Assembly: GCA_964633925.1 (NCBI GenBank)
Contig: CAZWKB010000003.1
Coordinates: 4,598 to 68,597 of the forward strand
From: an uncultured bacterium
GTDB lineage: Bacteria > Margulisbacteria > WOR-1 > JAKLHX01
Direction: 5' to 3'
Length of the DNA stretch: 64,000 bases
This document shows, piece after piece, positions 1 through 64,000 of this stretch. The notes beneath the pieces were generated by a model. The model was not told the DNA's origin, made no database searches, and saw nothing but the letters and a program-made list of their open reading frames with translations. The translations under genes and the position numbers were made by a program. The first letter of the stretch is position 1, and each line of letters opens with the position of its first letter.

Positions 1-1
1 A

Positions 2-373
2 AGCGCTGAAGTTATTGAATATAACGAAGGTGGGCAACTAAGACCTCATAAAAGTCCCGGTAAGATTAAGTCGAAAGACCTATCTCTAGAGCGTGGCGAA
101 ACTGATTCTGTAGATATGTTTACTTGGTGGAAGAAGATTGCTGACCGTGCAAATAACTCTGGTGGAGTTGCAGACTCTGAATATAAGAAGGATATCCAAA
201 TCCATCAAATTGACAGGGCTGGAACAATCAGAAAAACATGGAACGTATATGGTTCTTGGCCAAGTACATTCGGTGTAGATGACTGGGACGGCGGCTCTTC
301 AGAGAAGCATGTTGAAAAACTCGTTCTTGTTAACGACGGAATCGATTGTGTATCTGTGACTGCAAAGTCGTAA
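2..373 (+). CDS. Contractile-tail tube protein (T4 gp19 / eCIS tube family), 5' end cut by window edge
   Basis: Frame 2 is open from nt 2 into the listed ORF 116..373. Translated AEVIEYNEGG..KSPGKIK..LSLERG..W resembles the gp19-like tube core. A strong terminator and then chaperone and tape-measure genes follow. Confidence 0.7.
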   Translation, partial: SAEVIEYNEGGQLRPHKSPGKIKSKDLSLERGETDSVDMFTWWKKIADRANNSGGVADSEYKKDIQIHQIDRAGTIRKTWNVYGSWPSTFGVDDWDGGSSEKHVEKLVLVNDGIDCVSVTAKS

Positions 374-423
374 AAATCGAATAAACTAAAACAAAAGAAT
401 AAAATTTCAAATTTTAATGTTCA

Positions 424-456
424 ATGCCTTCATATTTTATTATGAAGGCATTTTCA
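424..456 (+). terminator. Rho-independent terminator after the tube gene
   Basis: 11-bp perfect stem ATGCCTTCATA/TATGAAGGCAT with a 6-nt loop, then TTTT. Confidence 0.7.
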
Positions 457-485
457 TTGTCTAAAAAAAGAATGGAGGAATAAAT

Positions 486-1247
486 ATGAAAGATGACAAG
501 AATTTAGAAAAGAAAGGTGAAGAAACAGTTATTCAGCAGAAACCTGAAGAAAAGAAAATCAGGACCGAAACTGTTCCGTTGCCTTCTGGACACTGGGTTG
601 AACTGAGAGGTATGAAAACCCAGGAAATGGATATCCTTGCAAATAGAAAGGCTATGCGCGACGGAGATGGCATCAATGATATTGCCAAAAACTGTATTGT
701 TGATAAATCTGAAGGCTTCGATTATGATACTGCTTTGCAGGGAGATAGATATCTTATTATAATCAGCATCAGAAAAATCACATATCCAGGGCCGTATTCC
801 TTTGAAGTAGAATGCCCCGAATGTGGTGATAAACATGAGTTCAATGTAAAACTTAACGAACTGCCAATCACTTTATTGGATGGCAGACCTACAAAAGATA
901 TTGAATTTACATTCCCTGTCTGTGGCACTAAGATTAAGTATCACCTTCCTACCGGCACAGATGAAGCTGAAATCATGAAAGCAAGAAAGCAATATCCAGA
1001 AAACATTATCACTCTTTCTGTTATGATTAATACAGACTGGGTTGAAGGTATGCCATTTAAGAGTATCGACTTTTTCAAAAATCTTGATGCTGCAGATATA
1101 TTGGCATTTCAGGAAGATTTGGATGAACATAATTGCGGAGTTGAAACTACGCTTGAACTTAAATGTCCGGTTGAAAAGGAAGTATTCGAAACTGAACTTC
1201 CTATTACAAAGGATTTTTTCTTACCCAAAAAAGCAAAGAAGCGCTAA
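486..1247 (+). CDS. Tail assembly chaperone (G-like, zero-frame product)
   Basis: Lies between the tube and tape-measure genes. GGAGG RBS 7 nt upstream. A slippery heptamer near the 3' end opens into a -1 frame. Contains CPECG...CPVE cysteine pairs. Confidence 0.5.
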   Translation: MKDDKNLEKKGEETVIQQKPEEKKIRTETVPLPSGHWVELRGMKTQEMDILANRKAMRDGDGINDIAKNCIVDKSEGFDYDTALQGDRYLIIISIRKITYPGPYSFEVECPECGDKHEFNVKLNELPITLLDGRPTKDIEFTFPVCGTKIKYHLPTGTDEAEIMKARKQYPENIITLSVMINTDWVEGMPFKSIDFFKNLDAADILAFQEDLDEHNCGVETTLELKCPVEKEVFETELPITKDFFLPKKAKKR

Positions 1248-1402
1248 GAGAGGAAATCTTCACTCTTGCTTATGGAGGGTTGGTTACAATAACTTATAAA
1301 GATGTCATGGAGTGGAGTGAAGAAGAGCGAACATGGTATCTTGAAAGGTTAATAGAAGAAAAGGATAGAGAACAGAAAGAAATAAACAAATCAAAAGCTT
1401 AA
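486..1402 (+). CDS. Tail assembly chaperone, -1 frameshifted long isoform (GT-like)
   Basis: After the slip at 1214-1220 the reading continues LTQKSKEALREEIFTLAYGGLVTITYKDVMEWSEEERTWYLERLIEEKDREQKEINKSKA*. The tail has no RBS or start codon of its own. It ends just before the tape-measure start. Confidence 0.45.
1214..1220 (+). promoter_or_regulatory. Candidate -1 programmed ribosomal frameshift site T_TTT_TTC
   Basis: X_XXY_YYZ heptamer in the correct zero-frame register (GAT TTT TTC). The -1 frame is open from 1196 to the TAA at 1400-1402. Confidence 0.5.
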
Positions 1403-1406
1403 AGGG

Positions 1407-4400
1407 GTGAGGTTAGTGGGTTTAAATACATTAGGTCTTGGAATAATTTTATCTTTAAGAGACGGTGCATCAGTACCTGCTAACAGAGCAGCCGCCTCGC
1501 TAGGACAGTTAGATGCTACCGCACAAAGGTTTTCATCTAGATTCAATACTGCAATGGCAACTGCATTTGAAGGAATGAATATGTTCGCTGCAGGCTTAAT
1601 GGCAGCTGCCGCTCCTATAGGCTTTGTAAAATCTACATTAAAGACGCAACAGGCTTTGGCTTATGTTGCGTCTTCTGGTGTAGAAGATTTAGGTAGATTA
1701 AAAGCTGCAGCAGAAGACTTTACAAACACATGGGCTGGTTCTACTCAAGAATCATTCTTAAATACAGCTTATGAAATCAAATCAGGTTTGTATGAACTGT
1801 CTGATGCTATGGTAACTAAGATGACAACAACCACAGGTGTATTGGCTAAAGCTACAAAATCTACTATGGACGAAATACAATCACTTGTTCCTATTATGTG
1901 GGGTATCTTAAAACCGTCTAGAGGTGGTATTACAGACGAAGCATTTATGAATGAACTTGCTGGTGCTTTGGCACAGTCAGTTAAAATCTATAGAGCTACC
2001 GGTAAAAACATGGGTGATGCGTTTTCTCAAGCAACTGCTATAGCAACACAGCAAGGTATTTCTATGGAAGAACAATTTGCGGTACTTGGTCGTTTGCAAC
2101 AGACAATGACAGGTTCAGAAGCTGGTACTAAGCTTAGAGCATTAGCAGTTAATGCACCGAGAGCAGTTGAATTAGCTAAAAAACATAATGTACCAATTCA
2201 ACTTACAGATGACAAAGGCATGTTATTGCCTATAATCAATATATTAGAAAATGCAAGAGATATATTTTCAACAAAACTTGGCCCAGAGGTTGCAAAAGGA
2301 ATATCTGCTTCATTAAACAATATGGAAATTTCTGATGATAATGTAGTTAGTAATGTTGCACAGCAATACGGAAAATTGACTGCAGATTCTATGGAAGGTT
2401 TAAGAAAGATTTTTGGTTCAAGAGAAGCAACGTCTACGATTATAAACTTACTACCATATATTGACCAGTTAAAAGACGACACACTTCAAATAAAAGATGC
2501 AATGTCAAAAGGCTTACCAGTAGCTTTAGATATGGCAGAAAAAGCAGCAAATAACATGGGAGATGCATGGGAAGTATTCGTACAAAGAGTTAATAACTTA
2601 AAACAGTCTATCGGTGAGTCTCTTTTTGGAATGTTTGGCCCAGGATTAAAGGCTTTAGGGCTTATGGTTGTAGCACTTCAAAAATTTGTTAAAGCGAATC
2701 CTTGGTTGATTAGAATCGCAAGTGCAATTGCTATGGTTGCTGGTTCAGCTCTAATGCTAACTGGTATACTATTCATTTTAAGTGCTGCATTTCAAATAGT
2801 CAATGCTTCTGTTGCATTAATGAAATCAAGAATGGTTCTTCTAAGAGCTGAATTTTTAAAATTCTTAATAACTCTTTGGCCTTTGTTATTACTTGCTGGT
2901 ACTTTATACTTTGCATTTAAAACGAATTTCATGGGCATTTCAGATGCATTCATGAATTCTATAAAGAAAATTAAAGAATTTTTCAATATGGTTAAGTTAG
3001 TATTCCAAGGTTTAGGAGAGTTAATTCATACGTTTTCTAATGACAAAGGTACAATATCTGCAGATTTGCATGATAAGCTGGTTGATGCAGGGCTTTGGGA
3101 TTTAGTTAAAACGCTATTTATGGTTTATACAAGATTAAGATATCTATGGGAAGGTATTAAGGCAGGTTTTAAAGACACATGGACATTTATTCTAAATCAA
3201 GTTCTTAAACCTATTGGTGCAGGAATTAGAGACTATGTCTTAAAACCTTTAGGTGCTTTACTTGCAAAATTCGGTATAGTTTTCCCAGCTTTACAAAAAC
3301 TGATTAACCCTACTCAAGAAAATGCCAATGCTTGGAAAGAGGTTGGTTATTGGATTGGTGTTGCTTTGGCAATTCTTGCTACTGTAGGTACTATATGGAA
3401 AATAATAGCACCAATAATTAAAGTTGCCAAGTTTATTGGCACAATCGTTACAAAACTAGGATGGCTTTGGAAAGCAATCGCATGGATTGGTAAATTGATA
3501 TTTGGTCTAGGCAAATGGTTATGGACTGCATTCATGTGGATTGCCGGTATAGTGGCAGGTATTCTTGGTATTCCTGTTTGGGTGGCTGCTTTAATAGTAG
3601 CTGCAGTCATTGCAATAATAGTTCTAATCGTAATCTTTAGAAAGCAAGTTTGGGCTTTCTTACAAACGATATTCTGGGGAATAGTTGGTGTATTTGCTAC
3701 AATCGGAATCGTTTTATTTCAGGCTATAATGGCTGTTGTCTTAATCATAATTGCAGCAGTAGGTATAATCATAGGTATAATTTGGGGTATCGTCAATGTA
3801 GTCATATCAATAGTTGCTGCAATAGTAGGCGTATTCTTAACTTGCTGGACAATTATTGCAGGAATCTGGATGATGATATTCGAAGTAATAAAAGGCATTG
3901 TTCTAACAATTGTTGCAGTAGTCAAAGCTATTTTCACCGGAGACTTTACAACGCTTGGTGAAACTTTGAAAGGGATTTGGGGCGGAGTTTGGCAAAACAT
4001 TCAAGACATCTGCGCAGGAGTAGTTCAAAAGATTATTGGAATTTGGGATGGAATAAAAGGTGTCTTGGCTGGAGTTTGGGGTTCATTAAAAGATACTGCA
4101 TCAGGATTCTTCAATTGGATTGGTGAAAAATTTGCATGGGTTGGTAGTTTAGTAGATAAAATCAAAGGTGTATGGTCTTCTATGGGAGGCAAAATCAGTG
4201 AGGCATGGAATGCAATAACAGTTAAAGGGCACGCTACAGGCGGTCTTTTCAACGGACCAAGCATCATTGGTATTGGTGAGCAGCCAAATGTTAAAGAAGC
4301 TGCAATCCCATTATCCGGACGACATATGCTACCATTTGCAAATGCCATTGCCTCAGCCATGCCTGAACCTGTTTTAGATGGCCCAAAAAATGGGTATAGA

Positions 4401-4592
4401 AGCACTCCAGTTAACAACGTAATAAATAACAATTATACAACCAACAATAACAACCAGAACCAATCTGGAGCTTCTGGCCAAAACGGTTCAAACCTACCTC
4501 CTGTTCAAATCACCGTACCGGTCAAAATAGATGGTAGGGAAGTTGCAAGGGCTACAGCAGATTATGTAGATTTGCAGAATAGGAGGAAATAA
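1407..4592 (+). CDS. Tail tape measure protein
   Basis: 1,061 aa, alpha-helical and Ala/Gly-rich, with a roughly 220-aa hydrophobic block. Position is canonical. GTG at 1407 or GTG at 1416 (better spaced from GGGG) could be the start. Confidence 0.8.
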   Translation: MRLVGLNTLGLGIILSLRDGASVPANRAAASLGQLDATAQRFSSRFNTAMATAFEGMNMFAAGLMAAAAPIGFVKSTLKTQQALAYVASSGVEDLGRLKAAAEDFTNTWAGSTQESFLNTAYEIKSGLYELSDAMVTKMTTTTGVLAKATKSTMDEIQSLVPIMWGILKPSRGGITDEAFMNELAGALAQSVKIYRATGKNMGDAFSQATAIATQQGISMEEQFAVLGRLQQTMTGSEAGTKLRALAVNAPRAVELAKKHNVPIQLTDDKGMLLPIINILENARDIFSTKLGPEVAKGISASLNNMEISDDNVVSNVAQQYGKLTADSMEGLRKIFGSREATSTIINLLPYIDQLKDDTLQIKDAMSKGLPVALDMAEKAANNMGDAWEVFVQRVNNLKQSIGESLFGMFGPGLKALGLMVVALQKFVKANPWLIRIASAIAMVAGSALMLTGILFILSAAFQIVNASVALMKSRMVLLRAEFLKFLITLWPLLLLAGTLYFAFKTNFMGISDAFMNSIKKIKEFFNMVKLVFQGLGELIHTFSNDKGTISADLHDKLVDAGLWDLVKTLFMVYTRLRYLWEGIKAGFKDTWTFILNQVLKPIGAGIRDYVLKPLGALLAKFGIVFPALQKLINPTQENANAWKEVGYWIGVALAILATVGTIWKIIAPIIKVAKFIGTIVTKLGWLWKAIAWIGKLIFGLGKWLWTAFMWIAGIVAGILGIPVWVAALIVAAVIAIIVLIVIFRKQVWAFLQTIFWGIVGVFATIGIVLFQAIMAVVLIIIAAVGIIIGIIWGIVNVVISIVAAIVGVFLTCWTIIAGIWMMIFEVIKGIVLTIVAVVKAIFTGDFTTLGETLKGIWGGVWQNIQDICAGVVQKIIGIWDGIKGVLAGVWGSLKDTASGFFNWIGEKFAWVGSLVDKIKGVWSSMGGKISEAWNAITVKGHATGGLFNGPSIIGIGEQPNVKEAAIPLSGRHMLPFANAIASAMPEPVLDGPKNGYRSTPVNNVINNNYTTNNNNQNQSGASGQNGSNLPPVQITVPVKIDGREVARATADYVDLQNRRK

Positions 4593-4594
4593 CA

Positions 4595-5044
4595 ATGGCT
4601 ATATATGAAAAAGTTTTTAAAGGTGCCATTGTAGATATGAGCACCAATGAGATTCAATACTTTCAATACAATCCAGAAACATTTTCGGTAAATAGGGCAA
4701 TGAATTACGCTGCAATTACAATACCCGGTCTTGACCGTCCTATTTACCAATTTGTTTCAGGTGGAGAAGATATAATAGATGTTAAGTTATTTCTAAGCGC
4801 TTTAGGGCATGAAAAAGGTGGTCAAGGAATTCTTGATATTTATTTTTGGTTTAAAGACAGGACGTATACAAAAAGGTCAGACAATATATTACAAGTAGCA
4901 CCGCCTAAAGTGTTATGGGTCTGGCCAAAAATCGGTTCTGCAAAGTGTATAATCGATACTTGCAATATAGAATGGCAAGCTTTCTTTCCAGATGGTTTGC
5001 CAAAATATGGAGACTTAACATTAACGCTTAAAAAATCTTATTAG
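4595..5044 (+). CDS. Tube-fold baseplate protein (CIS tube / tube-initiator-like)
   Basis: FQYNPETFSV...PIYQFVSGGEDIIDVKLFL...PPKVLWVWP pattern is typical of small tube-like proteins that precede LysM/gpD genes in contractile systems. Confidence 0.5.
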   Translation: MAIYEKVFKGAIVDMSTNEIQYFQYNPETFSVNRAMNYAAITIPGLDRPIYQFVSGGEDIIDVKLFLSALGHEKGGQGILDIYFWFKDRTYTKRSDNILQVAPPKVLWVWPKIGSAKCIIDTCNIEWQAFFPDGLPKYGDLTLTLKKSY

Positions 5045-5057
5045 GAGGTGGATTATT

Positions 5058-5360
5058 TTGTCAATATTTCAAGGTTCTAGATATGAAAATTCGAAAGTGT
5101 ATAAACATAATAACGCTTTCTATATAGGCTCAAGAAAGATTCTTAAAAAGAAAGAATTTGATGACAACATTATCCATGTCGTAAGAGATGGAGAAAGGCT
5201 TGAGTTAATCGCATATAATTATTGGAAAATGCCTGAGTGGTGGTATATCATATGTGATTGGAATGATATATTTAATCCATTTTTAGCTTTAGAGCCTGGC
5301 ACGATTCTAGTATTACCAAGTTTTAGCAGAATTTCTGGAGGTGACATTTATGATTCCTGA
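5058..5360 (+). CDS. LysM-like tail protein (P2 gpX-like)
   Basis: VVRDGERLELIAYNYW...EPGTILVLPS is a LysM-like motif. TTG start lies 9 nt after AGGAGG. Confidence 0.55.
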   Translation: MSIFQGSRYENSKVYKHNNAFYIGSRKILKKKEFDDNIIHVVRDGERLELIAYNYWKMPEWWYIICDWNDIFNPFLALEPGTILVLPSFSRISGGDIYDS

Positions 5361-6843
5361 AGCTTACGATCCGTTTTTTACTATTAAAATAGACGGTAAA
5401 AAAGCACCTTCAGAACTTGCAGATAAAATAAGTAAGTTTGAATTTGAAGAAGTCGATGATAAAGACGACATGATGACAATTTTGATTGACGATACTCTAT
5501 TGCAATTTGTAGATGACCCTATGCTTGATATTGGTGGGGTTATAACATTTCAATATGGATATCTAAATAGAAGAAGTGCTGTTAAGCAGGCAAAAATAAA
5601 GGATGTCGAAGGCTTAAATGAAATAAAAGTTCAAGCCTATCAAATAAATTCTGGAGTTGTACCACCACCTGCTCCCTCAGCATCTCCTGCACCGGCCAAA
5701 GTAGAGTCTACTTCGTCTGCACCAAAGACATATACAGTAGTCAAAGGCGATAATCTTTCTGCAATTTCAAGAAGATTTGGACTTCCAGGGTGGAAAGATT
5801 TATACAATGCAAATAGAGATGTCATAGGTTCTAATCCAAATCTTATTTATCCTGGGCAGGTTTTAAAAATCCCTGGACAAGAAGAAGAGATTCAGACTCC
5901 TGCTGAAGAGCCGGCACCAGAAGTTGTTGAGGAGGATAGCCCAAATCCTTTAGCAACGCATAGCAGAGTATGGGAAAATATGACTTACTCAGAGATTGCA
6001 ACTTCTATTGCTGAGGAAATGGGGTTACAAGCTGATGTTGAAGTAGTGGAAACAAGATATGATTATACTCCGCAAACAAATGAAGACAATTTGGCTTTTC
6101 TTAAAAGACTTGGCGATAGAATAGGATATACAGTTAAAGTCTATGGTGATAAATTATTTTTCAGAAATGTAGATTTTTCATCAAAAACACAAAGGACTTT
6201 ATATTACTATATTGATGGAGCAGGAGAAGTTGAAAAGTTTTATCCTAAGATTAAAACTAAAGATGCAAAGTCTTCAGCATCATCTACTACAACTAACCCT
6301 ACAAACAAAACTGCTTCTACTACTAAGGCAAACAATACAAATTCGACTAAACTTGGCCAGTATTCTTATGTAATAAATGGTATTACAGGTGAAGAAGAAA
6401 AAGTATTTACGCCAGTTCAAGGGGCTTCTAATAATAAAGTTTCAAATACAACTGATAATGTTGCCGCTGGGGCAATGAAAAATAGCGAGTCTAAAAGTGG
6501 CACTACAAAATGGTTTGAAGCAGATATAGATTGTATTGGAATACCAGAGATAAAGGCTGGAGGTTTAGTAACTATATTCGGTGTAGGCAAAAAATGGTCT
6601 GGAAATTGGTATGTAAAGACAGTAAGGCATACAATTGATAGTGGTGGATATAGGACTTCATTGGAATGCACAAGAAATGGTATCGGCCAAGCTGCTAAAG
6701 TTTCAGACGAAAACGAAGGTCCTATCAACAACCCTACTTCGACTGAAAGCTCTGGTTCAAATAAAACTGCAAGTAAAAACCCTGGCAAGGTTTATATAGT
6801 TGATGGTATAACTGGAGAAGAAACAGTAGGCCAAATGCCATAA
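5350..6843 (+). CDS. Baseplate hub / late control gpD-like protein with inserted LysM domain
   Basis: C-terminal GNWYVKTVRHTIDSGGYRTSLECTRN is a gpD signature. Internal YTVVKGDNLSAISRRFGL...YPGQVLKIP is a LysM domain. ATG 5350 follows GGAGGTGA; the ORF-track start 5341 overlaps that RBS. Confidence 0.7.
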   Translation: MIPEAYDPFFTIKIDGKKAPSELADKISKFEFEEVDDKDDMMTILIDDTLLQFVDDPMLDIGGVITFQYGYLNRRSAVKQAKIKDVEGLNEIKVQAYQINSGVVPPPAPSASPAPAKVESTSSAPKTYTVVKGDNLSAISRRFGLPGWKDLYNANRDVIGSNPNLIYPGQVLKIPGQEEEIQTPAEEPAPEVVEEDSPNPLATHSRVWENMTYSEIATSIAEEMGLQADVEVVETRYDYTPQTNEDNLAFLKRLGDRIGYTVKVYGDKLFFRNVDFSSKTQRTLYYYIDGAGEVEKFYPKIKTKDAKSSASSTTTNPTNKTASTTKANNTNSTKLGQYSYVINGITGEEEKVFTPVQGASNNKVSNTTDNVAAGAMKNSESKSGTTKWFEADIDCIGIPEIKAGGLVTIFGVGKKWSGNWYVKTVRHTIDSGGYRTSLECTRNGIGQAAKVSDENEGPINNPTSTESSGSNKTASKNPGKVYIVDGITGEETVGQMP

Positions 6844-6853
6844 AAGCACGTCC

Positions 6854-6896
6854 CTAGAACCCTGCTAGATTAACAAACGCAAGGTGCCTAATATGT
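6854..6896 (-). repeat. 43-bp intergenic element, copy 1 (inverted relative to 37548..37590)
   Basis: The reverse complement ACATATTAGGCACCTTGCGTTTGTTAATCTAGCAGGGTTCTAG matches 37548-37590 at 41 of 43 positions. Confidence 0.85.
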
Positions 6897-6921
6897 AATC
6901 ATTAACGGTTTTTATGGCAAA

Positions 6922-6939
6922 TTAGACAGTGTCTGGATA
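6922..6939 (+). promoter_or_regulatory. TTAGACAGTGTCTGGATA motif upstream of the spike gene
   Basis: 17 of 18 identical to 22677-22694. Core AGACA-G-TGTCT is palindromic. Lies about 10 nt upstream of the RBS. Confidence 0.4.
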
Positions 6940-6951
6940 GGAGGTAATGAA

Positions 6952-7479
6952 ATGAACCCTGAAGACGTATTTAAAAGTAAATCTGACAAAGATAATGTAG
7001 GAAAATATTTTGGAAAATTTAGGGCTGTCGTTAAAAAGATAGATGACCCTGAAAAGCTTGGAAGAATAAGAGTTACCTGTCCAGATATTTATGGCAAAGA
7101 TATGTCACCATGGGCTTGGCCTTGCCTTCCATATGGTGGTTCTGATGAAACAGGATTCTTTATGATTCCAGAGATTGAATCTGGAGTATGGTTAGAGTTT
7201 GAACAGGGCTGTCCTACAAATCCAATTTGGTCTGGAGTTTGGTGGACAAAACCTAACGATAATAATGAAGTTCCAGATGTAGCAACAGCAAAATATGGTA
7301 AAGTCAAAATGATTAAGACTAAATCTGGACATACTATAGAATTTGACGATGAAGCAAATACAATAAAAGTTTCAAATGGTCAAAGCGGTTCTTATATAAT
7401 TATCGGCTCAAATGTTACTGTTCATTCTGAAGGAAATATAATTTTAGAATGTCCAAATGGCATTGTAGATGTGAGGTGA
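6952..7479 (+). CDS. Baseplate central spike (gpV / gp5 OB-fold, VgrG-like)
   Basis: GRIRVTCPDIYG...WAWPCLPYGG...GFFMIPEIESGVWLEFEQG...PIWSGVWW is the classic Phage_base_V pattern. Confidence 0.8.
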   Translation: MNPEDVFKSKSDKDNVGKYFGKFRAVVKKIDDPEKLGRIRVTCPDIYGKDMSPWAWPCLPYGGSDETGFFMIPEIESGVWLEFEQGCPTNPIWSGVWWTKPNDNNEVPDVATAKYGKVKMIKTKSGHTIEFDDEANTIKVSNGQSGSYIIIGSNVTVHSEGNIILECPNGIVDVR

Positions 7480-7483
7480 TATT

Positions 7484-7828
7484 ATGCCAGGAGTCGCATT
7501 AGTTGGTAGCAACATAAGAGGAACTACAACAGGAGAGCATGCAGGGCATTATGATGAAGATGGAAATCCGATTCATGGCGCTGGAGTGCTAACTGGCACT
7601 ATCACATCCGGTAGTGCTAAAGTAAAAGTTAATGGAGTTTCTGTAGCAATTGAAGGTTCGGCAACGTCAGAACAAGATAATTGTGATTCTGGAGTTGGAA
7701 AGCTTGGAAATGCTACACATAAACTTAGAATAAATGGTGTTTCTGTCCAGTGTATTGGCGATTCGACAGTTCCGCATAATGGGACTGCTTCAATAATTTC
7801 TGGAATTTCTAAATTAATAACTGTATAG
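7484..7828 (+). CDS. PAAR-like spike tip protein
   Basis: 114 aa directly after the spike gene. Repeated xVNGVSVxxxGD beta-strand motifs resemble PAAR cones. Confidence 0.5.
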   Translation: MPGVALVGSNIRGTTTGEHAGHYDEDGNPIHGAGVLTGTITSGSAKVKVNGVSVAIEGSATSEQDNCDSGVGKLGNATHKLRINGVSVQCIGDSTVPHNGTASIISGISKLITV

Positions 7829-7839
7829 GAGGTGTCAAT

Positions 7840-8226
7840 ATGGCTAAACTTGGAATTTCATTCCCATTAAAATCAGACTATAAAGGTTCTGTTGAATATA
7901 CTCAAAGCCTTATAGAGTCTATTGAAGATTCTATGAAGCAGATTTTATTAACAGCTAAAGGCGAAAGAGTTATGAACCCACGCTTTGGTTGCGACTTGAA
8001 AAAAATTATTTTTGAATATGATATTAGAATAATCGAAGAGCTTGCTAAGCAGTATATTATAGACGCAATAACAGAATTCGAAACAAGAGTAGTCGTAAAA
8101 GAAAACGGAATTACAGTTATTAAAGAAGAAGAAGTCATTAAGATTCAAATTGTATATACGATAAAATACTCTAACTTACCATTGCAAATAACAAATATTC
8201 TATATACTCGAAATATTATTGAATAA
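7840..8226 (+). CDS. Baseplate wedge protein gp25/gpW-like
   Basis: FPL...SIEDSMKQILLTAKGERVMNPRFGCDLKKIIFE matches the GPW/gp25 signature. Confidence 0.8.
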   Translation: MAKLGISFPLKSDYKGSVEYTQSLIESIEDSMKQILLTAKGERVMNPRFGCDLKKIIFEYDIRIIEELAKQYIIDAITEFETRVVVKENGITVIKEEEVIKIQIVYTIKYSNLPLQITNILYTRNIIE

Positions 8227-8246
8227 ACAGAAAGTGAGGTGATAAA

Positions 8247-9629
8247 ATGGCTACTGATTATACTTCTCGCGATTTCGATTCGCTAAAACAGGAAATGATA
8301 AGCAGACTGACAGTCCTGCTACCAGAGCTTAATAACAAAAAAGATTCAGAATTTGCAATCGCAATGATTGAGTTGTTTGCATGGGTTGGTGATTTGTTAT
8401 CATATACGCTAGACAGATATTCTAATGAAGTGTATCTTGAAAGTGCTATACAAAAAGAAAATGTCATTAAGATTTGTAATATGCTTGGGTACAAACTAAG
8501 AAACTGGCAACCAGCTAAAGTTACATTGACATTTTCTATAACAGCCCCTGTAAATAAAATGATTATAATACCCGCAAGAACTGTCTGTTTAACTGAAGGC
8601 TCTAACCCTATAAGATTTGAAACAGATGAAATTGCGATTATAGAAGTAGGCCAAACATCTGTAACAGTCACCGCTACGCAAGGCGAAACCAAAGAAGAAA
8701 CTCTTGGGTATAGCAACGGTTCTTCTAATCAAATCTATAATTTAACTTATCAACAGGTTTTAGACGGTGTTAAAATATATGTTGAGGGTGAAGAATATGA
8801 CGAAATCGATAACTTCATTAACAGCTCTTCAGAAGGTAAAGACTTTGTCGTAGAAAGATATGGAAGTAAATCTTCAAGAGTATTATTTGGCAACGGAGTT
8901 AACGGATATATCCCTGAAAACGATTATAGAATTTTCGCTTCTTATCGTATTGGCGGTGGTGAAATTGGCAACGTTAGTATGAACTCTATTACAGTTATTA
9001 AAGGTCAAATCTACAATGAAGACAACATAATTGCAGATGTTTATGTAACAAATCAAGAAGATGCATACGACGGTGAAGATGAGGAGTCAATTGCATCTGC
9101 AAAAGCTAAAGCACCTTCGCAGATTTATACTCTATGGAGAGCTGTTACAAAGGATGACTTCATTAAATTAGCACTCACATTACCGGATGTTGAGAAAGCA
9201 ACAGCTACTGTAGATTCTGCAGGCGGTGCATTGGTCAACATGTATATAAAACTTAAAAACAGTGAAACAATATCTGCAGAAAGACTTGGCGAGATTTATG
9301 CATTCTTTGTTGAAAGAAAGCTTATTGGGGCTAGAGTATCTATAAATCCTCCGATTTATAGAACGAATACAGTAAACATAACAGCTTATACATTCCCAGG
9401 CCTTTCAAATTCTGAAATACGTCTTAAAATAATAGACTTTGTTCAGAACCAATACAAGGTTGGTACATTAGGCTTTGGTGAAGAGCTTTATAGCGGTGAG
9501 ATAATACAGTCTCTAATGGAATGGGTTGACGTTAAAAACGTTGACGTAGACATTGCCGGAGGAGTACCAGCAGAGAATGAAATGGTTAAGATTGTTGCAA
9601 TTAATGTTACAGTGACGGGAGGTAAATAG
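8247..9629 (+). CDS. Baseplate J-like protein
   Basis: N-terminal ...SEFAIAMIELFAWVGDLLSYTLDRYSNEVYLESA is typical of the Baseplate_J family. Size and position fit. Confidence 0.8.
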   Translation: MATDYTSRDFDSLKQEMISRLTVLLPELNNKKDSEFAIAMIELFAWVGDLLSYTLDRYSNEVYLESAIQKENVIKICNMLGYKLRNWQPAKVTLTFSITAPVNKMIIIPARTVCLTEGSNPIRFETDEIAIIEVGQTSVTVTATQGETKEETLGYSNGSSNQIYNLTYQQVLDGVKIYVEGEEYDEIDNFINSSSEGKDFVVERYGSKSSRVLFGNGVNGYIPENDYRIFASYRIGGGEIGNVSMNSITVIKGQIYNEDNIIADVYVTNQEDAYDGEDEESIASAKAKAPSQIYTLWRAVTKDDFIKLALTLPDVEKATATVDSAGGALVNMYIKLKNSETISAERLGEIYAFFVERKLIGARVSINPPIYRTNTVNITAYTFPGLSNSEIRLKIIDFVQNQYKVGTLGFGEELYSGEIIQSLMEWVDVKNVDVDIAGGVPAENEMVKIVAINVTVTGGK

Positions 9630-9630
9630 G

Positions 9631-12258
9631 ATGGCAAATGAAACAATTTTTGATTCCTTAGGCCAAGACTATTTATATAACAACCTGCCAGCTGTTTATA
9701 GAACGTTAGACAACGAGCAAAAACTTATTCTTAAAAGATTGCTTGAAGCCATTCAGGGTGGTGGTTTAGAACCGATACTACAATCGATTATAGATATGGT
9801 TGATGTAAATTTGGTAGATAATCTTAATCAGGAAGAGCTAAAGTTACTTGGTAAGACATTTGGTTATGAATATAGTTATACTCTTCCTATTGAGCGCCAA
9901 AGAAAAATAATCAAAAATATAGTTGAAATATTTAAAAGAAAAGGTACTAAATCATCTGTTATATTTGTAGCTAAAGAGATAACTGGTTTTGATACAGAAA
10001 TCTCTGACCTTGGTAGTAAAGTTTTTAGAACATGGTCTACAAATCAACATAATGAATTAGAAGGATATACTACACCAAGAACATATAAAGCAGGAAATGC
10101 AGATAACTCAAGGTATTTAGGCAAAAAACATAGAGGTTCTAATGTAGTTATTAAGTTAACACCACTCGCTGGTGGAATTTTGAAGTTCGATATGGTCATG
10201 GCTTTAATAGAGATTTTAAAAATGGTATTACCAGTATATACAAATCCATTTTTATTAGTATCTAGTATTGAGCTTCCAGAAGACTATACACCAATACTAG
10301 ACGAATATGACTTATTTGTTTTGAAAGATTTGGAGTCTTATACGGTAAAACCAGATATTGAATATTTGAATATTGACATAAGTATCTTGGCTTCATTAGA
10401 AGATTCAAACCCGTTCAATTATTCATATCAAGAAAATACAATTATAAGATTAATCACAGAAGATGAAATATTCTCTAATGCTCTATCAGAAGTAACTTAC
10501 TTTAATGATAGGTATGTTTATAGAGAAGAATATATTCCTGTTGCAATTGATGAAGATTCAAGTAAGATTATATTCTTACCAATAGAAGAGGCTAAAAACT
10601 TAATTAAATCTAAAACATCAGAAACAAATCTATTCGATATTGTCTCTGAACAAATGCATGTAGATATTGAAGAAGAGGCTGACAGGCATTGGGGTGAAAG
10701 TACTGACGAACATGAAAATCCTTTCTTAATTAAAATTAAGGAATACGAAACGTTCTCAGCTTCAGGGACTACAGAATCTGACTTGCCTATGATTATAAGA
10801 ATAAAATCTTCAGATGAAGTGTTTAATCCAACAGTTCTTGAAGAAATGTTTACAATCGAAGACACTCTAACATCCGGTTATGGATTAATATTAGATGGCA
10901 TTAGCAGTAGAGCATATACTGAAAGCAATCCTTTAAGTTCTGGAGCTAAAACTATTGCAGTCAAAGTAAAACCTTCAGCATCTAATGATGACTATGCTAG
11001 AATTGTTCAGGCTTCTACTGCATCAAATACTGGCTGGAGCATTAGATTATTAGGAAATAAAATTATTGCTCAAGTAAAAGAATATAGCATTGATTATAAT
11101 GCTGCTTCAAGCGATTTAGTATTTGATGGTGAACATGAATATCAAATACATTTAACATTTGACGGAACTAATACTCCAAAATTATTTATCGATGGAGTAT
11201 TACAATCTGGAACGGCAACAGACGAAGCCGGAGACGATGGAGGAACTGGTATTTATGTTGGTGCTAAAACTGGCGGTACGAGCTACTTCTTTGATGGAAT
11301 AGTTAGAGATTTAGTGCTTTATTCAAGAGCTATGTCTGATATAGAAGTAGAAGATGACCAAGACTATAGGCCAAATGGAAACGAATCCGGATTACAAGCA
11401 TACTGGAAATTCGATGACATGAGTGGTTCAGAAGCACAAGACTATACTTTAAACGAAAACAATATGACAGTAGTTTTAGCATCTTGGTTATATACTTTAA
11501 TGAAGCACGACTCCGGTGACGCTTTAGATGATAAGTATGAACAAGCGATAAGCTTGGCTAAAACAGACTCTGGTACTGGTACTGATACAAAATCTGCACA
11601 GGCAGTCAATATTTCCAAAACAGACTCTGGTACTGGTACTGATACAATGAATTCTAACGTTGAAACAAGAGTTATTAATTCTACAGACTCTGGTACAGCT
11701 GCAGAAACAGTTACAGGTATTTCTCAAACGCTTTATATCAGTGTTTCAGACTCTGGTACTGCTACAGAATCGCATACGTTAGATGAAGGTTCTGCAGAAC
11801 CAACAATTACATTGATAATGAATAATTCTAAACTTGAACTAGGCTTAGGTAGCGGTGGAGGATTTGCATACAACTACGGTGCTACAATCGCAGAAGGGCA
11901 AACACCTCTTGATGGAGGTCAAGTAATAAGATGTCAACAAGTATGCGATATGCTAAGGTATCAAACTGGCGTATCAGTTGCTTCTGGAAAAAAAGTAAGA
12001 TTTAGAATGTCAATTAAAGCAGACCCAAGCTATATAAACAACGCGGATACTCAAGTATTTATGTTACTTAGAGTTGGAAGTACAGATACTAGAGTTAACT
12101 TACCAACAGGTTCTGCATTTGATTGGACAGAATTCGATGCAGAATACACACTATCTAGCGCATTCAACGGAGAGATAGACGTTTGGTTTAAAATTGAAGG
12201 AAGCGCTACTGCAAATACTGCTTATTGGGTTAGACAATTTGAAGTTGGATGGTTATAA
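9631..12258 (+). CDS. Baseplate/tail protein gpI-like N-terminus fused to LamG-like jelly-roll, TDSGT repeats and a C-terminal binding domain
   Basis: N-terminus LPAVYRT...KNIVEIFKRKGTKSSV is P2 gpI-like. The middle GYGLILDG...LFIDGVLQ...FDGIVRDLVLYSRAMS is LamG/ConA-like. Four (T/S)DSGT repeats are present. Confidence 0.65.
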   Translation: MANETIFDSLGQDYLYNNLPAVYRTLDNEQKLILKRLLEAIQGGGLEPILQSIIDMVDVNLVDNLNQEELKLLGKTFGYEYSYTLPIERQRKIIKNIVEIFKRKGTKSSVIFVAKEITGFDTEISDLGSKVFRTWSTNQHNELEGYTTPRTYKAGNADNSRYLGKKHRGSNVVIKLTPLAGGILKFDMVMALIEILKMVLPVYTNPFLLVSSIELPEDYTPILDEYDLFVLKDLESYTVKPDIEYLNIDISILASLEDSNPFNYSYQENTIIRLITEDEIFSNALSEVTYFNDRYVYREEYIPVAIDEDSSKIIFLPIEEAKNLIKSKTSETNLFDIVSEQMHVDIEEEADRHWGESTDEHENPFLIKIKEYETFSASGTTESDLPMIIRIKSSDEVFNPTVLEEMFTIEDTLTSGYGLILDGISSRAYTESNPLSSGAKTIAVKVKPSASNDDYARIVQASTASNTGWSIRLLGNKIIAQVKEYSIDYNAASSDLVFDGEHEYQIHLTFDGTNTPKLFIDGVLQSGTATDEAGDDGGTGIYVGAKTGGTSYFFDGIVRDLVLYSRAMSDIEVEDDQDYRPNGNESGLQAYWKFDDMSGSEAQDYTLNENNMTVVLASWLYTLMKHDSGDALDDKYEQAISLAKTDSGTGTDTKSAQAVNISKTDSGTGTDTMNSNVETRVINSTDSGTAAETVTGISQTLYISVSDSGTATESHTLDEGSAEPTITLIMNNSKLELGLGSGGGFAYNYGATIAEGQTPLDGGQVIRCQQVCDMLRYQTGVSVASGKKVRFRMSIKADPSYINNADTQVFMLLRVGSTDTRVNLPTGSAFDWTEFDAEYTLSSAFNGEIDVWFKIEGSATANTAYWVRQFEVGWL
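11560..11647 (+). repeat. In-frame direct repeat (31 bp perfect, 57-bp period) plus two degenerate copies downstream
   Basis: AAAACAGACTCTGGTACTGGTACTGATACAA occurs at 11560-11590 and 11617-11647. CAGACTCTGGTAC recurs near 11684 and 11748. Confidence 0.9.
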
Positions 12259-12270
12259 GGAGGATAAATC

Positions 12271-12396
12271 ATGGACAAAGAAAAAGGAACTGTATCTACG
12301 AATGTGTCTATTGATAAGTATGATGAAAAAATGGTACTAATCGATAGATATAATTCTGAGGATGAAAATCAAATAAACAAAAAGGAGGTTAATTAA
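12271..12396 (+). CDS. Small hypothetical protein (41 aa)
   Basis: ATG lies 7 nt after AGGAGG (12258-12263). Encodes MDKEKGTVSTNVSIDKYDEKMVLIDRYNSEDENQINKKEVN*. It fills the gap between two genes and is below the ORF-track length cutoff. Confidence 0.5.
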   Translation: MDKEKGTVSTNVSIDKYDEKMVLIDRYNSEDENQINKKEVN

Positions 12397-12397
12397 A

Positions 12398-12901
12398 ATG
12401 ACTCTTGATAGTGTAAAGAAGTGGACAGTCAAATCAAAACTTGAAAAATTTCATAACGACAAGGACTTTATTGAAAATAAGCCTTTTGAGGTTATGGAAA
12501 TGGACGGCAATAGCCTTCTTGATGAAGGTATTAATTTGCTGTGGAATCTTGTTTGTGGAGCAGCTGGAACAGCATTCTCAAATGCCAATGCCTTTATTGG
12601 CGTAGGTGATAGCTCAACTGCAGCTGTAAGAACGCAAACTGGATTACAAGGTTCAAACAAGTTCTATAAAGCTATGGACGCAACATATCCGCAGTCAGGT
12701 GCCAGTGCAAAGGCAGTGTTCAAATCTACATTTGCTTCATCTGAAGCCAATTTTGCTTGGAACGAGTGGTCAGTGGCAAACGGCAATGGTACTGCTGGAG
12801 ATACTTCTACGGTTATCAATCTTAATCGTAAAGTAGAATCAATGGGAACAAAAGCTTCAGGTTCAACTTGGGTATTAACTGTAGAAATCAGTCTAACCTA
12901 A
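12398..12901 (+). CDS. Hypothetical virion protein, paralogue of 13032..13559
   Basis: Shares the layout ...G-rich loop...IGVGDS/AIGSGL...NWxEF/AWNEW...K(V/T)xS with the next gene. Sits in the fibre region. Confidence 0.5.
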   Translation: MTLDSVKKWTVKSKLEKFHNDKDFIENKPFEVMEMDGNSLLDEGINLLWNLVCGAAGTAFSNANAFIGVGDSSTAAVRTQTGLQGSNKFYKAMDATYPQSGASAKAVFKSTFASSEANFAWNEWSVANGNGTAGDTSTVINLNRKVESMGTKASGSTWVLTVEISLT

Positions 12902-12904
12902 GGC

Positions 12905-12944
12905 AAATACCTATACATGTGTTTATATTGGTATATGGTATTTC
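12905..12944 (+). terminator. Possible terminator hairpin
   Basis: AAATACC(T)ATAC...GTAT(AT)GGTATTT stem of about 12 bp with one bulge, followed by a weak T-run. Confidence 0.3.
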
Positions 12945-12946
12945 GT

Positions 12947-12964
12947 AATTCTAGCAGGGTCTAG
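12947..12964 (+). repeat. Partial third copy of the 43-bp intergenic element
   Basis: AATTCTAGCAGGGTCTAG compared with AATCTAGCAGGGTTCTAG at 37573-37590. Upstream TGTGTTT is also shared. Confidence 0.5.
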
Positions 12965-13031
12965 TAAAGGCTAAGAAACGTAATAAGCATGGTTTAATAT
13001 TAAAACAAATTAAATAAGGAGGTATTTTATA

Positions 13032-13559
13032 ATGAATGACAAAATGAGTAATGTAAGAAATTTAATGGTCGGCGAATTCAGAGATATTATTCGTCATAAA
13101 GACGGAAAAGTCGAAACTACTGATTGGAATAAAAACCTTATCGTAGATGATATCATTAGAGCAATCGCATGCGCTTTGAAAGGCGATGCCGGTATCAAAT
13201 ACTGGGCAATTGGTAGCGGTTTAAGCGATTGGGATGATGTAAATCCTCCAGCTGCTACTGCTTCTGATGTTGAACTCGTAACAGAGATTGGCAGAAAAGC
13301 ATTAACTTCTGGTGCATTCCAATATGTTGATGGAAGCGGTAACCCTACTGCCTCAATCACAAACAGAATCTTGATTACATTAACATTCACATATGACGAA
13401 TGTAACGGTAACTGGAGAGAATTTTCTATCATTGGTGGTAGTAATGCTACTGCTTCGGCAGATACTGGCATTTGCTTAAACCATAAGACACACGGTTTGA
13501 TTGTTAAAACAAGCAGCATGGAGATTGAAAGACAAATCAGATTTACTTTCAATAATTAA
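13032..13559 (+). CDS. Hypothetical virion protein, paralogue of 12398..12901
   Basis: See 12398..12901. Has a strong AGGAGG RBS. Confidence 0.5.
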   Translation: MNDKMSNVRNLMVGEFRDIIRHKDGKVETTDWNKNLIVDDIIRAIACALKGDAGIKYWAIGSGLSDWDDVNPPAATASDVELVTEIGRKALTSGAFQYVDGSGNPTASITNRILITLTFTYDECNGNWREFSIIGGSNATASADTGICLNHKTHGLIVKTSSMEIERQIRFTFNN

Positions 13560-13577
13560 TGAAAGGAGAGGAATAAC

Positions 13578-14273
13578 ATGGCAGATTTTAGCCAAAACGA
13601 CAAATTCAACCCTGAAGCCGGTTTTTCCTCTATTCGTTTTAGTGGAGATGGTTTTGTTCTTGAAACTGAATTAAATGAAATGCAAAAAATATTTCAGAAT
13701 AAAGTCAAAACCATCTTTAAAAACTATTTGACTGATGGTATTTTCAATCTTGGTACTACTGAATATAATGCAGGAGTGTTTACTATTCGAGATGAAGTAG
13801 CCGTTATTGATGGTGAAATTCTTCAAATTACAACATTGACTATAGAAGCCGATGAGGGCGAAGATATTTATCTTGATATGTGGACAAAGGAAGTTACTTT
13901 CGAAGATGCTTTAAAGAGATTTGGTAATGAGCAGACAGAAGACACTGTTCCAAACGAAATTCTCGACCAAAGAGCTTTGGAAGAAACTACAAGAAGGTTT
14001 GTAACTGCATTCAATATCACAAAAACTACCGGTGAGGAAGACCATCAATATCTATTGCTTGGAACTATAACGGATGGAGAGTTCGAACAGAAAGTTTCTG
14101 GAATAGGCGGCAAACTTGATAAGAGCGGTGGTACTATGGAAGGACCTTTAACTGCCAATTCTAATAATCAATATGCGACACGCCAAGTAAGAAACATTAT
14201 AGTATCTACGGCTGACCCTACTGAAGAAGATGGGCAGAATGGAGATATTTGGTTTAAATATGCAGCAGAATAG
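13578..14273 (+). CDS. Tail fibre / baseplate-attached fibre protein
   Basis: N-terminal FVLETELNEMQ and C-terminal GGKLDKSGGTMEGPL...GDIWFKY are motifs common in phage fibre proteins. Confidence 0.4.
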   Translation: MADFSQNDKFNPEAGFSSIRFSGDGFVLETELNEMQKIFQNKVKTIFKNYLTDGIFNLGTTEYNAGVFTIRDEVAVIDGEILQITTLTIEADEGEDIYLDMWTKEVTFEDALKRFGNEQTEDTVPNEILDQRALEETTRRFVTAFNITKTTGEEDHQYLLLGTITDGEFEQKVSGIGGKLDKSGGTMEGPLTANSNNQYATRQVRNIIVSTADPTEEDGQNGDIWFKYAAE

Positions 14274-14284
14274 GAGGTGCAAGA

Positions 14285-17200
14285 ATGCTTAAAAGAGTTT
14301 TAGTCTATTACGGCTGGCTTAGTGCAATCAATGGTTTGTTTGATGTAGAAGCCGCTGCAGAAAAATTTTCAAATTATGATATAGTCATTATAGGCGATGG
14401 ATTAGAGCATCCTGCACATCCTGACTATGCTAATACAACAGCTATTATAGCTGCTACTAAAACAATTAATGTAGTCACAAAGTTTTTCGGATACATTCCA
14501 GTTGGACAATTAAGTCCATCAAAATTAGACATTTCCACGATGCAAGATTATGCAGATGAGTGGGTTGTTACTGGTGCTGACGGTATATTTCTTGATGAAT
14601 TTGGATATGATTATCATGTATCAAGAAGTTTACAGAATCAAATAGTATCATACTGTAAGAACCTCAATTTACCGGTAATTGTAAATGCTTGGAGCCAAGA
14701 ACACGTATTCGGAAAAGAAGCCTATGTTGATGGAGACTTCCATGCAAATGATTCTGGAGAAATTCCAGTTTTAAATCAAGACGATTTTATCTTATTCGAA
14801 AGTCTATTTACCTATAATGAAGAAGGCACTCAAAAATTCGCAACAGGTAATAGAATTTTTGAAGCAGTAAAATATCTTCAATTTAATAGAGAAGAATATT
14901 CAAATAAGACTTATTATGACCAATACAAAGTTAGGCCTTTGGCAGTTGATACTATTGATAAAAGCCTTGAAGACAAAAACAGGTTATTTGCAATAGGGTA
15001 TTATAGCAGTTATATGCTTAATTTTGTTGGTTATGGCGCATCTTCTCCAAATTATGGTGCTAGTGACCCAGACATAAATCACTACTTACCTTCGCCAAAT
15101 CCTAAATTAGAACCGCCTTCTTGGCATATAGTCGATGTTACTCCATATCAAAGTAGTGGTAGACAGTTTAGAACTGCTTATACAAATGACTTTGGAGACG
15201 TTATAATTAAGCTTATATGGTTAGAAGGAAATCCTGTTTGGGACATAACAAAAGGGGAGCACGTTGTATTTCTGAACGATATTGAAAAAAATACTTTTTC
15301 AGATGATGCGACAGACTTATATCCTCAATTCATAGATGACCCATTGTTTATGAAAAGCACAGAAGGGAATATATCAGTTGTTGGTAGTGAATTTCAAACA
15401 GGATATGGAGCACCAACTGATTCTCATAGATTTATCAGGCCCGGAGGTGGAGGCCTTGCCCCTGATGATTGGTGGTATTGCGGAGGACCAGAATGGCCAG
15501 GTTATGCAATTGCAATTGTTAATGTAAATACAATTGCAGAAAGAAATGCCTTAGCAGCTTCAATCGGAGTCAAACAGGTAAAAGTCCAAGAAAATGATAC
15601 ATTATATAAGTATGATGGTAGTAATTGGGTTTCGATAGTTGGCAACGACCCTAAAGAAAATTATCAAGGATTTTTGGATGCCGGAGGTCAATGGATTGAC
15701 CCTACTGACCAAGACAAAGCTCAATTAGCTTCATTGACAGACAATCCAATATACTATAATATAACCCCATACAAATTGGTTAAACTCGATGCTACAGACC
15801 CCAAAGTAAGGCAAGGGACACCGCCTTCTGATATGCCTCAGAACTATGGTTTAACTCAATGTTTTGAGCTTAATCAAACGAATAAACATTATATGAAGAT
15901 ATCTTTCTTCTATAAAACAGTTGGTTTTTCTGTTACTCCGCAGGTTAATTTCCAGGGATATAGTGCTGCTATTTTAGACAATAACTGGTCTGAAACAAAC
16001 TCTGGTGGTACTTATCTATTTATGGACACAGCATCAACATCATCACCCTGGAGAGAGGCTTCTCAGATTATAACTGCAGAATATCCTTTCTTATATGGAT
16101 TTGTCCATATGCTAGTAAGAGGCGCATCTACTGGACAGTTATTTATTACTGGATTAAAACTAGAACAATTGCAGATTGTAAAAGATGATTCAGTCGTATC
16201 TGACAATTTACTTATAAACGGAGATTTTGCCGTTGCAATTTCAGATATTAATGTTAAAGGAAACGTTCTTGGATTTGAAATGGAAAATGCAACTAAGGCA
16301 ACATACTCAACGCCTCTACCAGTAGTAAATTTCTTGGCCACTGTCGATGTTAAGCCAGAAGGCTATTTTGAACAAAGAGGTATAGTAACAAATTCAAGTT
16401 TGAATATGTATACGCTTAAAGTACCTTATCGCTCGCTTTTAGGATGTCAAGGAAAGATTATTGTTGAACTTAGAGATAGGTTTAAAAATATACTATCTTT
16501 AAAAGAAATTCAATTGGATGTAATAGAGTCTACAGTATGGAAAGAACAGCTAGTAGAATTTATTGCAGGCTATCCAGTTGAATCAGTAGACATTCGTATT
16601 GAAAATACCGGTACTACTGGAAACCTTACAATAGGTAAATTGGCTCTTACTGCTGCTGACTTAGGGATAACAGATGGCGACATAAATGCAGTTAATGGTA
16701 CTGAAGAAGAAATAACTATTAGTCAGATGGCTAGAGCAGACCATACAAGAGTTGTTGGCTTACCAGAACCAATGGGAATAAGCAAAGTTAAAGCTGACTT
16801 TTTCAAAAAATTTACAGAAGAACAGCTAATGCATGAAGATGACCCATACGAGGGAATTGTTTATATCACTGATGGTAATATAAAAGATATTTCTCCAAAA
16901 CTTTGCAGAAGATTATCTACTGTAAAAGTGTATGAAACAGTACCTTTTACACAAGGAGATTTTGAAAGCAATGCATATGATGTAGGTTCTGATACTGATT
17001 CTGTAATGGTCAAATACAATGGAATTATGATGCTGCCATACTTAAAACCACCACATCTTTCGCATATCCATACTTGGAAAGAAACTGGTGCAAATTTTTC
17101 TGCTCAGCATATGGGTAGGAGATATTATTGTGTAACAGCCTATAATGCTCAAGGTGAAACTACTAAATCAAATATTATTGTAGGTAAAGCTGAAGGCGTA

Positions 17201-20200
17201 AACGGTGTGAAAGTATCAGGTGTCATTAAACCACCTCAGTGCAAAGTACCAATAGAAATTACACCAAGTGAAGGTGCTGTTGGTTATAGAATTTATGTAA
17301 CAGAAGAGGCTACGCCTTGGAGTCAGTTACAAAACACAGTTGGTAGAGATTGGTTCTTCTTAGAATCTTCATTCTATTATGTAATGAAAATGAATTATCC
17401 TATTTGGGGAGATAATTGCTTATTAGACGAAATCACTACAGAAGAGCTTAGAGAAATGGGATATGTTTATTATGATGATGGGCATATTGCAAACACTCAG
17501 CAGGGAAAACCACCAACTTCAAATACTGCTTTAGTATATATGCTGAACGATGGGGTTTTATATTTTGATGACTTATTTAAAGACTGGGTATCAAGATATG
17601 ATTATACAAAGCTAAGCATTTTCAAAAGCGTTGATACTACGAAGAAAGAAATGAATGGCGGTATTTATCTGCCAAACAAAAAAATGTTTTATATGTCGGC
17701 AGGAACAAAACTGTTTTATCATGATGAATATCAATTAGCTGAAGTATATCAAATTGGTAATTCAGAACTTGGTGATGTAAAAGGCTGGTGTAATGATAGT
17801 GATGAAGCCTATTATGTAACAGACCAGGGTAAAATAGTTAAGCTGTCTGATGGTTCTGTAATAAGTATTGCAGGTACAGTCTTTACAAATATCTTAGGAA
17901 TTGTAAAAGAAGATAATGGATTTGCAATATTAAGAGGTAATTCTATAACAAAAATAAATATGACTGGAGCTGTGACTAGCCAGTTTAATATTCCTTCTGG
18001 AATTGCTGGTTCTTTAATAGGTTTTTCTAAGGTATTTGATAAATATGTAGTATTTAATGATACTACTAAAAAACTAATATTCTTTGATAACCTTGCAATA
18101 CGTAGTCAAATAACTCCTACTGCCGTACCAAAGTTTTTCAACGTTGTAGGTACTACACTATTTATTTATATAGCACATGAAGAAGACGAACTACCTCACT
18201 CAATGCTGCTATATGATTTGATATGCGAAAAGTACTATGGAGAGATGAATCCAGTAAAGATATTCGACTCAGAACCACAATTTCCAGATGCTGACAGACA
18301 ATTAATTTTATGGGAAAGCGACCCTAACCTATATCCGAATATAGTCCCAAATGGAGACTTCAGATGTAGTTTATTAGGAGACCAAGTATATCCAGCTTAC
18401 ACTGAAATATTCCCTTCACCACCGGCTAACGTACCTTGGTCTGTCGAAAGAGATACTGTTTTAGATGTTGAAAAAAATATAATACATTTTAAGAATGGTG
18501 GAAACACACAGGCAAGACTTTATTATTCTCGCATAGGTATAAAAGGTGGTATGCAATACCAAGTTAATCTCACCGCTAAAGCTCTCGCTTCTGGTGGTTA
18601 TGTAAATATTACATTTGGTGTAAGAAACAAGCATGATAAAGAGCGTTGGGGAATAAATAATCATGGAATTTCAATAGGCACTGAATATAAAACAATAAGC
18701 TTTAAAATCCAAATACAGGAAGAAGCCCTGTCAGTCAACGTAGATTTGAGTTTTGGTGCAGGCATTGAATATAAGGTATCGGCATTCGAAATTATACCGC
18801 TAGACCCAGTTCTAGAGATTCCAGAGTTTCTTGAAAATGGGGATATGAGTATAATAGACCAGGGTGCGAATTATCCTTCGGGCTTCAAAATGTCAAACAT
18901 GCCAAACGAAACAGGATTGGCAAATGTGACTTCATCAATGGTTTTAGATTCTACCAATGGCAATGCATGGAGAATAGTTGATACAAATACAGCTAAAGAA
19001 AAATGGTATATTGACCTACCTATTATGAAAATCACTGCAGGCGACCAATTGAGATTGAAATTTAAGTATAAATGCAGTAGTACAACAGCAGACATGCTTG
19101 TAAGAGTAATAATGTGTTTTGAAGATGGAGCTCCAATACAGAGTCTTAATGATTTTACTGTAAAAGCTTCAGATACAAACGAGCATGAATATGTATTACC
19201 TACGTCTCCATTCATGGAATACTGTACTTATGACCCAGTTCAATATCCAGCCTTTGCAGGAAAACCTTATCCTAAACTGATGGTTCGTATTCATCCGGCT
19301 GCTGGTGCTACAAGCGAATTTAGAATGTTTGCTCCAGAATTATTCGTTTCAGGTAATTCGTTACAGAGAGCAACAAATCCTGAATTTGCAGATGGAATTT
19401 CAGCATGGTATACTACGATGCCAACTCCTGTTGGAAATACGGCAATAACTGCAGAAACAAAAGATGGTGTAAAATGCGCCCACTTTGTACATGCGGGCAA
19501 TGGCACTGCACAGCTTTGCCAAGAATTTGAAATACCAAAAACTAAAAACCCAATTGAAGTTGCAATAACGCTCAAAGGTACATTAACGAGTACGCTTGCA
19601 GATGCTGCCGCTTTAAGATTTAACGATGTATTCTTCTCTAGTCCGAATGGTCAATTCAAAGATAATAGCAATGCAGATTGGCCGTTTGAAAGGATTGCAA
19701 TATATCTAGAAGCGCTTAGCGAAGCAGCTTTCCCAAAAGGTAGTTTAAACTACACTGATTGGACTACATTAAAATTTACTGTTAATCCAAAAGTTGTTGA
19801 TAATGTTACAGACTATATATTCAAATGCTCGTTGAAATGTACTATATCTTCAAACTGGGGATGCACGGCAGCAGACCTTTATATAAGAAGTATCACTTGT
19901 ACTGAAATTTCAAGTGAAGTAGTTGAGGACCCTGATGATATTGAAATAGTTTGTCAAGATACTTTTACGGTTAGTCAGGGATATATACCAATTACGCTTA
20001 AACTTAAAAAAGGTGACGAAAATGTAGCAATAGGAGCACAAACAATTCAATTGACTTCCAATGACCCAGCAGGAGAGATCGAAATTAGCAGCACTAATGT
20101 TTTAGGATATGCAAGGGCTTTGTTTATTCCTAAGGTGTTTGCTGGTATAGTAAAACTAACTGCGACATATGGAAGCGTAACTGCTACAAAAGAAATAGAA

Positions 20201-21571
20201 GTAATGCCTCTGATAACACAGTTTAAGTCATTCAGAGAGATTGTTGGTTTTGATGATTTATTTTCTGATAAACTATATCTTGAAGTTATTTATAAGAAAA
20301 GATTCAAGGACTTCAGGCATGAAGGTGACCAAGTACAAGGATGGACAGTATTTAGGTCTCCTGAGTTTAACAAAGAACAGACAATGGACACTCCAATGAG
20401 TATTTCAACTTTAGATTCTGGATATTTAAGTAGAATGCAAGAACTATTTGATACGTTCCCATATTACTATTGCAATTTTTCTGAATATTTCGACTATGTT
20501 GCAGATAAGAACGAAATGTATGCATCACCGGTAGAGCGTGCACAAGCTTATATTTTCAGAAACAGAAAATGGTGGTATTCTTTAAGCCTTGAGGGTTATA
20601 AATCTCCATTCGGAGCTCCTGACTATAGAAGGTTGTACAATTGGAGGGAAAAGGAAATGTTCCAATGGTATATGGACAGAATAATGTTCATAATGAAACC
20701 GTATGTAGATGGGATTTATTTGGATGACTTTTGGGGAGAAGAATATAAGACATCTGCAGGATTTGACTTCAGCTTTAAGAAAACACCATTGCTCAACTAT
20801 TTAAGCTTTATGGATAGACAATATGCACAGGCAAGGACGCTTAAATATCTTGGGTTTAAATGTAGACTAAAAGGTAAATATCTATGTTGTAACTATGGTG
20901 CTTCAGTTGATGCAAACTATAGTTCAGATGGTTCTCCCAAAAGGCTTACAAACGGAGATATCGACCCTAATTCAGGCAAATACTCACCGGCAGATATGGC
21001 ATTGATTTATCCGTTTGATGGATTCTTAATTGAAAACTTTACAGGTTGGGATGACCAAGTTGGAATGACAGCAGAAAGTTCAATCAACCAGCTTACAAAC
21101 AACATGTGGATGGTTCGTGGTATTATAGAATTGATGAGATATTGTAGGGACCACGGCAAGTTTATTGTTTGTTTGGCAAGAGGAACCCCACAAAACTGGG
21201 ATATAAGGATGATGAACTTCGCATTGTTCTTAATGGGATGGTTCCCAAATGCTTATATGACAATGCATCAGTTAACAGAGTACGGAGAAGATGAAGACGA
21301 AGCAGTAAGGTATGGAGAAGTATTCCATATTCAGATGCTTCCTGAAATGAGGATTCGCTTAGGCGAACCGAAATCAGACTATGTATGGAATAACTACCTA
21401 TTCAGCAGAGAATTTGATAACTGCATCGCACTGGCAAACGCTTCTACATCTTCTGGTAGAAGCTATACATTGCCAGAAGGAATATGGTATGACCTTAAAG
21501 GGAATGCTTACACTGGGACAGTAACAGTTCCAAAAGCATCTGCATTAGTAGTTATGAAAGTAAGACCATAA
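14285..21571 (+). CDS. Giant (2,428 aa) tail fibre / putative polysaccharide depolymerase
   Basis: Single uninterrupted ORF. The N-terminal (VLVYYGW...GIFLDEFGYDY) and C-terminal (YVDGIYLDDFWGEEY) regions resemble GH114/GHL-type TIM-barrel hydrolases. At least four N(G/P)(D/E)F-initiated CBM4/9-like modules and one Ig-like module lie between them. Confidence 0.6.
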   Translation: MLKRVLVYYGWLSAINGLFDVEAAAEKFSNYDIVIIGDGLEHPAHPDYANTTAIIAATKTINVVTKFFGYIPVGQLSPSKLDISTMQDYADEWVVTGADGIFLDEFGYDYHVSRSLQNQIVSYCKNLNLPVIVNAWSQEHVFGKEAYVDGDFHANDSGEIPVLNQDDFILFESLFTYNEEGTQKFATGNRIFEAVKYLQFNREEYSNKTYYDQYKVRPLAVDTIDKSLEDKNRLFAIGYYSSYMLNFVGYGASSPNYGASDPDINHYLPSPNPKLEPPSWHIVDVTPYQSSGRQFRTAYTNDFGDVIIKLIWLEGNPVWDITKGEHVVFLNDIEKNTFSDDATDLYPQFIDDPLFMKSTEGNISVVGSEFQTGYGAPTDSHRFIRPGGGGLAPDDWWYCGGPEWPGYAIAIVNVNTIAERNALAASIGVKQVKVQENDTLYKYDGSNWVSIVGNDPKENYQGFLDAGGQWIDPTDQDKAQLASLTDNPIYYNITPYKLVKLDATDPKVRQGTPPSDMPQNYGLTQCFELNQTNKHYMKISFFYKTVGFSVTPQVNFQGYSAAILDNNWSETNSGGTYLFMDTASTSSPWREASQIITAEYPFLYGFVHMLVRGASTGQLFITGLKLEQLQIVKDDSVVSDNLLINGDFAVAISDINVKGNVLGFEMENATKATYSTPLPVVNFLATVDVKPEGYFEQRGIVTNSSLNMYTLKVPYRSLLGCQGKIIVELRDRFKNILSLKEIQLDVIESTVWKEQLVEFIAGYPVESVDIRIENTGTTGNLTIGKLALTAADLGITDGDINAVNGTEEEITISQMARADHTRVVGLPEPMGISKVKADFFKKFTEEQLMHEDDPYEGIVYITDGNIKDISPKLCRRLSTVKVYETVPFTQGDFESNAYDVGSDTDSVMVKYNGIMMLPYLKPPHLSHIHTWKETGANFSAQHMGRRYYCVTAYNAQGETTKSNIIVGKAEGVNGVKVSGVIKPPQCKVPIEITPSEGAVGYRIYVTEEATPWSQLQNTVGRDWFFLESSFYYVMKMNYPIWGDNCLLDEITTEELREMGYVYYDDGHIANTQQGKPPTSNTALVYMLNDGVLYFDDLFKDWVSRYDYTKLSIFKSVDTTKKEMNGGIYLPNKKMFYMSAGTKLFYHDEYQLAEVYQIGNSELGDVKGWCNDSDEAYYVTDQGKIVKLSDGSVISIAGTVFTNILGIVKEDNGFAILRGNSITKINMTGAVTSQFNIPSGIAGSLIGFSKVFDKYVVFNDTTKKLIFFDNLAIRSQITPTAVPKFFNVVGTTLFIYIAHEEDELPHSMLLYDLICEKYYGEMNPVKIFDSEPQFPDADRQLILWESDPNLYPNIVPNGDFRCSLLGDQVYPAYTEIFPSPPANVPWSVERDTVLDVEKNIIHFKNGGNTQARLYYSRIGIKGGMQYQVNLTAKALASGGYVNITFGVRNKHDKERWGINNHGISIGTEYKTISFKIQIQEEALSVNVDLSFGAGIEYKVSAFEIIPLDPVLEIPEFLENGDMSIIDQGANYPSGFKMSNMPNETGLANVTSSMVLDSTNGNAWRIVDTNTAKEKWYIDLPIMKITAGDQLRLKFKYKCSSTTADMLVRVIMCFEDGAPIQSLNDFTVKASDTNEHEYVLPTSPFMEYCTYDPVQYPAFAGKPYPKLMVRIHPAAGATSEFRMFAPELFVSGNSLQRATNPEFADGISAWYTTMPTPVGNTAITAETKDGVKCAHFVHAGNGTAQLCQEFEIPKTKNPIEVAITLKGTLTSTLADAAALRFNDVFFSSPNGQFKDNSNADWPFERIAIYLEALSEAAFPKGSLNYTDWTTLKFTVNPKVVDNVTDYIFKCSLKCTISSNWGCTAADLYIRSITCTEISSEVVEDPDDIEIVCQDTFTVSQGYIPITLKLKKGDENVAIGAQTIQLTSNDPAGEIEISSTNVLGYARALFIPKVFAGIVKLTATYGSVTATKEIEVMPLITQFKSFREIVGFDDLFSDKLYLEVIYKKRFKDFRHEGDQVQGWTVFRSPEFNKEQTMDTPMSISTLDSGYLSRMQELFDTFPYYYCNFSEYFDYVADKNEMYASPVERAQAYIFRNRKWWYSLSLEGYKSPFGAPDYRRLYNWREKEMFQWYMDRIMFIMKPYVDGIYLDDFWGEEYKTSAGFDFSFKKTPLLNYLSFMDRQYAQARTLKYLGFKCRLKGKYLCCNYGASVDANYSSDGSPKRLTNGDIDPNSGKYSPADMALIYPFDGFLIENFTGWDDQVGMTAESSINQLTNNMWMVRGIIELMRYCRDHGKFIVCLARGTPQNWDIRMMNFALFLMGWFPNAYMTMHQLTEYGEDEDEAVRYGEVFHIQMLPEMRIRLGEPKSDYVWNNYLFSREFDNCIALANASTSSGRSYTLPEGIWYDLKGNAYTGTVTVPKASALVVMKVRP

Positions 21572-21585
21572 GGAGGTGTTTGAAA

Positions 21586-22023
21586 ATGAATATTAAAGTT
21601 TTTACAATGTCAAATGAATATCCCATAAGTTTTGCTTTAGCAAGAAGTACAGTTTTATCGGGAGTTTTTGCAACGTCTTCAAATGCCCCTTCGTCTTATA
21701 CTGTAACGCTTAAAAATTCTTCAGATGCTGAAATCTTTTCAGAAACAATACCAGTATCTGAAACAGTCGGTAACAGATATACTTTCTATGAAGTGCCGTT
21801 TGTTGAAAATATGGCAAGAATTGAAGTTACAGTAGATAATGGAAGTTTTGTAGATTTAAACTATGTAGGTGCAGACTTATCTTCTGGAAGGCTTAAACTT
21901 AGAATAAAAATTGAAGACTTATGGATATTTGTACAAGACGGTTGGGTTAAAATTGAAGGAACGTGGAAACAATTGCAAAGAGGCTATTCAAAAGTCAAAG
22001 GTAAGTGGAAACGTCCCAAATAA
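21586..22023 (+). CDS. Hypothetical protein (last gene of the fibre block)
   Basis: ATG 21586 lies 9 nt after AGGAGG. The ORF-track TTG 21580 is too close to the RBS. Confidence 0.5.
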   Translation: MNIKVFTMSNEYPISFALARSTVLSGVFATSSNAPSSYTVTLKNSSDAEIFSETIPVSETVGNRYTFYEVPFVENMARIEVTVDNGSFVDLNYVGADLSSGRLKLRIKIEDLWIFVQDGWVKIEGTWKQLQRGYSKVKGKWKRPK

Positions 22024-22029
22024 ATTCAT

Positions 22030-22060
22030 GGGCTAGAGCAACTCACTCTAGCCCTATTTT
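22030..22060 (+). terminator. Rho-independent terminator
   Basis: 9-bp stem GGGCTAGAG/CTCTAGCCC with a 7-nt loop, then TATTTT. Confidence 0.7.
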
Positions 22061-22176
22061 CAAATAGATTTGAAAATTCATATATCGATAGATAGTTATA
22101 CATTAATATAAAGTTCTAAACATTTTATTTATATATGTATAGCGAAATATCATCTGGAATGGAGGGGTGTTTCATC

Positions 22177-22644
22177 ATGAATGGAGAAAGCGGAGGCGGA
22201 AGCGTGAGCGTACAAACTTTTAACGAATTCAAGACCAATTATGATAAACAACTTAGCGAACTTGGCAGAGTAACAGAAAAACGGTTAGATTCTCACTCTA
22301 CAGAAATTACAGACTTAAAAGTTATAAGTGAAAGACTATTAATAATATCTGAACAGAATGCTCTACTTTTGAAAGACATGAGGCAGAAACACGAAGATGA
22401 TATTAAAGACATTCGCTGCGAAATAAAGTCTGAAACAAATGAACTTAAAACAAATAAGAGCACTAATCAATCTGATACGTCTGGTAAAAAAGAATCATTT
22501 TGGAATACAGAGGCTGGAAAGCAAACTCCGAAATGGATTGTTATAGGAATTATTTCGATTGCTGTAGTTTTAGTAGCAGCATTAGTAGGCACGAATCTTA
22601 TAGAGCTTCTAAAGGCCGCTAAAGACATCGTACCTGCAAAATAA
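22177..22644 (+). CDS. Coiled-coil protein with C-terminal transmembrane anchor (lysis-associated?)
   Basis: ATG 22177 follows GGAGGGG. C-terminal WIVIGIISIAVVLVAALVG is a TM helix. Sits immediately upstream of the endolysin. Confidence 0.45.
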   Translation: MNGESGGGSVSVQTFNEFKTNYDKQLSELGRVTEKRLDSHSTEITDLKVISERLLIISEQNALLLKDMRQKHEDDIKDIRCEIKSETNELKTNKSTNQSDTSGKKESFWNTEAGKQTPKWIVIGIISIAVVLVAALVGTNLIELLKAAKDIVPAK

Positions 22645-22676
22645 TGGAATTATATATGGGATATATAAAAACCAAC

Positions 22677-22694
22677 TTAGACAGTGTCTAGATA
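22677..22694 (+). promoter_or_regulatory. TTAGACAGTGTCTAGATA motif upstream of the endolysin gene
   Basis: 17 of 18 identical to 6922-6939. Lies about 12 nt upstream of the RBS. Confidence 0.4.
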
Positions 22695-22718
22695 TATCTA
22701 AAGCAAGGAGGAATTGGT

Positions 22719-24137
22719 ATGGCAAAATGGTTTATTGACCCAGGACATGGTGGAAGCGACCCGGGCGCCATAAATAGTAAAGTTACAGAAAAAGCAATAA
22801 ATCTTATAGTAGCTTTGCAGCTTGAAAAGAAATTATTGGCTGCAGGACAGCAAGTAATGATGTCTAGAAGGACAGATATTACAGTTAGTCTAGATGGAAG
22901 ATGTAAAATGGCTAATGACTGGGGTGCAGATTATTTTGTTTCTGTACATCATAATGCTGGAGGTGGCGATGGTTATGAGGTTATCCATTCTATCTATTAC
23001 GGCGTCGGAACTAAAATGGCTGAATCTGTTGCAGCTGGCTTTGCCTCCCTAGGACAAAACGGACATGGTTCTAGAGCAACATATTCAAGAGAAGGCAGCA
23101 ACGGTGACTATTATGCAGTAATAAGAAGCACTAAAATGCCTGCAATTATTACTGAATACGGATTCATGGACAGTAATGACTATTTGGCATTTGATACTGA
23201 AGATGAGCTTATTGCTGAAGGAAATAGTTTGGCAAGCTCTTTGTTAAAATTCATTGGAGCAAATCAAAATACTGCAGAACCTGCAAAAATTATGTACAGA
23301 GTTATTATAGACGATGTGCAAATAATGGCACTTTCTAACTTTGATAATGCTGTTGCTACTATTCATCAAAAAATAAATAATGGCGAAGGGAAAACTGGAA
23401 GAATCCAAAGAAATACAGATTCGCTAGACGTTTATTTCTATGAAAAACCAGAACAAGCACAGCCAGAACCAGTTAAGCATATGATTTGTGGTGGTTCTGA
23501 AGTTTCTGCAGAACATATGGCAGGATATCTGTTAGGTATTAATTCAAACCCAAAAATCAATATTGGCTTAATAACTCCAGAAAATGTAGTTAAGTTCTGT
23601 CAGACATTCATAGATGAAGGCAAAAAAGAAGGTATATCTGGAGATAAAGCATTTTGCCAAAGTCTACACGAAACTGGTAATTTTTCTTTTAGTGGCGATG
23701 TTAAGCCAGAACAAAACAACTTTGCAGGCATTGGAGCAACTGGAGGAGGAGCCGGAGGTGCAAGTTTCGAGAATTATGTCAAAGGCATCATTGCTCAGAT
23801 TCAGCATCTGAAAGCTTATGCAAATACACAACCTCTTGTTGGTGAAAAGATTGACCCAAGATTTGACCTCGTTACAAGAGGCGTCGCACCAAACTGGGAA
23901 GACCTGAATGGTAGATGGGCCGTGCCAGGTACTACGTATGGACAAAGTATTATAGCAATTTTTGAAAAAGTAAAACTCGCACAACCGGTAGTTCTTAAAG
24001 ACTGGAAACAGAAAGGCGTAGATTACTTATTAGAAAAAGGCTATATAACTGAAGTCCATGATAAACTAGAAATATTAGATATGGGGACGTTTGGAACAAT
24101 ATTAAAAAACATTGAAGAAAAGAATGGAGGAAAATGA
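22719..24137 (+). CDS. Bifunctional endolysin: N-acetylmuramoyl-L-alanine amidase (Amidase_3) + glucosaminidase-like domain
   Basis: N-terminal FIDPGHGGSDPGA...VSVHHNAGGG is Amidase_3. C-terminal FCQSLHETGNFSF...NNFAGIGATGGG is LytD-type glucosaminidase. Confidence 0.85.
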   Translation: MAKWFIDPGHGGSDPGAINSKVTEKAINLIVALQLEKKLLAAGQQVMMSRRTDITVSLDGRCKMANDWGADYFVSVHHNAGGGDGYEVIHSIYYGVGTKMAESVAAGFASLGQNGHGSRATYSREGSNGDYYAVIRSTKMPAIITEYGFMDSNDYLAFDTEDELIAEGNSLASSLLKFIGANQNTAEPAKIMYRVIIDDVQIMALSNFDNAVATIHQKINNGEGKTGRIQRNTDSLDVYFYEKPEQAQPEPVKHMICGGSEVSAEHMAGYLLGINSNPKINIGLITPENVVKFCQTFIDEGKKEGISGDKAFCQSLHETGNFSFSGDVKPEQNNFAGIGATGGGAGGASFENYVKGIIAQIQHLKAYANTQPLVGEKIDPRFDLVTRGVAPNWEDLNGRWAVPGTTYGQSIIAIFEKVKLAQPVVLKDWKQKGVDYLLEKGYITEVHDKLEILDMGTFGTILKNIEEKNGGK

Positions 24138-24589
24138 TTATGGACAGTGTAATTTTAAACCACTTGGTAGATATCGTAGCAGCTTTAGTTCAGGCTTTAT
24201 TGCTTGGATTAATTGCATACGGATTTGCCAAAGTAATGCCTAAAATCCAGGATGATAGAGTATGGAAAGCACTTGGTATTCTTCAGGGTGCCATTAACGA
24301 CACAGTCGGTGTTTTAAATCAGACTCTAGTCGAAAAATGGAAAGAGGCAAATTTAGGGAAGCTGACTCCCGAACAGATTAGGCAGTTGGAACAAATTTCT
24401 ATTGAAAAAGTTAAATCTAACTTAACGCAACCGGTGCTCGAATTACTCGATGCAAGCTATGCCAATCTAAATGAAAAGATTAATGATATGATTAAGGCAA
24501 GACTTGATGAAATCAAAAGCAAATCAATCAAAGCAGAACCACTTTTGGAAGTTAAGCAGGAACAAACAGATTGTGAAAAAGACATTTAA
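24134..24589 (+). CDS. Holin (LL-H-like)
   Basis: Has an N-terminal TM helix (VDIVAALVQALLLGLIAYGF), then a charged helical tail. The start overlaps the endolysin stop. Confidence 0.6.
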   Translation: MIMDSVILNHLVDIVAALVQALLLGLIAYGFAKVMPKIQDDRVWKALGILQGAINDTVGVLNQTLVEKWKEANLGKLTPEQIRQLEQISIEKVKSNLTQPVLELLDASYANLNEKINDMIKARLDEIKSKSIKAEPLLEVKQEQTDCEKDI

Positions 24590-24616
24590 AATATAACGTC
24601 TCCTTATCTTTATTTT

Positions 24617-24643
24617 GGAGCCCTTCGGGGCTCCTATTTTTTT
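24617..24643 (+). terminator. Rho-independent terminator closing the late module
   Basis: GGAGCCC-TTCG-GGGCTCC followed by TATTTTTTT. Confidence 0.85.
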
Positions 24644-24834
24644 GCAGATTTTTAAATATAATAGGAAATTCAAATAACATCTAGAATGCTGTCTATTTTA
24701 ACGAATTCGAACCATATAAATTTACATAGGAAGGCAGGCAAAAATAAATCTGGGAATGTCTAACATGGTAATAGAATACTCTGGAAGTTGGTTTAAATTG
24801 GGGTTTATAAATTAAAAAATTATTTTATAAATGC

Positions 24835-24863
24835 ATTAAAAAGAATCGCACTATTGATATAAT
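24835..24863 (+). promoter_or_regulatory. Promoter (ATTAAA-N17-TATAAT, extended TG)
   Basis: TTGATATAATATAATTATAAAGGAGG. Member of the repeated promoter family. Confidence 0.5.
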
Positions 24864-24890
24864 ATAATTATAAAGGAGGTGCGCAAACTG

Positions 24891-26402
24891 ATGGTTAATG
24901 TTGTTATAGATAGCAGGTTAAGACTTAAGTGGAAAGACTTGCCTAAAGATATGTTTAAAGAATTGAAAAAATCTCTAACATATAAAAACCCTTTATACTA
25001 TAAAGCGCAGATGATGGGCTTTGGTACGAAAGGAGTTCCACAAAGTCTTACGAGTTATGACATTGTTAAAGATGAGATGTCTATTGCAAGAGGTGCAACT
25101 TATAAACTAAAGCAAATTGCAAGAGAATATAATGTTGAACTAGAATATATTGACAATAGATTGTCTTTACCATATAAATTTGAATCTTCAATAGTTTTAA
25201 GAGACTATCAGATAAAGCCGTCTAATCAATTATACTATTTCCAGAATGGTTTGATACAGGGACCTTGTGGCTGTGGTAAAACTATAATTTTGCTTAAGAC
25301 TATAGAAAAAATTGGTCAAAGGACTTTAATTATAGTACATGAACAAAAACTACAACAACAATGGTTTGATGAAATACATCAGCTATTTGGAATACCTAAA
25401 AATGAAATCGGTTTGATTGGGGGAATTGCAAAAGGCAAAAACAGAGTCAAACCGATAACAGTAGCTCTACAACAATCACTCCTCAGGTCGGCTATAAAAT
25501 ATAAAGATGAATTTGGATGCATTGTTTGTGATGAAGTTCATAGATATGCAGCATCAACTTTCCAAGAAGTTGTAGATGTATTTCCATCGAAATATAGAAT
25601 TGGAGCTACTGCAACTTTAAAAAGAAAAGACGGTAAGCATTTTCTTGTTGTAGACCAGTTCGGTAAAGTTTTACATGAAATTACTGAAGAAGATTTAAAA
25701 GAAAATAATGTTTCTATGGATGTCAAAATGGTAGTAGTACATACAGACTTTGAATATAAAGGAACTATGAAAGAGTTTAAGAATAGAATTTTTAAAGGTA
25801 ATGATTCTGATGGAAATGCTATTTGGGAAGAACAGGAAATAGAATATATTGACAATAACGAATATCTTGAACAGATAATTTTAGACCAAGACAGAAACAG
25901 ACTAATTTATAGATTCCTTAAAGCAGAAGCAGAAAATGGGGAATTCTGCATACTGCTATCAGATAGGCGTCGATTCTGTCATAATTGGCAAAGATGGCTT
26001 GGCGAAAAAGGTATAGAAGCAAAACTTTTAGTTGGTGGTACAGAATATAAAGCAGAAGGTGACGAAGCTATAAAGAGGATTCAAGAAAAAGGAGACCTCC
26101 ATGTAGTTATTGGAACTACAGTTGCAGACGAAGGCTTAAACATAAAAAGACTAAGCCGAGGCTTTACTTCTACACCGACAGCTTCTAACGAACGTAGAAT
26201 TATCCAGCAAACAGGTAGGATAAAAAGGATTGCAGAAGGTAAGACAAATGCAATCTGGTATTATTTCTTTGATTCTAAAGTTAAAGGTTCTGATAAACAA
26301 CTAAAAATGATTAATAAGCTATTTAAGAATGTTGAAATTCTAGATAATCCAGAGGCGATAGATGAATATCTTCACATAATGGAAATAACGAAAAAGAAAT
26401 AA
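24891..26402 (+). CDS. SF2 DEAD/DExH-box helicase (ResIII + helicase C)
   Basis: Walker A GPCGCGKT, DExH motif CDEVHRY, and TATLKRKDG. ATG 24891 lies 11 nt after AGGAGG; the ORF-track GTG 24879 overlaps the RBS. Confidence 0.75.
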   Translation: MVNVVIDSRLRLKWKDLPKDMFKELKKSLTYKNPLYYKAQMMGFGTKGVPQSLTSYDIVKDEMSIARGATYKLKQIAREYNVELEYIDNRLSLPYKFESSIVLRDYQIKPSNQLYYFQNGLIQGPCGCGKTIILLKTIEKIGQRTLIIVHEQKLQQQWFDEIHQLFGIPKNEIGLIGGIAKGKNRVKPITVALQQSLLRSAIKYKDEFGCIVCDEVHRYAASTFQEVVDVFPSKYRIGATATLKRKDGKHFLVVDQFGKVLHEITEEDLKENNVSMDVKMVVVHTDFEYKGTMKEFKNRIFKGNDSDGNAIWEEQEIEYIDNNEYLEQIILDQDRNRLIYRFLKAEAENGEFCILLSDRRRFCHNWQRWLGEKGIEAKLLVGGTEYKAEGDEAIKRIQEKGDLHVVIGTTVADEGLNIKRLSRGFTSTPTASNERRIIQQTGRIKRIAEGKTNAIWYYFFDSKVKGSDKQLKMINKLFKNVEILDNPEAIDEYLHIMEITKKK

Positions 26403-26428
26403 CAACAGCAATTGGCCGTATGGCCATC

Positions 26429-26465
26429 CTGTCTACCGACAGGTAGACAGTGCATCTATTTTCCC
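26429..26465 (+). terminator. Hairpin / weak terminator after the helicase gene
   Basis: 9-bp stem CTGTCTACC/GGTAGACAG with loop GACA, followed by TGCATCTATTTT. Confidence 0.4.
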
Positions 26466-26627
26466 TGGTAAAAATCTGGAATAAAAAATTTCCTCCCCAC
26501 ACCCCTCCTTTTAAAAGCTATATAAGCTATATAAATATATTATAAGGGGTGTATTCCTCAGATGTAAACATCTTCGGAAGATGTAAATCTCTTTCAGAGC
26601 TTTACAGAAGCTGTTGTTTATAGAATT

Positions 26628-26693
26628 TTAGTCTATTTTTAGACTTAAGAGAAAATTCTAGTCTTAAAGAAAGCTTGGTCTTGAGAAAGACTA
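26628..26693. repeat. Cluster of five TAGTCT/AGACTA motifs in alternating orientation (iteron-like)
   Basis: TAGTCT at 26629 and 26659, AGACT at 26641, GGTCTT at 26677 and AAGACTA at 26687. The cluster lies inside a 442-bp non-coding region. Confidence 0.5.
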
Positions 26694-26752
26694 TGCAGTT
26701 TCTAGCGAAAAGCCATTTTGACAGTTTTTGGTTTTCAAATAAATACTCTTGA

Positions 26753-26781
26753 GTTAACAATTGAAAACATTTTGATATAAT
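26753..26781 (+). promoter_or_regulatory. Promoter (GTTAAC-N17-TATAAT, extended TG)
   Basis: GAGTTAACAATTGAAAACATTTTGATATAAT. Confidence 0.55.
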
Positions 26782-26844
26782 TTTATTATGGTTAAATTTA
26801 CAGTCAGAGTATAGCATTTGTCAAATGTTTGTGAGGTGAAATAA

Positions 26845-27411
26845 TTGCAAAAAATAAAAAAACAAAACCCGATAAAGCCAGTTAAAAACTGTTTAAGTGC
26901 TGATGATATCGTTTCATTTATAAAAACTGACAAAAAGGAGCCAAAGCGGAAAGGTAAAACAGGGCCAAGGACTGATAGGTCTCAGCCTTCAAAATTTCCA
27001 TCACTTAGTCATTGGAAAAGCAAGACTGTTGACAAATGGACTATGTCTGATTTTATTGGTTTTTATTTACAGAATTATTTAGACGCTGTTGGTAAAGAAG
27101 ATTCATTTTTTATTGGAAGGCCTCGAAACGACATGATGTCTAAAGAAAGAAGTAAAATTGAAAGTTATTTGAAAATGTACTTTGTAAACAATAAAACGGA
27201 ATTGAAAGATTATATCTGCTTTATTGTAAAATGGTGGATGACTGAAGAAGCTTTTCCAGATGGATTACCAAATTTCAATAGTATTTTTGGGCCACGCGGT
27301 TATTTTATTAAGGAATTTCAAAATTCTCAAATAAAGGTTAAGAAAAAAGTTCTTAAAAAAAGAAAAGAAGGGGATGCAAATTATGCTGAGAAGGATATTT
27401 GGAATAAGTAA
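26845..27411 (+). CDS. Hypothetical protein (first gene of the replisome-loading operon)
   Basis: TTG start lies 5 nt after GAGGTGA. Basic N-terminus. Function is not recognisable from sequence. Confidence 0.45.
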   Translation: MQKIKKQNPIKPVKNCLSADDIVSFIKTDKKEPKRKGKTGPRTDRSQPSKFPSLSHWKSKTVDKWTMSDFIGFYLQNYLDAVGKEDSFFIGRPRNDMMSKERSKIESYLKMYFVNNKTELKDYICFIVKWWMTEEAFPDGLPNFNSIFGPRGYFIKEFQNSQIKVKKKVLKKRKEGDANYAEKDIWNK

Positions 27412-27631
27412 AATCAAAACTGCAATATGCAAATTGATATGCAGATTGTATTGGAAATATGGCAGGCCTTATGATGGAAATGATTTTTGGAAGAAGTTTG
27501 TTGTCTATTATGTGCCAGCCAACATCGAAGGTAAGATATTCATTGCACAGCTGAACGATATGATGAATAAATTGGATTTGAAAGAAGAGTTTACACTTCC
27601 TATTATCGGACATGTAAAAGGAGGTAAATGA
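27383..27631 (+). CDS. Small hypothetical protein
   Basis: ORF 27374..27631. ATG 27383 is better spaced from GGGG. The stop overlaps the next start (ATGA). Confidence 0.4.
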   Translation: MLRRIFGISKIKTAICKLICRLYWKYGRPYDGNDFWKKFVVYYVPANIEGKIFIAQLNDMMNKLDLKEEFTLPIIGHVKGGK

Positions 27632-28326
27632 TGTATACAGTTGAAAGACTCAAATCACAGTCGTATAAGAAATACGCTCGCTCAAACCTTCCAATAAAAT
27701 ATATCGATAACGACATAAGCGAGTTTAGAATAATAGGAGACAATGCAAAACAGAAAAAAAGAAATGAAGAAATGTTCAATAAGTTTATGAATTACTATGA
27801 CAATGTTGGAGAATATCTGAAACAAGGCAGGGGATTGTATCTGTGCGGTCCTGTAGGGGTTGCAAAAACTTGGTTGCTTACTCATTTGGCTAAAAAAATT
27901 ATAGATATTTTTGAACAAGAAAATTCTAAACTTATAGAAGAGGAACAGGAAGGCAATTTAAAAGAACCGACTATGAACAACTTTTACTACATACAAGGAA
28001 CTACAGTTGGTCAGCTAATCTTCCCATCAGGTTTAAATGAGAAAGAGCTTAATATCAGAAGAGGCATAAAAACAATTGCAGGACTTTGGATTGATGATAT
28101 TTCAAAAATTGCTGAAACAAAGAGCGGCCACGAAATATCATTTTTAGACGATGTTATTCGTTGGAGGGATTTGAATATGCTTCCTACATTTTATACTTCA
28201 CAAATACCTTTCGATGCAATTGATGAAGATTTACCAGGGCTTGATAAGTTAATTTCAAAACCAATTCATGATATGATTCGTGGTAACTGTGATATACTTA
28301 CATTCGTTGGTGATAGTCAGAGATAA
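27628..28326 (+). CDS. DnaC/IstB-like AAA+ helicase loader
   Basis: GLYLCGPVGVAKTWLL is a Walker A variant and LWIDDI is Walker B. Sits immediately upstream of DnaB. Confidence 0.6.
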   Translation: MMYTVERLKSQSYKKYARSNLPIKYIDNDISEFRIIGDNAKQKKRNEEMFNKFMNYYDNVGEYLKQGRGLYLCGPVGVAKTWLLTHLAKKIIDIFEQENSKLIEEEQEGNLKEPTMNNFYYIQGTTVGQLIFPSGLNEKELNIRRGIKTIAGLWIDDISKIAETKSGHEISFLDDVIRWRDLNMLPTFYTSQIPFDAIDEDLPGLDKLISKPIHDMIRGNCDILTFVGDSQR

Positions 28327-28342
28327 AGAATAGAATCATTGC

Positions 28343-28371
28343 GTTAATATGATTAATTCAATGGATATAAT
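28343..28371 (+). promoter_or_regulatory. Promoter (GTTAAT-N17-TATAAT)
   Basis: GCGTTAATATGATTAATTCAATGGATATAAT. Lies inside the 5' end of the ORF-track DnaB ORF. Confidence 0.45.
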
Positions 28372-28393
28372 TAAATGGAACGGGGGTGATACT

Positions 28394-29815
28394 GTGGCAG
28401 AAAAAACCAAAATAGCTTCATTCAACATTCAAAACGAAATGATAGTCCTTGCTAACATGTTTAAATCTACAAAAATTCGTAAAAGACTTGCTAAAGATTT
28501 AAAACCCTACCATTGGATTGGTAAGAAGCATAGGACTATTTTTAATGTTTTATGTAGAATGGTAGATAAAAATTTGGAGTTTGATTTAGATACATTCGAG
28601 TCATTGGTGTCAGAAGATGAAGAGTTTGGTGGTTTAATTTACATACAAAAAATTGAACTATTGTTTGATGAGAATGCTAATATAGATTATCACGTAGAAT
28701 TACTTAAAGTTGATTCTGTTAAGTATCATATTAAAGAAAGGCGCTTAACGAAATTAACTGATGCAATAGAAGACCCGCATTCAGAGCTTTCAAAAATAAC
28801 TGAAATAATTGAAAGTATTAAGCGTGAGATAATTGAGAATTTCAGTCAAGCCAATTTATTATCTGGAGTAGAATTACGTAAGTCTTGGTGGAAGGATTTT
28901 CAACAAAGAAAAAAGGAAAGCATATTCATCCCAACTGGAATACAGGGTCTGGATAAAAAATTAGCAGAAGGTTTAGCAAGAAAGAAATGTTCAATTTGGT
29001 CTGCACGTCCTGGTATGGGAAAATCTACTACGATGGCAAATATAGCATTAAGAATATCCAGAGGTAAGATGGCAGATGGTGAGTTTATATGCGAACCAAA
29101 GAAAGTTTTGTTAGTTCCATTAGAAACTGGACACCTACCTTATTTAGATATTATGGTATCAATTCTTGTAAAGGAAAAAATTAAACAAGAAATTGAACAA
29201 AATGTCGTAATACCAAACGGTATGTATGGCGTCCCTTTGGAAAAGCTTGTTAGATATACAAATCAAATTACTGCAGACGAAGATAAATATATCAAATGGG
29301 CTTTAGATGAAATTTTTTCAAACGATAATTTAGTTACGACTGATAACCCTAGTTTGAGTCTGTCAGAACTTGAAGCTATATTAGAGGAAAATACTTTTGA
29401 TGTTTGCATTATGGACTTATGGGAAAAGCTAACTGACGTTAAAATAGAAGCTTCCTGTATAGCAGAAAAACTGAATAAAACACAGGCAATAGCTAAGGAA
29501 TGCAATGTTCATATGGCAATAGTACAGCAGATAAAAAGAAGTGAAGATAGAAAAGGTAAAAGAAATAAACGTCCAAACATAGAGTTATTGAAAAACTCCG
29601 GTGGTTATGAAGAAATTGCTGACTTAATTGTAATGATGCATAGAGAAAAATATTATGACCCAGAGATTGAGGACGACATAATTGAATATATAATTGGTAA
29701 ACAAAGACGTGGTGCTATGAATAAGTCTGTTTACCATAGATTTGAATCTGCATATGGAGTAATAGGAGAATATGTTAAAGCATATGCAAATAATCAAAAC
29801 GACGATGTATTTTGA
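28394..29815 (+). CDS. dnaB: Replicative DNA helicase DnaB
   Basis: GIQGLDKKL...IWSARPGMGKST (Walker A) and a RecA-like C-terminal domain. GTG 28394 follows GGGGGTGAT. The ORF extends upstream to 28349. Confidence 0.8.
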   Translation: MAEKTKIASFNIQNEMIVLANMFKSTKIRKRLAKDLKPYHWIGKKHRTIFNVLCRMVDKNLEFDLDTFESLVSEDEEFGGLIYIQKIELLFDENANIDYHVELLKVDSVKYHIKERRLTKLTDAIEDPHSELSKITEIIESIKREIIENFSQANLLSGVELRKSWWKDFQQRKKESIFIPTGIQGLDKKLAEGLARKKCSIWSARPGMGKSTTMANIALRISRGKMADGEFICEPKKVLLVPLETGHLPYLDIMVSILVKEKIKQEIEQNVVIPNGMYGVPLEKLVRYTNQITADEDKYIKWALDEIFSNDNLVTTDNPSLSLSELEAILEENTFDVCIMDLWEKLTDVKIEASCIAEKLNKTQAIAKECNVHMAIVQQIKRSEDRKGKRNKRPNIELLKNSGGYEEIADLIVMMHREKYYDPEIEDDIIEYIIGKQRRGAMNKSVYHRFESAYGVIGEYVKAYANNQNDDVF

Positions 29816-29824
29816 GGTGATATT

Positions 29825-31096
29825 ATGGCAGATATGATTCATAGCATAGTTAAAAGAGGAAAGCTTAAAAAAATAAAGAAAATGATTGACATTAAGGTAT
29901 TGCTTAAAGCTATAAACGCAACTACTAAATCTGCTAAGCCTTATGGTTCTGAACTTTGGGATGTATGCCCAAACCCAAAGCATAAAGACTCATCACCTTC
30001 TTGGTCAATTAACATAAATCCAGATGACGATAAGTTTGGCGTTCACAGTTGCTTTTCTTGCGGCTATAGAGGTAACTTTATAACGCTGACTGCAGATAAA
30101 CTTACGCAGTCTATGGGAAGAAAGGTTGATAATAAAGAAGCTTTAGAGTTTATCGTCAAACTGTTCACCCTGGATGAAGTAGATGAAGATGCTTTATATG
30201 GTTTAATATTAGATGAAAGACAGCAGATAAGAGAAGATTTAACTAAAGGTCCTGAAGGTCCAAAAGAATCGCAATTACCGAATGATGACAAAACAGGTCA
30301 TTTTAAATTATTAAAACCTTGCCATAAAATATATTGGAATTACCTTACTAAACCATTGCTAGAGGGCGGTAGAGAAATCAAACCCGAGCTTATTGATAAA
30401 TATGGTATTGGGTTGTGCGATGATGGTCTATATCGCAAAAGAATCATCATACCATTTTATCAGAAAGATGTTTTAATTTCATTTTTAGCAAGAAGTATTT
30501 TGCCTACTATTAAATCAATAAAAAAGGGTGGAGACGAATTTGTTATTTGCCCTGAATGCGGTAAAGCAAATATGTTTACAGCTTTAGAATGTATTAAGTG
30601 TGACTATGTATTGACAGGGTACGTTGTTAAGAAAGCTCGCTCACGATATCCAAAAGGAAGCACTATGGAATTTATGCTTTGGTCTTATGATGATTTGGAT
30701 GACAGTTTGGATTATGTAATTATTGTCGAAGGTGCGATGGATAAGCTAAGACTTGAAAGTTTGTGTTATAAGAATGTACTTTGCGCATTCGGAAATAAAA
30801 TATCTGATTTTCAGGTAGAATTGTTAAAGGAATATGAAAAGAGAGTTATTGAAAATACTGGTAAGAAATTAAGAATATTTTTATTTCCAGATGCAGATGA
30901 AGGTGGAGACCATTTTATTGAAGTGGCAAATCTAAAAATAAAATATACTTTTCAATGTTTCGTAGTCCAATTACCCTGGAATGAGAAAAATCCTTTAGAC
31001 CCAGGCAGTGCAACTCCAAAACAAATAAGAACTGCATTTAATACTTGTGAAAAACTGTATAAAGTTTATATGAAAAAATTTGAAAATTTGAACTAA
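29825..31096 (+). CDS. dnaG: DNA primase (DnaG-like: CHC2 zinc finger + TOPRIM) with an extra zinc ribbon
   Basis: CPNPKHKDSSPSWSIN...HSCFSCGYRGN is a zf-CHC2 motif. IIVEGAMDKL...FPDADEGGD is TOPRIM. CPECGKANMFTALECIKCDY is inserted. Confidence 0.75.
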   Translation: MADMIHSIVKRGKLKKIKKMIDIKVLLKAINATTKSAKPYGSELWDVCPNPKHKDSSPSWSININPDDDKFGVHSCFSCGYRGNFITLTADKLTQSMGRKVDNKEALEFIVKLFTLDEVDEDALYGLILDERQQIREDLTKGPEGPKESQLPNDDKTGHFKLLKPCHKIYWNYLTKPLLEGGREIKPELIDKYGIGLCDDGLYRKRIIIPFYQKDVLISFLARSILPTIKSIKKGGDEFVICPECGKANMFTALECIKCDYVLTGYVVKKARSRYPKGSTMEFMLWSYDDLDDSLDYVIIVEGAMDKLRLESLCYKNVLCAFGNKISDFQVELLKEYEKRVIENTGKKLRIFLFPDADEGGDHFIEVANLKIKYTFQCFVVQLPWNEKNPLDPGSATPKQIRTAFNTCEKLYKVYMKKFENLN

Positions 31097-31147
31097 GTCT
31101 GCATTTAATTTTTATAATCTATGGATATAATATATAGGGGCGGTGTT

Positions 31148-31348
31148 ATGCGAAACATTACAAAATTCAAAACTAAAGATGGCATAATTAAGTATAGAAT
31201 TAAATGGATTGATTTGACTTCAGACAGTAAAGAACCTATAGTGGAGTGGGTTACTGAAAACGAGTTTGAATTGCTTATGAATTCAGCAGATTTTAACGAA
31301 AATGCCAATCTGATTGAGTGGCCGCGCATTAACTATAAGGGGGGATAA
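31148..31348 (+). CDS. Small hypothetical protein
   Basis: ATG 31148 follows AGGGGCGGTG. The ORF-track start is 31121. Confidence 0.4.
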   Translation: MRNITKFKTKDGIIKYRIKWIDLTSDSKEPIVEWVTENEFELLMNSADFNENANLIEWPRINYKGG

Positions 31349-31352
31349 ATAT

Positions 31353-31655
31353 ATGTATAATCTTGCAGATATTCAAAACTTAATAGAAAGTACTGTTGAA
31401 GAATTTTATAGTTTAGACGAACGTCGCAGAAGTTTTATTACAGACTTGGTAAAAAACAAAAATGTAAAATGGTCTCGTATAGAACTAATGAAGATGTTGA
31501 TGATTTATAATAAATCTATTGAATTAAATTGCAGTATTACTTCACCAAACATAATTACGTTTTCATCTTTTATAGATAATAATTCTCAAACCATTAACAA
31601 TCTATTAAAAGAGTATGATTTTAAATATAGAATTATGTGTGGTGTTTCAGTTTAA
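31353..31655 (+). CDS. Small hypothetical protein
   Basis: ATG 31353 follows AGGGGGGA. The ORF-track start is 31314. Confidence 0.4.
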   Translation: MYNLADIQNLIESTVEEFYSLDERRRSFITDLVKNKNVKWSRIELMKMLMIYNKSIELNCSITSPNIITFSSFIDNNSQTINNLLKEYDFKYRIMCGVSV

Positions 31656-31680
31656 GGTAGGCGTCGGCCTACCTTTTTAT
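31654..31680 (+). terminator. Rho-independent terminator
   Basis: GGTAGGC-GTCG-GCCTACC followed by TTTTT. Confidence 0.8.
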
Positions 31681-31762
31681 ATTATATAATAAGGAAAATC
31701 ATTGGTTTATGCATTATAAAGATTAAAAATTTAATAACTTAATGCAATTTTAACTATCTTTT

Positions 31763-31791
31763 GTTAAAATGAGCCAACCTTTTAATATAAT
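31763..31791 (+). promoter_or_regulatory. Promoter (GTTAAA-N17-TATAAT)
   Basis: TTGTTAAAATGAGCCAACCTTTTAATATAATATAATTATA. Confidence 0.5.
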
Positions 31792-31822
31792 ATAATTATA
31801 GATAAACAAAGGGGTTGTTAGA

Positions 31823-33715
31823 ATGGCGTTAAAAATAGTAAAGCAGAAAAAACAATTTAATGAGCAGCAAATGGAAGTTATAAACCATAATGATGGAGCT
31901 TGCGTTGTTGTTGCAGTGGCAGGGGCCGGAAAAACTACTGCTGTTGTTGAGAGAATAAGTCGTATGATTAAACAGAAAGTTGCTAAACCAAGTGAGATTC
32001 TGGCAACTACGTTTACCAAAAAGGCAGCTAACGAAATGAACGAAAGGCTTAAAGCATTGGGTGTAGATACTGAAGAAATACAGGTTTCCACATTCCATTC
32101 AATATGTTATAAGATTCTTTTAGAAGAACTTAGAAAAGTTAAAGCTAAATACGACCTTGATGCATCCGGCAGTAAATCAAAAACTCTTTTGAAATATGTT
32201 CTTGGATATCAATGCATGAACTGGAAGGACGCAAGGATAAGCGAAGTCGAAAGTTTCATTTCTAATTGTAAAAATTCTCTGGTAAGGCCATGCGATGTAG
32301 ATATTCAGCTGCACGGTCTTTTGCTTAAACAGGCTTATGAAAAATTTGAAAAATATCGTGAAGAAAGACAGTTTTTAACTTTTGATGATATGTTAATTCG
32401 GTGTTGGGAGATTTTTGATGAACATCCAGAAATTTTAGAGTATTGGCAGAAAAAGTTTAAATATGTTATTGTCGATGAGTTTCAGGACACAAATAAAGCA
32501 CAGTATGAGATAATGAAGATGATGACTCTGCCAGGTAATAATATAATGGTTGTTGGAGACGATGACCAGTCAATATATTCTTGGCGAGGTGCTGTACCAG
32601 AATATATGATTAATTTTGAACAGAATTTTGGTGCTAGAGTAATAAGGATGGAGAAAAATTATAGATGCCCGCAAATTGTAGGTAAACTTGCAAATCCACT
32701 TATTTCCAATAATATTAAAAGGCTGCAGAAAGTTCTTTCTGCACAGAAACAAAAGGATGGAAGTTTAAAGATAATTGATAGTGCTGATTTTGATGAAGAG
32801 GCATTAAGGGTTGTCGAATATATTAAAAGTCTTCCTGAGTTTGAAGAAAAGAAATATGGACAAATCGCAGTCCTCTATAGAACTAACGCACAATCTAGAG
32901 CTATGGAGGACTGCTTAATTATAGAAAATATACCATATGAGCTTGTTGGTGGGATGAATTTTTATCAAAGAAAAGAAATAAAAGATATATTACATTATTT
33001 CTATGCTGCTTTGGATTGCGGTGGTAGGACTGATGAAGGATTTGAAAGAATAATCAATGTCCCTTTTAGGTTTTTAGGTAAAGCTTTTATTGATGGGATT
33101 GCAGAATTTAGAAAAAACAATGGATGTAGTTTTGAACAAGCTTTAAAAGATATGCCGACTACAAGGAACCAAGAATCACAGATAAGCGATTTGTTACAGA
33201 CTATTGAAGATATTAGAAAAAGGAAAGATGATTCTCCTCAGACGTTAATATCTTGGTTAGTTGAATCTATAAAATATTATGAATATATTGCAAAACAAGA
33301 AGGAGAAGCAGATGAAGAAAGTAATAGGTCGTCTAATATAAAAGAACTTATTCGTGCATCCGGAAAATTCCCTACAATTATGAAATTTATCGAATATATA
33401 GATATGTTAAACACTAAAAAGAAAAAACGCGAACCAAAGAATAAAGTAATTTTATCTACAATACATAGGTCAAAAGGACTTGAATGGGATAACGTAATTA
33501 TGATTGGAGTGAACGAAGCAATTTTACCGCATGGTAGAAATTCAGACCCAATAGGTTTAGAAGAGGAAAGGCGCTTAGCATATGTTGGAGTTACGAGAGC
33601 AAAGGAAAGATTGCTATTAAGTTTTGTTCAAAGCGCTACTGTTGGTGGTGGAGTTAGAGAATTAAAACCGAGTAGGTTTTTGACTGAAATGAATCTCATG
33701 ACAAATAGACACTAA
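31823..33715 (+). CDS. UvrD/PcrA/Rep-family SF1 DNA helicase
   Basis: VVAVAGAGKTT (motif I), VIVDEFQDTN (motif II), GDDDQSIYSWRGA, TIHRSKGLEW and YVGVTRAK. Confidence 0.85.
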   Translation: MALKIVKQKKQFNEQQMEVINHNDGACVVVAVAGAGKTTAVVERISRMIKQKVAKPSEILATTFTKKAANEMNERLKALGVDTEEIQVSTFHSICYKILLEELRKVKAKYDLDASGSKSKTLLKYVLGYQCMNWKDARISEVESFISNCKNSLVRPCDVDIQLHGLLLKQAYEKFEKYREERQFLTFDDMLIRCWEIFDEHPEILEYWQKKFKYVIVDEFQDTNKAQYEIMKMMTLPGNNIMVVGDDDQSIYSWRGAVPEYMINFEQNFGARVIRMEKNYRCPQIVGKLANPLISNNIKRLQKVLSAQKQKDGSLKIIDSADFDEEALRVVEYIKSLPEFEEKKYGQIAVLYRTNAQSRAMEDCLIIENIPYELVGGMNFYQRKEIKDILHYFYAALDCGGRTDEGFERIINVPFRFLGKAFIDGIAEFRKNNGCSFEQALKDMPTTRNQESQISDLLQTIEDIRKRKDDSPQTLISWLVESIKYYEYIAKQEGEADEESNRSSNIKELIRASGKFPTIMKFIEYIDMLNTKKKKREPKNKVILSTIHRSKGLEWDNVIMIGVNEAILPHGRNSDPIGLEEERRLAYVGVTRAKERLLLSFVQSATVGGGVRELKPSRFLTEMNLMTNRH

Positions 33716-33731
33716 AAATGCAAAAAAAGAA

Positions 33732-33760
33732 TTTACTTTTAGATTAAAGAGGTGTATAAT
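33732..33760 (+). promoter_or_regulatory. Promoter (TTTACT-N17-TATAAT); the -10 lies within an 11-bp inverted repeat
   Basis: GGTGTATAATTATATTATAA. GGTGTATAATT (33751-33761) pairs with AATTATACACC (33797-33807). Confidence 0.45.
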
Positions 33761-33850
33761 TATATTATAATAAATATTATTTCCAAATAGATATAAAATT
33801 ATACACCGTTAAGACAATTTGTTTTAATGGTTAAAATGGGGGTTTACAAA

Positions 33851-34594
33851 ATGGAGGAAAGGAAATTTGATGAGGCTAAATTTTTGCTTTATAAAGAAAC
33901 TGGAGACGAAGCGATATTTGAGGATATTATAAAGAGCAGTGAGGTTAGGAATTACATATACTCTGTATGTCAACAAAAAATGCGTAATTATCCTTCAACC
34001 TTAATGGCATTAGATGATTTTATCAATATCGCTTATTTAGTCGTTTGGCAATGTATTCATAAATATAGATTTAGATGCCCTATATGCGGAATACAGGCTA
34101 AGACAGAATCTGTCTATAAGCTTCATGTTATAACAAAACACGGAGATTATCACGAACCTTCGACTAGCATTTCAAAATATATAAAGTTCAATTTAGGAGC
34201 CTATCTTCAAAACGAATTAAGAAGAGAATACAGTGAAGAAAGAAAATCTAATGTAATGTCGGTAAGTATATTTTCACCATCTTCCGGTGAAGAGGATGAT
34301 GAAACACTTTCTGATAGAATGGAATTTGAAATTTCACAAAATGGAAGTTTTGAAGATGAAGTAACGTTTAATCATTGCTTGAATGGTATTGTTGATAAGT
34401 TTGACAAACAAACTAAAGAAATTTTTATAATGCTGTTTAGAGATAATATGAAACAGATTGATATTGCTAATAAACTATTCAATGATAAACGTTATGCGTC
34501 TGAACAATCTGCATCTGTGGTGGTTTCTAGAACTATAAAAAATAAAATATATCCAGTTTTAAAAGACATTTATAACAAAATCCATTTATTATAA
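33851..34594 (+). CDS. Sigma-70-family-like factor with an embedded classical C2H2 zinc finger
   Basis: DFINIAYLVVWQCIHKY is region-2-like. The C-terminal KEIFIMLF..MKQIDIANKL..SVVVSRTIK is a region-4-like HTH. CPICGIQAKTESVYKLHVITKH has C-x2-C-x12-H-x4-H spacing. ATG 33851 follows GGGGG; alternative starts are 33827 and 33836. Confidence 0.55.
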   Translation: MEERKFDEAKFLLYKETGDEAIFEDIIKSSEVRNYIYSVCQQKMRNYPSTLMALDDFINIAYLVVWQCIHKYRFRCPICGIQAKTESVYKLHVITKHGDYHEPSTSISKYIKFNLGAYLQNELRREYSEERKSNVMSVSIFSPSSGEEDDETLSDRMEFEISQNGSFEDEVTFNHCLNGIVDKFDKQTKEIFIMLFRDNMKQIDIANKLFNDKRYASEQSASVVVSRTIKNKIYPVLKDIYNKIHLL

Positions 34595-34612
34595 ACTTTT
34601 TTACTAAAAGTC

Positions 34613-34641
34613 GTTTATTTTAGAAAAAAAGATGATATATT
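34613..34641 (+). promoter_or_regulatory. Promoter (GTTTAT-N17-TATATT, extended TG)
   Basis: TCGTTTATTTTAGAAAAAAAGATGATATATTATAAT. Confidence 0.45.
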
Positions 34642-34696
34642 ATAATTAACAGTTATTTAAACTGAATAAATTAAAATCAAAGAAGGAGATGCAATT

Positions 34697-35521
34697 ATGG
34701 GTAAAATTACTGTTTCTTCCTTGCAAAGCGGCTGCAAGGACTTGGGGATTGAAACATCCTCAAAAAAAGCAAAAGAACTTGAGGGACTTATCGACGAAAA
34801 GCTTTCTGAAATGGAACTTGGTTATGAATGCCCTTCATGTGCAAAAGACATTCCTGATGTAAAAACATGCCCCTACTGCGGCGAGTCTTTTGAAGAGGCT
34901 GATGAAGATGCAGAAGCTGGCGGCGAAGACACTGGTGATGAAGATGCAGAAGCTGGGGAAGATGCGGATGCAGAAGCTGGCGAAGATACTGAAGCTGGGG
35001 AAGATGCAGATGCAGAAGCTGGCGACGGTGACGGCGAAGCCGACCCTGACAAAGAAATTGAAAAAGCAGCAAGCGACGTTGCTAAAAAGGTAGCTGATAA
35101 GAAAAGCACTAAGGCTGTCGACAAAGGCAAAGCAAAAGGTAAAGAAGAAAAGAAAGAGTCAGGCAAGAAAGGTCGTCCCGAAGGCACAACTGTAGATACT
35201 CAAAAGAAGAATGAGGAATTTGCAGCTTTCACTGCAGAAATTGACGAACTTCTTGGTGAAGATTTTGAAAAGCGTGAAAGAAAAACCGGCGTAACATATG
35301 TTAAGGACGGCAAAAGGTTGCTCAAGGCTGTTTCCACCGGCAAAACTCTTGTAGTAGAGCTTAATGCTGAAGTTTCTTCCGACGTTGACGGTATCACAAA
35401 ATACACAGAAGAGGAAGCAAAACAAAAGCACTTAGGAACAACAAAGGCAATTTATGATGGCGGCGATACTGCCGTAGCTTTAAAGCTTATCAAGGAAGCT
35501 TTAAAGAATTTTGGAAAGTAA
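34697..35521 (+). CDS. Zinc-ribbon protein with a highly acidic tandem-repeat tract and a Lys-rich segment (monocistronic)
   Basis: CPSCAKDIPDVKTCPYCGE zinc ribbon. (E/D)DA(D/E)AEAGED repeats. Has its own promoter and terminator. Confidence 0.6.
   Translation: MGKITVSSLQSGCKDLGIETSSKKAKELEGLIDEKLSEMELGYECPSCAKDIPDVKTCPYCGESFEEADEDAEAGGEDTGDEDAEAGEDADAEAGEDTEAGEDADAEAGDGDGEADPDKEIEKAASDVAKKVADKKSTKAVDKGKAKGKEEKKESGKKGRPEGTTVDTQKKNEEFAAFTAEIDELLGEDFEKRERKTGVTYVKDGKRLLKAVSTGKTLVVELNAEVSSDVDGITKYTEEEAKQKHLGTTKAIYDGGDTAVALKLIKEALKNFGK
34898..35040 (+). repeat. Imperfect in-frame tandem repeats (GAAGATGCAGAAGCTGG units)
   Basis: At least four copies of GATGCAGAAGCTGG, encoding the acidic tract. 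Confidence 0.85.
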
Positions 35522-35535
35522 ATATAACTTTAAAA

Positions 35536-35570
35536 AAGGGGGAGGCTTAAACCTCTCCCTTTTATTTTGC
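35536..35570 (+). terminator. Rho-independent terminator
   Basis: GGGGGAGG-CTTAAA-CCTCTCCC (one G-U pair) followed by TTTTATTTT. Confidence 0.75.
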
Positions 35571-35633
35571 AAATTTTTCTGCATAGAATAAAATGACAAT
35601 ACTGTTTTTGAAAGAAAAAATAAAACTCAATGC

Positions 35634-35662
35634 GTTAATAAGTGTATTAAATGTGATATAAT
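35634..35662 (+). promoter_or_regulatory. Promoter (GTTAAT-N17-TATAAT, extended TG) of the modification island
   Basis: GCGTTAATAAGTGTATTAAATGTGATATAATTATATTATAAAG. Confidence 0.6.
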
Positions 35663-35692
35663 TATATTATAAAGCAGTAGGAGGTTTTGAGG

Positions 35693-36604
35693 TTGTCAAA
35701 GTATATTATTGGTGGAGGGATTGCCGGTTTAATTGCGGCTTATTATAATAAAGAATATAAGATTATTTCTCAAGATATTGGCGGTCAAATGGTTTCTAAA
35801 AATGTTGGCCCAAGAATATTAGAAGTAAATCAATATTCTAAAGAATTTCTTAATGATTTAGGCATAAAAGAATGCCCTATCAAAATCGCTAAAATAGGTT
35901 ATAAAGTAGAAGGAAAGCTTGTAAATTCAATATCTGAAGACTTAAGAAAAAAATATTATATTAAGTCAAGATGTTTACATACGGCAGCTATTGTACCAAG
36001 TTCAATAATGTCAGACGGTAAGAGTTTTATTGAATATTTCGATATTGATTGGGACAAAGTTGTTAGTATTTTAGTAAATAGTATAGAAAAACCTATAAAC
36101 GGTAAAGTTAGTTTAATCGATACTACAAATCATATCTTAAAAGTAGAATCTGATGGTTCTGAAATTTTAAGATATGATAGTTTGGTATCGACAATTCCTG
36201 CACCGGTATTCTTTAAAATTTCAAACTTGCAACCAGAACAAGAACTTAAGTATGTTCAAAAGGTTTTTGTAGTAATGAATGAAGACCAAATTGACTTTGG
36301 GGAGTTTGATTATATATATTTCCCAGACTCAGCTCACGGATATCATAGGATATCTAAAACAGGAAATGGAAAGGCTTCAATAGAATATACGACAAATAAG
36401 AGTTATAAGTCTATAATTCAAACTTGGTCAATGTATTCTCGCGAACATCACGTTATTCCTGTTGGTCAGATTCAGAGCGGTAAGGTTCAAGAAATAAATG
36501 ATATTTTGTTTCTTGGAAGATATGCAAGTTGGGACCATGATATAAAAACAGATGATATTGTCAAAATTTGTAGAGATGGGGGTTTGATTAATGCAAAACG
36601 ATAA
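35693..36604 (+). CDS. FAD/NAD(P)-binding Rossmann flavoprotein (UDP-galactopyranose mutase / amine-oxidase-like)
   Basis: IIGGGIAGLIAAYY is GxGxxG at the N-terminus. C-terminal FLGRYASWDHD resembles the UGM GRxxxYxYxxMD motif. TTG 35693 lies 8 nt after AGGAGG. Confidence 0.55.
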   Translation: MSKYIIGGGIAGLIAAYYNKEYKIISQDIGGQMVSKNVGPRILEVNQYSKEFLNDLGIKECPIKIAKIGYKVEGKLVNSISEDLRKKYYIKSRCLHTAAIVPSSIMSDGKSFIEYFDIDWDKVVSILVNSIEKPINGKVSLIDTTNHILKVESDGSEILRYDSLVSTIPAPVFFKISNLQPEQELKYVQKVFVVMNEDQIDFGEFDYIYFPDSAHGYHRISKTGNGKASIEYTTNKSYKSIIQTWSMYSREHHVIPVGQIQSGKVQEINDILFLGRYASWDHDIKTDDIVKICRDGGLINAKR

Positions 36605-37547
36605 AGACAAGCTTAAGCATTTGTGGGACGTTCAGTTAGAATTTAACAGGAAGTTTTACAGGGCAAAGATAGGTAAAGAAATGGAAGACATGACTATGGA
36701 AGAAAAAGTATTTTGGTCTAAAAACCAATTGCTTTCTATAGTAAAAGAATCAATGGAAGTGCTGGATGAAATTCCGAATTGGAAAGAGCATCGCAATATT
36801 GAAACAGAATTTATTCCTTCGAATTTATATGAAGAAATAATCGATGTCAATAAATTCTCAGTAGGACTTGCACAAATCTGGGGTATGACCTTTGAAGATT
36901 ATTATGAGGAATATCTTAGAAAAAGCTGGGTTGTTGACCAGAGATGGACACAAGAACATGATTTAAAACTTATTGACAAAGACGAAAAGATTGCAGCAGT
37001 TGACATTGATGGCGTCTTAGGAGAATATCCATTTTGGTTCTTGGAGTTTGTTCGGGCGAGAGTTGGACAGAAATTTAATTCATTAGAAGAAGCAAAGGCA
37101 GGGCTTGGTACGATTTATTATGAAAGACTTAAGTCTGACTATCGCCAGTCAGGATGGAAATCTTCTATGCCTGCTTGCAAACATGCTTCAGAATTTACTA
37201 ATTTACTTCATCAAAAAGGATATAAAGTGGTAATTCTTACAGCACGCCCTTATAAGGAATATTACACTATTTATCCGGACACATTAAAGTTCCTTAAGGA
37301 AAACAATATATATTTCGACGCTATTATTTGGGATAAAGAGAAACATCTTAAAATCATAAAAGAATTTCCTAAAATGCTTTTTATGGTAGAAGATTGTATT
37401 GAGATTGCGATCGATGTTGCAAAAGAAGGTTATGTGGTTTTTCTTAAAGATTGTTATGACAATACTAATCGTATTCCATCTGAATTAAGTAATTTGATTA
37501 TACCGTTTATAGACCTTCTAGATATAGTCGAAAAGTGGAACATATAA
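36591..37547 (+). CDS. Fusion: all-alpha NTP pyrophosphatase (dimeric dUTPase/MazG-like) + HAD 5'(3')-deoxyribonucleotidase-like domain
   Basis: N-terminal half: LWDVQLEFNRKF...ESMEVLDEIPNWKEHR...EEIIDVNKF...EYLRKSWVVDQRW. C-terminal half: AAVDIDGVLGEY (DxDxV), VVILTARP and FMVEDC. Confidence 0.6.
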   Translation: MQNDKDKLKHLWDVQLEFNRKFYRAKIGKEMEDMTMEEKVFWSKNQLLSIVKESMEVLDEIPNWKEHRNIETEFIPSNLYEEIIDVNKFSVGLAQIWGMTFEDYYEEYLRKSWVVDQRWTQEHDLKLIDKDEKIAAVDIDGVLGEYPFWFLEFVRARVGQKFNSLEEAKAGLGTIYYERLKSDYRQSGWKSSMPACKHASEFTNLLHQKGYKVVILTARPYKEYYTIYPDTLKFLKENNIYFDAIIWDKEKHLKIIKEFPKMLFMVEDCIEIAIDVAKEGYVVFLKDCYDNTNRIPSELSNLIIPFIDLLDIVEKWNI

Positions 37548-37590
37548 ACATATTAGGCACCCTGTGTTTGTTAATCTAGCAGGGTTCTAG
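37548..37590 (+). repeat. 43-bp intergenic element, copy 3
   Basis: ACATATTAGGCACCCTGTGTTTGTTAATCTAGCAGGGTTCTAG. Internal ACCCTG/CAGGGT 6-bp stem. Contains a GTTAAT hexamer. Confidence 0.85.
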
Positions 37591-37624
37591 AAGGTGTATA
37601 TTTAAGGTGAAGGGGGTTTTTAAA

Positions 37625-38053
37625 ATGGCAATTTTGCTTTTCGTCGGCTGCGATAAGACTGGCAAAAGTACACTTATGAAAAATATCTTAAAAAGAACAA
37701 ACCAACATATTTGCGTGGACAGGTTTACTCCATGTCAGTATGTTTATGGGAGGCTTCATAATAAAAATTCAACTCCAAGTTTGGAAAGTTTTAGAAATTT
37801 GGAAAGTTTTTTAACAAAATCTCCTATTCCAGTTATGTTTGTTCATGTTTTTGCCGATACTGAAGATATTAAGAAAAGGTTTATAGAACATGATGAAAAA
37901 GATATTGATTTACAACAGATTGATTATGTAAAGCAACAATATAGGCAGTATTTAGAAAATACTTCTTTAAAAGTATTAAATATAAACACTTCTAAATATT
38001 GTATAGATGAGTGTATGGAACAAATTCTGTTAACAGCTGAACGCTTATTATAA
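37625..38053 (+). CDS. Small P-loop (deoxy)nucleotide kinase-like protein
   Basis: MAILLFVGCDKTGKST has Walker A at the extreme N-terminus, as in dNMP/thymidylate kinases. 142 aa. ATG 37625 follows GAAGGGGG. Confidence 0.5.
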   Translation: MAILLFVGCDKTGKSTLMKNILKRTNQHICVDRFTPCQYVYGRLHNKNSTPSLESFRNLESFLTKSPIPVMFVHVFADTEDIKKRFIEHDEKDIDLQQIDYVKQQYRQYLENTSLKVLNINTSKYCIDECMEQILLTAERLL

Positions 38054-38066
38054 GGAGAGATTTAAT

Positions 38067-39104
38067 ATGAAAGCAAAATTGGGAATGGGTGGTTACTTTG
38101 TAAATCCTGTTGACCATCCTGAAAGAATAATCAGATATGCATATGATATGCTAGATATTAGGATTTTTGATACTTCTCCAGCATATGGTGCTAGTGAAGA
38201 ATTTTTTGGGCATGCGCTTAGAGACTATCAGAGGGAGTCCTATTTATTGTCTACTAAGACAAAGGCAGCTACAGTCAAAGAACTTCATTTGTCTTTGGTA
38301 AATAGTTTAGGTAAACTCAATACTGACTATGTAGACTTTTATTTTGGCCATTCGTTTATAGATGATGACGAAACCTTGGAAAAATCTATGAACGTTTTAC
38401 ATGAGATGAAAAATATTAAGGACAAAGGGTTTATAAAAAGTGTAGGTGTTTCTGGGCATTCAGTTACTGCTGCAATGACTGCAATAGAAAGTGGATTTGT
38501 AGATATAATAATGGTACCATTTTCTTTAATGCATAGGGAGTTTGAATCTATTATTCAATGTGCAAAAGAAAAAGGAATTAGTGTAGTCACTATGAAAAAC
38601 TTCGCAAGCGGAATATTGCTTGGAGGGCCTTCTGATAATGAATTTAAACGCACTGTGACATTGCAAAAAGTTATGAATTTTTCTGCATACAATGGTGACT
38701 TAATCATTCCGGCTTATCGTTCTATAGAACAATTACAACAAATAGCAAATGCATATTGCTTTGCTGAAAAACTATCTGAAAAAGAAATTATGATTTTAGA
38801 AAATCAGATAGTTGATTTTTTTGGTTCTGACTTTTGTAGGTTTTGCAACGAATGCAGGCCATGCCAGAAATATGGTTGGGCAATGTCGCAGCCCGGTATA
38901 TTAAAATGCGCAATATATCAAGAAAAGTTTGGACTTGACATGAAAGACAGTTATGAAAAATATAAATATAATGTAAATGACTGTAAAGACTGTGACAGCC
39001 AATGTTCTTCTAATTGCCCGTTTGGAATAAATATTAAAGAGAAAATGCAACAGGCACATGATTTATTTTCAGGAGTTGATAAAGATGAAACGATATCTAA
39101 ATAA
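38067..39104 (+). CDS. Aldo/keto reductase with C-terminal Fe-S (ferredoxin-like) cysteine clusters
   Basis: AKR-like FDTSPAYGASEEFFGHAL...DYVDFYFGHS. The C-terminus carries CRFCNECRPC and CKDCDSQCSSNCP. Confidence 0.6.
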   Translation: MKAKLGMGGYFVNPVDHPERIIRYAYDMLDIRIFDTSPAYGASEEFFGHALRDYQRESYLLSTKTKAATVKELHLSLVNSLGKLNTDYVDFYFGHSFIDDDETLEKSMNVLHEMKNIKDKGFIKSVGVSGHSVTAAMTAIESGFVDIIMVPFSLMHREFESIIQCAKEKGISVVTMKNFASGILLGGPSDNEFKRTVTLQKVMNFSAYNGDLIIPAYRSIEQLQQIANAYCFAEKLSEKEIMILENQIVDFFGSDFCRFCNECRPCQKYGWAMSQPGILKCAIYQEKFGLDMKDSYEKYKYNVNDCKDCDSQCSSNCPFGINIKEKMQQAHDLFSGVDKDETISK

Positions 39105-39576
39105 GGAAGACAGATATAATACTATTATTTTAGGGACTCTCGTTGACTTCATGAATAATTTGATTATCAAGTTTGAAGAACTTAAAAGACCAAAGTCTGT
39201 AATTAAGTTTATGAAAATGTCAAGGTCATTCTGCCTAAAAGTTATAGATTGGTACTTTCAAAATCTTGATGACAAATATAAGCATGATGTAATAAATGAA
39301 ATGAAAAAACTTGAAATAATAGTAAAACAAAAGACTGAAGCCATTAGGGAATTTAAAGAAATGGAAAAAATAGAATCAAATATGGTTGTTGTTACAGAAG
39401 ATTTTTATGAAATTTGTGAATATGCTTTGCTTGTCTGTATGAAATGTAAGGCAGGCAAAGAACAAATTGCAGAATGCAAGTTAAAGGAAGCTATGATAAG
39501 AAATAACGTTCCAGTTATGCATTTGGAAATTTCTGATGATGGTTGCCCTTATAAATATAATCAGGAGGTGCTTTAA
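39085..39576 (+). CDS. Hypothetical helical protein with C-terminal Cys motif
   Basis: ATG 39085 follows AGGAG and overlaps the AKR 3' end by 20 nt. Carries CMKCKAGKEQIAEC...GCPY. Confidence 0.4.
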   Translation: MKRYLNKEDRYNTIILGTLVDFMNNLIIKFEELKRPKSVIKFMKMSRSFCLKVIDWYFQNLDDKYKHDVINEMKKLEIIVKQKTEAIREFKEMEKIESNMVVVTEDFYEICEYALLVCMKCKAGKEQIAECKLKEAMIRNNVPVMHLEISDDGCPYKYNQEVL

Positions 39577-39577
39577 C

Positions 39578-40669
39578 ATGGATGTAGTTAGAGAAAAGAC
39601 AGTTAAGAAAATATTGCCGTATGTAAAGCTTATTGAAAAAGAAGCTTTGAAAGGCCCGATATCGTTGCATATTTTAGTTACTGACTACTGCGTCAACCGG
39701 TGTAATATGTGCGGTCATTGGAAAACTAAAAATCGCAATAATTTGGACATTTCTATTTTAAAAGAAATATGGGATGACTGTAATGAAAATGAAGTAGAGT
39801 CAATCTGCTTAACTGGCGGTGACCCAATTCTCCATCCAGATTTTGATAAAATTCTGGATATGAAAAGAAATTTTGACCTTGGAATTATTTGCACAGGTAA
39901 TTTTAAAAAGAATTTCGATTTTTCGAAATTGGCAAGCTTAAGGTGGATACGCTTTTCTATTGATTCTCTAGACCCTGCTAGATACACTTTTATTAGGGGC
40001 CTCGATAATTTATATGGAACGATTTTGCCTAACGTTAGAAAGGCTCAAGAGCATCAAAAAGAGGTTGGAATAAATTTCACAATACAGAAAAGTAATTGCA
40101 TGGACATTCGCGACATTATTAAGTTTTCTGCAGAAAATAATATCTATAGACTTATGATTTATCCTATGCACGGTGATGGAAACCTCTGTATTGGTAGAGA
40201 TGAAATTGAAATAATTTTAGAACAACTAAACGATATGATAAGTAAGAACTATCACAAAAGAATACCCGAAAACAATTTGCAGTTTCTTTATGACAGCCTT
40301 ATACAGGCATATTCACAAGATGAAGATGTTAGAAAAGTGACATTCGGTAATTATCCATGCATCATAAATAAAATTCATTTAGCTATAGGTTCTGATGGAA
40401 ATGTATTTCCGTGCGAGATGATTGCTGATGATACAGATGAATATGGAGAAAGAACATTTTGGGAATTGCAAAAGTTCAGCGATTGCTTAATGGAAAGACA
40501 AACTTCATTTACAGGCCTTGGCAATGTTAATTCTGAAAGCATTATAAAAATATGGAAAAGAAATTTCAACAAAACATTCTGTTCCGGAAAATGTGATAAT
40601 TGCTTTAGTAGATATCAGCCAATAAACCAAGCATACTATGAAAATCGTAATAAAAAGGTATTTATATAA
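39578..40669 (+). CDS. Radical SAM enzyme with SPASM/twitch-type C-terminal cysteine clusters
   Basis: CVNRCNMCGHW is CxxxCxxC, with LTGGDPILHPDF following. C-terminal YPCIINKIHLAIGSDGNVFPCE and CSGKCDNCFSRY. ATG 39578 follows AGGAGGTG. Confidence 0.7.
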   Translation: MDVVREKTVKKILPYVKLIEKEALKGPISLHILVTDYCVNRCNMCGHWKTKNRNNLDISILKEIWDDCNENEVESICLTGGDPILHPDFDKILDMKRNFDLGIICTGNFKKNFDFSKLASLRWIRFSIDSLDPARYTFIRGLDNLYGTILPNVRKAQEHQKEVGINFTIQKSNCMDIRDIIKFSAENNIYRLMIYPMHGDGNLCIGRDEIEIILEQLNDMISKNYHKRIPENNLQFLYDSLIQAYSQDEDVRKVTFGNYPCIINKIHLAIGSDGNVFPCEMIADDTDEYGERTFWELQKFSDCLMERQTSFTGLGNVNSESIIKIWKRNFNKTFCSGKCDNCFSRYQPINQAYYENRNKKVFI

Positions 40670-40691
40670 AGAAAATTGCCGTCTATAATGT

Positions 40692-40720
40692 GTTAATAAA
40701 TGATTCTTTTGTGATATAAT
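40692..40720 (+). promoter_or_regulatory. Promoter (GTTAAT-N17-TATAAT, extended TG)
   Basis: TGTTAATAAATGATTCTTTTGTGATATAATAATATTATAAAC. Confidence 0.6.
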
Positions 40721-40749
40721 AATATTATAAACCAATAAAGGAGGATATT

Positions 40750-41805
40750 ATGAGTAACGAAACTACGCGTATCAATGAACTTAGGAGAGTTATGGGGACA
40801 CTTCCAGACCAAGACCCAAAACTTGAAACAAAATTTTTAAAAGGTGTTGAAGGAATTTCGGTAAAACTTATCGAATCTGTCATTGCAAACCCTTATAAAC
40901 CAATGTATATTCTGGCTACTACATGCTGGGGTAAAGAGGTAGATAAATGGGAAATGACATCGCCTGAAAACAGATTTGAAGTTGTTAAGGCAGCTTTAAG
41001 AGGCCAAGCGTTACCATTGGCATTGGAAGTACCTCAATTTGCTTTTGCAGTAGAAGGGCCATCACGTGCGGCATTCGATCAGATTGCAAGAGCAAGACTT
41101 GGTGTTGTATTTTCTGCAAGAGGTATGAGGGATAACAATTGGAAAGATGCTTCAATAAGGATTCCAACTGCACTTTGGCCAACAGAAGATGAAATTCAAA
41201 TTTTCGATGAATGGCGCAGTAATATCATCAAAACACCTACAGCAGAGCAGCAAAAAGCAATTGACAAATGCAATATTTTTTGGAATATCAAGCGTGTTAT
41301 GTGCGATGTTAAACAGACATATGCAGATATTGTTGACGTTGGTAAAGGTTCTTGGCAGGCAGCTCGCTGTGTACTACCTCTTTATGTAGTTTATGGTTTT
41401 TCGTTTTCGATTAACTTTATGGCATTGAGGAATATGTGCAGTACCAGAATGAAATTCTGCGAAATGGAAGATACAGTTGCTATTGCATGGCAAACAGCTA
41501 GGGCTGTGTCGGAAGCATATCCGTTGCTTGGTTCATTTTTAAGACCTGGTTGTGATTGGGCAGGCAAATGCCAGTACCACAAATCTTATACACTGTCTGA
41601 AATGTTTGGCTGTTTGTTTAAGGAGTGTGGAAGGAATTCATGTCCCGACAGCAATGACTATGCGGAGTTTAATGAAACATGCACAAACTATAAGGACCTT
41701 GAGGAACAGCTCGGTATTCATATTACAAGGCCCGATGAATGGCCTAATTTCGAAACTTTTGATAGCCTTCCCGATATTGAAAAAGCAAGGTTTATGGAAG
41801 ACTAA
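40750..41805 (+). CDS. Divergent ThyX-fold (flavin-dependent thymidylate synthase-like) protein with a Cys-rich C-terminal extension
   Basis: FAFAVEGPSRAAFDQIARARLGVVFSARGMR aligns to the ThyX RHRxxSxxxxSxRY motif but with RHR changed to RAR. AARCVLPLYVVYGFSFSINFMALRNMCSTR aligns to the ThyX ARxVLPL...N.R.L.NF..LR helix. 351 aa. Confidence 0.6.
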   Translation: MSNETTRINELRRVMGTLPDQDPKLETKFLKGVEGISVKLIESVIANPYKPMYILATTCWGKEVDKWEMTSPENRFEVVKAALRGQALPLALEVPQFAFAVEGPSRAAFDQIARARLGVVFSARGMRDNNWKDASIRIPTALWPTEDEIQIFDEWRSNIIKTPTAEQQKAIDKCNIFWNIKRVMCDVKQTYADIVDVGKGSWQAARCVLPLYVVYGFSFSINFMALRNMCSTRMKFCEMEDTVAIAWQTARAVSEAYPLLGSFLRPGCDWAGKCQYHKSYTLSEMFGCLFKECGRNSCPDSNDYAEFNETCTNYKDLEEQLGIHITRPDEWPNFETFDSLPDIEKARFMED

Positions 41806-41817
41806 ATTTTAATAAGG

Positions 41818-41852
41818 TGGGCCAATGAGCTTTGCGCCATTGGCCCATTTTA
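41818..41852 (+). terminator. Rho-independent terminator
   Basis: 10-bp stem TGGGCCAATG/CATTGGCCCA with a 10-nt loop, then TTTTA. Confidence 0.65.
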
Positions 41853-41870
41853 TAACAAGGAGAGACTAAT

Positions 41871-42404
41871 ATGCATGGATTAGGTTTAAGGCAAGTGATT
41901 GAAAATCTTCAATTGTTTGTAGTTGAAAAAGGAAAGCCTGTCTTAGTTGACGGACAAGGTACTATTGAAGTCCTCAATCATAGTTTTAATATTTCTTATA
42001 ACAGTCAAATTGATATTGCTGATATTAAGAAAAATATGGTTGAATATTATAATAGTCACAAGATAGACTTGAAAAGCATCGAGGAACTGGAAAAGGAAGA
42101 ATACAGTAAAATCGAAAATGAACTTTTATCAAAGTTTTCATTATTTGATGAAGATTTGCATTCCAGAAGAGTTTTATGGTCGGATGACTGTTGTATCAGT
42201 TTAATTCACTATCTCGTTCGGGATTCAAAAATTTACTGCTATGTACACCTAAGAAGCTCTGAAGTTGAACAGAAATTATTTTCTGATATGTACTTAGTGC
42301 ATAAAATAACAAGAGCTTTACAAGACAAATTAAATATAGATGTTGCAATGATTTTTGTAAATGGGCATAGTATGCATAAGCTTGTATTTAAAGTTAATGA
42401 GTAG
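41871..42404 (+). CDS. Truncated ThyA-fold enzyme (thymidylate synthase / dCMP hydroxymethylase superfamily), 177 aa
   Basis: Ungapped match to the E. coli ThyA core: Cys108 = C146, exactly 20 residues before Arg128-Ser129 = R166-S167; Asp139 = N177; His169 = H207 (GHSMHKL against GGDTHLY). SRR = R126/R127. Confidence 0.65.
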   Translation: MHGLGLRQVIENLQLFVVEKGKPVLVDGQGTIEVLNHSFNISYNSQIDIADIKKNMVEYYNSHKIDLKSIEELEKEEYSKIENELLSKFSLFDEDLHSRRVLWSDDCCISLIHYLVRDSKIYCYVHLRSSEVEQKLFSDMYLVHKITRALQDKLNIDVAMIFVNGHSMHKLVFKVNE

Positions 42405-42423
42405 GTTTTGCCCAATCATAAAT

Positions 42424-42465
42424 GGCCCTGTCGTATATCTTGACTGCATGGAATGCGACAGGGCC
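42424..42465 (+). promoter_or_regulatory. GC-rich 10-bp perfect hairpin between the TS-like gene and the polymerase gene
   Basis: GGCCCTGTCG (42424-33) pairs with CGACAGGGCC (42456-65); 22-nt loop; no T-run. Confidence 0.5.
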
Positions 42466-42486
42466 TGCATTAAAGAGGTGAATAAA

Positions 42487-45400
42487 TTGTCAGTAAAAAA
42501 GATTAAAAAGGTTGTAAAACAGCCAGAACCTCCAGTTAAGAAAGTTGTTAAAAAGGTTAAGAAGACATCAGATATTGACAAACAGGTCGAAAAAGCTAAA
42601 AAAGCAGTCGAAAAGATTATACCTATTATGGACAAAAAATATTCTGGTATGATTAGTGCTAGAAAAGTCCCTATGCCTACTATCGACACAATACCATTTA
42701 TTCCGGTACATAATCATACAGATTATTCAACAAAAGATTCTGTAATGTCTATTGATGAATATATTAATAGAGTTGCTGAATTAGGTCTCCCAGGTGCAAC
42801 AGTAACAGAGCATGGAAACATGTCAAGTGCTTTGAAATTTTATAAAGCTTGTAAGGCTTTTAAAGATTCAGACCGTCCAGATTATTCAATCAAACCAATT
42901 CTTGGTAATGAGATTTATACTGATGACAATATCGAATTGAAAATTGAAGCTTCACTTGAAAGGCAAAAAAGGAAAAAAGATGATGAGGCTATAGATAGTG
43001 GTTATTTGGATGACGATTATGGCCATTTAGTCCTGCTTTCTCCAACAAAGGAAGCGTATCATGAATTGCTAATGACTAATGCAAAAGGATTTAGGGACGG
43101 GTTTTATAAACGCCCCAGATTAACTCACGAATATATATTGAACGAAGCTTCTAAGCATCAAATTGCAACGTCTGCTTGCTTGGCATCGAAGTTTAATTAT
43201 TATATAAGGTGTGGTCAGGATAAAGCCGCTAAACAGCTTCTTAGTGATTATAGAGATGCTTTTGGTGATAGGTTTTATGTGGAACTCCATTTTAACGAAC
43301 TTGAAATACAGAGATATTGCACCAATAAAATTCTTGAATTTGCAAAGGAATTAGGAATACCTTGGATTGTTGGTCTTGATGCACATTATGCAAGAAAAGA
43401 ACACGTGCAGTATCATGATTATTTTAAGGATATGTATTACGGCGGTTCTATTGCAGAACCTTCAAAATTTAGATATAGTACTAGAGAATTATATCTAAAA
43501 GATTCTAATGAAATAATACATTCTGCAATGAAATGGGATTATGGAATTGACAGAAAAGATATTATTTCAGGTTTACATAAGACAATGGAAATTTATGATA
43601 GAACTGATTTCGAAATGGAGACTGGCGTTCTTAAATTCCCAAGGTTTAGTATGGAACCAAACTTTGACGCTAATGCAGAATTAAAAAGGAAATGTATTAG
43701 AGGTTATAACAAAAGAAAACGGCAAGGATTACTTCCTGCACCGGGATTTACTGAACAAGATTATAAAGACCGTTTTAATAAGGAATTTCCAGTAATAGTC
43801 GGAAAAGGATATGCAGATTACTTCTTAATTGTTTCAGAATTTACAGACTATTGCGTTGAAACTGACTTATTCAAAGGTCCAGGTAGAGGTAGTGCTGCAG
43901 GTGCTCTTATATCATGGTTGTTAGAAATAACAAAGGTTGACCCAATAAGATATGGATTATTCTTTGAAAGGTTTTTGAACGAAGAACGTGCCGACCCGCC
44001 AGATATTGACCTTGACTTTGACAGCGAAAGAAGATATGAAATTGAGGAGCTGTTAATAAAGAAAAATGGTCCTGAAAAAGTTGCTCATATAATGTCGTTT
44101 GGTACTTGGGGTTGTAAAAGTGTAATTGGAGAATTATCTAAGGTATTTGGCTTACCGTGGGGAATTATAGATAAATTCAAAAAATTGTGTAATGATGACC
44201 AGACTATTCAGCAAAATTTGGATAGAATAATGGGTGTATCTTGTATTAAGCGAATGCGAAAAGGCGAAGAAGTTGAAATTCGCGAAACTCCAGCACCAGA
44301 TATTAAAGAGTTTGTAGAAAATAATACAGAATTTTTTGAGGCTTGTAAGTTCTATGAAGGTAAAGTAAGGAACTATTCAATGCATGCTTCAGGCGTTGTT
44401 GTAACTCCTGGAAAAATGGAAGAATTAGCACCTATTAATAGAGCATCAGGACAAATCGTTACAGGCTTACAAGAAGGTGGAGATATTCGTGAAATATCAG
44501 ATATAGGGTTACTTAAGTTTGATATTTTGGGATTAAATAACTGTACTATTCTTAATCGAGCATTACAATCTGTTAAAAGAAGAAAAGGAATAAATATTGA
44601 CATTGATGCAATAGACCTTGAAGACGACAAACTGTTAGAACGATTTAGGCAAGGTCATACAGCTGGAATATTTCAGTTCGAATCATCAGGTATTACAAAG
44701 TTTATAAAAGACATTCAGCCGCAACGATTTGAAGATTTAATTATTGTTAATGCTGCATATCGCCCCGGTACATTAAGAGCTGGCGGTGTTGATATGATTA
44801 TCGAAAATAGGCATTCAGATGATATTGACTATATGCATCCAGAGATTGAGGCAGTGTTAGGGCCGACATATAATGTTTTGGTTTATCAAGAACAGCAAAT
44901 GGCTTTAATGCATAGAGTTGGCGGTTTTACAATGGTTGAAGCTGATAAATCAAGAAAAACAATAAAGTATATAAACAAAGCGTCTACTGCATCTCCTGAA
45001 AATCTTAAAAAATTCTATGATATGATTGAACATTTTAAAGAAGGTGCTCATCAAAAAACTGGATTGGCATATGAAAAACTACAAAAGCTTGTTGATGCTA
45101 TGGCATCCGCAGCTGATTATTCTTTTAATAAATCTCACAGTTGTAGTTATGCTATAATAGCTATGCAAAATATGTTCTTGAAACATTACTATCCAGCAGA
45201 CTATGCAGCTGCATTCCTAAGCAGGACAAAAAATGAGGAAAAGAAAGGTAAAGCAGGGCATAAAACTGGTGAAAACAAAATAGAAAAATACGTTAAAATG
45301 GCAATTTCAGAAATGAAATTAGAGATTGGTACGCCCGACATCTCCATATCCGGAATCGATTGGGTACCGAAAGATGATAAAACGATTATTCCTTCTTTAA

Positions 45401-46086
45401 CGTTTATTAAAGGTGTTGGAGAGGCTGCAGTTCCTGAAATTGTCGCACACCAACCATACACCTCGCTAGAGTCATTCTTTGGAGCTGACATGCAGTGGAG
45501 GTTAGTTAATAAGAGGGTTGTGGAGGCTTTAATCCAGACAGGGTCTTTCGATTCTCTATATCAGCATAGGAAAACGTTATTGGAAGCATATACAAGGTGG
45601 AATAATGGCGGTAAAAAGAATTTTTCAAAAATATTGGCAAAAGTTGAAGAAGAAATGGGACAAGAGGATTTGACTTTTGATGAAAAAATGGCTTTGGAAA
45701 AAGATTTGTTTGGGTTTTATTTTAGTGCTAACCCTTTAGATAAATATGGCGATGTTATCCAGAAAAAAGGTATTAAAGAAGTTAGCGAACTTGCCAAAGG
45801 TAAGAAATGGAAACGAGGAACACTTTATGGCATAGTTACTAAAGCTTATCCATATAAAATTTCTAAAGGTACAATGTGTTTTGTAGATATTCAAGGCAAG
45901 GATGAAACAAAGGCAAGTATCACTGTATGGCCAGAGATGTATACTCCATATAAAGATTTGCTTAAAGAAGGAAATATAGTTGCGATTAAAGTTAAACCTG
46001 GTAAGAGTAAAAATGATGAACCTTGTTTTTATATAGATGAGGACGATGAAAGAAAAAAGGTTATTTTGATGGACGATTTGATATAA
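42487..46086 (+). CDS. dnaE: DNA polymerase III alpha subunit (DnaE-type, PHP domain) with Lys-rich N-terminal extension
   Basis: PHP motif FIPVHNHTDYS...TEHGNM, a palm/fingers core (GPGRGSAAGALISW, DIDLDF, YSMHASGVV) and a C-terminal OB region. TTG 42487 lies 6 nt after AAGAGGTG. The ORF is open from 42361. Confidence 0.8.
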   Translation: MSVKKIKKVVKQPEPPVKKVVKKVKKTSDIDKQVEKAKKAVEKIIPIMDKKYSGMISARKVPMPTIDTIPFIPVHNHTDYSTKDSVMSIDEYINRVAELGLPGATVTEHGNMSSALKFYKACKAFKDSDRPDYSIKPILGNEIYTDDNIELKIEASLERQKRKKDDEAIDSGYLDDDYGHLVLLSPTKEAYHELLMTNAKGFRDGFYKRPRLTHEYILNEASKHQIATSACLASKFNYYIRCGQDKAAKQLLSDYRDAFGDRFYVELHFNELEIQRYCTNKILEFAKELGIPWIVGLDAHYARKEHVQYHDYFKDMYYGGSIAEPSKFRYSTRELYLKDSNEIIHSAMKWDYGIDRKDIISGLHKTMEIYDRTDFEMETGVLKFPRFSMEPNFDANAELKRKCIRGYNKRKRQGLLPAPGFTEQDYKDRFNKEFPVIVGKGYADYFLIVSEFTDYCVETDLFKGPGRGSAAGALISWLLEITKVDPIRYGLFFERFLNEERADPPDIDLDFDSERRYEIEELLIKKNGPEKVAHIMSFGTWGCKSVIGELSKVFGLPWGIIDKFKKLCNDDQTIQQNLDRIMGVSCIKRMRKGEEVEIRETPAPDIKEFVENNTEFFEACKFYEGKVRNYSMHASGVVVTPGKMEELAPINRASGQIVTGLQEGGDIREISDIGLLKFDILGLNNCTILNRALQSVKRRKGINIDIDAIDLEDDKLLERFRQGHTAGIFQFESSGITKFIKDIQPQRFEDLIIVNAAYRPGTLRAGGVDMIIENRHSDDIDYMHPEIEAVLGPTYNVLVYQEQQMALMHRVGGFTMVEADKSRKTIKYINKASTASPENLKKFYDMIEHFKEGAHQKTGLAYEKLQKLVDAMASAADYSFNKSHSCSYAIIAMQNMFLKHYYPADYAAAFLSRTKNEEKKGKAGHKTGENKIEKYVKMAISEMKLEIGTPDISISGIDWVPKDDKTIIPSLTFIKGVGEAAVPEIVAHQPYTSLESFFGADMQWRLVNKRVVEALIQTGSFDSLYQHRKTLLEAYTRWNNGGKKNFSKILAKVEEEMGQEDLTFDEKMALEKDLFGFYFSANPLDKYGDVIQKKGIKEVSELAKGKKWKRGTLYGIVTKAYPYKISKGTMCFVDIQGKDETKASITVWPEMYTPYKDLLKEGNIVAIKVKPGKSKNDEPCFYIDEDDERKKVILMDDLI

Positions 46087-46102
46087 ATTTAATTCATTCC
46101 GT

Positions 46103-46131
46103 GTTAATTTTTGTTACTAGACTGATATAAT
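46103..46131 (+). promoter_or_regulatory. Promoter (GTTAAT-N17-TATAAT, extended TG)
   Basis: GTGTTAATTTTTGTTACTAGACTGATATAATTATATTATAAAGGAGG. Confidence 0.6.
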
Positions 46132-46154
46132 TATATTATAAAGGAGGGGTTAAA

Positions 46155-46856
46155 ATGCAGATTATTAAACCTGGCTTCGCAATAGAAGAAGGCATTGATG
46201 GTTTAGCTATCCTTAGAAAAATCGAAAAAGCAGGTAGAACTTGCTATAAATCTGAGGATAAAATAACTGATGAGTCGGCAAAAAAGTTCGTTGCTTCTTT
46301 AATTAAAAGCGGCCACGAGGCAATGATTGAACATCATTTTGTAACTGTAACTTTTACTGTAGATAGAGGAGTTACACATGAAATTGTTCGGCACCGTATT
46401 GCTTCATATGCACAAGAATCTACAAGGTATTGCAATTATGGTAAAGAAAAAAGCGGCTCAGAAATTACCGTAATTGATATTCGTGAAATTATGGAAGCAG
46501 AAGTTGGTAAGACCTATAAGCATCCAGTTAATAATGAACAGATTCTTGTAACTGCAGAACTTGTTAATTACTGGATTTCTGAATGGTTAGGTGCTATCGA
46601 AGACTCTGAAAGGCACTACATATCGCTTGTAAATTCTGGTTGTCCTGCACAATTGGCACGTTCGGTGCTATTACATTCTGTCAAGTCTGATATCGTTGTT
46701 ACAATGGACTTAAGAGAGTGGAGGCATTTCTTTAGGCTTCGCGCATTAGGTACTACTGGAAAACCTCATCCACAGATGGTGCAAGTAGCTAAACCTTTGT
46801 TGGACGAAATGAAAGTCCAAATCCCGGTTGTCTTTGATGACCTTTCATATGCTTAA
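46155..46856 (+). CDS. thyX: Flavin-dependent thymidylate synthase ThyX (canonical)
   Basis: GVTHEIVRHRIASYAQESTRY contains the full RHRxxSxxxxSxRY signature. 233 aa. Confidence 0.9.
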   Translation: MQIIKPGFAIEEGIDGLAILRKIEKAGRTCYKSEDKITDESAKKFVASLIKSGHEAMIEHHFVTVTFTVDRGVTHEIVRHRIASYAQESTRYCNYGKEKSGSEITVIDIREIMEAEVGKTYKHPVNNEQILVTAELVNYWISEWLGAIEDSERHYISLVNSGCPAQLARSVLLHSVKSDIVVTMDLREWRHFFRLRALGTTGKPHPQMVQVAKPLLDEMKVQIPVVFDDLSYA

Positions 46857-46867
46857 GGGGTGATATT

Positions 46868-47506
46868 ATGCCTGAAGTAAAAATTGGCGGAACTAAAAAA
46901 GTTCTTAAAAAAACTAAAACTTTAGATGAAGATGCATTCGAAAAATCTGAAGAAATTGATGATTCTGGTCTTGATAATGAAGATTTAGACGAGCCTGTTA
47001 CAAGGTTTGGGTTTTTGATTAAAGACTTAAACCAAATAAATATTGAAGATGTTTATGAACAGCTCAAGAAACATATCAAAGTTGGTAAGTCAAGATTGGA
47101 CCCAGATATTCTTTCAGAAGCAATAGATGCTGCTCCCGAATGGGCATTTAAAGCAACACAGATTTATGTTATAGCCAAAGAAAAATTAGCAAAATTTAAC
47201 GACCTCACCTTCCGGGTCAAATATGCTACATTGGCTACTCGTGCTTCAGAGGAATTGGAAAAAATGAGGAAGGAAAAGAAATTGAATGGGCAAATCACTA
47301 AGGAGAAAATTGAAAATTGGATTGTCCTTCATGTTCCAGAATATAAGCGGTTATTAAGAGAAAAAAGGGAATTGGAAACGGCTGTAGAACTTCTTAAATC
47401 TTTGGCTGCACAATTTGAAAGTAAAAAATCAATGTTGCAGACACAAGGTAGGCTTTCTGAAAAGAAAAAGATAGTTGTTACTCCAAATAAAGGGGGTGAG
47501 GATTAA
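46868..47506 (+). CDS. Hypothetical coiled-coil protein
   Basis: Good RBS. Acidic N-terminus and helical C-terminus. No motif recognised. Confidence 0.45.
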   Translation: MPEVKIGGTKKVLKKTKTLDEDAFEKSEEIDDSGLDNEDLDEPVTRFGFLIKDLNQINIEDVYEQLKKHIKVGKSRLDPDILSEAIDAAPEWAFKATQIYVIAKEKLAKFNDLTFRVKYATLATRASEELEKMRKEKKLNGQITKEKIENWIVLHVPEYKRLLREKRELETAVELLKSLAAQFESKKSMLQTQGRLSEKKKIVVTPNKGGED

Positions 47507-47730
47507 TGGAGAAGAAGGTAAAGAAAAATCAGGATGACGAGGCAGTAGTAGAGCCTAAAACAGGACAGCCCGAAGTAACTTTGGTAAGGTCGCAGTCTTC
47601 TGTTCAGATTGAAACAGATTCTAAAGGGACAAAAAAATATTCTATTAAAGTTTATGCTGATGACCCTGAAGAAGCTGCTAACACTGCGTTAAGGCTTTCT
47701 GAAAAAATTGAAAAAGAATTAAATAAATAA
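47506..47730 (+). CDS. Small hypothetical protein
   Basis: The start overlaps the previous stop (TAATG). 74 aa. Confidence 0.45.
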   Translation: MEKKVKKNQDDEAVVEPKTGQPEVTLVRSQSSVQIETDSKGTKKYSIKVYADDPEEAANTALRLSEKIEKELNK

Positions 47731-47744
47731 GGAGTGAAGTTCAA

Positions 47745-48947
47745 ATGGCAAAAGGTAAAATGGGTATCGACGAATTTATGAAAGACACCAAGCCCCGCGG
47801 TGGAGATATGGAAAGCCTTGATTTGAAAGAACTTGGCAAGGCGATTGTTTGGCTGCATCCAGCAAGCGGAATTTTCAAAAGAGATGCACATTATTTTCCG
47901 GTTTATGCAAACGTAATGGAAGATAATAAAAAGGTTAAGAAAGTTTACATGGCGATGATTATTCACGAAGATGTAAAATCTTGTCTTATCTGCCAGCTAC
48001 GTAAAGCACTTAGAGATGATGAGGATATCGACAACGATGAAATTATCCTTCGCGTTGGTGAAGGCGATGAAGAAGTAGAGTATAACAAGGGAGAAATTAT
48101 CGGCGCTGAAGGTTATGGTTGGAAGAAAAATCTTTCATATAAAACAGAATATCTGTTTGGCGTAATCAACAATGCAAAGCCAGAAAAGGTATTGAAGCTT
48201 ACTGCTCCCAAATCGCTCGGCAAAAAAATCACAAAGGTTATTGAAGACCAGATTGAAGAGGAAGGTGAAGAGGAAGGTAATCCTTTCAAAAACCCATATG
48301 CTTTCAAATTGGTATTTGATAAAGATGCACAGGCGAGTGAAATGTATGATGCCACTTGGAATAAGGCTGAAGTTACTGAAGAAATTCAGGAGCTGCTTGA
48401 TGGCGAAGGCCTTGACCTTTCAATTTTGACAGAAATTACAGACGAGGCTAAAGTTGCATATATCATCAGGGAATCGCTTGTATATGATGCTGACGACCTT
48501 GGCCTTGACCTTTCTGCTGCTGATGATTTTGACCCAAAAGAACTTGATCGTACCGGTGGACAAAATGAAAAGGCTGACGATTCTAAGGAAGAATCTTCTA
48601 AAAAATCTTCAAAATCTGAAGAAAAGGCTGACAAAAAACCAGTTAAGAAGGATGCAAAAGCAGTTAAGAAAACCGAAAAACCTGCTAAAAAGGATGACGA
48701 TTCTGACGATGAAAAACCAGCTCCTTCAAACAAAAAGGTTGTTAAGAAAACCGAAAAGCCAAAAGCTAAACCTCAAGTTGAATGCCCTTCATGCGGTAAG
48801 ATGATTGATGAAGATGCAAGCGTTTGCCCTCACTGCGAGGCTGAATTTGAAGAAGAAGAAATAATCGAATGCCCATCTTGCGGAAAAGATATTCCTGCTG
48901 ATAGTAAAACATGCCCTGAATGCGGCGAGGATGTAAGTCCTTTTTAA
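47745..48947 (+). CDS. Candidate gp32-like ssDNA-binding protein with Lys-rich linker and two C-terminal zinc ribbons
   Basis: IVWLHPASG, CLICQ, KVLKLTAPKSLGKKITKVI and NPYAFKLVFDK follow the order of T4 gp32 OB-fold landmarks. The tail carries CPSCGKMIDEDASVCPHCE and CPSCGKDIPADSKTCPECGE. Confidence 0.4.
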   Translation: MAKGKMGIDEFMKDTKPRGGDMESLDLKELGKAIVWLHPASGIFKRDAHYFPVYANVMEDNKKVKKVYMAMIIHEDVKSCLICQLRKALRDDEDIDNDEIILRVGEGDEEVEYNKGEIIGAEGYGWKKNLSYKTEYLFGVINNAKPEKVLKLTAPKSLGKKITKVIEDQIEEEGEEEGNPFKNPYAFKLVFDKDAQASEMYDATWNKAEVTEEIQELLDGEGLDLSILTEITDEAKVAYIIRESLVYDADDLGLDLSAADDFDPKELDRTGGQNEKADDSKEESSKKSSKSEEKADKKPVKKDAKAVKKTEKPAKKDDDSDDEKPAPSNKKVVKKTEKPKAKPQVECPSCGKMIDEDASVCPHCEAEFEEEEIIECPSCGKDIPADSKTCPECGEDVSPF

Positions 48948-48973
48948 TAAACTGCAGACCCACACCCCCAATT

Positions 48974-49002
48974 AAGCCCCACAAACGTGGGGCTTCTTTT
49001 TT
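48974..49002 (+). terminator. Rho-independent terminator
   Basis: AAGCCCCAC-AAAC-GTGGGGCTT followed by CTTTTTT. Confidence 0.85.
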
Positions 49003-49003
49003 C

Positions 49004-49032
49004 GTTAATATGAGACAAAATAATGATATAAT
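49004..49032 (+). promoter_or_regulatory. Promoter (GTTAAT-N17-TATAAT, extended TG)
   Basis: TCGTTAATATGAGACAAAATAATGATATAATATAAATATAAATG. Confidence 0.6.
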
Positions 49033-49059
49033 ATAAATATAAATGTAAGGAGGTTAAGT

Positions 49060-49233
49060 ATGAAAAGTAAAGAACCGTTTAAAGTAAAGGTAAGATGGTT
49101 TGATGGGTATATTGAAGAGTTTGATGCTGTAGAAGCAAGAGCCGGTGCTTATCTTCTTTGGATTAAACTCGAAGACGGCGATACTCGTCATATACCATTA
49201 GCTCAAGTTCGTTGGTTTAATGGATTAAAATAA
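49060..49233 (+). CDS. Small hypothetical protein (57 aa)
   Basis: ATG lies 5 nt after AGGAGG. Encodes MKSKEPFKVKVRWFDGYIEEFDAVEARAGAYLLWIKLEDGDTRHIPLAQVRWFNGLK*. Below the ORF-track length cutoff. Confidence 0.55.
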   Translation: MKSKEPFKVKVRWFDGYIEEFDAVEARAGAYLLWIKLEDGDTRHIPLAQVRWFNGLK

Positions 49234-49246
49234 GGGAGGTTAGAAT

Positions 49247-49543
49247 ATGTGCAAATGTAATCCAAATGTCAGAACTCCGTTTTGCGGAAAGCCAGGGTGC
49301 GAAATGCCAAAACAGATGACTAAAAAAGAACAATCAATTAATGACATTGAAACCAGATTTAGTTATCATGCACCAAAACCGGGTCAGCCGGAGATTTATC
49401 AAAACGTTAGGGATAAGGCTAAAGAATTGGCTTTAATGTTTAATGAATTTTGCCCTGAAAGTAGGGAAAAATCTTTAGCTATTACAAAACTTGAAGAAGC
49501 AGTGTTTTGGGCTAATGCTTCTATTGCAAGGGAGGTAGAATAA
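49247..49543 (+). CDS. Small protein with FxYHxP...LAxTKLEEAVFWAN signature (possible Phage_gp49_66/Acb2-like) plus N-terminal Cys knuckle
   Basis: RFSYHAPKPGQPEIYQNVRDKAKELALMFNEFCPESREKSLAITKLEEAVFWANASIA. The N-terminus is CKCNPNVRTPFCGKPGC. Confidence 0.4.
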   Translation: MCKCNPNVRTPFCGKPGCEMPKQMTKKEQSINDIETRFSYHAPKPGQPEIYQNVRDKAKELALMFNEFCPESREKSLAITKLEEAVFWANASIAREVE

Positions 49544-50724
49544 TGGCACCCCCTATTAAGAAAAAGATACAACAGAAAGCACCAGTTAAAAAGGCAGTTC
49601 CAAGTAAAAATAATGATGAGCAATTAGACATGCTTAAAATGATTGCAGGAGACATTAAAGGCGGTATGACTTTTGATGAAAAAGAAGAATTGAAATTTGT
49701 ACCTGCAAGACTGCTGTCTTATAACAGAGCTTCTATTTTCGGTGGCTATCCTACCGGCGGTATATACGAATTACATGGCCCTAACGGAGGCGGCAAAACA
49801 GCGCTCGGAATTGAAATTCTTGCTTCAGCTCAAAGAGCTGGACATCTTACAGCAATGTGGGACCATGAAAGAGCAGCAAATGATAAGAAATGGATTGAGG
49901 CACTTGGTTTAAATCTTGAAAATTGTCTTTATAGAAAGCAAGGTAAAGATGGTAAGTCAATTATGACTTTGGAAGACAGTGCTCAAGAAATAAACGAAAT
50001 GATTATTAACTTTAATGAAAAGAAGCAAAAAGGTTTGATTCCAGCACATGTGCTTCTGTATATTCTATTTGACTCAGTTGCTTCTGCAGTTCCAGCAGCA
50101 AAGCTTGCCAAAGGAGCAAAGGTAGGCGATGCTAATTATGGTTTGACTGCTAGACTTATGTCAGACTGGTTGCAAACACTGAATGCTTTAGTTGGAGGTA
50201 CTGATGTTGCCGTTATATTCATAAATCAAGAACGTGTCAATGTTGGTGCAAAACCATGGGAACCAAAATGGAAGTCTTTTGGTGGTGAAGCATTACAGTT
50301 CTACGCATCAATTAGGATTCGTGTTAATCGTTCCGGTGAGATTAAAGAAAAAGTTGGTTCAGATGAAGTCATTGCAGGTAGGAGCCATAGATTTAAACTT
50401 GAAAAGAATAAGCTTGGTTATCCAATGCAAGAAGGTTCGTTCTATACTTCGAATGGTATTGGCGAATGTCCGCTAGGATTTGACGATGTAAGGGCGACTT
50501 TGGAAGAAGCAATGATGCAGGGCATTATTTCAAAAGCAACTACTACTTCGTATGAAAGCGAATTTTTTACATCGAATCTCGTTGGTGAAAGAAAGGTAAG
50601 GATGTTCCTTAGAGAAAATCCGAAGATTTTGGAAAAAATCAAGGACAAGGCATACCAAATGATTCTTGAAGGAAATATTAAAATGTCTGAATCTGATAAA
50701 GATGATGACGATGACGAAGATTAA
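49543..50724 (+). CDS. recA: RecA-family recombinase
   Basis: GGYPTGGIYELHGPNGGGKTALGIEIL is Walker A, ILFDSVAS is Walker B, FINQER is present, and the C-terminal tail DKDDDDDED is acidic. Confidence 0.8.
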   Translation: MAPPIKKKIQQKAPVKKAVPSKNNDEQLDMLKMIAGDIKGGMTFDEKEELKFVPARLLSYNRASIFGGYPTGGIYELHGPNGGGKTALGIEILASAQRAGHLTAMWDHERAANDKKWIEALGLNLENCLYRKQGKDGKSIMTLEDSAQEINEMIINFNEKKQKGLIPAHVLLYILFDSVASAVPAAKLAKGAKVGDANYGLTARLMSDWLQTLNALVGGTDVAVIFINQERVNVGAKPWEPKWKSFGGEALQFYASIRIRVNRSGEIKEKVGSDEVIAGRSHRFKLEKNKLGYPMQEGSFYTSNGIGECPLGFDDVRATLEEAMMQGIISKATTTSYESEFFTSNLVGERKVRMFLRENPKILEKIKDKAYQMILEGNIKMSESDKDDDDDED

Positions 50725-50734
50725 TACTATTTTA

Positions 50735-50764
50735 AAGCCCTGTTTGTTATAAACAGGGCTTTTT
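50735..50764 (+). terminator. Rho-independent terminator
   Basis: AAGCCCTGTTT-GTTAT-AAACAGGGCTT followed by TTT. Confidence 0.85.
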
Positions 50765-50767
50765 AGC

Positions 50768-50796
50768 GTTAATTTTTAATACTTTGTTGATATAAT
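50768..50796 (+). promoter_or_regulatory. Promoter (GTTAAT-N17-TATAAT, extended TG)
   Basis: GCGTTAATTTTTAATACTTTGTTGATATAATTATATTAGG. Confidence 0.6.
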
Positions 50797-50831
50797 TATA
50801 TTAGGACAAAATTAAATTATGAGGTGATTTT

Positions 50832-51269
50832 ATGGGAGAATTAGTCAAAAACATTATTATCAAAACCGACATTGGTTATTTTTGCAAAGAGGAAAAGAAT
50901 TTACTAACAGTAAATATTGATAGGGCTACTCTGCTAAACAAGATTGAAGCAAGCACTTATTTTCAAGCAATCTGTGCAGATATTGCAAAAATAAACAATT
51001 CGAAAGTCTCTGCTATGGCTGTAATTTATAACGGTTTTAGATTTGAGATTGGAAAATATTATGAAAATACTGACGGGTTTAAGGTTCATATTCTTGCAGC
51101 ACATCATATGACTGCATACGGCAAGTGCTTTGTGGCTGAAACAAATGCAGAAGTTCCATTGATTCCTTTAGGTATGGCAGAAGAATCTACTATAGGTTTC
51201 CATGAAATAACAAAAGAAAGATGGATGTCTGATTTTAAAGTTGTTGGTACGGATAAGGTGGTGCAATAA
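50832..51269 (+). CDS. Hypothetical protein
   Basis: GAGGTGA RBS. 145 aa. No motif recognised. Confidence 0.45.
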   Translation: MGELVKNIIIKTDIGYFCKEEKNLLTVNIDRATLLNKIEASTYFQAICADIAKINNSKVSAMAVIYNGFRFEIGKYYENTDGFKVHILAAHHMTAYGKCFVAETNAEVPLIPLGMAEESTIGFHEITKERWMSDFKVVGTDKVVQ

Positions 51270-51970
51270 TGGCACATTTCATATCTGACAGAAATGAGAA
51301 TTTGACAAATAAGATAAGACAATTACTCAAATTGTCTGAAAAAGCCGGAACGTATGAAGAAGGGCAAGCCGCCCTTCTAAAGGCTCAAGATATGATGATT
51401 AAGCATAAAATCGATTTGAGCCAAATAAAAGATGCAGAGGAAAAGCATGAAGTAAAAGATATAGTCGATGAAGAATTTACTCCAAGAAAGCGCAATAGAT
51501 GGTGGGTTAAGCAATTGGCCTATGTAGTTGCAAAGAACTTTAAATGTACGTCTTATATTAAAAATTTTAAAAATGCAAATTGTGTTTGTATGATAGGTTT
51601 AAAGGAGGATGTTGATGTTGCGCGTGAAGTATTCAGCTACGCCGGTTTTGAAATTGAAAAATTTTCAAAAGAATATGCAGATGCCAAATGTAGTAGTTCG
51701 TTTTTCTTTCAAGATAAGTCATATAAGAGTGGTATAAAGAACGATTATATCAATGGTTATATTGCAGGCCTTGATGCAAAATTTACTGAGCAAGTTGACA
51801 AGAACGGTTGGGGATTAATGCTTGTTCAAGATAAAGCTGTTATTAAAGCAGTTGAAGATAAAGGTTTTAAGAAAGGTCGTAACGCACCTGTTAATAATAG
51901 CAATGATGGTAATGCTTATAAGAAAGGTTATCATGATGGAAATAGTTTTGGAAGAAAGATAGGTGAGTAA
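51269..51970 (+). CDS. DUF2786-like protein
   Basis: N-terminal KIRQLLKLSEKAGTYEEGQAALLKAQDMMIKHKI is the typical DUF2786 helix pair. Confidence 0.5.
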   Translation: MAHFISDRNENLTNKIRQLLKLSEKAGTYEEGQAALLKAQDMMIKHKIDLSQIKDAEEKHEVKDIVDEEFTPRKRNRWWVKQLAYVVAKNFKCTSYIKNFKNANCVCMIGLKEDVDVAREVFSYAGFEIEKFSKEYADAKCSSSFFFQDKSYKSGIKNDYINGYIAGLDAKFTEQVDKNGWGLMLVQDKAVIKAVEDKGFKKGRNAPVNNSNDGNAYKKGYHDGNSFGRKIGE

Positions 51971-52745
51971 TTTGGCAATAGTTCATTTAATAATTAGCGG
52001 CGACAATCATTATGACTTAAAGACTGAAGGTATTGACAGAAATGCAGATATATTTAAAGCAAAACAGCAGTCAATAGACTATGCAATAGATTTAAAGCGA
52101 AATGGAAACGAAGTATATTATTTAGAACCAGGCGATATATTTCATGGGGTAAGACCTCGCGCTGAATCTATTGCTTTTGCAATATCGCAATATCGCCATT
52201 TAGATGTTATGAAAATCCCGACATTTGTTATTGCCGGCAACCACGATGTTATTGACGAACGAGGTAAATCGTCGGCGCTAGAGCCTATTAGAGCTGCTGA
52301 TTTCGATTGCCTTAATATTTACCATGATGTTGTTAATCGCGAAATTAGACGGGGTCTAAATTTAATTACATTGCCTCATATATCAAAATCTATGGCAGCG
52401 GCTGAAGGTTATAAAACTGCACAAGAGTTTATTAATCATAAGTCTGAATTGCTTGAAGAAGATTTGGATGAAAATGAATGCAATATAGTTATGGGACATA
52501 TGGATATTTCTGGTGCCAAGGTTGGTTCTGAAGAAATAATGATAAAAGGTGCTCATGAAGACTTCCCTGATGTTTTAAAGAAAAGCAAGAAAATAAGCTA
52601 TATTTTTAACGGTCATTATCATAAGCCTCAGATTATACCAAATCTTGCAGGTGCTCCGATTATAATAACAGGGAGCGTATCTATAAACGATTTTGGAGAA
52701 AGAACTGAGACTAAATCATTCTTTCACTTAGAGGTAGAAATATGA
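51963..52745 (+). CDS. sbcD: SbcD/Mre11-like metallophosphoesterase nuclease
   Basis: ISGDNH, GDIFH, AGNHD, MGHMD and NGHYH motifs appear in the canonical order. The start is GTG 51963 or TTG 51972. Confidence 0.75.
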   Translation: MSNLAIVHLIISGDNHYDLKTEGIDRNADIFKAKQQSIDYAIDLKRNGNEVYYLEPGDIFHGVRPRAESIAFAISQYRHLDVMKIPTFVIAGNHDVIDERGKSSALEPIRAADFDCLNIYHDVVNREIRRGLNLITLPHISKSMAAAEGYKTAQEFINHKSELLEEDLDENECNIVMGHMDISGAKVGSEEIMIKGAHEDFPDVLKKSKKISYIFNGHYHKPQIIPNLAGAPIIITGSVSINDFGERTETKSFFHLEVEI

Positions 52746-52933
52746 GCGAAATAAAAATAGGCGACAATGTAAAGATAATATTTAAAGATAAGAAAAGAAG
52801 AGACAAGGTGTATTATGGTATAGTTCTAAATTTTGTTTTAAATGATTATTTTATAGATTGTGAGGGATATGTTGGACTTTATAGCAGAAAATCTCGCCAC
52901 TATAAAGTAGAAAGGAATGAATATAATGGCTGA
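52742..52933 (+). CDS. Small hypothetical protein
   Basis: The start overlaps the previous stop (ATATGA). 63 aa. Confidence 0.4.
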   Translation: MSEIKIGDNVKIIFKDKKRRDKVYYGIVLNFVLNDYFIDCEGYVGLYSRKSRHYKVERNEYNG

Positions 52934-53399
52934 AAAACCGATTAAAAAGGTTAAGAAGGTTATTGCTAAACAACAAAAAGTTAAAGAGCTTTTAGATGTT
53001 TCTTCAATACCAGGGTTGAAGGCAATACCTATTGAAACAAGGAAGTTTACTCAATATGATTTTGACTTTACATACCCAGGTTGCAGAGTTGAAATACCTA
53101 AAATAGACATTGATGAAATAAAAGATGCTATTGTCAAAGTTAATATAAAAGTAAATCAAGACGATGCATTTAAGATTAATGTAAAAGAATTGTTTGAATT
53201 TTTAAGTCAGCATGCATATGTGGTTAAACCTATAGTTCCGTCAGTTCTTAAAAAGCGCAGAGCAAGAATTAAAAAGCTAACTGCAGACATATCACCACTT
53301 AGGGCCGTAGAGGTTTGGCTTTTAGAAAAGAAACATAAGGATGCTGACGAAGTTCAAAAAATTGCAGAAAATATAATTAGAAAGGTAGGTGCAATCTGA
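52917..53399 (+). CDS. Hypothetical protein
   Basis: ATG 52917 or ATG 52926. Basic N-terminus. Confidence 0.4.
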   Translation: MNIMAEKPIKKVKKVIAKQQKVKELLDVSSIPGLKAIPIETRKFTQYDFDFTYPGCRVEIPKIDIDEIKDAIVKVNIKVNQDDAFKINVKELFEFLSQHAYVVKPIVPSVLKKRRARIKKLTADISPLRAVEVWLLEKKHKDADEVQKIAENIIRKVGAI

Positions 53400-55561
53400 T
53401 GGACTTAAGAAGAATTGGATGTCAATATTTCCTTCATTTTGGAGATTGGAGTGAAATAACATTCGGCGAAGAACAGAAAATTATAAGCATTGTCGGTGAA
53501 TGGGCAAATGAACCAAAACGCTCCAATCGTTCCGGTAAATCTTCTTTTGTAGAAATTATATCGTATGTATTGTACGGTAAGACCCGTGCTAAAAAGGAAA
53601 TATTTCTAATCAATAAAAACTATCCAGAAGAGGATATGATTTGTGAATTAGAATTTGATGACGGTATGATTATAAGGAGAGGCAGAACAAGCGATAATCA
53701 GATTATTCTTGAAATGACAGGGCATGAAGGCGCCGATAAAAAAGTTGTTCAGGAAGAGATTGATAATTATATTGGCTTAAGTTATGAAGACTTTATAATG
53801 ACTTCGTTTTTCTTGCAAGGCGATATTCATACTTTTATGGATGCAGGACCTACTGGTCAAAGCCAAATTATCAGGCGCTGGCTTGAAAAAGGATATTGGA
53901 AACAGTTTGAGGAAGAGGCTAAAAACAGGGCTTCAGAAATTCAGTCTCAAATCGATAAGTTGCAATTGGTGGTAGACGATAATCCAGACCCTGATAGAGA
54001 TAATCAAATTCGCGAACGTATTAACATATTAAATAACCAAAAAAACCAAATAGAGACGCAATTAGAGGCCCTTAATAAGGCTCTGGAAGGTTTTAATAAC
54101 CAATTAAAAAAGGCCGGCGAAAAGGCTGATGTTTCTAAATCTATTAAACAGATTAAACAAGCAATTCAGCAGGCTGAAGAGGATATTGTAGATTATGAAT
54201 CTGATATTAAAGAGTTTGATGAAAAGAAAGTTGTAGCAATTGAAACTGAAAAAAAGATAAAACAGCATAAGAGTGATGAAGACTATAATAAAGCAATTGC
54301 TACTTTAAAAGAAAAGATTTTAGAATTAAAAAAATCTTTTAAAACTACACAATCTAAACTATCAGACCTTAAGGCAGAATTTAATAGGCTTAAGAAGCAG
54401 TTTGAGTCACTAAAGGAATTCGATGCAATTTGCCCTGTTACAGGAAATGAATGCACATCACTGGAAACAATTGAGACTTCAAAAGCTGATTTAAGAAAAG
54501 AAGGTACGATAAAGCAGAAAGAGATAACTGAATTAGATGCAGAATTAAAAGTTATTTCTGATAAGATTGAATCGTTGGAAGAAGAAAGTGCTGTACATGT
54601 TGAAAATTTAAACGAACTCAAAAGACTTAAAAAGGAACAAACTGTATCTGAAATTGATGAAAAAATAAAATCTCTTAATGAAAAAATAAAGTCTAAAAAA
54701 TCTTTATTAATAGAACAAAAGGCATTATTAAAACAGAAAGAGAAACAATTAGAGTCTCTTGAGTCAATCGATACTGACGATTTGCAGGCGCAAAAAAATG
54801 CAACAAATGCGCAAATAGCTGATAATAAAAAAATTCTTAGTGATATAATAAATAATGTGGCACTACAACAAGCAGAGCTGCAACAAATAAAGCAAAAGAG
54901 ACAGAAAGCTGCTGAGGCAGCAAAACAAATAGAAGGTTTAACTAAAAAGCATAGTTTACATAAATATGTTGCTTATATGTTTGGAAAAAACGGTATACCT
55001 TCTAACCAGATTGAATCTGCATTTGGCGAAATTGAGGAAGAAGCTAATTTAATATTAGAGAGTATCGGTTCTGATATTTCAATAGAATTTACTCCAGATA
55101 GGGAATTAGATTCTTGGGAACCAAATTGTTTGGTATGTGGTATTCCATTTCCTAAGAATTATAGAAAAACTGAATGTCCTGAATGCGGAAATGAAAGGCA
55201 AAAGAAAAAGAAGGACGAATTAAATATCATTATCACTACCGGAGGAAACGAAATAGATTTTAATCTTGAGTCTGGTGGCGGGAAGGTACTTATTTCATTG
55301 GCAATACGGTTGGCATTTGTAAGATTATTACAGAGAAGAATCGGAGTAAATCTAAAACTAATAGTATTTGATGAAATTTTTGGGATGTTGGATGAAGTCA
55401 ATAGGCAATATGTTTTTAAATTACTTGCAAAAACATTAATAGATGATTTTGACTTTAGCCAGATATTTGCTATATCACATGAGCCAGAGATAAGGGATTC
55501 GCTACCGAATGTCATTAAAGTAACAAAGCATAATAAATATTCTACATTCGGGTGGGATTAA
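53399..55561 (+). CDS. sbcC: SbcC/Rad50-like SMC ATPase
   Basis: Walker A NRSGKSS, a long coiled coil with the CPVTGNEC zinc hook, signature SGGGK and Walker B LIVFDE. An additional CLVCG...CPECG ribbon is present. Confidence 0.8.
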   Translation: MDLRRIGCQYFLHFGDWSEITFGEEQKIISIVGEWANEPKRSNRSGKSSFVEIISYVLYGKTRAKKEIFLINKNYPEEDMICELEFDDGMIIRRGRTSDNQIILEMTGHEGADKKVVQEEIDNYIGLSYEDFIMTSFFLQGDIHTFMDAGPTGQSQIIRRWLEKGYWKQFEEEAKNRASEIQSQIDKLQLVVDDNPDPDRDNQIRERINILNNQKNQIETQLEALNKALEGFNNQLKKAGEKADVSKSIKQIKQAIQQAEEDIVDYESDIKEFDEKKVVAIETEKKIKQHKSDEDYNKAIATLKEKILELKKSFKTTQSKLSDLKAEFNRLKKQFESLKEFDAICPVTGNECTSLETIETSKADLRKEGTIKQKEITELDAELKVISDKIESLEEESAVHVENLNELKRLKKEQTVSEIDEKIKSLNEKIKSKKSLLIEQKALLKQKEKQLESLESIDTDDLQAQKNATNAQIADNKKILSDIINNVALQQAELQQIKQKRQKAAEAAKQIEGLTKKHSLHKYVAYMFGKNGIPSNQIESAFGEIEEEANLILESIGSDISIEFTPDRELDSWEPNCLVCGIPFPKNYRKTECPECGNERQKKKKDELNIIITTGGNEIDFNLESGGGKVLISLAIRLAFVRLLQRRIGVNLKLIVFDEIFGMLDEVNRQYVFKLLAKTLIDDFDFSQIFAISHEPEIRDSLPNVIKVTKHNKYSTFGWD

Positions 55562-55565
55562 GATG
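55532..55565 (+). repeat. 34-bp perfect direct repeat, copy 1 (sbcC 3' end + stop + next ATG)
   Basis: AATAAATATTCTACATTCGGGTGGGATTAAGATG is identical to 55798-55831. Confidence 0.95.
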
Positions 55566-55802
55566 AAGTATAATTATTCTATAGTCGTACATGACGATAA
55601 AAGAAATTGTTTAGTTAAAACTTGTTCTGAATGTTGTAAGACAGAAATAGACGGTAAGTTTAATATTAGAGGTATGCTTCATAGACAGCAATATAGGGCT
55701 AAATGGGGCGGGTTAGATTGTAGCAATTGCCCAGTTCATTTAAAGTCTAGGGAGACTGGAGAATTTGATGAAATATGTAGATTAATGGATGGAGAAAAAT
55801 AA
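55563..55802 (+). CDS. Small Cys-rich protein bracketed by the 34-bp direct repeats
   Basis: 79 aa carrying CSECC...CSNCP. Confidence 0.5.
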   Translation: MKYNYSIVVHDDKRNCLVKTCSECCKTEIDGKFNIRGMLHRQQYRAKWGGLDCSNCPVHLKSRETGEFDEICRLMDGEK

Positions 55803-55831
55803 ATATTCTACATTCGGGTGGGATTAAGATG
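55798..55831 (+). repeat. 34-bp perfect direct repeat, copy 2
   Basis: Identical to 55532-55565. Provides the RBS and ATG of the DUF2493 gene. Confidence 0.95.
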
Positions 55832-56188
55832 TTTAAAGTTATAGTTGCAGGTTGTAGAGATTTTTCAGATTATGAAGGATTAGAAAAATATTTAGATTAT
55901 GTTTTTAAAGATATAGACAAATCTGAATTAGAAATTGTTTGCGGTTGTGCAAGAGGCGCAGATAAATTGGGTTCTAAATATGCTGAAAATCGCGGAATAA
56001 AAGTTTCTATGTTTCCGGCTGACTGGGATAATTACGGAAAGTCTGCTGGATATAGAAGGAACGCAGAAATGGCTAATTATTCAGATGCTTTAGTAGCTTT
56101 TTGGGATGGAAAATCTAAAGGGACTAAACATATGATTGATTTAGCAAAAACTAAGAAATTAAAGATTAGGATAAAATATTTTAAGTAG
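55829..56188 (+). CDS. DUF2493 / SLOG-family (YspA-like) protein
   Basis: IVAGCRDFSDY...IVCGCARGADKLGSKYA...FPADWDNYGKSAGYRRNAEMA...AFWDGKSKGTKHMI. Confidence 0.7.
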   Translation: MFKVIVAGCRDFSDYEGLEKYLDYVFKDIDKSELEIVCGCARGADKLGSKYAENRGIKVSMFPADWDNYGKSAGYRRNAEMANYSDALVAFWDGKSKGTKHMIDLAKTKKLKIRIKYFK

Positions 56189-56201
56189 GGGGTGATGCCA
56201 A

Positions 56202-56864
56202 GTGCAAAAAGTATTAAAGAAGGTTAGTGCAATTGAAAAAGTCTCACCAGAATCGGCTATTATATTAGGTATAGACCCTAGTTTAAATGGTACTGCATTC
56301 GTCAAAATGCAAAACTTCAAAGTACTAGATTTTTGGTTTTTTACAGGAGTTATTAAGAATAGTAAAAACGAACATGCAATATTAAATAGGGACACAGAAA
56401 CAAAGCGCCTTAATAATATTTTCGAATTCTTAATCAATCTGACTAAAAAACATAAATTTGACTATGCAGCAGTTGAAGACTATGCTTTTGGAGCAAAATC
56501 AAATTCGGTATTTCAGATAGGTGGAGTTGGCGAAATGGTAAGACTTCAACTTTACCGTTCCGGAATACCGTTTAGAGATTATGAACCATCTAAGGTAAAG
56601 AAATTTGCAACAGGCAGCGGTTCGGCAGAAAAATCTGAAATGGTTCTGGCTGCATATAAGACTGGTTTCGATGTTGGTCAGTTTGGTAAGAACGGTGAAG
56701 ACTTAGCAGATGCTTTTTGGATAGGGTCAATGCTTACCAGTGAGCTCTTTTTACATAAGAATAAAGACTATATTGGTAGTTTAAATAAAAAACAATTAGA
56801 GACTTTTAATGAAATTACGAAGGCTTATCCAATTCCTCTTTTGAATCGACCATTTTACAAATAA
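56202..56864 (+). CDS. ruvC: RuvC-like Holliday junction resolvase
   Basis: ILGIDPSLNGTAF (catalytic Asp), AVEDYAF and EDLADAFWIG. GTG start follows AGGGGGTGA. Confidence 0.65.
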   Translation: MQKVLKKVSAIEKVSPESAIILGIDPSLNGTAFVKMQNFKVLDFWFFTGVIKNSKNEHAILNRDTETKRLNNIFEFLINLTKKHKFDYAAVEDYAFGAKSNSVFQIGGVGEMVRLQLYRSGIPFRDYEPSKVKKFATGSGSAEKSEMVLAAYKTGFDVGQFGKNGEDLADAFWIGSMLTSELFLHKNKDYIGSLNKKQLETFNEITKAYPIPLLNRPFYK

Positions 56865-56880
56865 TTAGGAGGTGATGATT

Positions 56881-57390
56881 GTGTCTAAAAAATGGTATGT
56901 TGGCTATTTTTATAAAGGGTATCTTAATCAATTGATTAATTCGTTTCATAAACACGAAGAATTTGCAGATGTTAAGATGTGGTATCCGATGCTTTCTAAA
57001 GTAGTAGTAAAAGATGGAAAAAAAGAAATCATCACCTATCCTATGTTTGAAAATTATGTATTATTCGAATTTGAAGAAGATTCTCTAATATGGAAAGAAA
57101 TTTTAAGGTCTACTCCAGTTATCTCGTTTTTAAAAGAAGGTTCTAGACCTGTGGCAATAAAAGATTATGAAGTTGAGCATATAAAAAATCTTGAAGATAA
57201 GCAAAGCGTTGTAGATTATAGTTCTTTAATAAATAAGAGAGTTATGATTATTGGTGGACCTTTTGCAAATTTTGTTGGTACATGCAAATCTATTATCAAA
57301 AACAAATATAAGGCTAGAGTTTATGTAGAAATGTTCGGAGTTGTCGAAAGGTCTTTGGAAATAAACCTTGAACATTTAAAGCCGTTATAG
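56881..57390 (+). CDS. NusG/RfaH/LoaP-like transcription elongation factor (NGN + KOW)
   Basis: SKKWYVGYF...YPMFENYVLFEF is NGN-like. KRVMIIGGPFANFVGTCKSI is a KOW motif. GTG 56881 lies 8 nt after AGGAGG; the ORF-track start is 56872. Confidence 0.6.
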   Translation: MSKKWYVGYFYKGYLNQLINSFHKHEEFADVKMWYPMLSKVVVKDGKKEIITYPMFENYVLFEFEEDSLIWKEILRSTPVISFLKEGSRPVAIKDYEVEHIKNLEDKQSVVDYSSLINKRVMIIGGPFANFVGTCKSIIKNKYKARVYVEMFGVVERSLEINLEHLKPL

Positions 57391-57400
57391 GTGGTGCAAA

Positions 57401-57622
57401 ATGATTAAGTATATTGTATATCCCGGTAGTATGATGAGTAAAAACGACAACCAAATACATCATATAAGTGCTCATCAACTTATATGTCTTTATGGAGTTA
57501 AACGTGAAGAATGCATTATTGCAAGTTCCACAGACAGAATACAAAAAATGGACTCTTCACATTTAACTCCATTATATCCTCGTTATGATGGGAACTATAA
57601 ATTAGATAAGGAAGGTGTTTAA
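57401..57622 (+). CDS. Small hypothetical protein
   Basis: 73 aa, preceded by GGTGGTG. No motif recognised. Confidence 0.4.
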   Translation: MIKYIVYPGSMMSKNDNQIHHISAHQLICLYGVKREECIIASSTDRIQKMDSSHLTPLYPRYDGNYKLDKEGV

Positions 57623-57626
57623 TTTG

Positions 57627-58232
57627 ATGGAAATTATTGCATTCGAGGGAATTGACAAATGTGGTAAAGCTACTCAGACAAATGTTTTAGTAGAAAAGCT
57701 TAGAAAAGCTGGTAAGAATGTAGTCAAATCTGAATTTCATAGGTATGATACACCAACTGGCAAGCTCATACAGGAATGGTTATACAAGAAATATGATGTT
57801 GACGACCAAACAATTGAATTTATTATGGCGGCAGACAAACAGGCTCAACAACAATGGTTTAAGCAATTAAATCATGATGGTGTTGACTTTTTAGTTTTGG
57901 ACAGATATATTTTAAGTCAAGAAGTTTATGCTATATCAAAAGGTCTTAATAAAATTTTCGTTCAGATGTTACAGAGCTGTTTAATAAAGCCAGGCGTGGA
58001 AATTCTTATCGATATACCGGCAGATTTGAGCATGAATAGAAAAGGCAAGCATGGCGATAATGATAGATATGAAGAGGATTTTAAGTTCTTAAATTCAGTC
58101 AGAACCAATTATCTAAGCTTATGTTCTCAAAATGGTATCGATAGGTTAAGGACCATAATCGATGGTACTCAGACAATCGATAAAGTCAGCGATGATATTT
58201 GGAACTATGTAAAAAAATTATACAAAATTTAA
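57627..58232 (+). CDS. tmk: Thymidylate (dTMP) kinase
   Basis: IAFEGIDKCGKATQ P-loop, DRY motif (LVLDRYILS) and a lid region. ATG 57627 follows AAGGAAGGTG. Confidence 0.8.
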   Translation: MEIIAFEGIDKCGKATQTNVLVEKLRKAGKNVVKSEFHRYDTPTGKLIQEWLYKKYDVDDQTIEFIMAADKQAQQQWFKQLNHDGVDFLVLDRYILSQEVYAISKGLNKIFVQMLQSCLIKPGVEILIDIPADLSMNRKGKHGDNDRYEEDFKFLNSVRTNYLSLCSQNGIDRLRTIIDGTQTIDKVSDDIWNYVKKLYKI

Positions 58233-58250
58233 AATATTTTTAACAAAAGC

Positions 58251-58279
58251 GTTTACTTTTGGCGTTTTTGTAATATAAT
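58251..58279 (+). promoter_or_regulatory. Promoter (GTTTAC-N17-TATAAT)
   Basis: GCGTTTACTTTTGGCGTTTTTGTAATATAATTATATTAAC. Confidence 0.5.
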
Positions 58280-58298
58280 TATATTAACAACGGTTTAT

Positions 58299-58437
58299 CG
58301 CCTTAAAAATTCCTTGACAATTGCAAAAGGAGTCGCAATCCGCTTAATATGCTATTCTAGGTGGCACGGTTAAAGAACTAACGTTCGAGAGGTTCGAATC
58401 CTCAATATTGAGGCTTTGTCGAGGAATTTTTAAGGTG
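58299..58437 (+). ncRNA. Structured RNA: 22-bp terminal stem enclosing a tRNA-like acceptor/T-arm minihelix (not a canonical tRNA)
   Basis: 58299-58320 pairs with 58416-58437 (22 bp, 2 G-U). Inside, the 7-bp stem TTAATAT (58344-50)/ATATTGA (58405-11) abuts a T-arm that contains GGTTCGAATCC (58391-58401). It lies between the promoter and the HU gene RBS. Confidence 0.45.
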
Positions 58438-58470
58438 TTAAACCGAATAAAAATTAGGAGGTAATTTATT

Positions 58471-58833
58471 ATGGCAGGAATCGGTGATATCGCAAAAGCG
58501 GCAGGCGTAAAATACGAAGCCGTAGCATCAACAATCGAAGGAATCAGACAGCTTTTATTCGCAGGTGAGAAAATCACACTGCAGGACTTCGGTACATTTT
58601 ATATCGACGTTCAGGATAAAAAGACAGCCCGCAAAGTTGCAACAGCTGAGGAAATTAAGGTGCCTGAGAAATCAGTTCCTAAGTTCCGTTTCAACTATAC
58701 TTTCAAAACCAAAATCGCTGAAAGCGTAAAGGTTGACAAGGATAAGTTGAAAAAGAAAAGAGAACGTAAAGCAAAGTACGATGCGAAAATGGCTGAAAAA
58801 GCTGAGGCCGGCACAAAGGCAAAGAAGAAGTAA
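58471..58833 (+). CDS. HU/IHF-family DNA-binding protein with Lys-rich C-terminal tail
   Basis: IAKAAGV...IEGIRQLL..GEKITLQDFGTFYI......KTARKVATAEEIKVPEKSVPKFRF is the HU fold pattern. The KKKRERKAKYDAK tail follows. Confidence 0.7.
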   Translation: MAGIGDIAKAAGVKYEAVASTIEGIRQLLFAGEKITLQDFGTFYIDVQDKKTARKVATAEEIKVPEKSVPKFRFNYTFKTKIAESVKVDKDKLKKKRERKAKYDAKMAEKAEAGTKAKKK

Positions 58834-58853
58834 TTTCGTTTGCCCGCTGCTAA

Positions 58854-58882
58854 AGCCGACCTATAATAGGTCGGCTTTTTTA
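58854..58882 (+). terminator. Rho-independent terminator
   Basis: AGCCGACCT-ATAAT-AGGTCGGCT followed by TTTTT. Confidence 0.85.
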
Positions 58883-58901
58883 TTTAGAAAGAAGGGTTAA
58901 A

Positions 58902-59327
58902 ATGAAATATACTGTAGTTTTTATATTTAGTCAGAATATGTCGCAAGTATTAATGATTGATAAAACTAAGGGTCCATACCCTGGTTGTCTTAATGGAGTT
59001 GGTGGTAAAATAGATGTTACTGACATTACCGAAGAATATGGGGCTTTAAGAGAAGTAGAAGAGGAGACTGGATTAACACAAACAGATATTGAGCCTTTGA
59101 GTTTTCTTACAAGACAGATATTTCCTAACGGTGTTGAACTCAATGTTTATTATACAAAGATTAAACATTTCGCAGTCGCTAAACAAATGGAAGAAGAAGT
59201 AATAGGTTGGTATAATACTAAAGAGTTATTAGATGTAACAAATCCAAGACTTGCGGGTGAAGGCAATATTGCATATTTCTTAAATTATGCTTTAATTCTT
59301 GAAATGCAATATCACGCTTCTAGATAA
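58902..59327 (+). CDS. NUDIX hydrolase
   Basis: GGKIDVTDITEEYGALREVEEETGL matches the Nudix box GX5EX7REUXEEXGU. Confidence 0.8.
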   Translation: MKYTVVFIFSQNMSQVLMIDKTKGPYPGCLNGVGGKIDVTDITEEYGALREVEEETGLTQTDIEPLSFLTRQIFPNGVELNVYYTKIKHFAVAKQMEEEVIGWYNTKELLDVTNPRLAGEGNIAYFLNYALILEMQYHASR

Positions 59328-59384
59328 GTTCTATTTGGTTAAACCTGATAAAACCTATAATAGGTTAAAATAGAAAGCAACTAG

Positions 59385-59426
59385 AACAAACTGCTTGAAT
59401 TATTTTAGGCAGTTTGTTTATTTTTG
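59385..59426 (+). terminator. Rho-independent terminator
   Basis: 10-bp stem AACAAACTGC/GCAGTTTGTT with a 14-nt loop, then TATTTTT. Confidence 0.6.
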
Positions 59427-59491
59427 CGTCTCGTTTAATATTATAATAATAGGTATAAAAATATTAAAACTGAACTGTTAGGGGTGATGGC

Positions 59492-60406
59492 ATGGCGAAA
59501 AAGTATGATGTGGCAATTGTTGATGGGAATAACATGTTTTTTAAGGGCTTTTCGGTTCATAAAGATGCATCTGTAAAAATAGAAGGTAAAGAGGTTTTTA
59601 CAGGTGGAGCTTTTGGACTTATCAATACATTGCTAACAATTCGTAAAATGTATTTGAAAGAAGATTCAACTATTTTAGTAGCCTGGGATAGAGGTTATGT
59701 AAGAAGGTCACTTATCTATCCGGAATATAAAGCTAATAGAAACAAAGAAGAATGGGACGAATATGAGAATTTCAAAACTCAGCTTAAGCAAGCACAATAT
59801 ATTCTAAACATTCTTGGTATTAGGCAGGCTTTCAAACAAGGTGAAGAAGCAGATGATATCTGTGGAACCCTGTCTAAGCTACAAAAGGATGCCGGCAAGG
59901 AGGTTATAGTGGTAAGCGCTGATAAGGATTACCAGCAGCTTCTAGATGACTCTGTCGACCTTTTAGCACATAAAGGTGCCAATAATATAAAGCTTTGGAA
60001 TACACAATCATGGGCTGAAAATAGAGGATATCATCCAAAGTATTTTTCATATTTCTTGGCATTAAACGGAGATGCTGGCGACAATATCCCAGGAATACTT
60101 GGTATTGGAGAAAAAACTGCAGATAAGTTCATTATAGAAAATTTTGAACTTATAGATGCTATGATTCATGGAAGACCTTACGATGCTTTCATACCGGAAA
60201 AGAAGAGTGCAGCTTTGACAAAATTGCTTGCTGGTGTTTCTAATTTACAATTATCATACAAGCTTGCATTAATAGACAAAGATATAAAGGGAATTAAAAT
60301 CCAGAAGCATACTAAAAACATGGAAATGCTTGAAGAGATATTTGAAACATTCAAATTCCATAGTCTTTTAAAGGAGAATAACTGGAAACTATTGGAGGTG
60401 TTATAA
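59492..60406 (+). CDS. 5'-3' exonuclease / flap endonuclease (Pol I N-terminal domain-like)
   Basis: AIVDGNNMFFKGF, VAWDRG...YPEYKANR, GEEADDICG, SADKDYQQL and GDAGDNIPGILGIGEKTA (H3TH). Confidence 0.8.
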   Translation: MAKKYDVAIVDGNNMFFKGFSVHKDASVKIEGKEVFTGGAFGLINTLLTIRKMYLKEDSTILVAWDRGYVRRSLIYPEYKANRNKEEWDEYENFKTQLKQAQYILNILGIRQAFKQGEEADDICGTLSKLQKDAGKEVIVVSADKDYQQLLDDSVDLLAHKGANNIKLWNTQSWAENRGYHPKYFSYFLALNGDAGDNIPGILGIGEKTADKFIIENFELIDAMIHGRPYDAFIPEKKSAALTKLLAGVSNLQLSYKLALIDKDIKGIKIQKHTKNMEMLEEIFETFKFHSLLKENNWKLLEVL

Positions 60407-61038
60407 TGAAAAGACGCTCATCAAGCCATTTTGCAACAAAAGGTGACCTCGGCTATATTCCTTTAGAAGAAGCTATAGAACTGTATGAATTTGCCGACCT
60501 TGAAATAGCAGAGGAAGATGAAGAATTAAAAGAGCAAAGACGATTAATGTTTGATGAAATTGATGAGCTTGCTAAAAAGCATCTTAATACTAAAGAGTTT
60601 TGTATCTACCAATTAGTTATTCACGAAAATAAAAAAACTTCTGAAATAGTTGAAATAATGAACTATAACAGTTGGCGCACAACGCAGAATGCTATTGAAA
60701 GAATATTTAAAATTCTTAAAATTTATTATGATTATTCAAAAATTGATAGGGAAGATTTGGAATATGAGATATCAAGAAATTTTAGCAAGTTTGAACAGAG
60801 AATAGTCAAATACTTAGAAGAGCGTCTTACTATACAGCAGATAAATAATAAGCTTGGCAAAAAAAGATTTTGCTATACGAAAACACATTCTTTAGTTAAA
60901 AACATCATGAGTCGTTTAGATGATATGGGTGGCAGTTGCAGGCAGTTTTATAATTTCTTAGACCAGATTAGGAAGTTTAAAGATTCTTGCAATTTTGATA
61001 ATAGTGACGGTGTCACAATAATAAATAAGGAGGTGTAA
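60406..61038 (+). CDS. Putative transcription regulator with two sigma-region-4/LuxR-like HTH modules
   Basis: FCIYQLVIHENKKTSEIVEIMNYNSWRTTQNAIERIFKIL and FEQRIVKYLEERLTIQQINNKLGKKRFCYTKTHSLVKNIMSRL. Confidence 0.4.
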   Translation: MKRRSSSHFATKGDLGYIPLEEAIELYEFADLEIAEEDEELKEQRRLMFDEIDELAKKHLNTKEFCIYQLVIHENKKTSEIVEIMNYNSWRTTQNAIERIFKILKIYYDYSKIDREDLEYEISRNFSKFEQRIVKYLEERLTIQQINNKLGKKRFCYTKTHSLVKNIMSRLDDMGGSCRQFYNFLDQIRKFKDSCNFDNSDGVTIINKEV

Positions 61039-61040
61039 AA

Positions 61041-61529
61041 ATGGAAAGCAGAATTAGTTGGGACCATTATTTTTTACTTATGGCAAAGGTTGCAGCCACA
61101 AGAGCAACTTGTTTTAGTGACCCAAAAGGGGCAGTCATCGTATCAAACAAGAACATTGTGTCTACCGGATATAACGGTGCTCCGAGTGGTATTAAAGATT
61201 GTAAGTATGGCTACGGTGTCTGTCTTAAAAGGGAAATGGGATTTGAGCATGGAACTGGACATCATGTTTGCAGAGCGTCGCATGCTGAAGCTAATGCAAT
61301 TATTCAGGCAGCTAAAAACGGTATTAGCATCAACGAAGGGACTTTATATTCTACACATAAGCCATGTCATGAATGTGCTAAACTAATAATTAATTCTGGC
61401 ATAAAGAAAGTCGTTTACATTCATGATTATGCCGGAACTGACTGTTTAGAATTGTTTGGCGAAGCCGGAATTAGATGTGTTCATGTTGTCGATTTCGACT
61501 TACAGAAAATGTTAAATCAAATAAAATAA
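61041..61529 (+). CDS. dCMP deaminase (ComEB/Cd-like)
   Basis: HAEANAI and PCHECAKLI zinc-binding motifs, with NGAPSG upstream. Confidence 0.85.
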   Translation: MESRISWDHYFLLMAKVAATRATCFSDPKGAVIVSNKNIVSTGYNGAPSGIKDCKYGYGVCLKREMGFEHGTGHHVCRASHAEANAIIQAAKNGISINEGTLYSTHKPCHECAKLIINSGIKKVVYIHDYAGTDCLELFGEAGIRCVHVVDFDLQKMLNQIK

Positions 61530-61543
61530 TGGAGGGTATTGAA

Positions 61544-62098
61544 ATGAAAAAAGGTTTAATCGTAACTCTAAGTATTATTGGGGCTCTTCTGTTGTCACTG
61601 TTAATTGGTGGTTCTACGCTTTGGTCTCATCGTAATGTTGCAGTAGAGCTTGAGGAAAAAATTGCAGCACAATACAAGGCAAATCAAAACAGCTATGACA
61701 ACATGTGGAAGAAATTTATGGAACTTACACAGGTCACTGAATTGCAGGCGAAGCAAATGAAAGATGTTTATTCTGGTATAATTTCTGGTAGATATCAAGA
61801 CCAAGATTTGCTTTTCAAAATGGTAAAAGAAGATAATCCAAAACTTGATTCTGGAGTTTATACACAGCTTCAAAGACAGATAGAATCTGGTAGAAATTCA
61901 TTTAAAAATGACCAAGATAAAATATTAGATATTGTACGAGAGTATAATTCTAATATACGAAAATGGATTGTAATGTCTGCAATCACCGGCAGGCATAGAA
62001 TGGATGAAAATCAGTTTATTATTACTTCAGATAGAACTGACAAAGCCTTTGAAGATAAAAAGGACGATGTAATAGACTTGACTGGTGGCAAAAAATAA
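61544..62098 (+). CDS. LemA-family membrane protein
   Basis: N-terminal TM helix, then LemA-like helices (ELEEKIAAQY...SYDNMWKKF). ATG 61544 follows GGAGGG; the ORF-track start is 61475. Confidence 0.5.
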   Translation: MKKGLIVTLSIIGALLLSLLIGGSTLWSHRNVAVELEEKIAAQYKANQNSYDNMWKKFMELTQVTELQAKQMKDVYSGIISGRYQDQDLLFKMVKEDNPKLDSGVYTQLQRQIESGRNSFKNDQDKILDIVREYNSNIRKWIVMSAITGRHRMDENQFIITSDRTDKAFEDKKDDVIDLTGGKK

Positions 62099-62110
62099 GG
62101 AGGGTTTGAA

Positions 62111-63178
62111 ATGATATTTATTCCGTTAATAATCTTTCTTGCAATTTTGGTATTCTGTATTATAAAGTTTAATCTAAACTATCAATATGCAATTGTTTTT
62201 GCAGTAATTGCAGTTGTCATTACAGCTGCCACTATATGCATTGACCAATCCGTCCGGACTTCAGATACTGAAGTCTGGTCTGGATATATAACTGATTGGG
62301 ACCATGATGAAGAATATGATGAGACTGTATATGATTATGATGATAAAGGAAATGTAAAAGGTAGTCATACTGTTCATCACGATGCAGAAAATAGAATTAA
62401 AACTTCAGACGGTGGTTGGATTAGCGTATCAAAGGCACCAAATGGTAAGAAGTTTAATGATTTTTGGCCAAATAAAGCTTCTGAACTTAAAGAACTGTGG
62501 CCAGAAGGAACACCTACTGCATCGACTCATACTTATAAAAACAAAGTTCAGGCTTCATATTCTATTTATAGGCATAAAGATATAGATTTGAAACAATATA
62601 AAGACTTACCAAAATATCCGAAAGAAGTATATGACAAGCTTTATATAGATAGGGTAGTTGGTGAGTTTCCAAATGAGTTAGCTGCTAGAAAGCTTTTAGA
62701 TAAATGGAATACTGAACTAAATAAATTTATTCAAGACCCAGAAAAACCAGGTAAAATGCGTTCTTGGAAGCAAGTGAATTTGATTTTTGTCAATGTCGGT
62801 TCCGGAAAACCAATTGAATATGGTTATGCTCTTCAAGATTATTGGGAGGGTGGAAACAAAAACGATTTTGTTGTTTGTGTAAGCATGGAAGAAGATGGTA
62901 GACTTAATTGGGTTTATCCGTTTAGTTGGAGTGAAGTAGAAATTCTGAAATTAGAGACAAGAGATTATATGATGGGTAAAGCAATTATAACAGACCTTTG
63001 CCCAATTGTAGAAGATATATCAAAGCTTGTTGCTGATAAGTTTGAACGTAAGCAATTTGCAGATTATAATTATTTGCAGATTGATACTAGCCTTGCTGCA
63101 ATAATAGTTTTATATATATTGATTGCAGTATTATCTTTCTTTGCAATATGCGCTGCAGTTTCTGAAAATAATTATTGA
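62111..63178 (+). CDS. Membrane protein (two N-terminal TM helices, one C-terminal TM) of unknown function
   Basis: Hydrophobic segments lie at both ends. Immediately follows LemA, as LemA partner genes do in bacteria. Confidence 0.45.
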   Translation: MIFIPLIIFLAILVFCIIKFNLNYQYAIVFAVIAVVITAATICIDQSVRTSDTEVWSGYITDWDHDEEYDETVYDYDDKGNVKGSHTVHHDAENRIKTSDGGWISVSKAPNGKKFNDFWPNKASELKELWPEGTPTASTHTYKNKVQASYSIYRHKDIDLKQYKDLPKYPKEVYDKLYIDRVVGEFPNELAARKLLDKWNTELNKFIQDPEKPGKMRSWKQVNLIFVNVGSGKPIEYGYALQDYWEGGNKNDFVVCVSMEEDGRLNWVYPFSWSEVEILKLETRDYMMGKAIITDLCPIVEDISKLVADKFERKQFADYNYLQIDTSLAAIIVLYILIAVLSFFAICAAVSENNY

Positions 63179-63187
63179 GCTATTATT

Positions 63188-63216
63188 GTTAATTTTTGCT
63201 TCTTTTATGGTATAAT
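63188..63216 (+). promoter_or_regulatory. Promoter (GTTAAT-N17-TATAAT, extended TG)
   Basis: TTGTTAATTTTTGCTTCTTTTATGGTATAATATAAATAGG. Confidence 0.6.
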
Positions 63217-63247
63217 ATAAATAGGACCAAATAAAAGGGGTGGCAAT

Positions 63248-63673
63248 ATGGGTGATGAAGCTGAGTATTTATTCGGCGAATCAATTGATTTACTTGTTGA
63301 AGAAAATATGGCAGTTCATAACTGCGAAAGGAGGTCAAAAATGTCTATTTTAGATAGTCAACGTATGACAAAGTTTAAGGTTGTTGGAGCCACACATCCA
63401 AATCCCGATGGTTCGTCAAGGCAAGAAATTATTTCGCATATGACAAAAAATTCAAAAATAACTTTGGTAAGAGAACCCAGCAATCCTTATGACAAAAACG
63501 CAATTGCAGTACATTCAAATGGTAAGCAAATTGGATATTTAAGTGCTGCTTATGCAGAAACATTTGCTCCGCGTTTGGATGCTGGTAAGAAATTCGAATG
63601 CTATGTAGATACAATAGGGCATCGAAAAACTAAAAAGAAAGAAACTTGGTATGTTACTATTGTAGTTAAGTAA
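63248..63673 (+). CDS. HIRAN-domain protein
   Basis: FKVVGATHPNPDG...LVREPSNPYDKNAIAVHSNGKQIGYLS is the HIRAN signature. An alternative strong start is ATG 63341 (AAGGAGG 6 nt upstream). Confidence 0.65.
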   Translation: MGDEAEYLFGESIDLLVEENMAVHNCERRSKMSILDSQRMTKFKVVGATHPNPDGSSRQEIISHMTKNSKITLVREPSNPYDKNAIAVHSNGKQIGYLSAAYAETFAPRLDAGKKFECYVDTIGHRKTKKKETWYVTIVVK

Positions 63674-63687
63674 AGGCGGTGTCAAAT

Positions 63688-63864
63688 ATGTCAAAAGGTC
63701 CAAGAGTTTTTGTATTCCCAGGCAATGTCCCAATTAAAAAATCATTAGGTATTGTCAGTGACATAATAGATGAAAATATGCCACAAGAAGTAATTGATGA
63801 TTTTTGTGAAAATATGTGCCCAATAACTGGTGAATATTTCCCAGACGATGATGGTGATATGTAG
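63688..63864 (+). CDS. Small hypothetical protein
   Basis: ATG 63688; the ORF-track GTG is 63679. 58 aa with an acidic C-terminus. Confidence 0.35.
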   Translation: MSKGPRVFVFPGNVPIKKSLGIVSDIIDENMPQEVIDDFCENMCPITGEYFPDDDGDM

Positions 63865-63877
63865 AGGAGGTTAAACA

Positions 63878-64000
63878 ATGAAAGTATCAAAATTAATGGA
63901 ACAAGCTAAAAAAATGACTGCAGAGCTTGGCGAAATTGCAGAGGCAATCAAAAGTCATAGCAACATTAAGAATGACAAAGACTGGGAGTCTAAAGCGGCA
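63878..64000 (+). CDS. Hypothetical protein, 3' end beyond the window
   Basis: ATG lies 7 nt after GAGGAGG. Open to the window edge (41 codons). Confidence 0.5.
   Translation, partial: MKVSKLMEQAKKMTAELGEIAEAIKSHSNIKNDKDWESKAA

Follow-up and report, generated by a model that had tools for sequence, protein, structure and literature searches.

What does a single reading frame of 2,428 codons encode in the tail-gene run of an uncultured phage? The window, the whole 64,000-nucleotide stretch of DNA that was analyzed, contains this frame as one uninterrupted 7.3-kb ORF, exactly where the first-pass annotation had drawn it (Table 1). A frame of this length in DNA of 36% G+C is far beyond chance. 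The ORF probably encodes a giant baseplate-attached fiber or receptor-binding protein of a ~111-kb contractile-tail-type phage, and the protein carries two retaining-type glycoside hydrolase TIM barrels. The source replicon is a complete, uncultured, myovirus-like phage. The phage contig has a 117-bp terminal overlap and all of its genes lie on one strand. A metK-like gene is the sole sequence that it has in common with the rest of its metagenome bin, and its tetranucleotide profile correlates least of all with that of the bin. On these four properties, a prophage was rejected. A search for spacer-like matches between the bin and the phage contig as a host link found none.

The giant ORF is located in the tail and baseplate module. 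The genes upstream of it encode the tape measure, a hub with a lysozyme, the baseplate wedge, and the baseplate-periphery proteins. The last group consists of an 875-aa P2 gpI-like protein (Tail_P2_I) that carries a Laminin_G_3 lectin domain, a pair of small proteins, one of which belongs to the BW3TFN tail-fiber-network family, and a 231-aa "tail protein" whose N terminus corresponds to phrog_10588. The gene gaps in the tail run are only 11 and 8 nt, which argues for one operon. The ribosome-binding site of the giant ORF, AGGAGGTG, extends over the stop codon with which the preceding tail gene ends, suggesting that the two genes are translated in a coupled manner within that operon. The same slot is occupied in a syntenic relative, L009, which is a complete direct-terminal-repeat phage. 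L009 encodes a 1,878-aa homolog at this position, and its identities to the query phage are 63% for the wedge, 48% for the tail protein, and 80% for the helicase. The giant protein itself has few recorded counterparts. The whole 2,428-aa protein found no family in a PHROGs search and no match in a PDB sequence search, and megablast and tblastn searches against 50,697 GenBank phage records returned no match to either the whole protein or its N-terminal domain.

The gene order bears on whether the product is part of the virion. The ORF continues the run of baseplate-periphery genes without a break, the slot after the 231-aa tail protein is kept in L009, no endolysin homolog was detected in the 21-kb stretch of L009 that was examined, and the size of the protein and its string of CBM and Ig modules are typical of fibers. 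These points make it distinctly unlikely that the protein is instead a soluble enzyme freed at lysis that acts together with the endolysin, breaking down polysaccharide of the matrix or wall so that progeny can escape or the biofilm disperses. That alternative does draw on an Amidase_3/glucosaminidase endolysin encoded just ~1.1 kb downstream of the ORF and on the rarity of the fold, because virion depolymerases are mostly right-handed β-helices or β-propellers and TIM barrels make up ~1% of the folds in the DepoScope survey (PMC11326577). A baseplate-attached fiber remains the preferred reading, and its domains are described below in those terms.

Table 1. Positions of the giant ORF, its upstream elements, and its domains within the window.
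Feature	Position	Strand	Description
Baseplate-periphery genes	9631..14273	+	Upstream of the giant ORF, in the same apparent operon run
Ribosome-binding site AGGAGGTG	14272..14279	+	Strong; 5 nt ahead of the ATG
Whole ORF (P0001), tail protein	14285..21571	+	2,428 aa plus stop codon; zero internal stops
N-terminal module, residues 1–341	14285..15307	+	Residues 1–258 form the predicted (β/α)8 barrel; a small extension lies C-terminal to it
D104 codon	14594..14596	+	End of strand β4, motif GIFLDEFGYD; candidate nucleophile; invariant in 40 sequences
E172 codon	14798..14800	+	End of strand β6, motif DFILFES; candidate acid/base; at least 90% conserved
Presumed ancestral N terminus, residues ~349–470	15329..15694	+	Aligns with the N termini of the ~1,840–1,900-aa relatives; conserved GGxGxAPDxWW..GGP
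Module A, residues 470–632	15692..16180	+	Related to M4 (hhalign probability 87%, E 4.7e-7)
Module M1, residues 636–800	16190..16684	+	NGDF opening at 645; weak similarity to M2 (E 0.006, full length)
Central region, residues 800–1345	16682..18319	+	
Module M2, residues 1346–1505	18320..18799	+	CBM_4_9-like; 19 bits here against a gathering score of 25.9
Module M3, residues 1508–1690	18806..19354	+	Homologous to M2 (hhalign probability 96.7%, E 5e-10)
Module M4, residues 1690–1890	19352..19954	+	CBM_4_9 by orthologous position in L008 (45.2 bits, E 1.6e-11)
Ig-like module, residues 1890–1976	19952..20212	+	Invasin_D3 matches in relatives of at most 21 bits; gathering score 33
C-terminal domain, residues ~2050–2428	20432..21568	+	Predicted GHL15/GH168-type (β/α)8 barrel with a small C-terminal β subdomain
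D2147 codon	20723..20725	+	End of strand β4, motif DGIYLDDFWGE; invariant in the 7-member family
E2250 codon	21032..21034	+	Strand β6, motif FDGFLIEN; invariant in the 7-member family

Against Pfam GHL15 (PF14885), the C-terminal domain scores 28.3 bits in the whole protein and 30.9 bits as an isolated piece, both above the gathering score of 27. GHL15 was matched by all seven family members (best E 2.7e-10). The scores of P0001, L003, L007, and L008 are above the gathering score and those of L009 and L010 are below it. A word-indexed homolog search with the C-terminal piece found nothing, and the homologs came from an exhaustive search of representative sequences. The profile built from this family matches two GH168 structures in the PDB, 9nhf, which is deposited as a "GHL15 protein" (E 1.6e-6), and 9f9v (E 1.5e-4). 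The AlphaFold2 model of the domain is of low confidence (pLDDT 56.7) and consists of alternating strands and helices followed by a C-terminal β sheet. The top 12 Foldseek matches of this low-confidence model are all GH168 enzymes (TM 0.34–0.49, 12–17% identity). The profile alignment pairs D2147 with residue 155 of the 9f9v chain and E2250 with residue 231. The published work numbers these two residues D152 and E228 and gives them as the nucleophile and the acid/base of Rho5174 (PDB 9F9V; PMC11685898, PMC12534559). The Asp/Asn/Glu triplet on β4, β5, and β6 is invariant in the C-terminal family. These data identify the C-terminal domain as a member of the GHL15/GH168 family in which the predicted catalytic pair is kept. 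The first-pass annotation had offered GH114 or a GHL-type barrel for this end; the latter was correct, GHL15 now being CAZy GH168, and GH114 was rejected since neither end of the protein gives a GH114 Pfam match at any threshold.

The GH168 family (formerly GHL15, PF14885) comprises endo-α-1,3-L-fucanases active on sulfated fucan, such as Fun168A (8YA6/8YA7), Rho5174 (9F9V), PbFucA (8RG3), and an enzyme of Muricauda eckloniae (9NHF). The phage domain has in common with them the Asp on β4 and the Glu on β6, and its β5 Asn aligns with an Asn of Rho5174; the low-confidence model suggests that it also has their barrel with a small C-terminal β subdomain. The fucanases are soluble enzymes of a marine polysaccharide-utilization locus, whereas the phage domain is the C-terminal head of a tail protein. 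The substrate specificity of GH168 is not transferable to the phage domain because its identity to the GH168 structures is just 12–17%, and it should not be assumed to be a fucanase.

The TIM barrel that had been proposed for the N-terminal end was recovered by structure prediction. AlphaFold2 modeled residues 1–290 with high confidence as a (β/α)8 barrel of eight alternating β/α units (pLDDT 91.7, pTM 0.89). A Foldseek search of the PDB with this model gave 176 matches at E ≤ 0.001, and the top 50 are almost all TIM barrels. The solved structures that match are generic TIM barrels (TM 0.46–0.50), and a phage protein in BFVD matches at TM 0.84. The family of this domain was reached through its homologs. 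A Pfam search with the domain itself found no match, including Spherulin4, even at E values up to 10, and a PDB sequence search found nothing with the domain or, even at E = 10, with its profile. The domain has 39 homologs; in the alignment of these with the query (40 sequences), 21 match Spherulin4, with a best E of 3.8e-8. The bacterial homologs are of the secreted type, with a T9SS sorting domain or an RTX/PKD giant architecture. This transitive link suggests that the N-terminal barrel is a member of a Spherulin4/GH135-linked family, for which the most suitable status is that of a sister family distinct from Spherulin4/GH135.

GH114, GH135, GH166, and GH191 are retaining endo-α-1,4-galactosaminidases that act on galactosaminogalactan and Pel. 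Sph3 is a GH135 galactosaminogalactan hydrolase, and Spherulin4 is PF12138. The candidate Asp and Glu of the N-terminal barrel are located at the C-terminal ends of β4 and β6. They are 68 residues apart, and the spacing of D104/E172 is in the same range as that of Asp156/Glu225 in TmGH191 and Asp160/Glu223 in PelA. The N-terminal domain is unlike Sph3 and Spherulin4 in having no sequence match of its own, and Sph3 is absent from the top 50 of the 176 structural matches. The GH114/GHL-type assignment made for this end thus holds for the barrel and for a Spherulin4-linked family in the same functional group as GH114, and fails for GH114 itself. A barrel is predicted at each end of the protein, with a direct family match at the C-terminal end and a link through homologs at the N-terminal end, so the protein withstood the check that the first-pass annotation had set for it.

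The N- and C-terminal barrels are distantly related. The alignment of their family profiles superimposes D104, N134, and E172 on D2147, N2203, and E2250 (E 8e-4, probability 25%). N134, on β5, is invariant in the N-terminal family. The distance of the barrels from characterized enzymes (the GH168 identities above) and the lack of a direct family match for the N-terminal domain might suggest that at least one barrel has lost catalysis and is just a carbohydrate-binding receptor head. This is very unlikely, because the C-terminal triplet and N-terminal D104 and N134 are invariant, E172 is at least 90% conserved, and the C-terminal residues line up with those for which experiments support a catalytic role in GH168.

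The region between the two barrels appears to contain five jelly-roll modules, at least two of which are predicted to be CBM_4_9 domains. The first-pass annotation had noted at least four modules with a CBM4/9-style opening, and four N(G/P)(D/E)(F/M) motifs were located at residues 645, 1356, 1518, and 1698. Each motif opens a module of ~160–200 aa. M2 is the only module of the query protein itself that scores for CBM_4_9 (PF02018), and it does so below threshold. The orthologous position scores 32.9 bits in L003 and 31.9 bits in L010, above the gathering score. CBM_4_9 was therefore assigned at two positions, M2 and M4, via orthologs, and the other modules were assigned by profile comparison. 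The Ig-like module that had also been noted was located C-terminal to M4, and it stands in weaker form since the sub-threshold Invasin_D3 matches are found in the relatives alone. The proposed β-propeller-like repeats (residues ~1100–1345) were not confirmed. Profile windows compared with one another revealed no internal repeat there (best probability 1.8%), and the sole hint from searching the PDB with a profile was an NHL-propeller match at E 0.2. An FN3-like duplication was likewise not detected by profile-window comparison of residues 905–1040. Residues 800–1100 have the highest identity to the relatives outside the C-terminal domain and contain the motifs RYYCVTAYN..GET..SN and EITP.EGA.GYRIY.

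The relatives show how the two-barrel arrangement arose. Nine viral-contig loci encode six distinct proteins of ~1,840–1,900 aa, and the comparisons use these six. The relatives carry the labels L002–L010 (IMG/VR contigs; for example, IMGVR_UViG_3300042923_001092) and P0042–P0047. They align end to end with residues ~447–2428 at ~25% identity, and both the module order and the gene position are kept. These proteins are true orthologs of the fiber part. None of the six has the N-terminal barrel, and the complete L009 record contains no copy of it anywhere. In contrast to these orthologs, a stand-alone 392-aa protein found elsewhere, P0003, is collinear with the N-terminal module. Its match stops and the N termini of the relatives start at about residues 342–349, which defines the fusion junction. 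Because the relatives are without the N-terminal barrel and the barrel matches a stand-alone protein, we conclude that it was gained by a lineage-specific, in-frame fusion of a separate gene. Residues ~349–470 presumably correspond to the original N terminus of the fiber, by which it was attached. No second case of the two-enzyme arrangement was found in any sequence searched.

P0003 ends, and all relatives begin, exactly at the junction, and the contig belongs to a metagenome bin with 7% contamination, as would fit a hydrolase gene (residues 1–341) and an adjacent fiber gene (from residue ~349) joined by a stop codon lost to sequencing or assembly error; this artifact is very improbable, because the frame is continuous across the junction, the internal Met356 has no ribosome-binding site whereas the true start has a strong one, and the N-terminal module does not differ from the remainder of the gene in composition or GC3. 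Both flanks are syntenic with L009, showing that the contig is not chimeric at the giant ORF.

A fused, fiber-borne pair of enzymes suggests how the protein may work. We infer the virion location, the host, and the substrates. The CBM modules would hold the virion on the host surface polysaccharide, and the distal C-terminal enzyme would cut the polymer that they bind. Its substrate may be an α-linked, possibly fucose-rich or sulfated glycan, by analogy with GH168 only. The newly fused N-terminal enzyme would sit near the baseplate and cut a second polymer or linkage, possibly an α-linked hexosamine-type exopolysaccharide, by analogy with GH135 only. The two activities combined would allow the tail to reach the cell surface. 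The thick or dual exopolysaccharide layer that the first-pass annotation suggested for the host is speculative. Fibers do not usually have an enzyme on the N-terminal side of the region by which they are presumed to attach, and this counts against the model.

Enzymes that strip bacterial capsules and biofilm matrices come, in nature, mainly from the depolymerases of phage tails. The giant protein resembles these depolymerases in its slot after the baseplate genes, its modular build, its carbohydrate-active domains, and its presumed role in clearing surface glycans. It differs in having two TIM barrels, one at each chain end, separated by ~1,700 residues of CBM-like modules; to our knowledge, nearly all known phage tail depolymerases are β-helices or propellers. 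GH168/GHL15 is a recently defined family that we know so far from marine fucoidan degraders. The protein extends the known tail depolymerases by bringing together on one phage tail this family and a putative sister family to the galactosaminogalactan hydrolases of GH135. It is also a clean, datable case of host-range machinery that evolves when an entire stand-alone enzyme gene is joined to the 5' end of an existing fiber gene. The clear predicted catalytic residues in both domains make direct expression and testing feasible. A bolder proposal, which we regard as unlikely, is that this is the first phage-borne GH168-type enzyme, on a "two-headed" fiber whose distal GH168-like and new baseplate-proximal Spherulin4-like heads degrade, one after the other, two surface polymers of different chemistry, and that the host is the Margulisiibacteriota (WOR-1) lineage whose bin has the phage contig. 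If true, the protein would be a probe of the cell-surface glycans of a candidate phylum and would yield two new exopolysaccharide-degrading activities.

The family to which the giant protein belongs is small, with about a dozen sequences among 1.8 billion representatives. Within its C-terminal family, the query is distinguished from the phage relatives by an insertion of ~17 residues between β5 and β6.

The gene for the 2,428-aa protein, P0001, occupies an uninterrupted frame of 2,428 codons (14285..21571(+)), as the first-pass annotation had described, and a frame of this length in ~36% G+C DNA cannot have arisen by chance. Its stop codon lies 8 nt before the next gene. Three short minus-strand ORFs within the frame (92-114 aa) are without support, and all credible genes of the window are on the plus strand.

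Pfam GHL15 (PF14885) matches residues 2060-2378 with 28.3 bits in the whole protein and 30.9 bits in the isolated piece, both above the gathering score of 27, and is found in all seven family members examined (best E 2.7e-10). When 1.84 billion representatives were searched exhaustively with HMMER, the C-terminal domain returned 11 other proteins and no more; six have the entire domain, five of them being 1,822-1,878 aa long. Nine IMG/VR loci encode such relatives. A profile of seven C-terminal domains matches two solved structures, 9nhf_A (E 1.6e-6), which is named 'GHL15 protein' in its deposition and described as belonging to glycoside hydrolase family 168, and 9f9v_A (E 1.5e-4), the GH168 enzyme Rho5174. 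D2147 (DGIYLDDF), N2203, and E2250 (FDGFLIEN) are invariant across the seven-member family and align with 9f9v chain residues 155, 202, and 231. The chain numbering is offset from the paper by a constant 3, so D2147 corresponds to D152 and E2250 to E228, the nucleophile and acid/base of Rho5174 according to its authors (PMC11685898). The equivalent pair in WfGH168_II is D172 on beta4 and E243 on beta6 (PMC12534559). The AlphaFold2 model of the domain, computed from the shallow 7-sequence alignment, has low confidence (pLDDT 56.7); in it strands and helices alternate, D2147, N2203, and E2250 lie at strand ends, and a C-terminal beta sheet resembles the GH168 subdomain. Every one of the 12 best PDB matches of this low-confidence model is a GH168 enzyme (E values from 4e-9 to 2e-7). 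The GHL15 score, the profile matches to GH168 structures, the invariant aligned residues, and the GH168-only model matches classify the domain as a divergent GH168/GHL15 member with its predicted catalytic pair intact.

Residues 1-290 alone have no sequence match in Pfam or the PDB. The domain has 39 homologues, which are 28-50% identical to it in the best local alignment. Spherulin4 (PF12138, the GH135 Sph3 family) matches 21 of the 40 aligned sequences scanned singly (best E 3.8e-8); the N-terminal domain itself does not match the GH135 family model. The AlphaFold2 model from the 40-sequence alignment has eight beta/alpha units (pLDDT 91.7, pTM 0.89). Foldseek gave 176 PDB matches at E <= 0.001, and nearly all of the best 50 are TIM barrels. 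Ranked highest are GH168 fucanases, PbFucA, GH84 O-GlcNAcases, and Cwp19 (GHL10), at TM scores of just 0.46-0.50, and Sph3 is absent from the best 50 of the 176. Against BFVD, the model aligned with an uncharacterised 'Myoviridae sp. ctSGr1' protein (TM 0.84, 31% identity) and, less strongly, several phage proteins annotated as Spherulation-specific family 4. No variation is seen in the family at Y9, Y70, W93, D104, G107, or N134, and conservation is 90% or more at D38, H45, W136, D167, and E172; D104, N134, and E172 fall at the ends of strands beta4, beta5, and beta6, respectively. The 68-residue spacing between D104 and E172 matches the Asp-Glu spacing of the GH114/GH166/GH191 galactosaminidases (PMC12054363). 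Profile-profile comparison of the two terminal families gave a weak alignment (E 8e-4, probability 25%, 228 columns) that places D104, N134, and E172 on D2147, N2203, and E2250. Homologues in bacteria have the features of secreted or surface proteins, for example a T9SS sorting domain or a giant RTX/PKD architecture. The model, the homologues' Spherulin4 matches, the conserved residues, and the Asp-Glu spacing indicate that the domain is a real (beta/alpha)8 glycosidase-type barrel within an uncharacterised family adjoining GH135. The TIM barrels initially proposed at the two ends are thus upheld by the eight modeled units and the GHL15 score, but the family names given to them need correction.

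All relatives of P0001 (1,822-1,901 aa) lack the N-terminal barrel. They align with P0001 (23-27% identity) over the stretch that begins near residue 447 and runs to its C-terminus, and the ~80 residues at their own N-termini correspond to residues 349-439. One relative is encoded by L009, a phage record of 107.6 kb with direct terminal repeats. This record is syntenic with the window, at identities of 63% for the wedge, 48% for the tail protein, and 80% for the helicase, and has a 1,878-aa homologue in the equivalent gene slot. Residues 1-341 have no match anywhere in the L009 record. A stand-alone 392-aa protein, P0003, is collinear over nearly its entire length with residues 1-341 (38% identity); its gene adjoins those of a VanY-type peptidase and a 932-aa protein without assigned function on a phage-like 210-kb contig. 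The N-terminal domain occurs at fifteen further IMG/VR loci, where the ORFs that contain it span 223-1,205 aa from stop to stop. Because the relatives lack the N-terminal barrel and P0003 is collinear with it, sequence comparison identifies P0001 as the putative product of a gene fusion, in which a stand-alone hydrolase gene became joined in frame to the 5' end of the gene for an ancestral fibre; the predicted junction falls at residues 342-349. The added part resembles the remaining gene in composition and GC3; therefore, the fusion is not very recent. Neither 5.8 billion clusters nor 1.84 billion representatives yielded a second protein with both barrels. We consider it improbable that the two-barrel frame is an assembly artefact at the junction. 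Among stand-alone homologues, P0003 (ENA contig k141_35336, 210,835 bp; 8001-9179) is the one closest to the N-terminal barrel. The genes of this contig, possibly a jumbo phage, are mostly unannotated, and the P0003 neighbours also include a radical-SAM protein and a polyphosphate kinase.

The region between the barrels was cut into modules from the full-length alignment of P0001 and six relatives, and the modules were compared by hhalign. The four N(G/P)(D/E)(F/M) motifs of the CBM4/9-style modules first proposed lie at residues 645, 1356, 1518, and 1698. CBM_4_9 scores 19 bits on M2 of P0001, under the cut-off, but exceeds it at the orthologous M2 of loci L003 (32.9) and L010 (31.9) and at the orthologous M4 of L008 (45.2 bits, E 1.6e-11). 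The proposed Ig-like module is seen only through sub-threshold matches in relatives. Neither a family nor internal repeats were found in residues 800-1345, where the sole hint is an NHL-propeller match (E 0.2), and the suggested beta-propeller is unconfirmed. The first-pass interpretation was essentially right except for the family names, the propeller, and a speculative statement about the host.

Features of P0001 and its neighbourhood (nucleotide positions in the window unless marked as residues of P0001)
Feature	Position	Strand	Remarks
Tape measure	1407-4592	+	upstream of P0001
Hub with lysozyme domain	5341-6843	+	upstream of P0001
Baseplate wedge	8247-9629	+	upstream of P0001
875-aa P2-gpI-like baseplate protein	9631-12258	+	Laminin_G_3 (concanavalin-like lectin) domain, residues 425-573
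BW3TFN 'tail fibre network' protein		+	upstream of P0001
231-aa tail protein	13578-14273	+	directly upstream of P0001
AGGAGGTG	14272-14279	+	precedes P0001 ATG, overlaps stop codon of upstream gene
Jelly-roll module A	residues 470-632		related to M4 (hhalign probability 87%)
Jelly-roll module M1	residues 636-800		weak resemblance to M2 (hhalign)
Jelly-roll module M2	residues 1346-1505		homologous to M3 (hhalign probability 96.7%)
Jelly-roll module M3	residues 1508-1690		homologous to M2 (hhalign probability 96.7%)
Jelly-roll module M4	residues 1690-1890		related to A (hhalign probability 87%)
Ig-like module	residues 1890-1976		sub-threshold Invasin_D3 matches in three relatives
Two small genes without known function		+	downstream of P0001, before endolysin
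Endolysin, Amidase_3 + glucosaminidase	22719-24137	+	downstream of P0001; replication genes follow

P0001 is probably a fibre or receptor-binding protein, to judge by its size, its CBM/Ig string, and the location of its gene behind those of the baseplate periphery. A soluble enzyme acting at lysis, from a gene close to the endolysin, is an unlikely reading of the same locus. As a fibre, P0001 would attach to surface polysaccharide through its CBM_4_9-type modules, and the distal GH168-like head would cut the bound polymer by a retaining mechanism using candidate residues D2147 and E2250. The fused head may act on a second polymer or linkage through candidates D104 and E172; it precedes the ancestral attachment region, so it is probably close to the baseplate. 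There is a small chance that the heads, with their conserved acidic residues, are inactive and lectin-like. Phages are known to carry TIM-barrel depolymerases, although rarely: these made up 10 of the 984 fold hits of the DepoScope survey (PMC11326577). At the sensitivity of BLAST, no GH168/GHL15-type or Spherulin4-like domain was found among the 50,697 deposited phage genomes. The 231-aa protein matches just the first ~155 of 1,459 positions of the PHROG tail-protein profile phrog_10588 and could be an attachment adaptor that has split off and serves P0001. The 875-aa protein is another candidate for receptor binding, and the alignment of its L009 homologue is confined to the first 348 residues. 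An endolysin homologue was not detected in the 21-kb L009 locus, though genes on both sides match.

The window spans positions 4598-68597 of a 111,192-bp contig, whose ends (2-118 and 111076-111192) share a 117-bp overlap that is 96.6% identical, probably reflecting a circularly permuted genome or a terminal repeat. Its tetranucleotide correlation with the 2.1-Mb metagenome bin is the lowest of the contigs (0.84), and a metK-like gene is the sole sequence shared with the others. These data indicate that the contig is probably a complete or near-complete phage genome, and a prophage was rejected on the same grounds. The phage DNA polymerase is at best ~30% identical to those of GenBank phages; therefore, the phage lineage itself is new. 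Co-binning alone links the phage to a possible host in the candidate phylum WOR-1/Margulisiibacteriota, whose genomes hold the closest relatives (71% and 69%) of the bin RpoB (C2:103027-107229). The bin rpoB is split over two overlapping ORFs of 360 and 693 aa, pointing to a frameshift or assembly error. The phage MetK-like S-adenosylmethionine synthetase is full-length, is encoded beyond the window at 82364-83578 of the contig, and its gene is 70.8% identical to the bin's metK on contig C1 over 582 bp.

Follow-up and report, generated by a model that had tools for sequence, protein, structure and literature searches.

A conserved nucleotide-chemistry gene module in an uncultured phage, with a plausible role in pre-replicative pyrimidine modification

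We found that an uncultured phage of an anaerobic bacterium carries a real nucleotide-chemistry gene cluster within the 64,000-nucleotide stretch analysed here (the window), and that this island is a conserved module rather than a one-off, its gene set being found again in dozens of independent contigs, which exceeds chance. The product of the cluster is plausibly an unusual DNA building block, which the encoded folds suggest would arise by pre-replicative pyrimidine modification. We observed directly which genes are present, their folds and conserved residues, how they co-occur and fuse, and their positional replacement. Our preferred reading, to which we give a little short of an even chance, is a pathway in three layers acting on free pyrimidine nucleotides before replication, for which we infer the substrates, the products and the incorporation into DNA.

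Layout and conservation of the island

All eight open reading frames of the island (A to H) lay on the plus strand where an earlier reading of the letters alone (the sequence-only reading) had placed them, and nearly all of its fold calls were borne out by profile and structure searches.

35538..35568, plus strand: terminator-like hairpin, GC-rich and followed by a T run, read off the sequence (a scan flagged the same hairpin on the minus strand, 35555..35542)
35635..35662, plus strand: promoter-like site before A, TTAATA-16-TATAAT with TG upstream of the -10 (extended -10), by consensus match
35687..36604, plus strand: A, minimal FAD enzyme of UGM / amine-oxidase (GR2) fold, 303-305 aa, likely start 35693
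36591..37547, plus strand: B, fusion of an all-alpha NTP pyrophosphatase and a HAD phosphatase
37607..38053, plus strand: C, minimal Tmk-like P-loop nucleotide kinase, 142-148 aa, likely start 37625
38067..39104, plus strand: D, aldo/keto reductase with Fe-S Cys clusters (PF00248, weak Fer4_18, Cys motifs)
39058..39576, plus strand: E, helical protein, 172 aa, with a C-terminal DUF5651 Cys motif (PF18892, E 3e-6)
39536..40669, plus strand: F, radical SAM enzyme (CxxxCxxC) with a SPASM-type auxiliary-cluster domain, likely start 39578
40693..40720, plus strand: second promoter-like site, before G, TTAATA-16-TATAAT with TG, a twin of the site before A, by consensus match
40750..41805, plus strand: G, ThyX-fold flavoprotein paralogue with a Cys-rich C-terminal extension of ~90 aa (PF02511, Foldseek)
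41871..42404, plus strand: H, mini ThyA-fold enzyme, 177 aa (family profile against PDB), overlapping the start of the Pol III alpha gene
42361..46086, plus strand: I, DnaE-type DNA polymerase III alpha, the module's usual neighbour, likely start ~42397
46155..46856, plus strand: J, canonical ThyX with RHR..S.RY and GHE..EH intact (PF02511 E 2e-38; TIGR02170 119.5 bits, above cut-off)
57615..58232, plus strand: canonical thymidylate kinase Tmk (PF02223 E 1.3e-27)
61041..61529, plus strand: dCMP deaminase, a dUMP supply (PF00383 E 1.5e-24)

Judged by its sequence, the hairpin ends the preceding gene (34697-35521) and forms the 5' limit of the island, and the first promoter-like site lies just 3' of it. 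One promoter at 35634 had been proposed to drive six genes; a promoter-like plus-strand site with an extended -10 does lie there, but promoter-like sites in the region numbered 68 against 56 +/- 8 in shuffles, not clearly above them, hence promoters before A and before G are no more than plausible. The probable start of A follows RBS spacing and the public call of 303 aa, and that of F the public call of 363 aa.

For co-occurrence we counted 35 contigs of related viruses, each extending 8 kb or more to both sides of G. The results showed that G was accompanied by A and B in all 35, by C in 33/35 and by H in 32/35, and that Pol III lay within 10 kb of G in 26/35, in agreement with a module of nucleotide metabolism that is linked to the replicative polymerase; a dCMP deaminase homologue was near the module in 19 loci. 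The order of the genes differed between loci, suggesting that their linkage is selected and not inherited as a block. The G family (79 clusters at E<=1e-30) was virtually absent from the 185,579 cellular genomes searched.

Instead of the single exotic set first described, the module has, as judged from gene content, three components: a widely distributed, uncharacterised core (A, B, a reductase step and G), a T4-like branch (H and C), and a clade-specific insert of D and F. The set had also been thought unseen; the core is in fact already present in cultured Mycobacterium cluster D and Gordonia cluster DV phages, in which an oxidoreductase, a nucleotidase, a FabG-like reductase, DnaE and a 'ThyX-like thymidylate synthase' occur in the same order. 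These genes are annotated under generic names and have no known function. About 85 cultured actinophages carry the core of A, HAD, reductase and ThyX-like genes, all without H and C, and no report of unusual DNA in them was found in the literature searched. Because the core is shared with phages grown in the laboratory, the function of the island is open to testing.

The ThyX-like enzyme and thymidylate supply

The assignment of G to a ThyX fold distinct from the canonical enzyme was confirmed. G matched PF02511 with E=1e-13 and a score above the Pfam cut-off, and reached 26.9 against TIGR02170, whose cut-off is 87.9. Its AF2 model had a pLDDT of 91, and the best 50 PDB matches listed by Foldseek were all ThyX or PolB (TMt 0.63-0.77). 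G retains six nucleotide- and FAD-binding arginines in common with ThyX (R106, R114, R116, R127, R206 and R233). It lacks the histidine of the RHR motif (RHR to RAR; H79 lost), L88, G125 and D128 stand in place of ThyX H53, S88 and Y91, and five cysteines of its tail are invariant (C268, C274, C288, C293 and C311). Our inference is that G has kept the binding of a (d)UMP-like nucleotide on its flavin but has given up the canonical folate/NADPH site, in which case it would depend on partner redox proteins and/or another carbon donor. In our preferred reading, the second layer would be the conserved core: the UGM-like FAD enzyme A, the ThyX-like flavoenzyme G, the HAD domain of B and a single redox step.

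A rather unlikely alternative, though the strongest of those considered, is that the module serves nucleotide-pool supply and sanitation, leaving DNA canonical and only boosting dTTP for the phage DnaE polymerase. G would then be a true, if divergent, thymidylate synthase whose flavin is reduced by dedicated partners, A and an SDR or D, not directly by NADPH; B would give dUMP and clear unwanted (d)NMPs, C would be a second dTMP kinase, and H an accessory that binds or methylates dCMP. Consistent with this, every dUMP- and FAD-binding arginine of ThyX is kept in G, its Pfam score exceeds the cut-off, and its homologue is annotated as the only (ThyX-like) thymidylate synthase of the cultured actinophages. 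Apart from the window, L001 and L002, no locus had a canonical ThyX near the module, and just 2/35 full-flank loci had one within 10 kb. In genomes without it, G could be the thymidylate synthase. Inteins in G of two relatives suggest an essential enzyme, and swappable reductases (classical SDR, extended SDR, Fe-S AKR) fit an electron supply.

The sequence-only reading had held that ordinary dTTP supply is covered elsewhere, and the Pfam matches of J, Tmk and the dCMP deaminase agree; with these three in the phage, dTTP supply does not require G or C. On the pool-supply explanation, the presence of canonical ThyX in this phage and in L001 and L002, and of canonical Tmk in this phage, beside G and C, is a duplication left unexplained. 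The loss of H53, H79, S88 and Y91 in G and its score far under the TIGR02170 cut-off also speak against it. In H, the invariant Asp of cytosine type and the catalytic Cys, together with the fusions to C, point away from dTMP as the product, and known thymidylate synthesis has no role for a radical SAM or a UGM-like enzyme.

GATC occurred 5 times in the window against 168 expected, and several relatives lacked GATC, CATG or CTAG. Such avoidance indicates that sites with both C and T in them have been under restriction pressure, and argues against complete bulky replacement of C or T, which should have relieved that pressure. A bulky, fully protective base replacement is thus disfavoured, and unmodified DNA, as under pool supply, agrees with the avoidance.

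The cytosine branch and the UGM-like enzyme

As a single sequence, H gave a weak ThyA-fold match; its family profile matched the TS-fold entries 9iqu/9iqc (E=8e-16) and, over the full length, T4 dCMP hydroxymethylase 1b49 (5e-15), which establishes the ThyA fold proposed for this 177-aa protein before the polymerase gene. The top alignment of the profile was to a 234-aa TS homologue with RSQN..D. Across the family (50 sequences), R99, C108, R128-S129, D139 and H169 are invariant, C108 being the catalytic Cys and the Arg/Ser residues the phosphate binders. D139 occupies the position of ThyA N177 and T4 CH D179, so H has the same Asp that is the cytosine signature of T4 dCMP hydroxymethylase; these diagnostic active-site residues have been established experimentally (Lee et al. 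2026, PMC13326640). In the H of the window, position Cys-3 is Asp and the residue matching ThyA D169 is Glu, and a D169N signature was found in marine relatives (21/50 sequences). Unlike ThyA and T4 CH, H lacks ~50-70 residues of the folate-binding region, seen as a gap in the profile alignment, so folate-dependent hydroxymethylation is not assured.

C gave weak Tmk matches as a single sequence, and its family conserves GxDxxGK(S/T), DR(F/Y)..S..(V/A)Y and a lid Arg, in keeping with a small, Tmk-like P-loop kinase. C and H are fused in six loci (L025, L033, L034, L037, L056 and L064), and C is fused to a UDG-family domain in L049 and L053. Both proposed halves of B were supported. Residues ~1-120 resemble MazG or dimeric-dUTPase-like all-alpha NTP pyrophosphatases (a weak dUTPase_2/MazG match by single sequence), and residues ~130-300 a HAD phosphatase of the 5'(3')-deoxyribonucleotidase / PNK-phosphatase type. 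The family profile matched dimeric dUTPases (1e-4) and HAD enzymes/dNT, with acidic MazG-type metal motifs, DxDGV, TARP and DD conserved; the halves are encoded separately in L002 and in actinophages.

The T4 logic of a TS fold, an all-alpha NTP pyrophosphatase and a small kinase was thus strengthened by the cytosine-specific Asp of H and the H-kinase fusions, and would form the first layer of the preferred pathway. The pyrophosphatase half of B, whose matches are weak, may convert a canonical pyrimidine dNTP (dCTP and/or dUTP) to the monophosphate. The conserved Cys of H would attack C6 of dCMP while the Asp at the N177 position reads cytosine N3/N4, adding a one-carbon or oxygen substituent at C5. 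From the pattern in the window (Asp at Cys-3, an acidic residue at position D169) a product of hydroxymethyl type is predicted, and from the D169N pattern of marine relatives 5-hydroxy-dCMP. C would phosphorylate the product, and host NDP kinase and the adjacent DnaE polymerase would carry it into DNA. The likeness drawn to the thymidine hypermodification clusters of M6, ViI, SP10 and phiW-14 breaks down at the components that define them: H carries Asp instead of Asn, F resembles MoaA/SPASM enzymes rather than SPL, and neither an aGPT-Pplase nor a PLP enzyme occurs here.

A has the GxGxxG and UGM-like C-terminal motifs first read in it. Its predicted model (AF2 pLDDT 95) matched UDP-galactopyranose mutases best in Foldseek (E 2e-14, TMq 0.67-0.70), followed closely by LAAO, PPO and renalase, and its family profile matched UGM with E 3.5e-8, spanning the 'Y.R.T' and 'GRxxxW' motifs. 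None of its 55 homologues has a functional name.

These matches bear on an improbable explanation, a glycosylated 5-hydroxy- or 5-hydroxymethyl-cytosine as in RB69, DLP3, RL38JI and T4. H and C would supply the hydroxylated dCTP analogue, A as mutase, HAD as sugar-phosphate phosphatase and SDR (or D and F) would supply an NDP-sugar, and a glycosyltransferase (GT) would decorate DNA after replication. The published 5hoC-glycosylation clusters share a TS homologue, a Tmk-like 'nucleotide kinase', a dCTPase and a HAD phosphatase (dNT-like matches), and also have GTs and an NDP-sugar mutase (UGM in RL38JI). The closest solved relatives of A are UGMs, whose substrate-binding Arg motifs it retains, but it lacks their uridine-binding helical domain (305 aa; TMt ~0.44). 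The D169N signature in marine H fits 5hoC, with 15/21 such H in loci that also carry an extended SDR closest to dTDP-sugar enzymes, an SDR shared by 11/14 GT-bearing loci; however, GTs occur in only 14/68 loci, 5-7 kb from G, and the H of the window has Glu, not Asn. Searches with Pfam/PHROGs of most ORFs of at least 100 aa from ~22-64 kb, beyond the structural region (1.4-22 kb), and precomputed Pfam calls for ~12 kb of flanking contig gave no GT, and no sugar-1-phosphate nucleotidyltransferase was seen. Glycosylation would also leave G without a role, and GATC avoidance speaks against so bulky a group in this phage.

The reductase slot: D, E and F

The calls for these three proteins were confirmed. 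D matched PF00248 (E=2.6e-27) and Fer4_18 weakly, and its translation has the catalytic D-Y-K-H and a C-terminal two-cluster ferredoxin-like Cys domain (CxxCxxCxxC and CxxCxxxCxxxCP). E is a helical protein with the DUF5651 Cys motif, and F has Radical_SAM and SPASM matches, its best solved relatives being MoaA (1e-12), SuiB, SkfB, PqqE, viperin (2e-4) and BlsE (1e-3).

It is very improbable that D, E and F are an unrelated RiPP or cofactor-maturation cassette inserted by chance in a nucleotide operon, with a SPASM radical SAM enzyme that modifies the Cys-rich peptide E, or with a maturase of the Mo/W-cofactor type. The small, Cys-rich E between D and F, the presence of SuiB, SkfB and PqqE among the relatives of F, and its best NCBIfam matches (tungsten-cofactor maturase, MoaA, SPASM peptide maturases) fit such a cassette. 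Yet all these NCBIfam matches are far under the family cut-offs (e.g. 64.6 vs 380 bits), and E appears to be a lineage-specific insert: L001, where D abuts F, and L068 keep D and F without a counterpart of E, and L067 has two unassigned small ORFs there. The close homologues of F number only ~28, all on phage-like contigs, and, as the sequence-only reading had implied, no characterised RiPP or cofactor pathway matching the island was found.

Among the loci, D was present only in the window, L001, L067 and L068, always immediately 3' of C. D and F occur together in these four anaerobe-associated loci only, all four having the order C-D-F-G, and the sources are anaerobe-associated bins (Sedimentibacter, Thermosipho) and one SASP-encoding phage. 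Elsewhere the same slot, directly after C and often overlapping it, holds an NDP-sugar-type SDR in most relatives, and the actinophages have a FabG-like SDR. This positional replacement speaks against chance insertion, and in the preferred three-layer pathway D and F would form the third layer, an oxygen- and NAD-independent replacement of the SDR.

Genomic setting and layout of the nucleotide island

The window is the arm of an uncultured myovirus genome in which the genes for replication and nucleotide metabolism lie, with all genes on one strand and a G+C content of about 34%. The contig pieces upstream of it carry sheath, tube and baseplate genes, and those downstream carry genes for a ligase, a sigma factor, a small acid-soluble spore protein (SASP) and a pyrimidine-dimer glycosylase. 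The SASP gene (5845-6132 of L069, the contig past the 3' end of the window) is on the opposite strand and adjoins the phage sigma factor and DNA ligase genes; its presence among the downstream phage genes points to an endospore-forming host, a spore-forming Firmicute.

Eight plus-strand genes, here called A to H, lie between a terminator-like hairpin (about 35538-35568) and a DnaE-type polymerase gene, exactly where the sequence-only reading had placed them:

35687-36604, plus strand: A, flavoprotein
36591-37547, plus strand: B, fusion of an all-alpha NTP pyrophosphatase and a HAD phosphatase
37607-38053, plus strand: C, small kinase
38067-39104, plus strand: D, Fe-S aldo/keto reductase (AKR)
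39058-39576, plus strand: E, DUF5651 protein
39536-40669, plus strand: F, radical SAM/SPASM enzyme
40750-41805, plus strand: G, ThyX-fold paralogue
41871-42404, plus strand: H, mini ThyA-fold protein
42361-46086, plus strand: Pol III alpha (DnaE)
46155-46856, plus strand: canonical ThyX

The fold assignments of A to H were each confirmed by Pfam, PHROGs and NCBIfam, some of them weakly from the single sequence. A promoter had been claimed in front of A. Identical promoter-like sites (TTAATA-16-TG-TATAAT) were found before both A and G, which is plausible, but the scan was not significant over shuffled sequences. The ordinary dTTP supply is present in the window as canonical ThyX, canonical Tmk and dCMP deaminase, and given the first two, the argument that G and C are redundant for dTTP holds.

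Several other features were observed in the window. The genes at 34697-35521 and 47745-48947 encode proteins with zinc-ribbon motifs and extended low-complexity stretches that are acidic or rich in Lys; the two match each other in tblastn, and the former stops at the terminator preceding the island. A YAcAr/SLOG-family (DprA-like) protein (55829-56188) and a NUDIX hydrolase (58902-59327) lie among the replication genes, and the SLOG protein was seen again in marine relatives (L025, 17121-17522). A tRNA scan found no tRNA genes in the window.

The cytosine-type ThyA fold and its kinase

Using a profile of 29 family members, we found that H matched TS-fold structures (E=8e-16) and aligned over its full length with T4 dCMP hydroxymethylase (gp42, 1b49; E=5e-15). 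The residues invariant across 50 members are the catalytic Cys (C108), the Arg of the RR pair, the Arg-Ser phosphate binders, the His of GD.H.Y, and an Asp (D139) at the position of ThyA N177, which the profile places opposite D179 of the T4 enzyme. Experiments have shown that dCMP substrates go with N177D, non-methyl products with an acidic residue at L143, and flavin- and O2-dependent 5-hydroxy-dCMP (5hodCMP) synthases with D169N (Lee et al., NAR 2026, PMC13326640). The H protein of the window reads Asp (Cys-3), Glu at D169 (RSSE, Glu131) and Asp at N177, a residue pattern that is hydroxymethylase-like as far as sequence can tell. Asn at D169 was found in 21 of 50 H relatives, mostly marine. 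The window H is accordingly predicted to give 5-hydroxymethyl-dC (257 Da), and a marine D169N form such as that of L026 (5987-6478) to give 5-hydroxy-dC (243 Da) in an O2-dependent reaction. The top PDB match of the profile, 9iqu/9iqc, reads RSQN..D, a motif from which it would be a 5hodCMP synthase.

The kinase C carries the Tmk P-loop, DR(F/Y) and lid Arg motifs. In six related loci C and H are a single protein, and this fusion to a nucleotide enzyme favours a mononucleotide as the substrate of C.

The sequence-only reading had recognized the logic of T4 and SPO1 in the island, and this stood: a TS-fold enzyme, a dNTPase and a kinase feeding a phage polymerase are of the known T4/SPO1 kind. 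The succession proposed for the island, with an NTP pyrophosphatase, TS-fold C5 modification of dCMP and a dedicated kinase, is that of T4; in both, thymidylate synthase and dCMP deaminase are encoded apart from it. H and gp42 have in common the catalytic Cys, the Arg/Ser phosphate binders, Asp179 and the acidic residue at the L143 position. However, H is shorter (150-180 aa in the family and 177 aa in the window, against 246 aa in gp42). In the profile alignment it lacks the segment holding the folate-binding helix and the general base of ThyA and gp42, and a long insert of gp42 (1b49), about residues 45-100 (E60/ThyA E58, W80 segment), is left unaligned. Since this segment is missing from the alignment, the cofactor of H is uncertain. 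Moreover, the island kinase matches Tmk families and not gp1, its pyrophosphatase is fused to a HAD phosphatase, the glucosyltransferases of T4 were not found in the ORFs scanned at about 22-64 kb or in the flanking contig pieces, and A, G, D and F have no T4 counterpart.

A likeness to the thymidine-hypermodification clusters of M6, ViI, SP10 and phiW-14 had also been proposed, and it failed for the features that define them. These clusters and that of PaMx11 do resemble the island in having a P-loop kinase, a radical SAM enzyme and an FAD oxidoreductase near a TS-fold gene. They are defined, however, by a dUMP hydroxymethylase (Asn177), the DNA kinase 5-HMUDK, aGPT-Pplase amino-acid transferases, an SPL-like radical SAM isomerase and PLP decarboxylases (Lee et al. 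2018, 2021). In H an invariant Asp replaces Asn177, C is Tmk-like and fused to H in relatives, and F is MoaA/SPASM-like, with SPL absent from its profile matches. Among the PHROG and Pfam families, which include no dedicated aGPT-Pplase model, none for 5-HMUDK, aGPT-Pplase or a PLP enzyme matched the eight proteins.

The clusters of RB69, DLP3 and RL38JI share many enzyme classes with the module. Their glycosylated 5-hydroxycytosine (5hoC) pathways contain an N177D TS homologue, a Tmk-like nucleotide kinase and the all-alpha dCTPase, HAD phosphatase and NDP-sugar mutase classes (PMC13326640). A glycosylated 5-hydroxy(methyl)cytosine as in these phages would fit the marine relatives, in which H carries the diagnostic D169N and an SDR and a GT1 glycosyltransferase (GT) occur; GT1 was found in 14 related loci. 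For the window phage this product is improbable. Its H has Glu at D169, the known pathways have no ThyX-like enzyme whereas the module has G, and 5hodCMP synthesis requires O2, whereas relatives of the window phage come from anaerobes. The GT, sugar isomerase and nucleotidyltransferase of the 5hoC pathways were not found in the window. For GTs, Pfam and PHROGs gave none in most ORFs of at least 100 aa at about 22-64 kb, a scan that ended at the structural region (1.4-22 kb), and the precomputed Pfam calls gave none in about 12 kb past both window ends.

The flavin-based core, the reductase slot and a possible product

The fold of G is that of ThyX. The top 50 PDB matches listed by Foldseek were all ThyX or PolB (TMt 0.63-0.77, including PolB 4p5b), and the six FAD/dUMP-binding arginines of canonical ThyX are kept (R106, R114, R116, R127, R206 and R233). 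The signature RHRxxxxxxxS.RY is replaced by RAR...G.RD, with Leu88 at H53, Gly at S88 and Asp at Y91 (T. maritima ThyX numbering, after TM0449), and G scored 26.9 bits on TIGR02170 against a cut-off of 87.9. G further differs from ThyX and PolB in an added Cys-rich domain, a tail with five invariant cysteines, and in its constant linkage to A and B. In a large, mostly marine branch (L025-L066), two adjacent paralogues stand in place of G, one of about 270 aa without the RAR motif and Cys tail and one of about 235 aa that keeps both (e.g. L026, 9974-10789 and 10782-11492). This split into two subunits suggests a hetero-oligomeric ThyX-like enzyme. Inteins were observed in G of L019 (9986-11431; Hint and a homing-endonuclease-associated Hint domain) and L023 (9932-11920; Hint and LAGLIDADG), inserted just after the conserved 'SWQxAR' nucleotide-binding segment.

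The model of A (pLDDT 95) and its sequence profile both matched UDP-galactopyranose mutases (UGMs) best. A keeps GxGxxG (G9, G11) and both substrate/flavin arginine motifs, with R221 opposite 'FYRAT' of A. fumigatus UGM and G277-R278 in 'GRFGSW'. It lacks the uridine-binding helical domain of UGM, having 305 aa against 365-510 (TMt 0.42-0.49), and other GR2 oxidases (LAAO, PPO, renalase) scored almost as high. Foldseek did not single out a PaMx11-gp47-type lyase or an ordinary amine oxidase; UGMs came first by a small margin. Only one close protein, an uncharacterised phage protein, was found for A in BFVD. B keeps the MazG-type acidic motifs and all HAD motifs. Its N-terminal half matched dUTPase_2/MazG weakly (E 0.014) and, as a profile, dimeric dUTPases (1e-4), and a weak profile match to 5'(3')-deoxyribonucleotidases was also found. 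The two halves are separate genes in some lineages.

D combines the AKR catalytic residues with a two-cluster ferredoxin-like end; as a known AKR (YdjG, DkgA/B) it gave partial matches far under the cut-offs. F is one of about 28 closely related proteins, all on phage-like contigs, and its nearest solved relatives are MoaA, the SPASM peptide maturases SuiB, SkfB and PqqE, viperin and BlsE. D and F are confined to four loci (the window, L001 of a Sedimentibacter bin, L067 of a Thermosipho bin, and L068), in each of which D directly follows C. Clustering of all locus ORFs showed that the module of 32 other loci contains an extended SDR, mostly directly after C and often overlapping it. This SDR is closest to dTDP-glucose 4,6-dehydratase and dTDP-4-dehydrorhamnose reductase and has the T-T...YxxxK residues, while the dehydratase acid pair is absent. 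From position and habitat, we infer that D and F are a non-orthologous displacement of one redox step in strict-anaerobe phages. It is highly improbable that D, E and F form an unrelated RiPP or cofactor cassette: although the solved relatives of F include peptide maturases, F scored far under the cut-offs as a tungsten/molybdenum-cofactor or RiPP maturase, E is unconserved, and the F family is confined to the nucleotide module. E, which has the DUF5651 Cys motif, overlaps D and F and is probably a passenger. In L001, the closest relative, D abuts F with no counterpart of E, and in L067 two unrelated small ORFs occupy its position.

Base modification is a main way in which phage DNA counters restriction and CRISPR, and it yields new enzymes and nucleotide chemistry. 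Our leading reading, held tentatively at a little under an even chance, is that the module prepares a non-canonical pyrimidine dNTP ahead of replication. Its firmest part would be the conversion of dCMP to a C5-modified dCMP by H and then to the diphosphate by C, with B supplying monophosphates. The core (A, the HAD half of B, the redox step and G) would transform a uracil-type nucleotide in a second conversion, by flavin chemistry.

Restriction-site counts are evidence against this reading. GATC occurs 5 times in the window against 168 expected under a maximal-order Markov model (O/E 0.03), with reduced O/E also for CTAG (0.59) and CATG (0.67). In relatives, too, a single site has been purged: GATC in L014, L017, L030, L041, L057 and L061, CATG in L055, and CTAG in L049 and L053. 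Such avoidance implies that the sites are still exposed to restriction, which fits poorly with a bulky base in place of every C or T and is compatible with a small or partial modification. The product may even be canonical. A self-contained thymidylate/dNTP supply with dedicated electron donors, leaving the DNA canonical, would agree with exposed sites, while the redundancy of G and C for dTTP speaks for another role; we consider this supply reading somewhat unlikely.

Within the reading of a non-canonical dNTP, a more specific scheme can be drawn, to which we give little credence. ThyX is known to use formaldehyde via flavin-N5 iminium transfer. G, whose folate/NADPH histidines are lost, might similarly deliver to dUMP, from its flavin N5, an iminium made from an aldehyde or a sugar. 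The carbon unit would come from A, through flavin-N5-sugar iminium chemistry, together with the HAD phosphatase, and the SDR, or in anaerobes the Fe-S AKR and the radical SAM enzyme, would reduce or deoxygenate it. G and A, as paired covalent-flavin enzymes, would thus put more than a one-carbon unit on C5 of a pyrimidine mononucleotide, giving a new C-C-linked (polyhydroxyalkyl-type) pyrimidine dNTP before replication, beside the cytosine modified by H and C.

Conservation of the module and its cultured relatives

Literature searches found no described ThyX-like/UGM-like phage module, and the island has no DNA similarity to GenBank phages. More than 200 homologues of G were found in metagenomes, and 62 viral contigs carry a relative of it; among 1.84 billion representatives, its family forms 79 clusters at E<=1e-30. 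The single match in 185,579 cellular genomes was a phage-like MAG contig, which gives no prophage or host clue. No match to G, marine G2, A or H was found by tblastn in 50,697 phage records.

HMMs built from the window proteins were iterated against all ORFs of the related loci, and co-occurrence was counted in the 35 loci where G has 8 kb or more of sequence on either side. The results showed that A and B accompany G in all 35, C in 33, H in 32 and Pol III alpha in 26. As gene order varies among lineages, this linkage is kept by selection.

Other genes recur in these loci. UDG-superfamily domains are fused to C (L049, 7578-8531; L053, 7673-8584) or to the N-terminus of Pol III alpha (L007, 6141-9941), or stand alone (L048, 3211-3789; L067, 2704-3291). 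In several marine loci DnaE is split into two ORFs of 427 and 748 aa (L025, 5460-8991), and contigs of the marine branch have GroES/GroEL directly downstream and, in many cases, a class II RNR upstream.

Only the HAD half of B led to cultured relatives, matching 85 cultured actinophages. The gene order of the window recurs in three of them, Mycobacterium phage Hawkeye, phage Onyinye and Gordonia phage GOATification: 'oxidoreductase', 'nucleotidase/phosphatase', MazG-like, (methyltransferase), 'FabG-like reductase', DnaE and 'ThyX-like thymidylate synthase'. The HMM of A matched the actinophage oxidoreductases (E 3e-11 for Hawkeye gp70, and 2e-7), which also have the GRYGxW end; that of B matched the nucleotidase Hawkeye gp71 (E 1e-30), and that of G matched Hawkeye gp78 (5e-8) and Onyinye gp86 (1e-11). 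Like G, the actinophage ThyX-like protein has Leu at H53, R(Q/S)R for RHR and a C-terminal RPxC...C.F Cys motif, but it keeps S88 and has Phe at Y91. In the actinophages the MazG-like protein is separate, and the reductase in the slot before DnaE is a classical SDR, whereas the window has the Fe-S AKR and the radical SAM enzyme. A SAM methyltransferase, frequent in the actinophage set, has no counterpart in the window lineage. Genome announcements list these actinophage genes under generic names without function.

Homologues of H or C were not found in the actinophage neighbourhoods. Because cultured actinophages carry the core without H or C, the island is composite, consisting of an old, widespread and uncharacterised core, a T4-like branch of H and C, and the D/F variant of the redox step. 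The novelty lies in the families, in the invariable association of a ThyX paralogue with a UGM-like flavoprotein, and in the anaerobic D/F substitution. Four uncharacterised families, the 150-180-aa cytosine-type ThyA fold, the Cys-tailed ThyX paralogue, the minimal UGM-like flavoprotein and the phage-only radical SAM/SPASM enzyme paired with the Fe-S AKR, occur jointly in 60 or more viral contigs, whose sources are diverse and for the most part uncharacterised, with some contigs binned alongside anaerobes. About 85 cultured actinophages also have part of the set, where it had gone unnoticed. The module is widespread and coherent. Should its product be a new base, it would represent a flavin/ThyX-based route beside the known thymidylate-synthase-based ones and show a pathway rebuilt for life without oxygen. 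The module is directly testable, since cultured actinophages and a published in vivo assay exist.

Two further details were observed in the actinophages. GOATification gp73 (L072, 8379-9107) is a SAM-dependent methyltransferase, encoded between the genes for the MazG-like protein and the FabG-like reductase, and the DnaE of Onyinye is in two ORFs with a small ORF between them (L074, 7309-10857).

What the first reader, a model, noticed from the sequence alone, without database searches (positions are those of the whole stretch)
38067..40669. Fe-S aldo/keto reductase, Cys-motif protein and radical SAM/SPASM trio inside a phage operon
The AKR (345 aa) ends in CRFCNECRPC and CKDCDSQCSSNCP clusters. 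The next ORF overlaps it by 20 nt and ends in CMKCKAGKEQIAEC...GCPY. The radical SAM protein has CVNRCNMC plus C-terminal PC...G.V.PC and CSGKCDNC auxiliary-cluster motifs (SPASM/twitch). SPASM enzymes usually act on peptides (sactipeptides, anSME, PqqE) or on sugars/cyclitols (BtrN). There are two competing readings. One is redox tailoring of a sugar or base adduct in the modification pathway. The other is a phage-encoded peptide or protein maturation system with the 164-aa Cys protein as substrate or partner. Either would be unusual for a phage.
Basis: inference. Interest (0 to 1): 0.6.

Follow-up and report, generated by a model that had tools for sequence, protein, structure and literature searches.

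The report
Phage Fe-S reductase and radical-SAM pair
A large phage of anaerobes carries a conserved pair of iron-sulfur enzymes inside a gene island that probably makes modified DNA pyrimidines; the cysteine protein between them is an unrelated, come-and-go phage gene, not a substrate for peptide maturation.

Summary
The trio is not a functional unit.

The conserved unit is a pair. One member is an aldo/keto-reductase-fold protein with a C-terminal 8-Cys dicluster domain. The other is a radical SAM enzyme with CX3CX2C plus only four invariant C-terminal Cys, which fits one auxiliary cluster (twitch type), not a full SPASM domain. In 9 of 10 assessable related phage lineages the AKR gene lies directly upstream of the rSAM gene. 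The pair sits in a nucleotide-chemistry island: FAD-like protein, NTP-pyrophosphatase/HAD fusion, P-loop dNMP-kinase-like protein, ThyX-derived protein and mini thymidylate-synthase-fold protein, next to DnaE.

The 163-aa DUF5651 protein occurs in only 3 of 11 lineages. It belongs to a larger all-helical phage family of at least 162 clusters. Members of that family occur elsewhere with no rSAM or AKR nearby.

The rSAM passes no curated subfamily (MoaA, NrdG, QueE, PqqE, viperin). It has no RRE domain, and no conserved precursor gene accompanies it.

Relatives whose ThyX-like gene is about 60% identical lack the pair, and one lineage lacks only the AKR. The pair is therefore an accessory tailoring or redox module.

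The substrate is unknown, and the chemistry I propose is inference. Other notes of this scan cover neighbouring genes of the same island.

The parts
38067..39104 (+). AKR-fold protein (345 aa) with a C-terminal 8-Cys, two-[4Fe-4S]-type dicluster domain
   Evidence: Pfam Aldo_ket_red 2.6e-27 over residues 16-192, weak Fer4_18 at 291-329. Best solved relative is IolS/AKR11 at 9e-17, barrel part only. Tetrad D35/Y40/K64/H95 and all eight Cys are conserved, also in cellular 380-440 aa AKR-Fer4 proteins. Directly upstream of the rSAM in 9 of 10 assessable lineages.
39085..39576 (+). DUF5651-family protein (163 aa), all-helical with a C-terminal CxxC-x9-C-x22-CPY knuckle; a lineage-specific insert
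   Evidence: PF18892 27.4 bits. 48% identical to the L008 copy at the same site. Present only in the window, L007 and L008/9. 162 representative clusters in the family. Model pLDDT 91, seven helices, no PDB match, only other phage DUF5651 proteins in BFVD.
39578..40669 (+). Radical SAM enzyme (363 aa) with a single-auxiliary-cluster (twitch-type) C-terminal domain
   Evidence: Pfam Radical_SAM and SPASM. No NCBIfam model reaches its cut-off. Invariant CX3CX2C, C77, and C261-X17-C279...C339-X2-C342. Model pLDDT 91, core starts at residue 29, no RRE domain. Foldseek TM 0.5-0.6 to SkfB, SuiB, DesII, BlsE, viperin, anSME and MoaA. AGGAGG lies 8 nt upstream of the ATG.
35687..36604 (+). Context: FAD/Rossmann-like protein (GGGIAG motif), part of the conserved island
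   Evidence: Conserved at 30-57% identity in all related loci, including those without the pair. No Pfam or PDB match.
36591..37547 (+). Context: NTP-pyrophosphohydrolase-like N-domain fused to a HAD/NT5C-like phosphatase
   Evidence: PHROG 173 and 12184 (NTP pyrophosphohydrolase) at the N-terminus, PHROG 415 (HAD-type) at the C-terminus. Relatives carry dUTPase_2 and NT5C marks.
37607..38053 (+). Context: small P-loop dNMP-kinase-like protein
   Evidence: PHROG 761 thymidylate kinase 1.2e-8; NCBIfam dTMP kinase 4e-4, below cut-off.
40750..41805 (+). Context: divergent ThyX-derived protein with a Cys-rich tail
   Evidence: Pfam Thy1 1.1e-13. The Cys-rich tail is conserved in relatives with and without the rSAM.
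41871..42404 (+). Context: 177-aa thymidylate-synthase-fold-like protein immediately before DnaE
   Evidence: Weak matches to thymidylate synthase models. Conserved in all related loci.

Best explanation
The AKR-fold Fe-S protein and the twitch-type radical SAM enzyme form a co-inherited, tightly packed enzyme pair. The pair is an optional add-on to a phage island for pre-replicative pyrimidine-nucleotide modification. The core of that island is the ThyX-derived protein, the mini-TS-fold protein, the FAD-like protein, the HAD/NTP-pyrophosphatase and the dNMP-kinase-like protein, next to DnaE. Proposed mechanism, all inferred: the rSAM cleaves SAM and abstracts a hydrogen from a small anionic substrate, either a nucleotide or the group installed on it. 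Its fully Cys-ligated auxiliary cluster takes or gives the second electron, as in BtrN-type enzymes, and the product is an oxidised or dehydrated (carbonyl) intermediate. The AKR barrel, whose catalytic tetrad is intact, then processes that carbonyl. Its two-cluster ferredoxin-like tail either relays electrons to or from the rSAM, or the whole AKR serves mainly as the rSAM's redox partner. The DUF5651 Cys protein is an independent phage gene inserted at the AKR/rSAM junction in one sub-clade. It is neither substrate nor obligate partner.
For: Shown:
- The gene order FAD-like / MazG-HAD / kinase / AKR / rSAM / ThyX-like / mini-TS / DnaE is kept across phages whose DnaE is only 39-83% identical. 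This holds in loci L003, L004, L005/6, L008/9, L010, L011, L021 and L022.
- AKR-rSAM adjacency survives a rearrangement that moved the ThyX-like gene in L022.
- The rSAM family is small and isolated: 28 close homologues (46-78% identity) among 5.8 billion clusters, the next hit at E 1e-4. Every locus I fetched for it (11 lineages) has this same island context. There is no family member in 146 genomes of the bin's phylum.
- The rSAM has one 4-Cys auxiliary site and no RRE domain.
- Its closest sequence matches are the nucleotide-using MoaA and viperin cores. Several sugar- or nucleotide-modifying enzymes (DesII, BlsE, viperin, MoaA) are among its fold matches.
- The AKR tetrad and all eight Cys are conserved.
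- DUF5651 is patchy and occurs without an rSAM elsewhere.
- The pair is accessory: L017 and L019 have a ThyX-like protein about 60% identical, plus the FAD-like, HAD, kinase and mini-TS genes, but give no A1 or A2 HMM hit within 10 kb either side.
Background: in BtrN a 4-Cys auxiliary cluster is proposed as the electron acceptor in a two-electron oxidation (PMC9012708). An rSAM enzyme in phage DNA hypermodification has a precedent in M6 gp53 (PMC8989533).
Against: - No substrate, product or DNA modification has been observed.
- Synteny within one phage clade may reflect common descent, not functional linkage.
- Phages with equally similar ThyX-like genes do without the pair, so its link to that chemistry is only positional.
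- L020/L023 keeps the rSAM but has no AKR in 24 of 28 kb. This argues against an obligatory rSAM-then-AKR two-step and favours a replaceable redox-partner role.
- The residues aligned with the SNF and Q positions of IolS are changed to S-G-H and Met, so canonical NAD(P)H use is doubtful.
- Fold matches also include peptide-modifying enzymes (SkfB, SuiB, CteB, anSME) at the same TM scores.
Confidence: 0.5

Rival explanations
1. Peptide/protein maturation system: the rSAM post-translationally modifies the DUF5651 Cys protein, with the AKR as a helper.
For: The three genes are packed head to tail with overlapping or abutting stops and starts. The Pfam SPASM domain matches. SkfB, SuiB, CteB and anSME are among the fold matches.
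Against: DUF5651 is absent from 8 of 11 rSAM lineages. In L003, L004, L010 and L021 the AKR stop and rSAM start abut, and in L022 they lie 14 nt apart. The DUF5651 family has at least 162 clusters and occurs without an rSAM or AKR in phage THSA-485A, which has no A1 hit in the whole genome, and in IMG/VR loci L014 and L015. It is a confidently folded 160-aa helical protein, not a leader-core peptide. The rSAM has no RRE domain and only one auxiliary Cys set.
Confidence: 0.04
2. Enzyme maturase/activase: the rSAM modifies or activates a neighbouring enzyme (the Cys-rich ThyX-derived protein or the mini-TS-fold protein), and the AKR-ferredoxin fusion supplies electrons.
For: The best full-length NCBIfam alignment is to a 'tungsten cofactor oxidoreductase radical SAM maturase' (64.6 bits, model positions 6-298 of 349). 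The ThyX-like gene lies just downstream in most loci. anSME-type maturases lack RRE domains. Loss of the AKR alone in L020 fits an electron-donor role.
Against: That score is far below the model cut-off of 380. ThyX-like proteins from loci without the rSAM (L017-L019) show no visible difference, and the same Cys tail is conserved. anSME-type enzymes carry two auxiliary clusters; here there is one.
Confidence: 0.15
3. The pair has nothing to do with DNA modification. It is an auxiliary metabolic or redox function for anaerobic hosts (cofactor or sugar chemistry) that sits in the replication region by descent.
For: The pair is dispensable for phages with the same core island. All carriers belong to one DnaE-encoding phage clade, so synteny is not independent evidence. 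The AKR's nearest non-phage relatives are cellular AKR-Fer4 proteins of unknown role.
Against: The pair is always embedded between the kinase and the ThyX-like or mini-TS genes, never elsewhere, even after local rearrangement and many insertions (GIY-YIG, HD, ligase, UDG, sigma factor). No sugar-transfer or cofactor genes are seen beside it.
Confidence: 0.2
4. A housekeeping radical SAM enzyme (MoaA, QueE or NrdG).
For: MoaA is the top solved-structure sequence match (9e-13). There are weak PHROG matches to NrdG-like and QueE-like models.
Against: MoaA models score 55-58 bits against cut-offs of 231-325. The matches cover only the generic core, positions 22-195. The QueE-like and NrdG-like matches have E-values of 4e-3 and 8e-5. 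No NrdD is found in the phage contig or in the bin, and the only RNR is on a bacterial contig.
Confidence: 0.03

Closest known systems
BtrN (2-deoxy-scyllo-inosamine dehydrogenase), the twitch-domain radical SAM enzyme
   Same: CX3CX2C plus one C-terminal auxiliary site with four Cys in a C-x(~17)-C ... C-x2-C arrangement. No peptide-recognition domain. Likely small-molecule substrate. In BtrN the auxiliary cluster is proposed as the electron acceptor (PMC9012708).
   Different: No detectable specific sequence relationship. BtrN is not among the top 50 fold matches. This enzyme carries an extra invariant Cys77 beside the GGD motif and has a different genomic context (phage nucleotide island).
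MoaA and viperin (nucleotide-triphosphate-using radical SAM enzymes)
   Same: Best sequence-level similarity of the SAM core: MoaA 9e-13, pVip models 5e-13, viperin structures 3e-4. MoaA is also a twitch enzyme.
   Different: Far below the family cut-offs. MoaA's auxiliary cluster has three Cys and an open Fe site (PMC9012708); here there are four invariant Cys. As far as I know viperin has no auxiliary cluster. TM is only 0.5.
Phage M6 gp53, the radical SAM isomerase of thymidine hypermodification (PMC8989533)
   Same: An rSAM enzyme encoded in a phage pyrimidine-hypermodification gene cluster.
   Different: gp53 is spore-photoproduct-lyase-like, acts on DNA after replication, and works with a PLP decarboxylase. 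This enzyme belongs to the SPASM/twitch group and is paired with an Fe-S AKR. No SPL appears among its top 50 fold matches. Its neighbours point to nucleotide-pool chemistry.
AprD4/AprD3 (radical SAM dehydratase plus NADPH-dependent reductase; my recollection, not checked here)
   Same: An adjacent rSAM and carbonyl-reductase pair acting in sequence on a small molecule for a net deoxygenation.
   Different: A different reductase family, no Fe-S domain on the reductase, an aminoglycoside substrate, and no homology shown.
Cellular AKR-ferredoxin fusions (COG1453-like 'predicted aldo/keto reductase-like oxidoreductases')
   Same: The same architecture. The catalytic tetrad, the S-x-H motif and both 4-Cys motifs align.
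   Different: Only 22-28% identical. The cellular proteins are longer, and some carry twin-arginine-like signal peptides. They are themselves uncharacterised: a search for COG1453 found one paper that only mentions the term.

Membership tests
Radical SAM superfamily (PF04055) | CX3CX2C cluster motif and a SAM-binding core above the Pfam gathering score | tested here: met
   43.6 bits against a cut-off of 29.5. C38/C42/C45 are invariant and a GGDP (GGE-like) motif is invariant.
SPASM domain (two auxiliary clusters) | Seven to eight conserved C-terminal Cys binding AuxI and AuxII | tested here: not met
   Only C261, C279, C339 and C342 are invariant in 26 homologues. The Pfam SPASM match is marginal (24.4 against 21.5).
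Twitch subclass (one auxiliary cluster) | A truncated SPASM domain with one Cys set (definition in PMC9012708) | tested here: met
   CX12GX4C ... CX2C with four invariant Cys. Actual cluster binding cannot be tested with these tools.
MoaA (GTP 3',8-cyclase) | Score above the NCBIfam equivalog cut-off | tested here: not met
   54.9-58.4 bits against cut-offs of 231-325. Only the core aligns.
NrdG / QueE | Family-level match, and a partner gene (NrdD) for NrdG | tested here: not met
   PHROG E-values of 8e-5 and 4e-3 only. No NrdD in the genome bin.
Prokaryotic viperin (pVip) | Full-length match to pVip models, with no auxiliary-cluster domain | tested here: not met
   47 bits over residues 33-224 only. 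The protein has an additional 4-Cys domain.
RiPP radical SAM maturase | An N-terminal RRE (peptide-recognition) domain and a conserved adjacent precursor gene | tested here: not met
   The model shows one helix (residues 3-20) and then the core from residue 29. The genes between or beside AKR and rSAM differ from locus to locus.
Aldo/keto reductase superfamily (PF00248) | A (beta/alpha)8 barrel match and the Asp-Tyr-Lys-His catalytic tetrad | tested here: met
   96.1 bits against a cut-off of 24. D35 and H95 are invariant; Y40 and K64 are at least 90% conserved.
Aldo/keto reductase superfamily (PF00248) | Canonical nicotinamide-contacting Asn (S-N-F) and Gln | tested here: not met
   The alignment to IolS puts S-G-H opposite S-N-F and Met opposite Gln. 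The S-x-H motif is conserved in the whole AKR-Fer4 group. That these residues contact the cofactor is my own knowledge.
Two-[4Fe-4S] dicluster (Fer4_17/18-like) domain | Two 4-Cys motifs, the second ending in CP | tested here: inconclusive
   All eight Cys are conserved, but the Pfam Fer4_18 match is only 17.3 bits against a cut-off of 27.
DUF5651 (PF18892) | Score at or above the gathering threshold | tested here: met
   27.4 against 27. Supported by 162 full-length relatives and four invariant Cys, and by BFVD matches annotated DUF5651.
Known thymidine-hypermodification clusters (5-HMUDK, aGPT-Pplase, SPL-like rSAM) | An SPL-like rSAM together with aGPT-Pplase and PLP-enzyme genes | tested here: not met
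   No spore photoproduct lyase is among the top 50 fold matches. No such Pfam families are found in the nine island proteins. aGPT-Pplase was not searched for specifically.

The most novel reading that the evidence does not exclude
The pair performs a previously undescribed anaerobic, SAM-driven step on a free (deoxy)nucleotide. One possibility is radical oxidation or dehydration followed by Fe-S-AKR reduction, which would remodel either the C5 side chain made by the mini-TS/ThyX-derived core or the sugar itself. The result would be a new DNA base or sugar modification in phages of strict anaerobes. It would also be the first functional assignment for the widespread AKR-ferredoxin fusion architecture.
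Probability: 0.15. Interest if true: 0.85.

Novelty: new variant of a known kind. Interest (0 to 1): 0.55.

Why it matters
Phage DNA hypermodification pathways yield new nucleic-acid chemistry and show how phages evade host restriction. Radical SAM enzymes in such pathways are rare: QueE in the 7-deazaguanine pathway and M6 gp53. This report delimits a sharply isolated, phage-only twitch-rSAM family and its Fe-S AKR partner. It shows that the pair is an optional add-on to an uncharacterised ThyX-derived/mini-TS island, and it removes a misleading candidate substrate. That leaves a clean experiment: island with and without the pair, run anaerobically, read out by nucleoside LC-MS. The same experiment could give a first handle on the uncharacterised AKR-ferredoxin fusion proteins of anaerobes.

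Tried and rejected
- Phage GenBank (INPHARED) tblastn with the rSAM, the AKR and the DUF5651 protein found only remote or no matches, and no annotated relative of the pair.
- The word-indexed homologue search with the DUF5651 protein found only itself. The exhaustive representative search was needed.
- The search for related loci with the DUF5651 alignment failed because there was no conserved stretch. With P0125 it found nothing.
- PDB sequence searches for the FAD-like and MazG-HAD neighbours were uninformative.
- Foldseek of the DUF5651 model against the PDB gave no significant match.
- PADLOC gave only generic pVip core similarity.
- Literature searches found nothing describing this pair or island: DUF5651 gave 0 papers, COG1453 gave 1 irrelevant paper, and combinations of radical SAM, ThyX, AKR and phage gave nothing relevant.
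- Searches of the bin's class and phylum found no DUF5651 or rSAM family members.
- I considered an RNR-like role. The phage contig has no RNR, but nothing positive supports the idea, so it is kept only inside the novel case.
Full report
**Observation**

All three ORFs exist as described, on the + strand of a gene-dense, single-orientation region.

- The AKR (38067-39104, 345 aa) carries CRFCNECRPC and CKDCDSQCSSNCP.
- The middle gene is open from 39058. Homologues begin at MKxYLN, and a GGAG lies 8 nt before ATG 39085.
- The rSAM ORF is open from 39536. Its homologues all start at MDVV. ATG 39578 follows AGGAGG by 8 nt and the upstream stop by 1 nt, giving 363 aa.
- Pfam assigns Aldo_ket_red (2.6e-27), DUF5651 (27.4 bits, cut-off 27), and Radical_SAM plus a marginal SPASM match.
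- The window is a roughly 110-kb tailed phage with tape measure, baseplate wedge, endolysin, DnaB and UvsX-like genes. It sits on a 111-kb contig of slightly lower GC than the rest of a 2.1-Mb bin.

**The trio is not conserved; the pair is**

I examined 11 distinct rSAM-bearing lineages: the window, L003, L004, L005/6, L007, L008/9, L010, L011, L020/23, L021 and L022. Their rSAM identity to the window is 47-76% and their DnaE identity is 28-83%.

- The AKR gene lies immediately upstream of the rSAM in 9 of the 10 lineages where this can be judged.
- In L003, L004, L010 and L021 the AKR stop and rSAM start abut, and in L022 they are 14 nt apart.
- In L022 the ThyX-like gene has moved upstream, yet AKR and rSAM stay together.
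- The DUF5651 gene is present only in the window, L007 and L008/9. The L008 copy is 48% identical over its full length.
- L005/6 has two unrelated small ORFs at the junction. In L007 a 73-aa ORF lies between the DUF5651 gene and the rSAM.
- L020/23 keeps the rSAM but has no AKR in 24.3 of its 28.3 kb.

**The DUF5651 protein**

- An exhaustive phmmer search found 162 representative clusters (at 50% identity) of full-length relatives about 160 aa long.
- In 40 aligned members Y4, C118, C121, C131 and C154 are invariant.
- In the complete 42-kb Thermoanaerobacterium phage THSA-485A, the family member lies between a VRR-NUC nuclease gene and a RinA-type regulator/terminase block. The rSAM profile finds nothing in that genome.
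- In two IMG/VR contigs the family member follows a ThyX gene, again with no rSAM or AKR within 6 kb.
- The AF2 model (pLDDT 91) is a seven-helix protein with a C-terminal Cys knuckle. It matches nothing in the PDB and only other phage DUF5651 proteins in BFVD.
- It is a folded, independently distributed phage protein of unknown role, not a precursor peptide.

**The radical SAM enzyme**

- The family is tiny and isolated. There are 28 close homologues (46-78% identity) among 5.8 billion clusters, and the next hit has E 1e-4.
- There is no family member in 146 genomes of the bin's phylum. Only generic core matches of 67 bits or less appear there.
- Invariant residues are C38/C42/C45, C77 (next to the GGDP motif), C261, C279 (in the CX12GX4C arrangement), C339 and C342, together with many basic residues.
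- Four C-terminal Cys indicate one auxiliary cluster. By the definition in PMC9012708 this is the twitch class, not a full SPASM domain. Four ligands resemble BtrN more than MoaA, which has three Cys and an open Fe site.
- No NCBIfam model comes near its cut-off. The best scores are the W-cofactor maturase at 64.6 against 380 and MoaA at 58 against 231.
- The profile search of PDB sequences gives MoaA, SuiB, SkfB, PqqE and viperin, and for all but SuiB only over the SAM core.
- The pLDDT-91 model has no N-terminal RRE domain.
- Its fold neighbours are a mix of peptide modifiers (SkfB, SuiB, CteB, anSME) and nucleotide or sugar modifiers (DesII, BlsE, viperin, MoaA), all at TM 0.5-0.6.
- It is not NrdG, since no NrdD is present. 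It is not QueE or a pVip.

**The AKR**

- The barrel keeps the Asp-Tyr-Lys-His tetrad. All eight Cys of the tail are conserved. The same features align in cellular AKR-Fer4 proteins of 380-440 aa at 22-28% identity.
- The alignment to IolS places S-G-H where AKRs have S-N-F, and Met where they have the nicotinamide-contacting Gln. The S-x-H motif is typical of the whole AKR-Fer4 group.
- Canonical NAD(P)H use is therefore doubtful. The role of those residues is my own knowledge.
- No solved structure covers the Fe-S tail.

**Context and accessory status**

- The flanking genes are a Rossmann/FAD-like protein, an NTP-pyrophosphohydrolase-HAD fusion, a small dNMP-kinase-like P-loop protein, a ThyX-derived protein with a Cys-rich tail, and a 177-aa TS-fold-like protein just before DnaE. 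Other notes of this scan read the last two as a rebuilt ThyX and a cytosine-type minimal TS. I did not retest those claims beyond confirming the family matches and the conserved Cys tail.
- IMG/VR contigs L017 and L019 have ThyX-like proteins closer to the window's (59-63% identity) than those of half the rSAM-bearing phages. They carry the FAD-like, HAD, kinase and mini-TS genes, but give no hit to the rSAM or AKR profiles within 10 kb either side. L018 looks the same but is only partly assessable.
- Their ThyX-like sequences show no visible difference from those of rSAM-bearing phages.
- The pair is thus an optional add-on to a five-gene core.

**Interpretation**

The best-supported reading is an accessory redox or tailoring pair acting on a small anionic substrate within a pre-replicative pyrimidine-nucleotide modification island. 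I put it at about 0.5.

The specific chemistry is inference by analogy with BtrN-type enzymes and with rSAM-dehydratase/reductase pairs. It runs as follows: the rSAM abstracts a hydrogen and produces an oxidised or dehydrated intermediate, and the AKR barrel then reduces that intermediate or supplies redox support through its dicluster tail. Loss of the AKR alone in one lineage favours a replaceable redox-partner role.

Rivals:

- A maturase acting on a neighbouring enzyme (0.15).
- A function unrelated to DNA modification that is syntenic by descent (0.2).
- Peptide maturation of the DUF5651 protein (0.04).
- A housekeeping subfamily such as MoaA, QueE or NrdG (0.03).

I found no paper describing this pair or island. 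The known precedent for an rSAM in phage pyrimidine hypermodification, M6 gp53, is SPL-like and acts after replication (PMC8989533).

**Limits**

- No substrate, product or expression data are available.
- All carriers belong to one phage clade, so conserved synteny is weak evidence for functional coupling.

Noticed in passing
L007:1813-2421; L022:9709-13035; L011:11095-11691: Mobile or variable inserts pepper the island in relatives: a GIY-YIG endonuclease gene between the rSAM and the ThyX-like gene (L007), an intein inside DnaE (L022), and an HD-domain gene after the rSAM (L011). The island is a hot spot for insertions, which fits DUF5651 being one of them.
   Followed up: partly
L005:2704-4606; L020:2784-4579; L022:5977-6546; L010:7127-8419: In the more distant rSAM-bearing phages, a UDG-family gene and/or an ATP-dependent DNA ligase gene sits inside the island between the MazG-HAD gene and the kinase (L005 and L020 both, L022 UDG only, L010 ligase only). 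In L005, L010 and L020 a sigma-70-like gene separates the ThyX-like gene from the mini-TS gene. A UDG inside the island may bear on which base is modified.
   Followed up: no
L004:11125-11337; L008:19700-19903: Anti-defence-type small genes (Pfam Tad2-like; Acb2_Tad1_hairpin) lie near the island in relatives.
   Followed up: no
window 46155-46856: The canonical ThyX (Thy1 1.9e-38) just after DnaE was detected by tblastn only in the closest relative L003 (64% identity). A weak Thy1-marked gene occupies the same place in L008. It was not detected in the more distant island-bearing phages.
   Followed up: partly
window 1-64000 (contig C3 of the bin): The 111-kb phage contig has 35.4% GC against about 37.7% for the large contigs of the 2.1-Mb bin. 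Its DUF5651 and rSAM families are absent from all other genomes of the bin's class and phylum. It may be a virulent phage contig binned with the bacterium, not a prophage. No terminal repeat was found.
   Followed up: partly
L017:13687-14184: In the pair-less relative L017 a dCMP-deaminase-like ORF (judged by eye from its sequence) directly follows the mini-TS gene. This may hint at which pyrimidine pool the core island handles.
   Followed up: no
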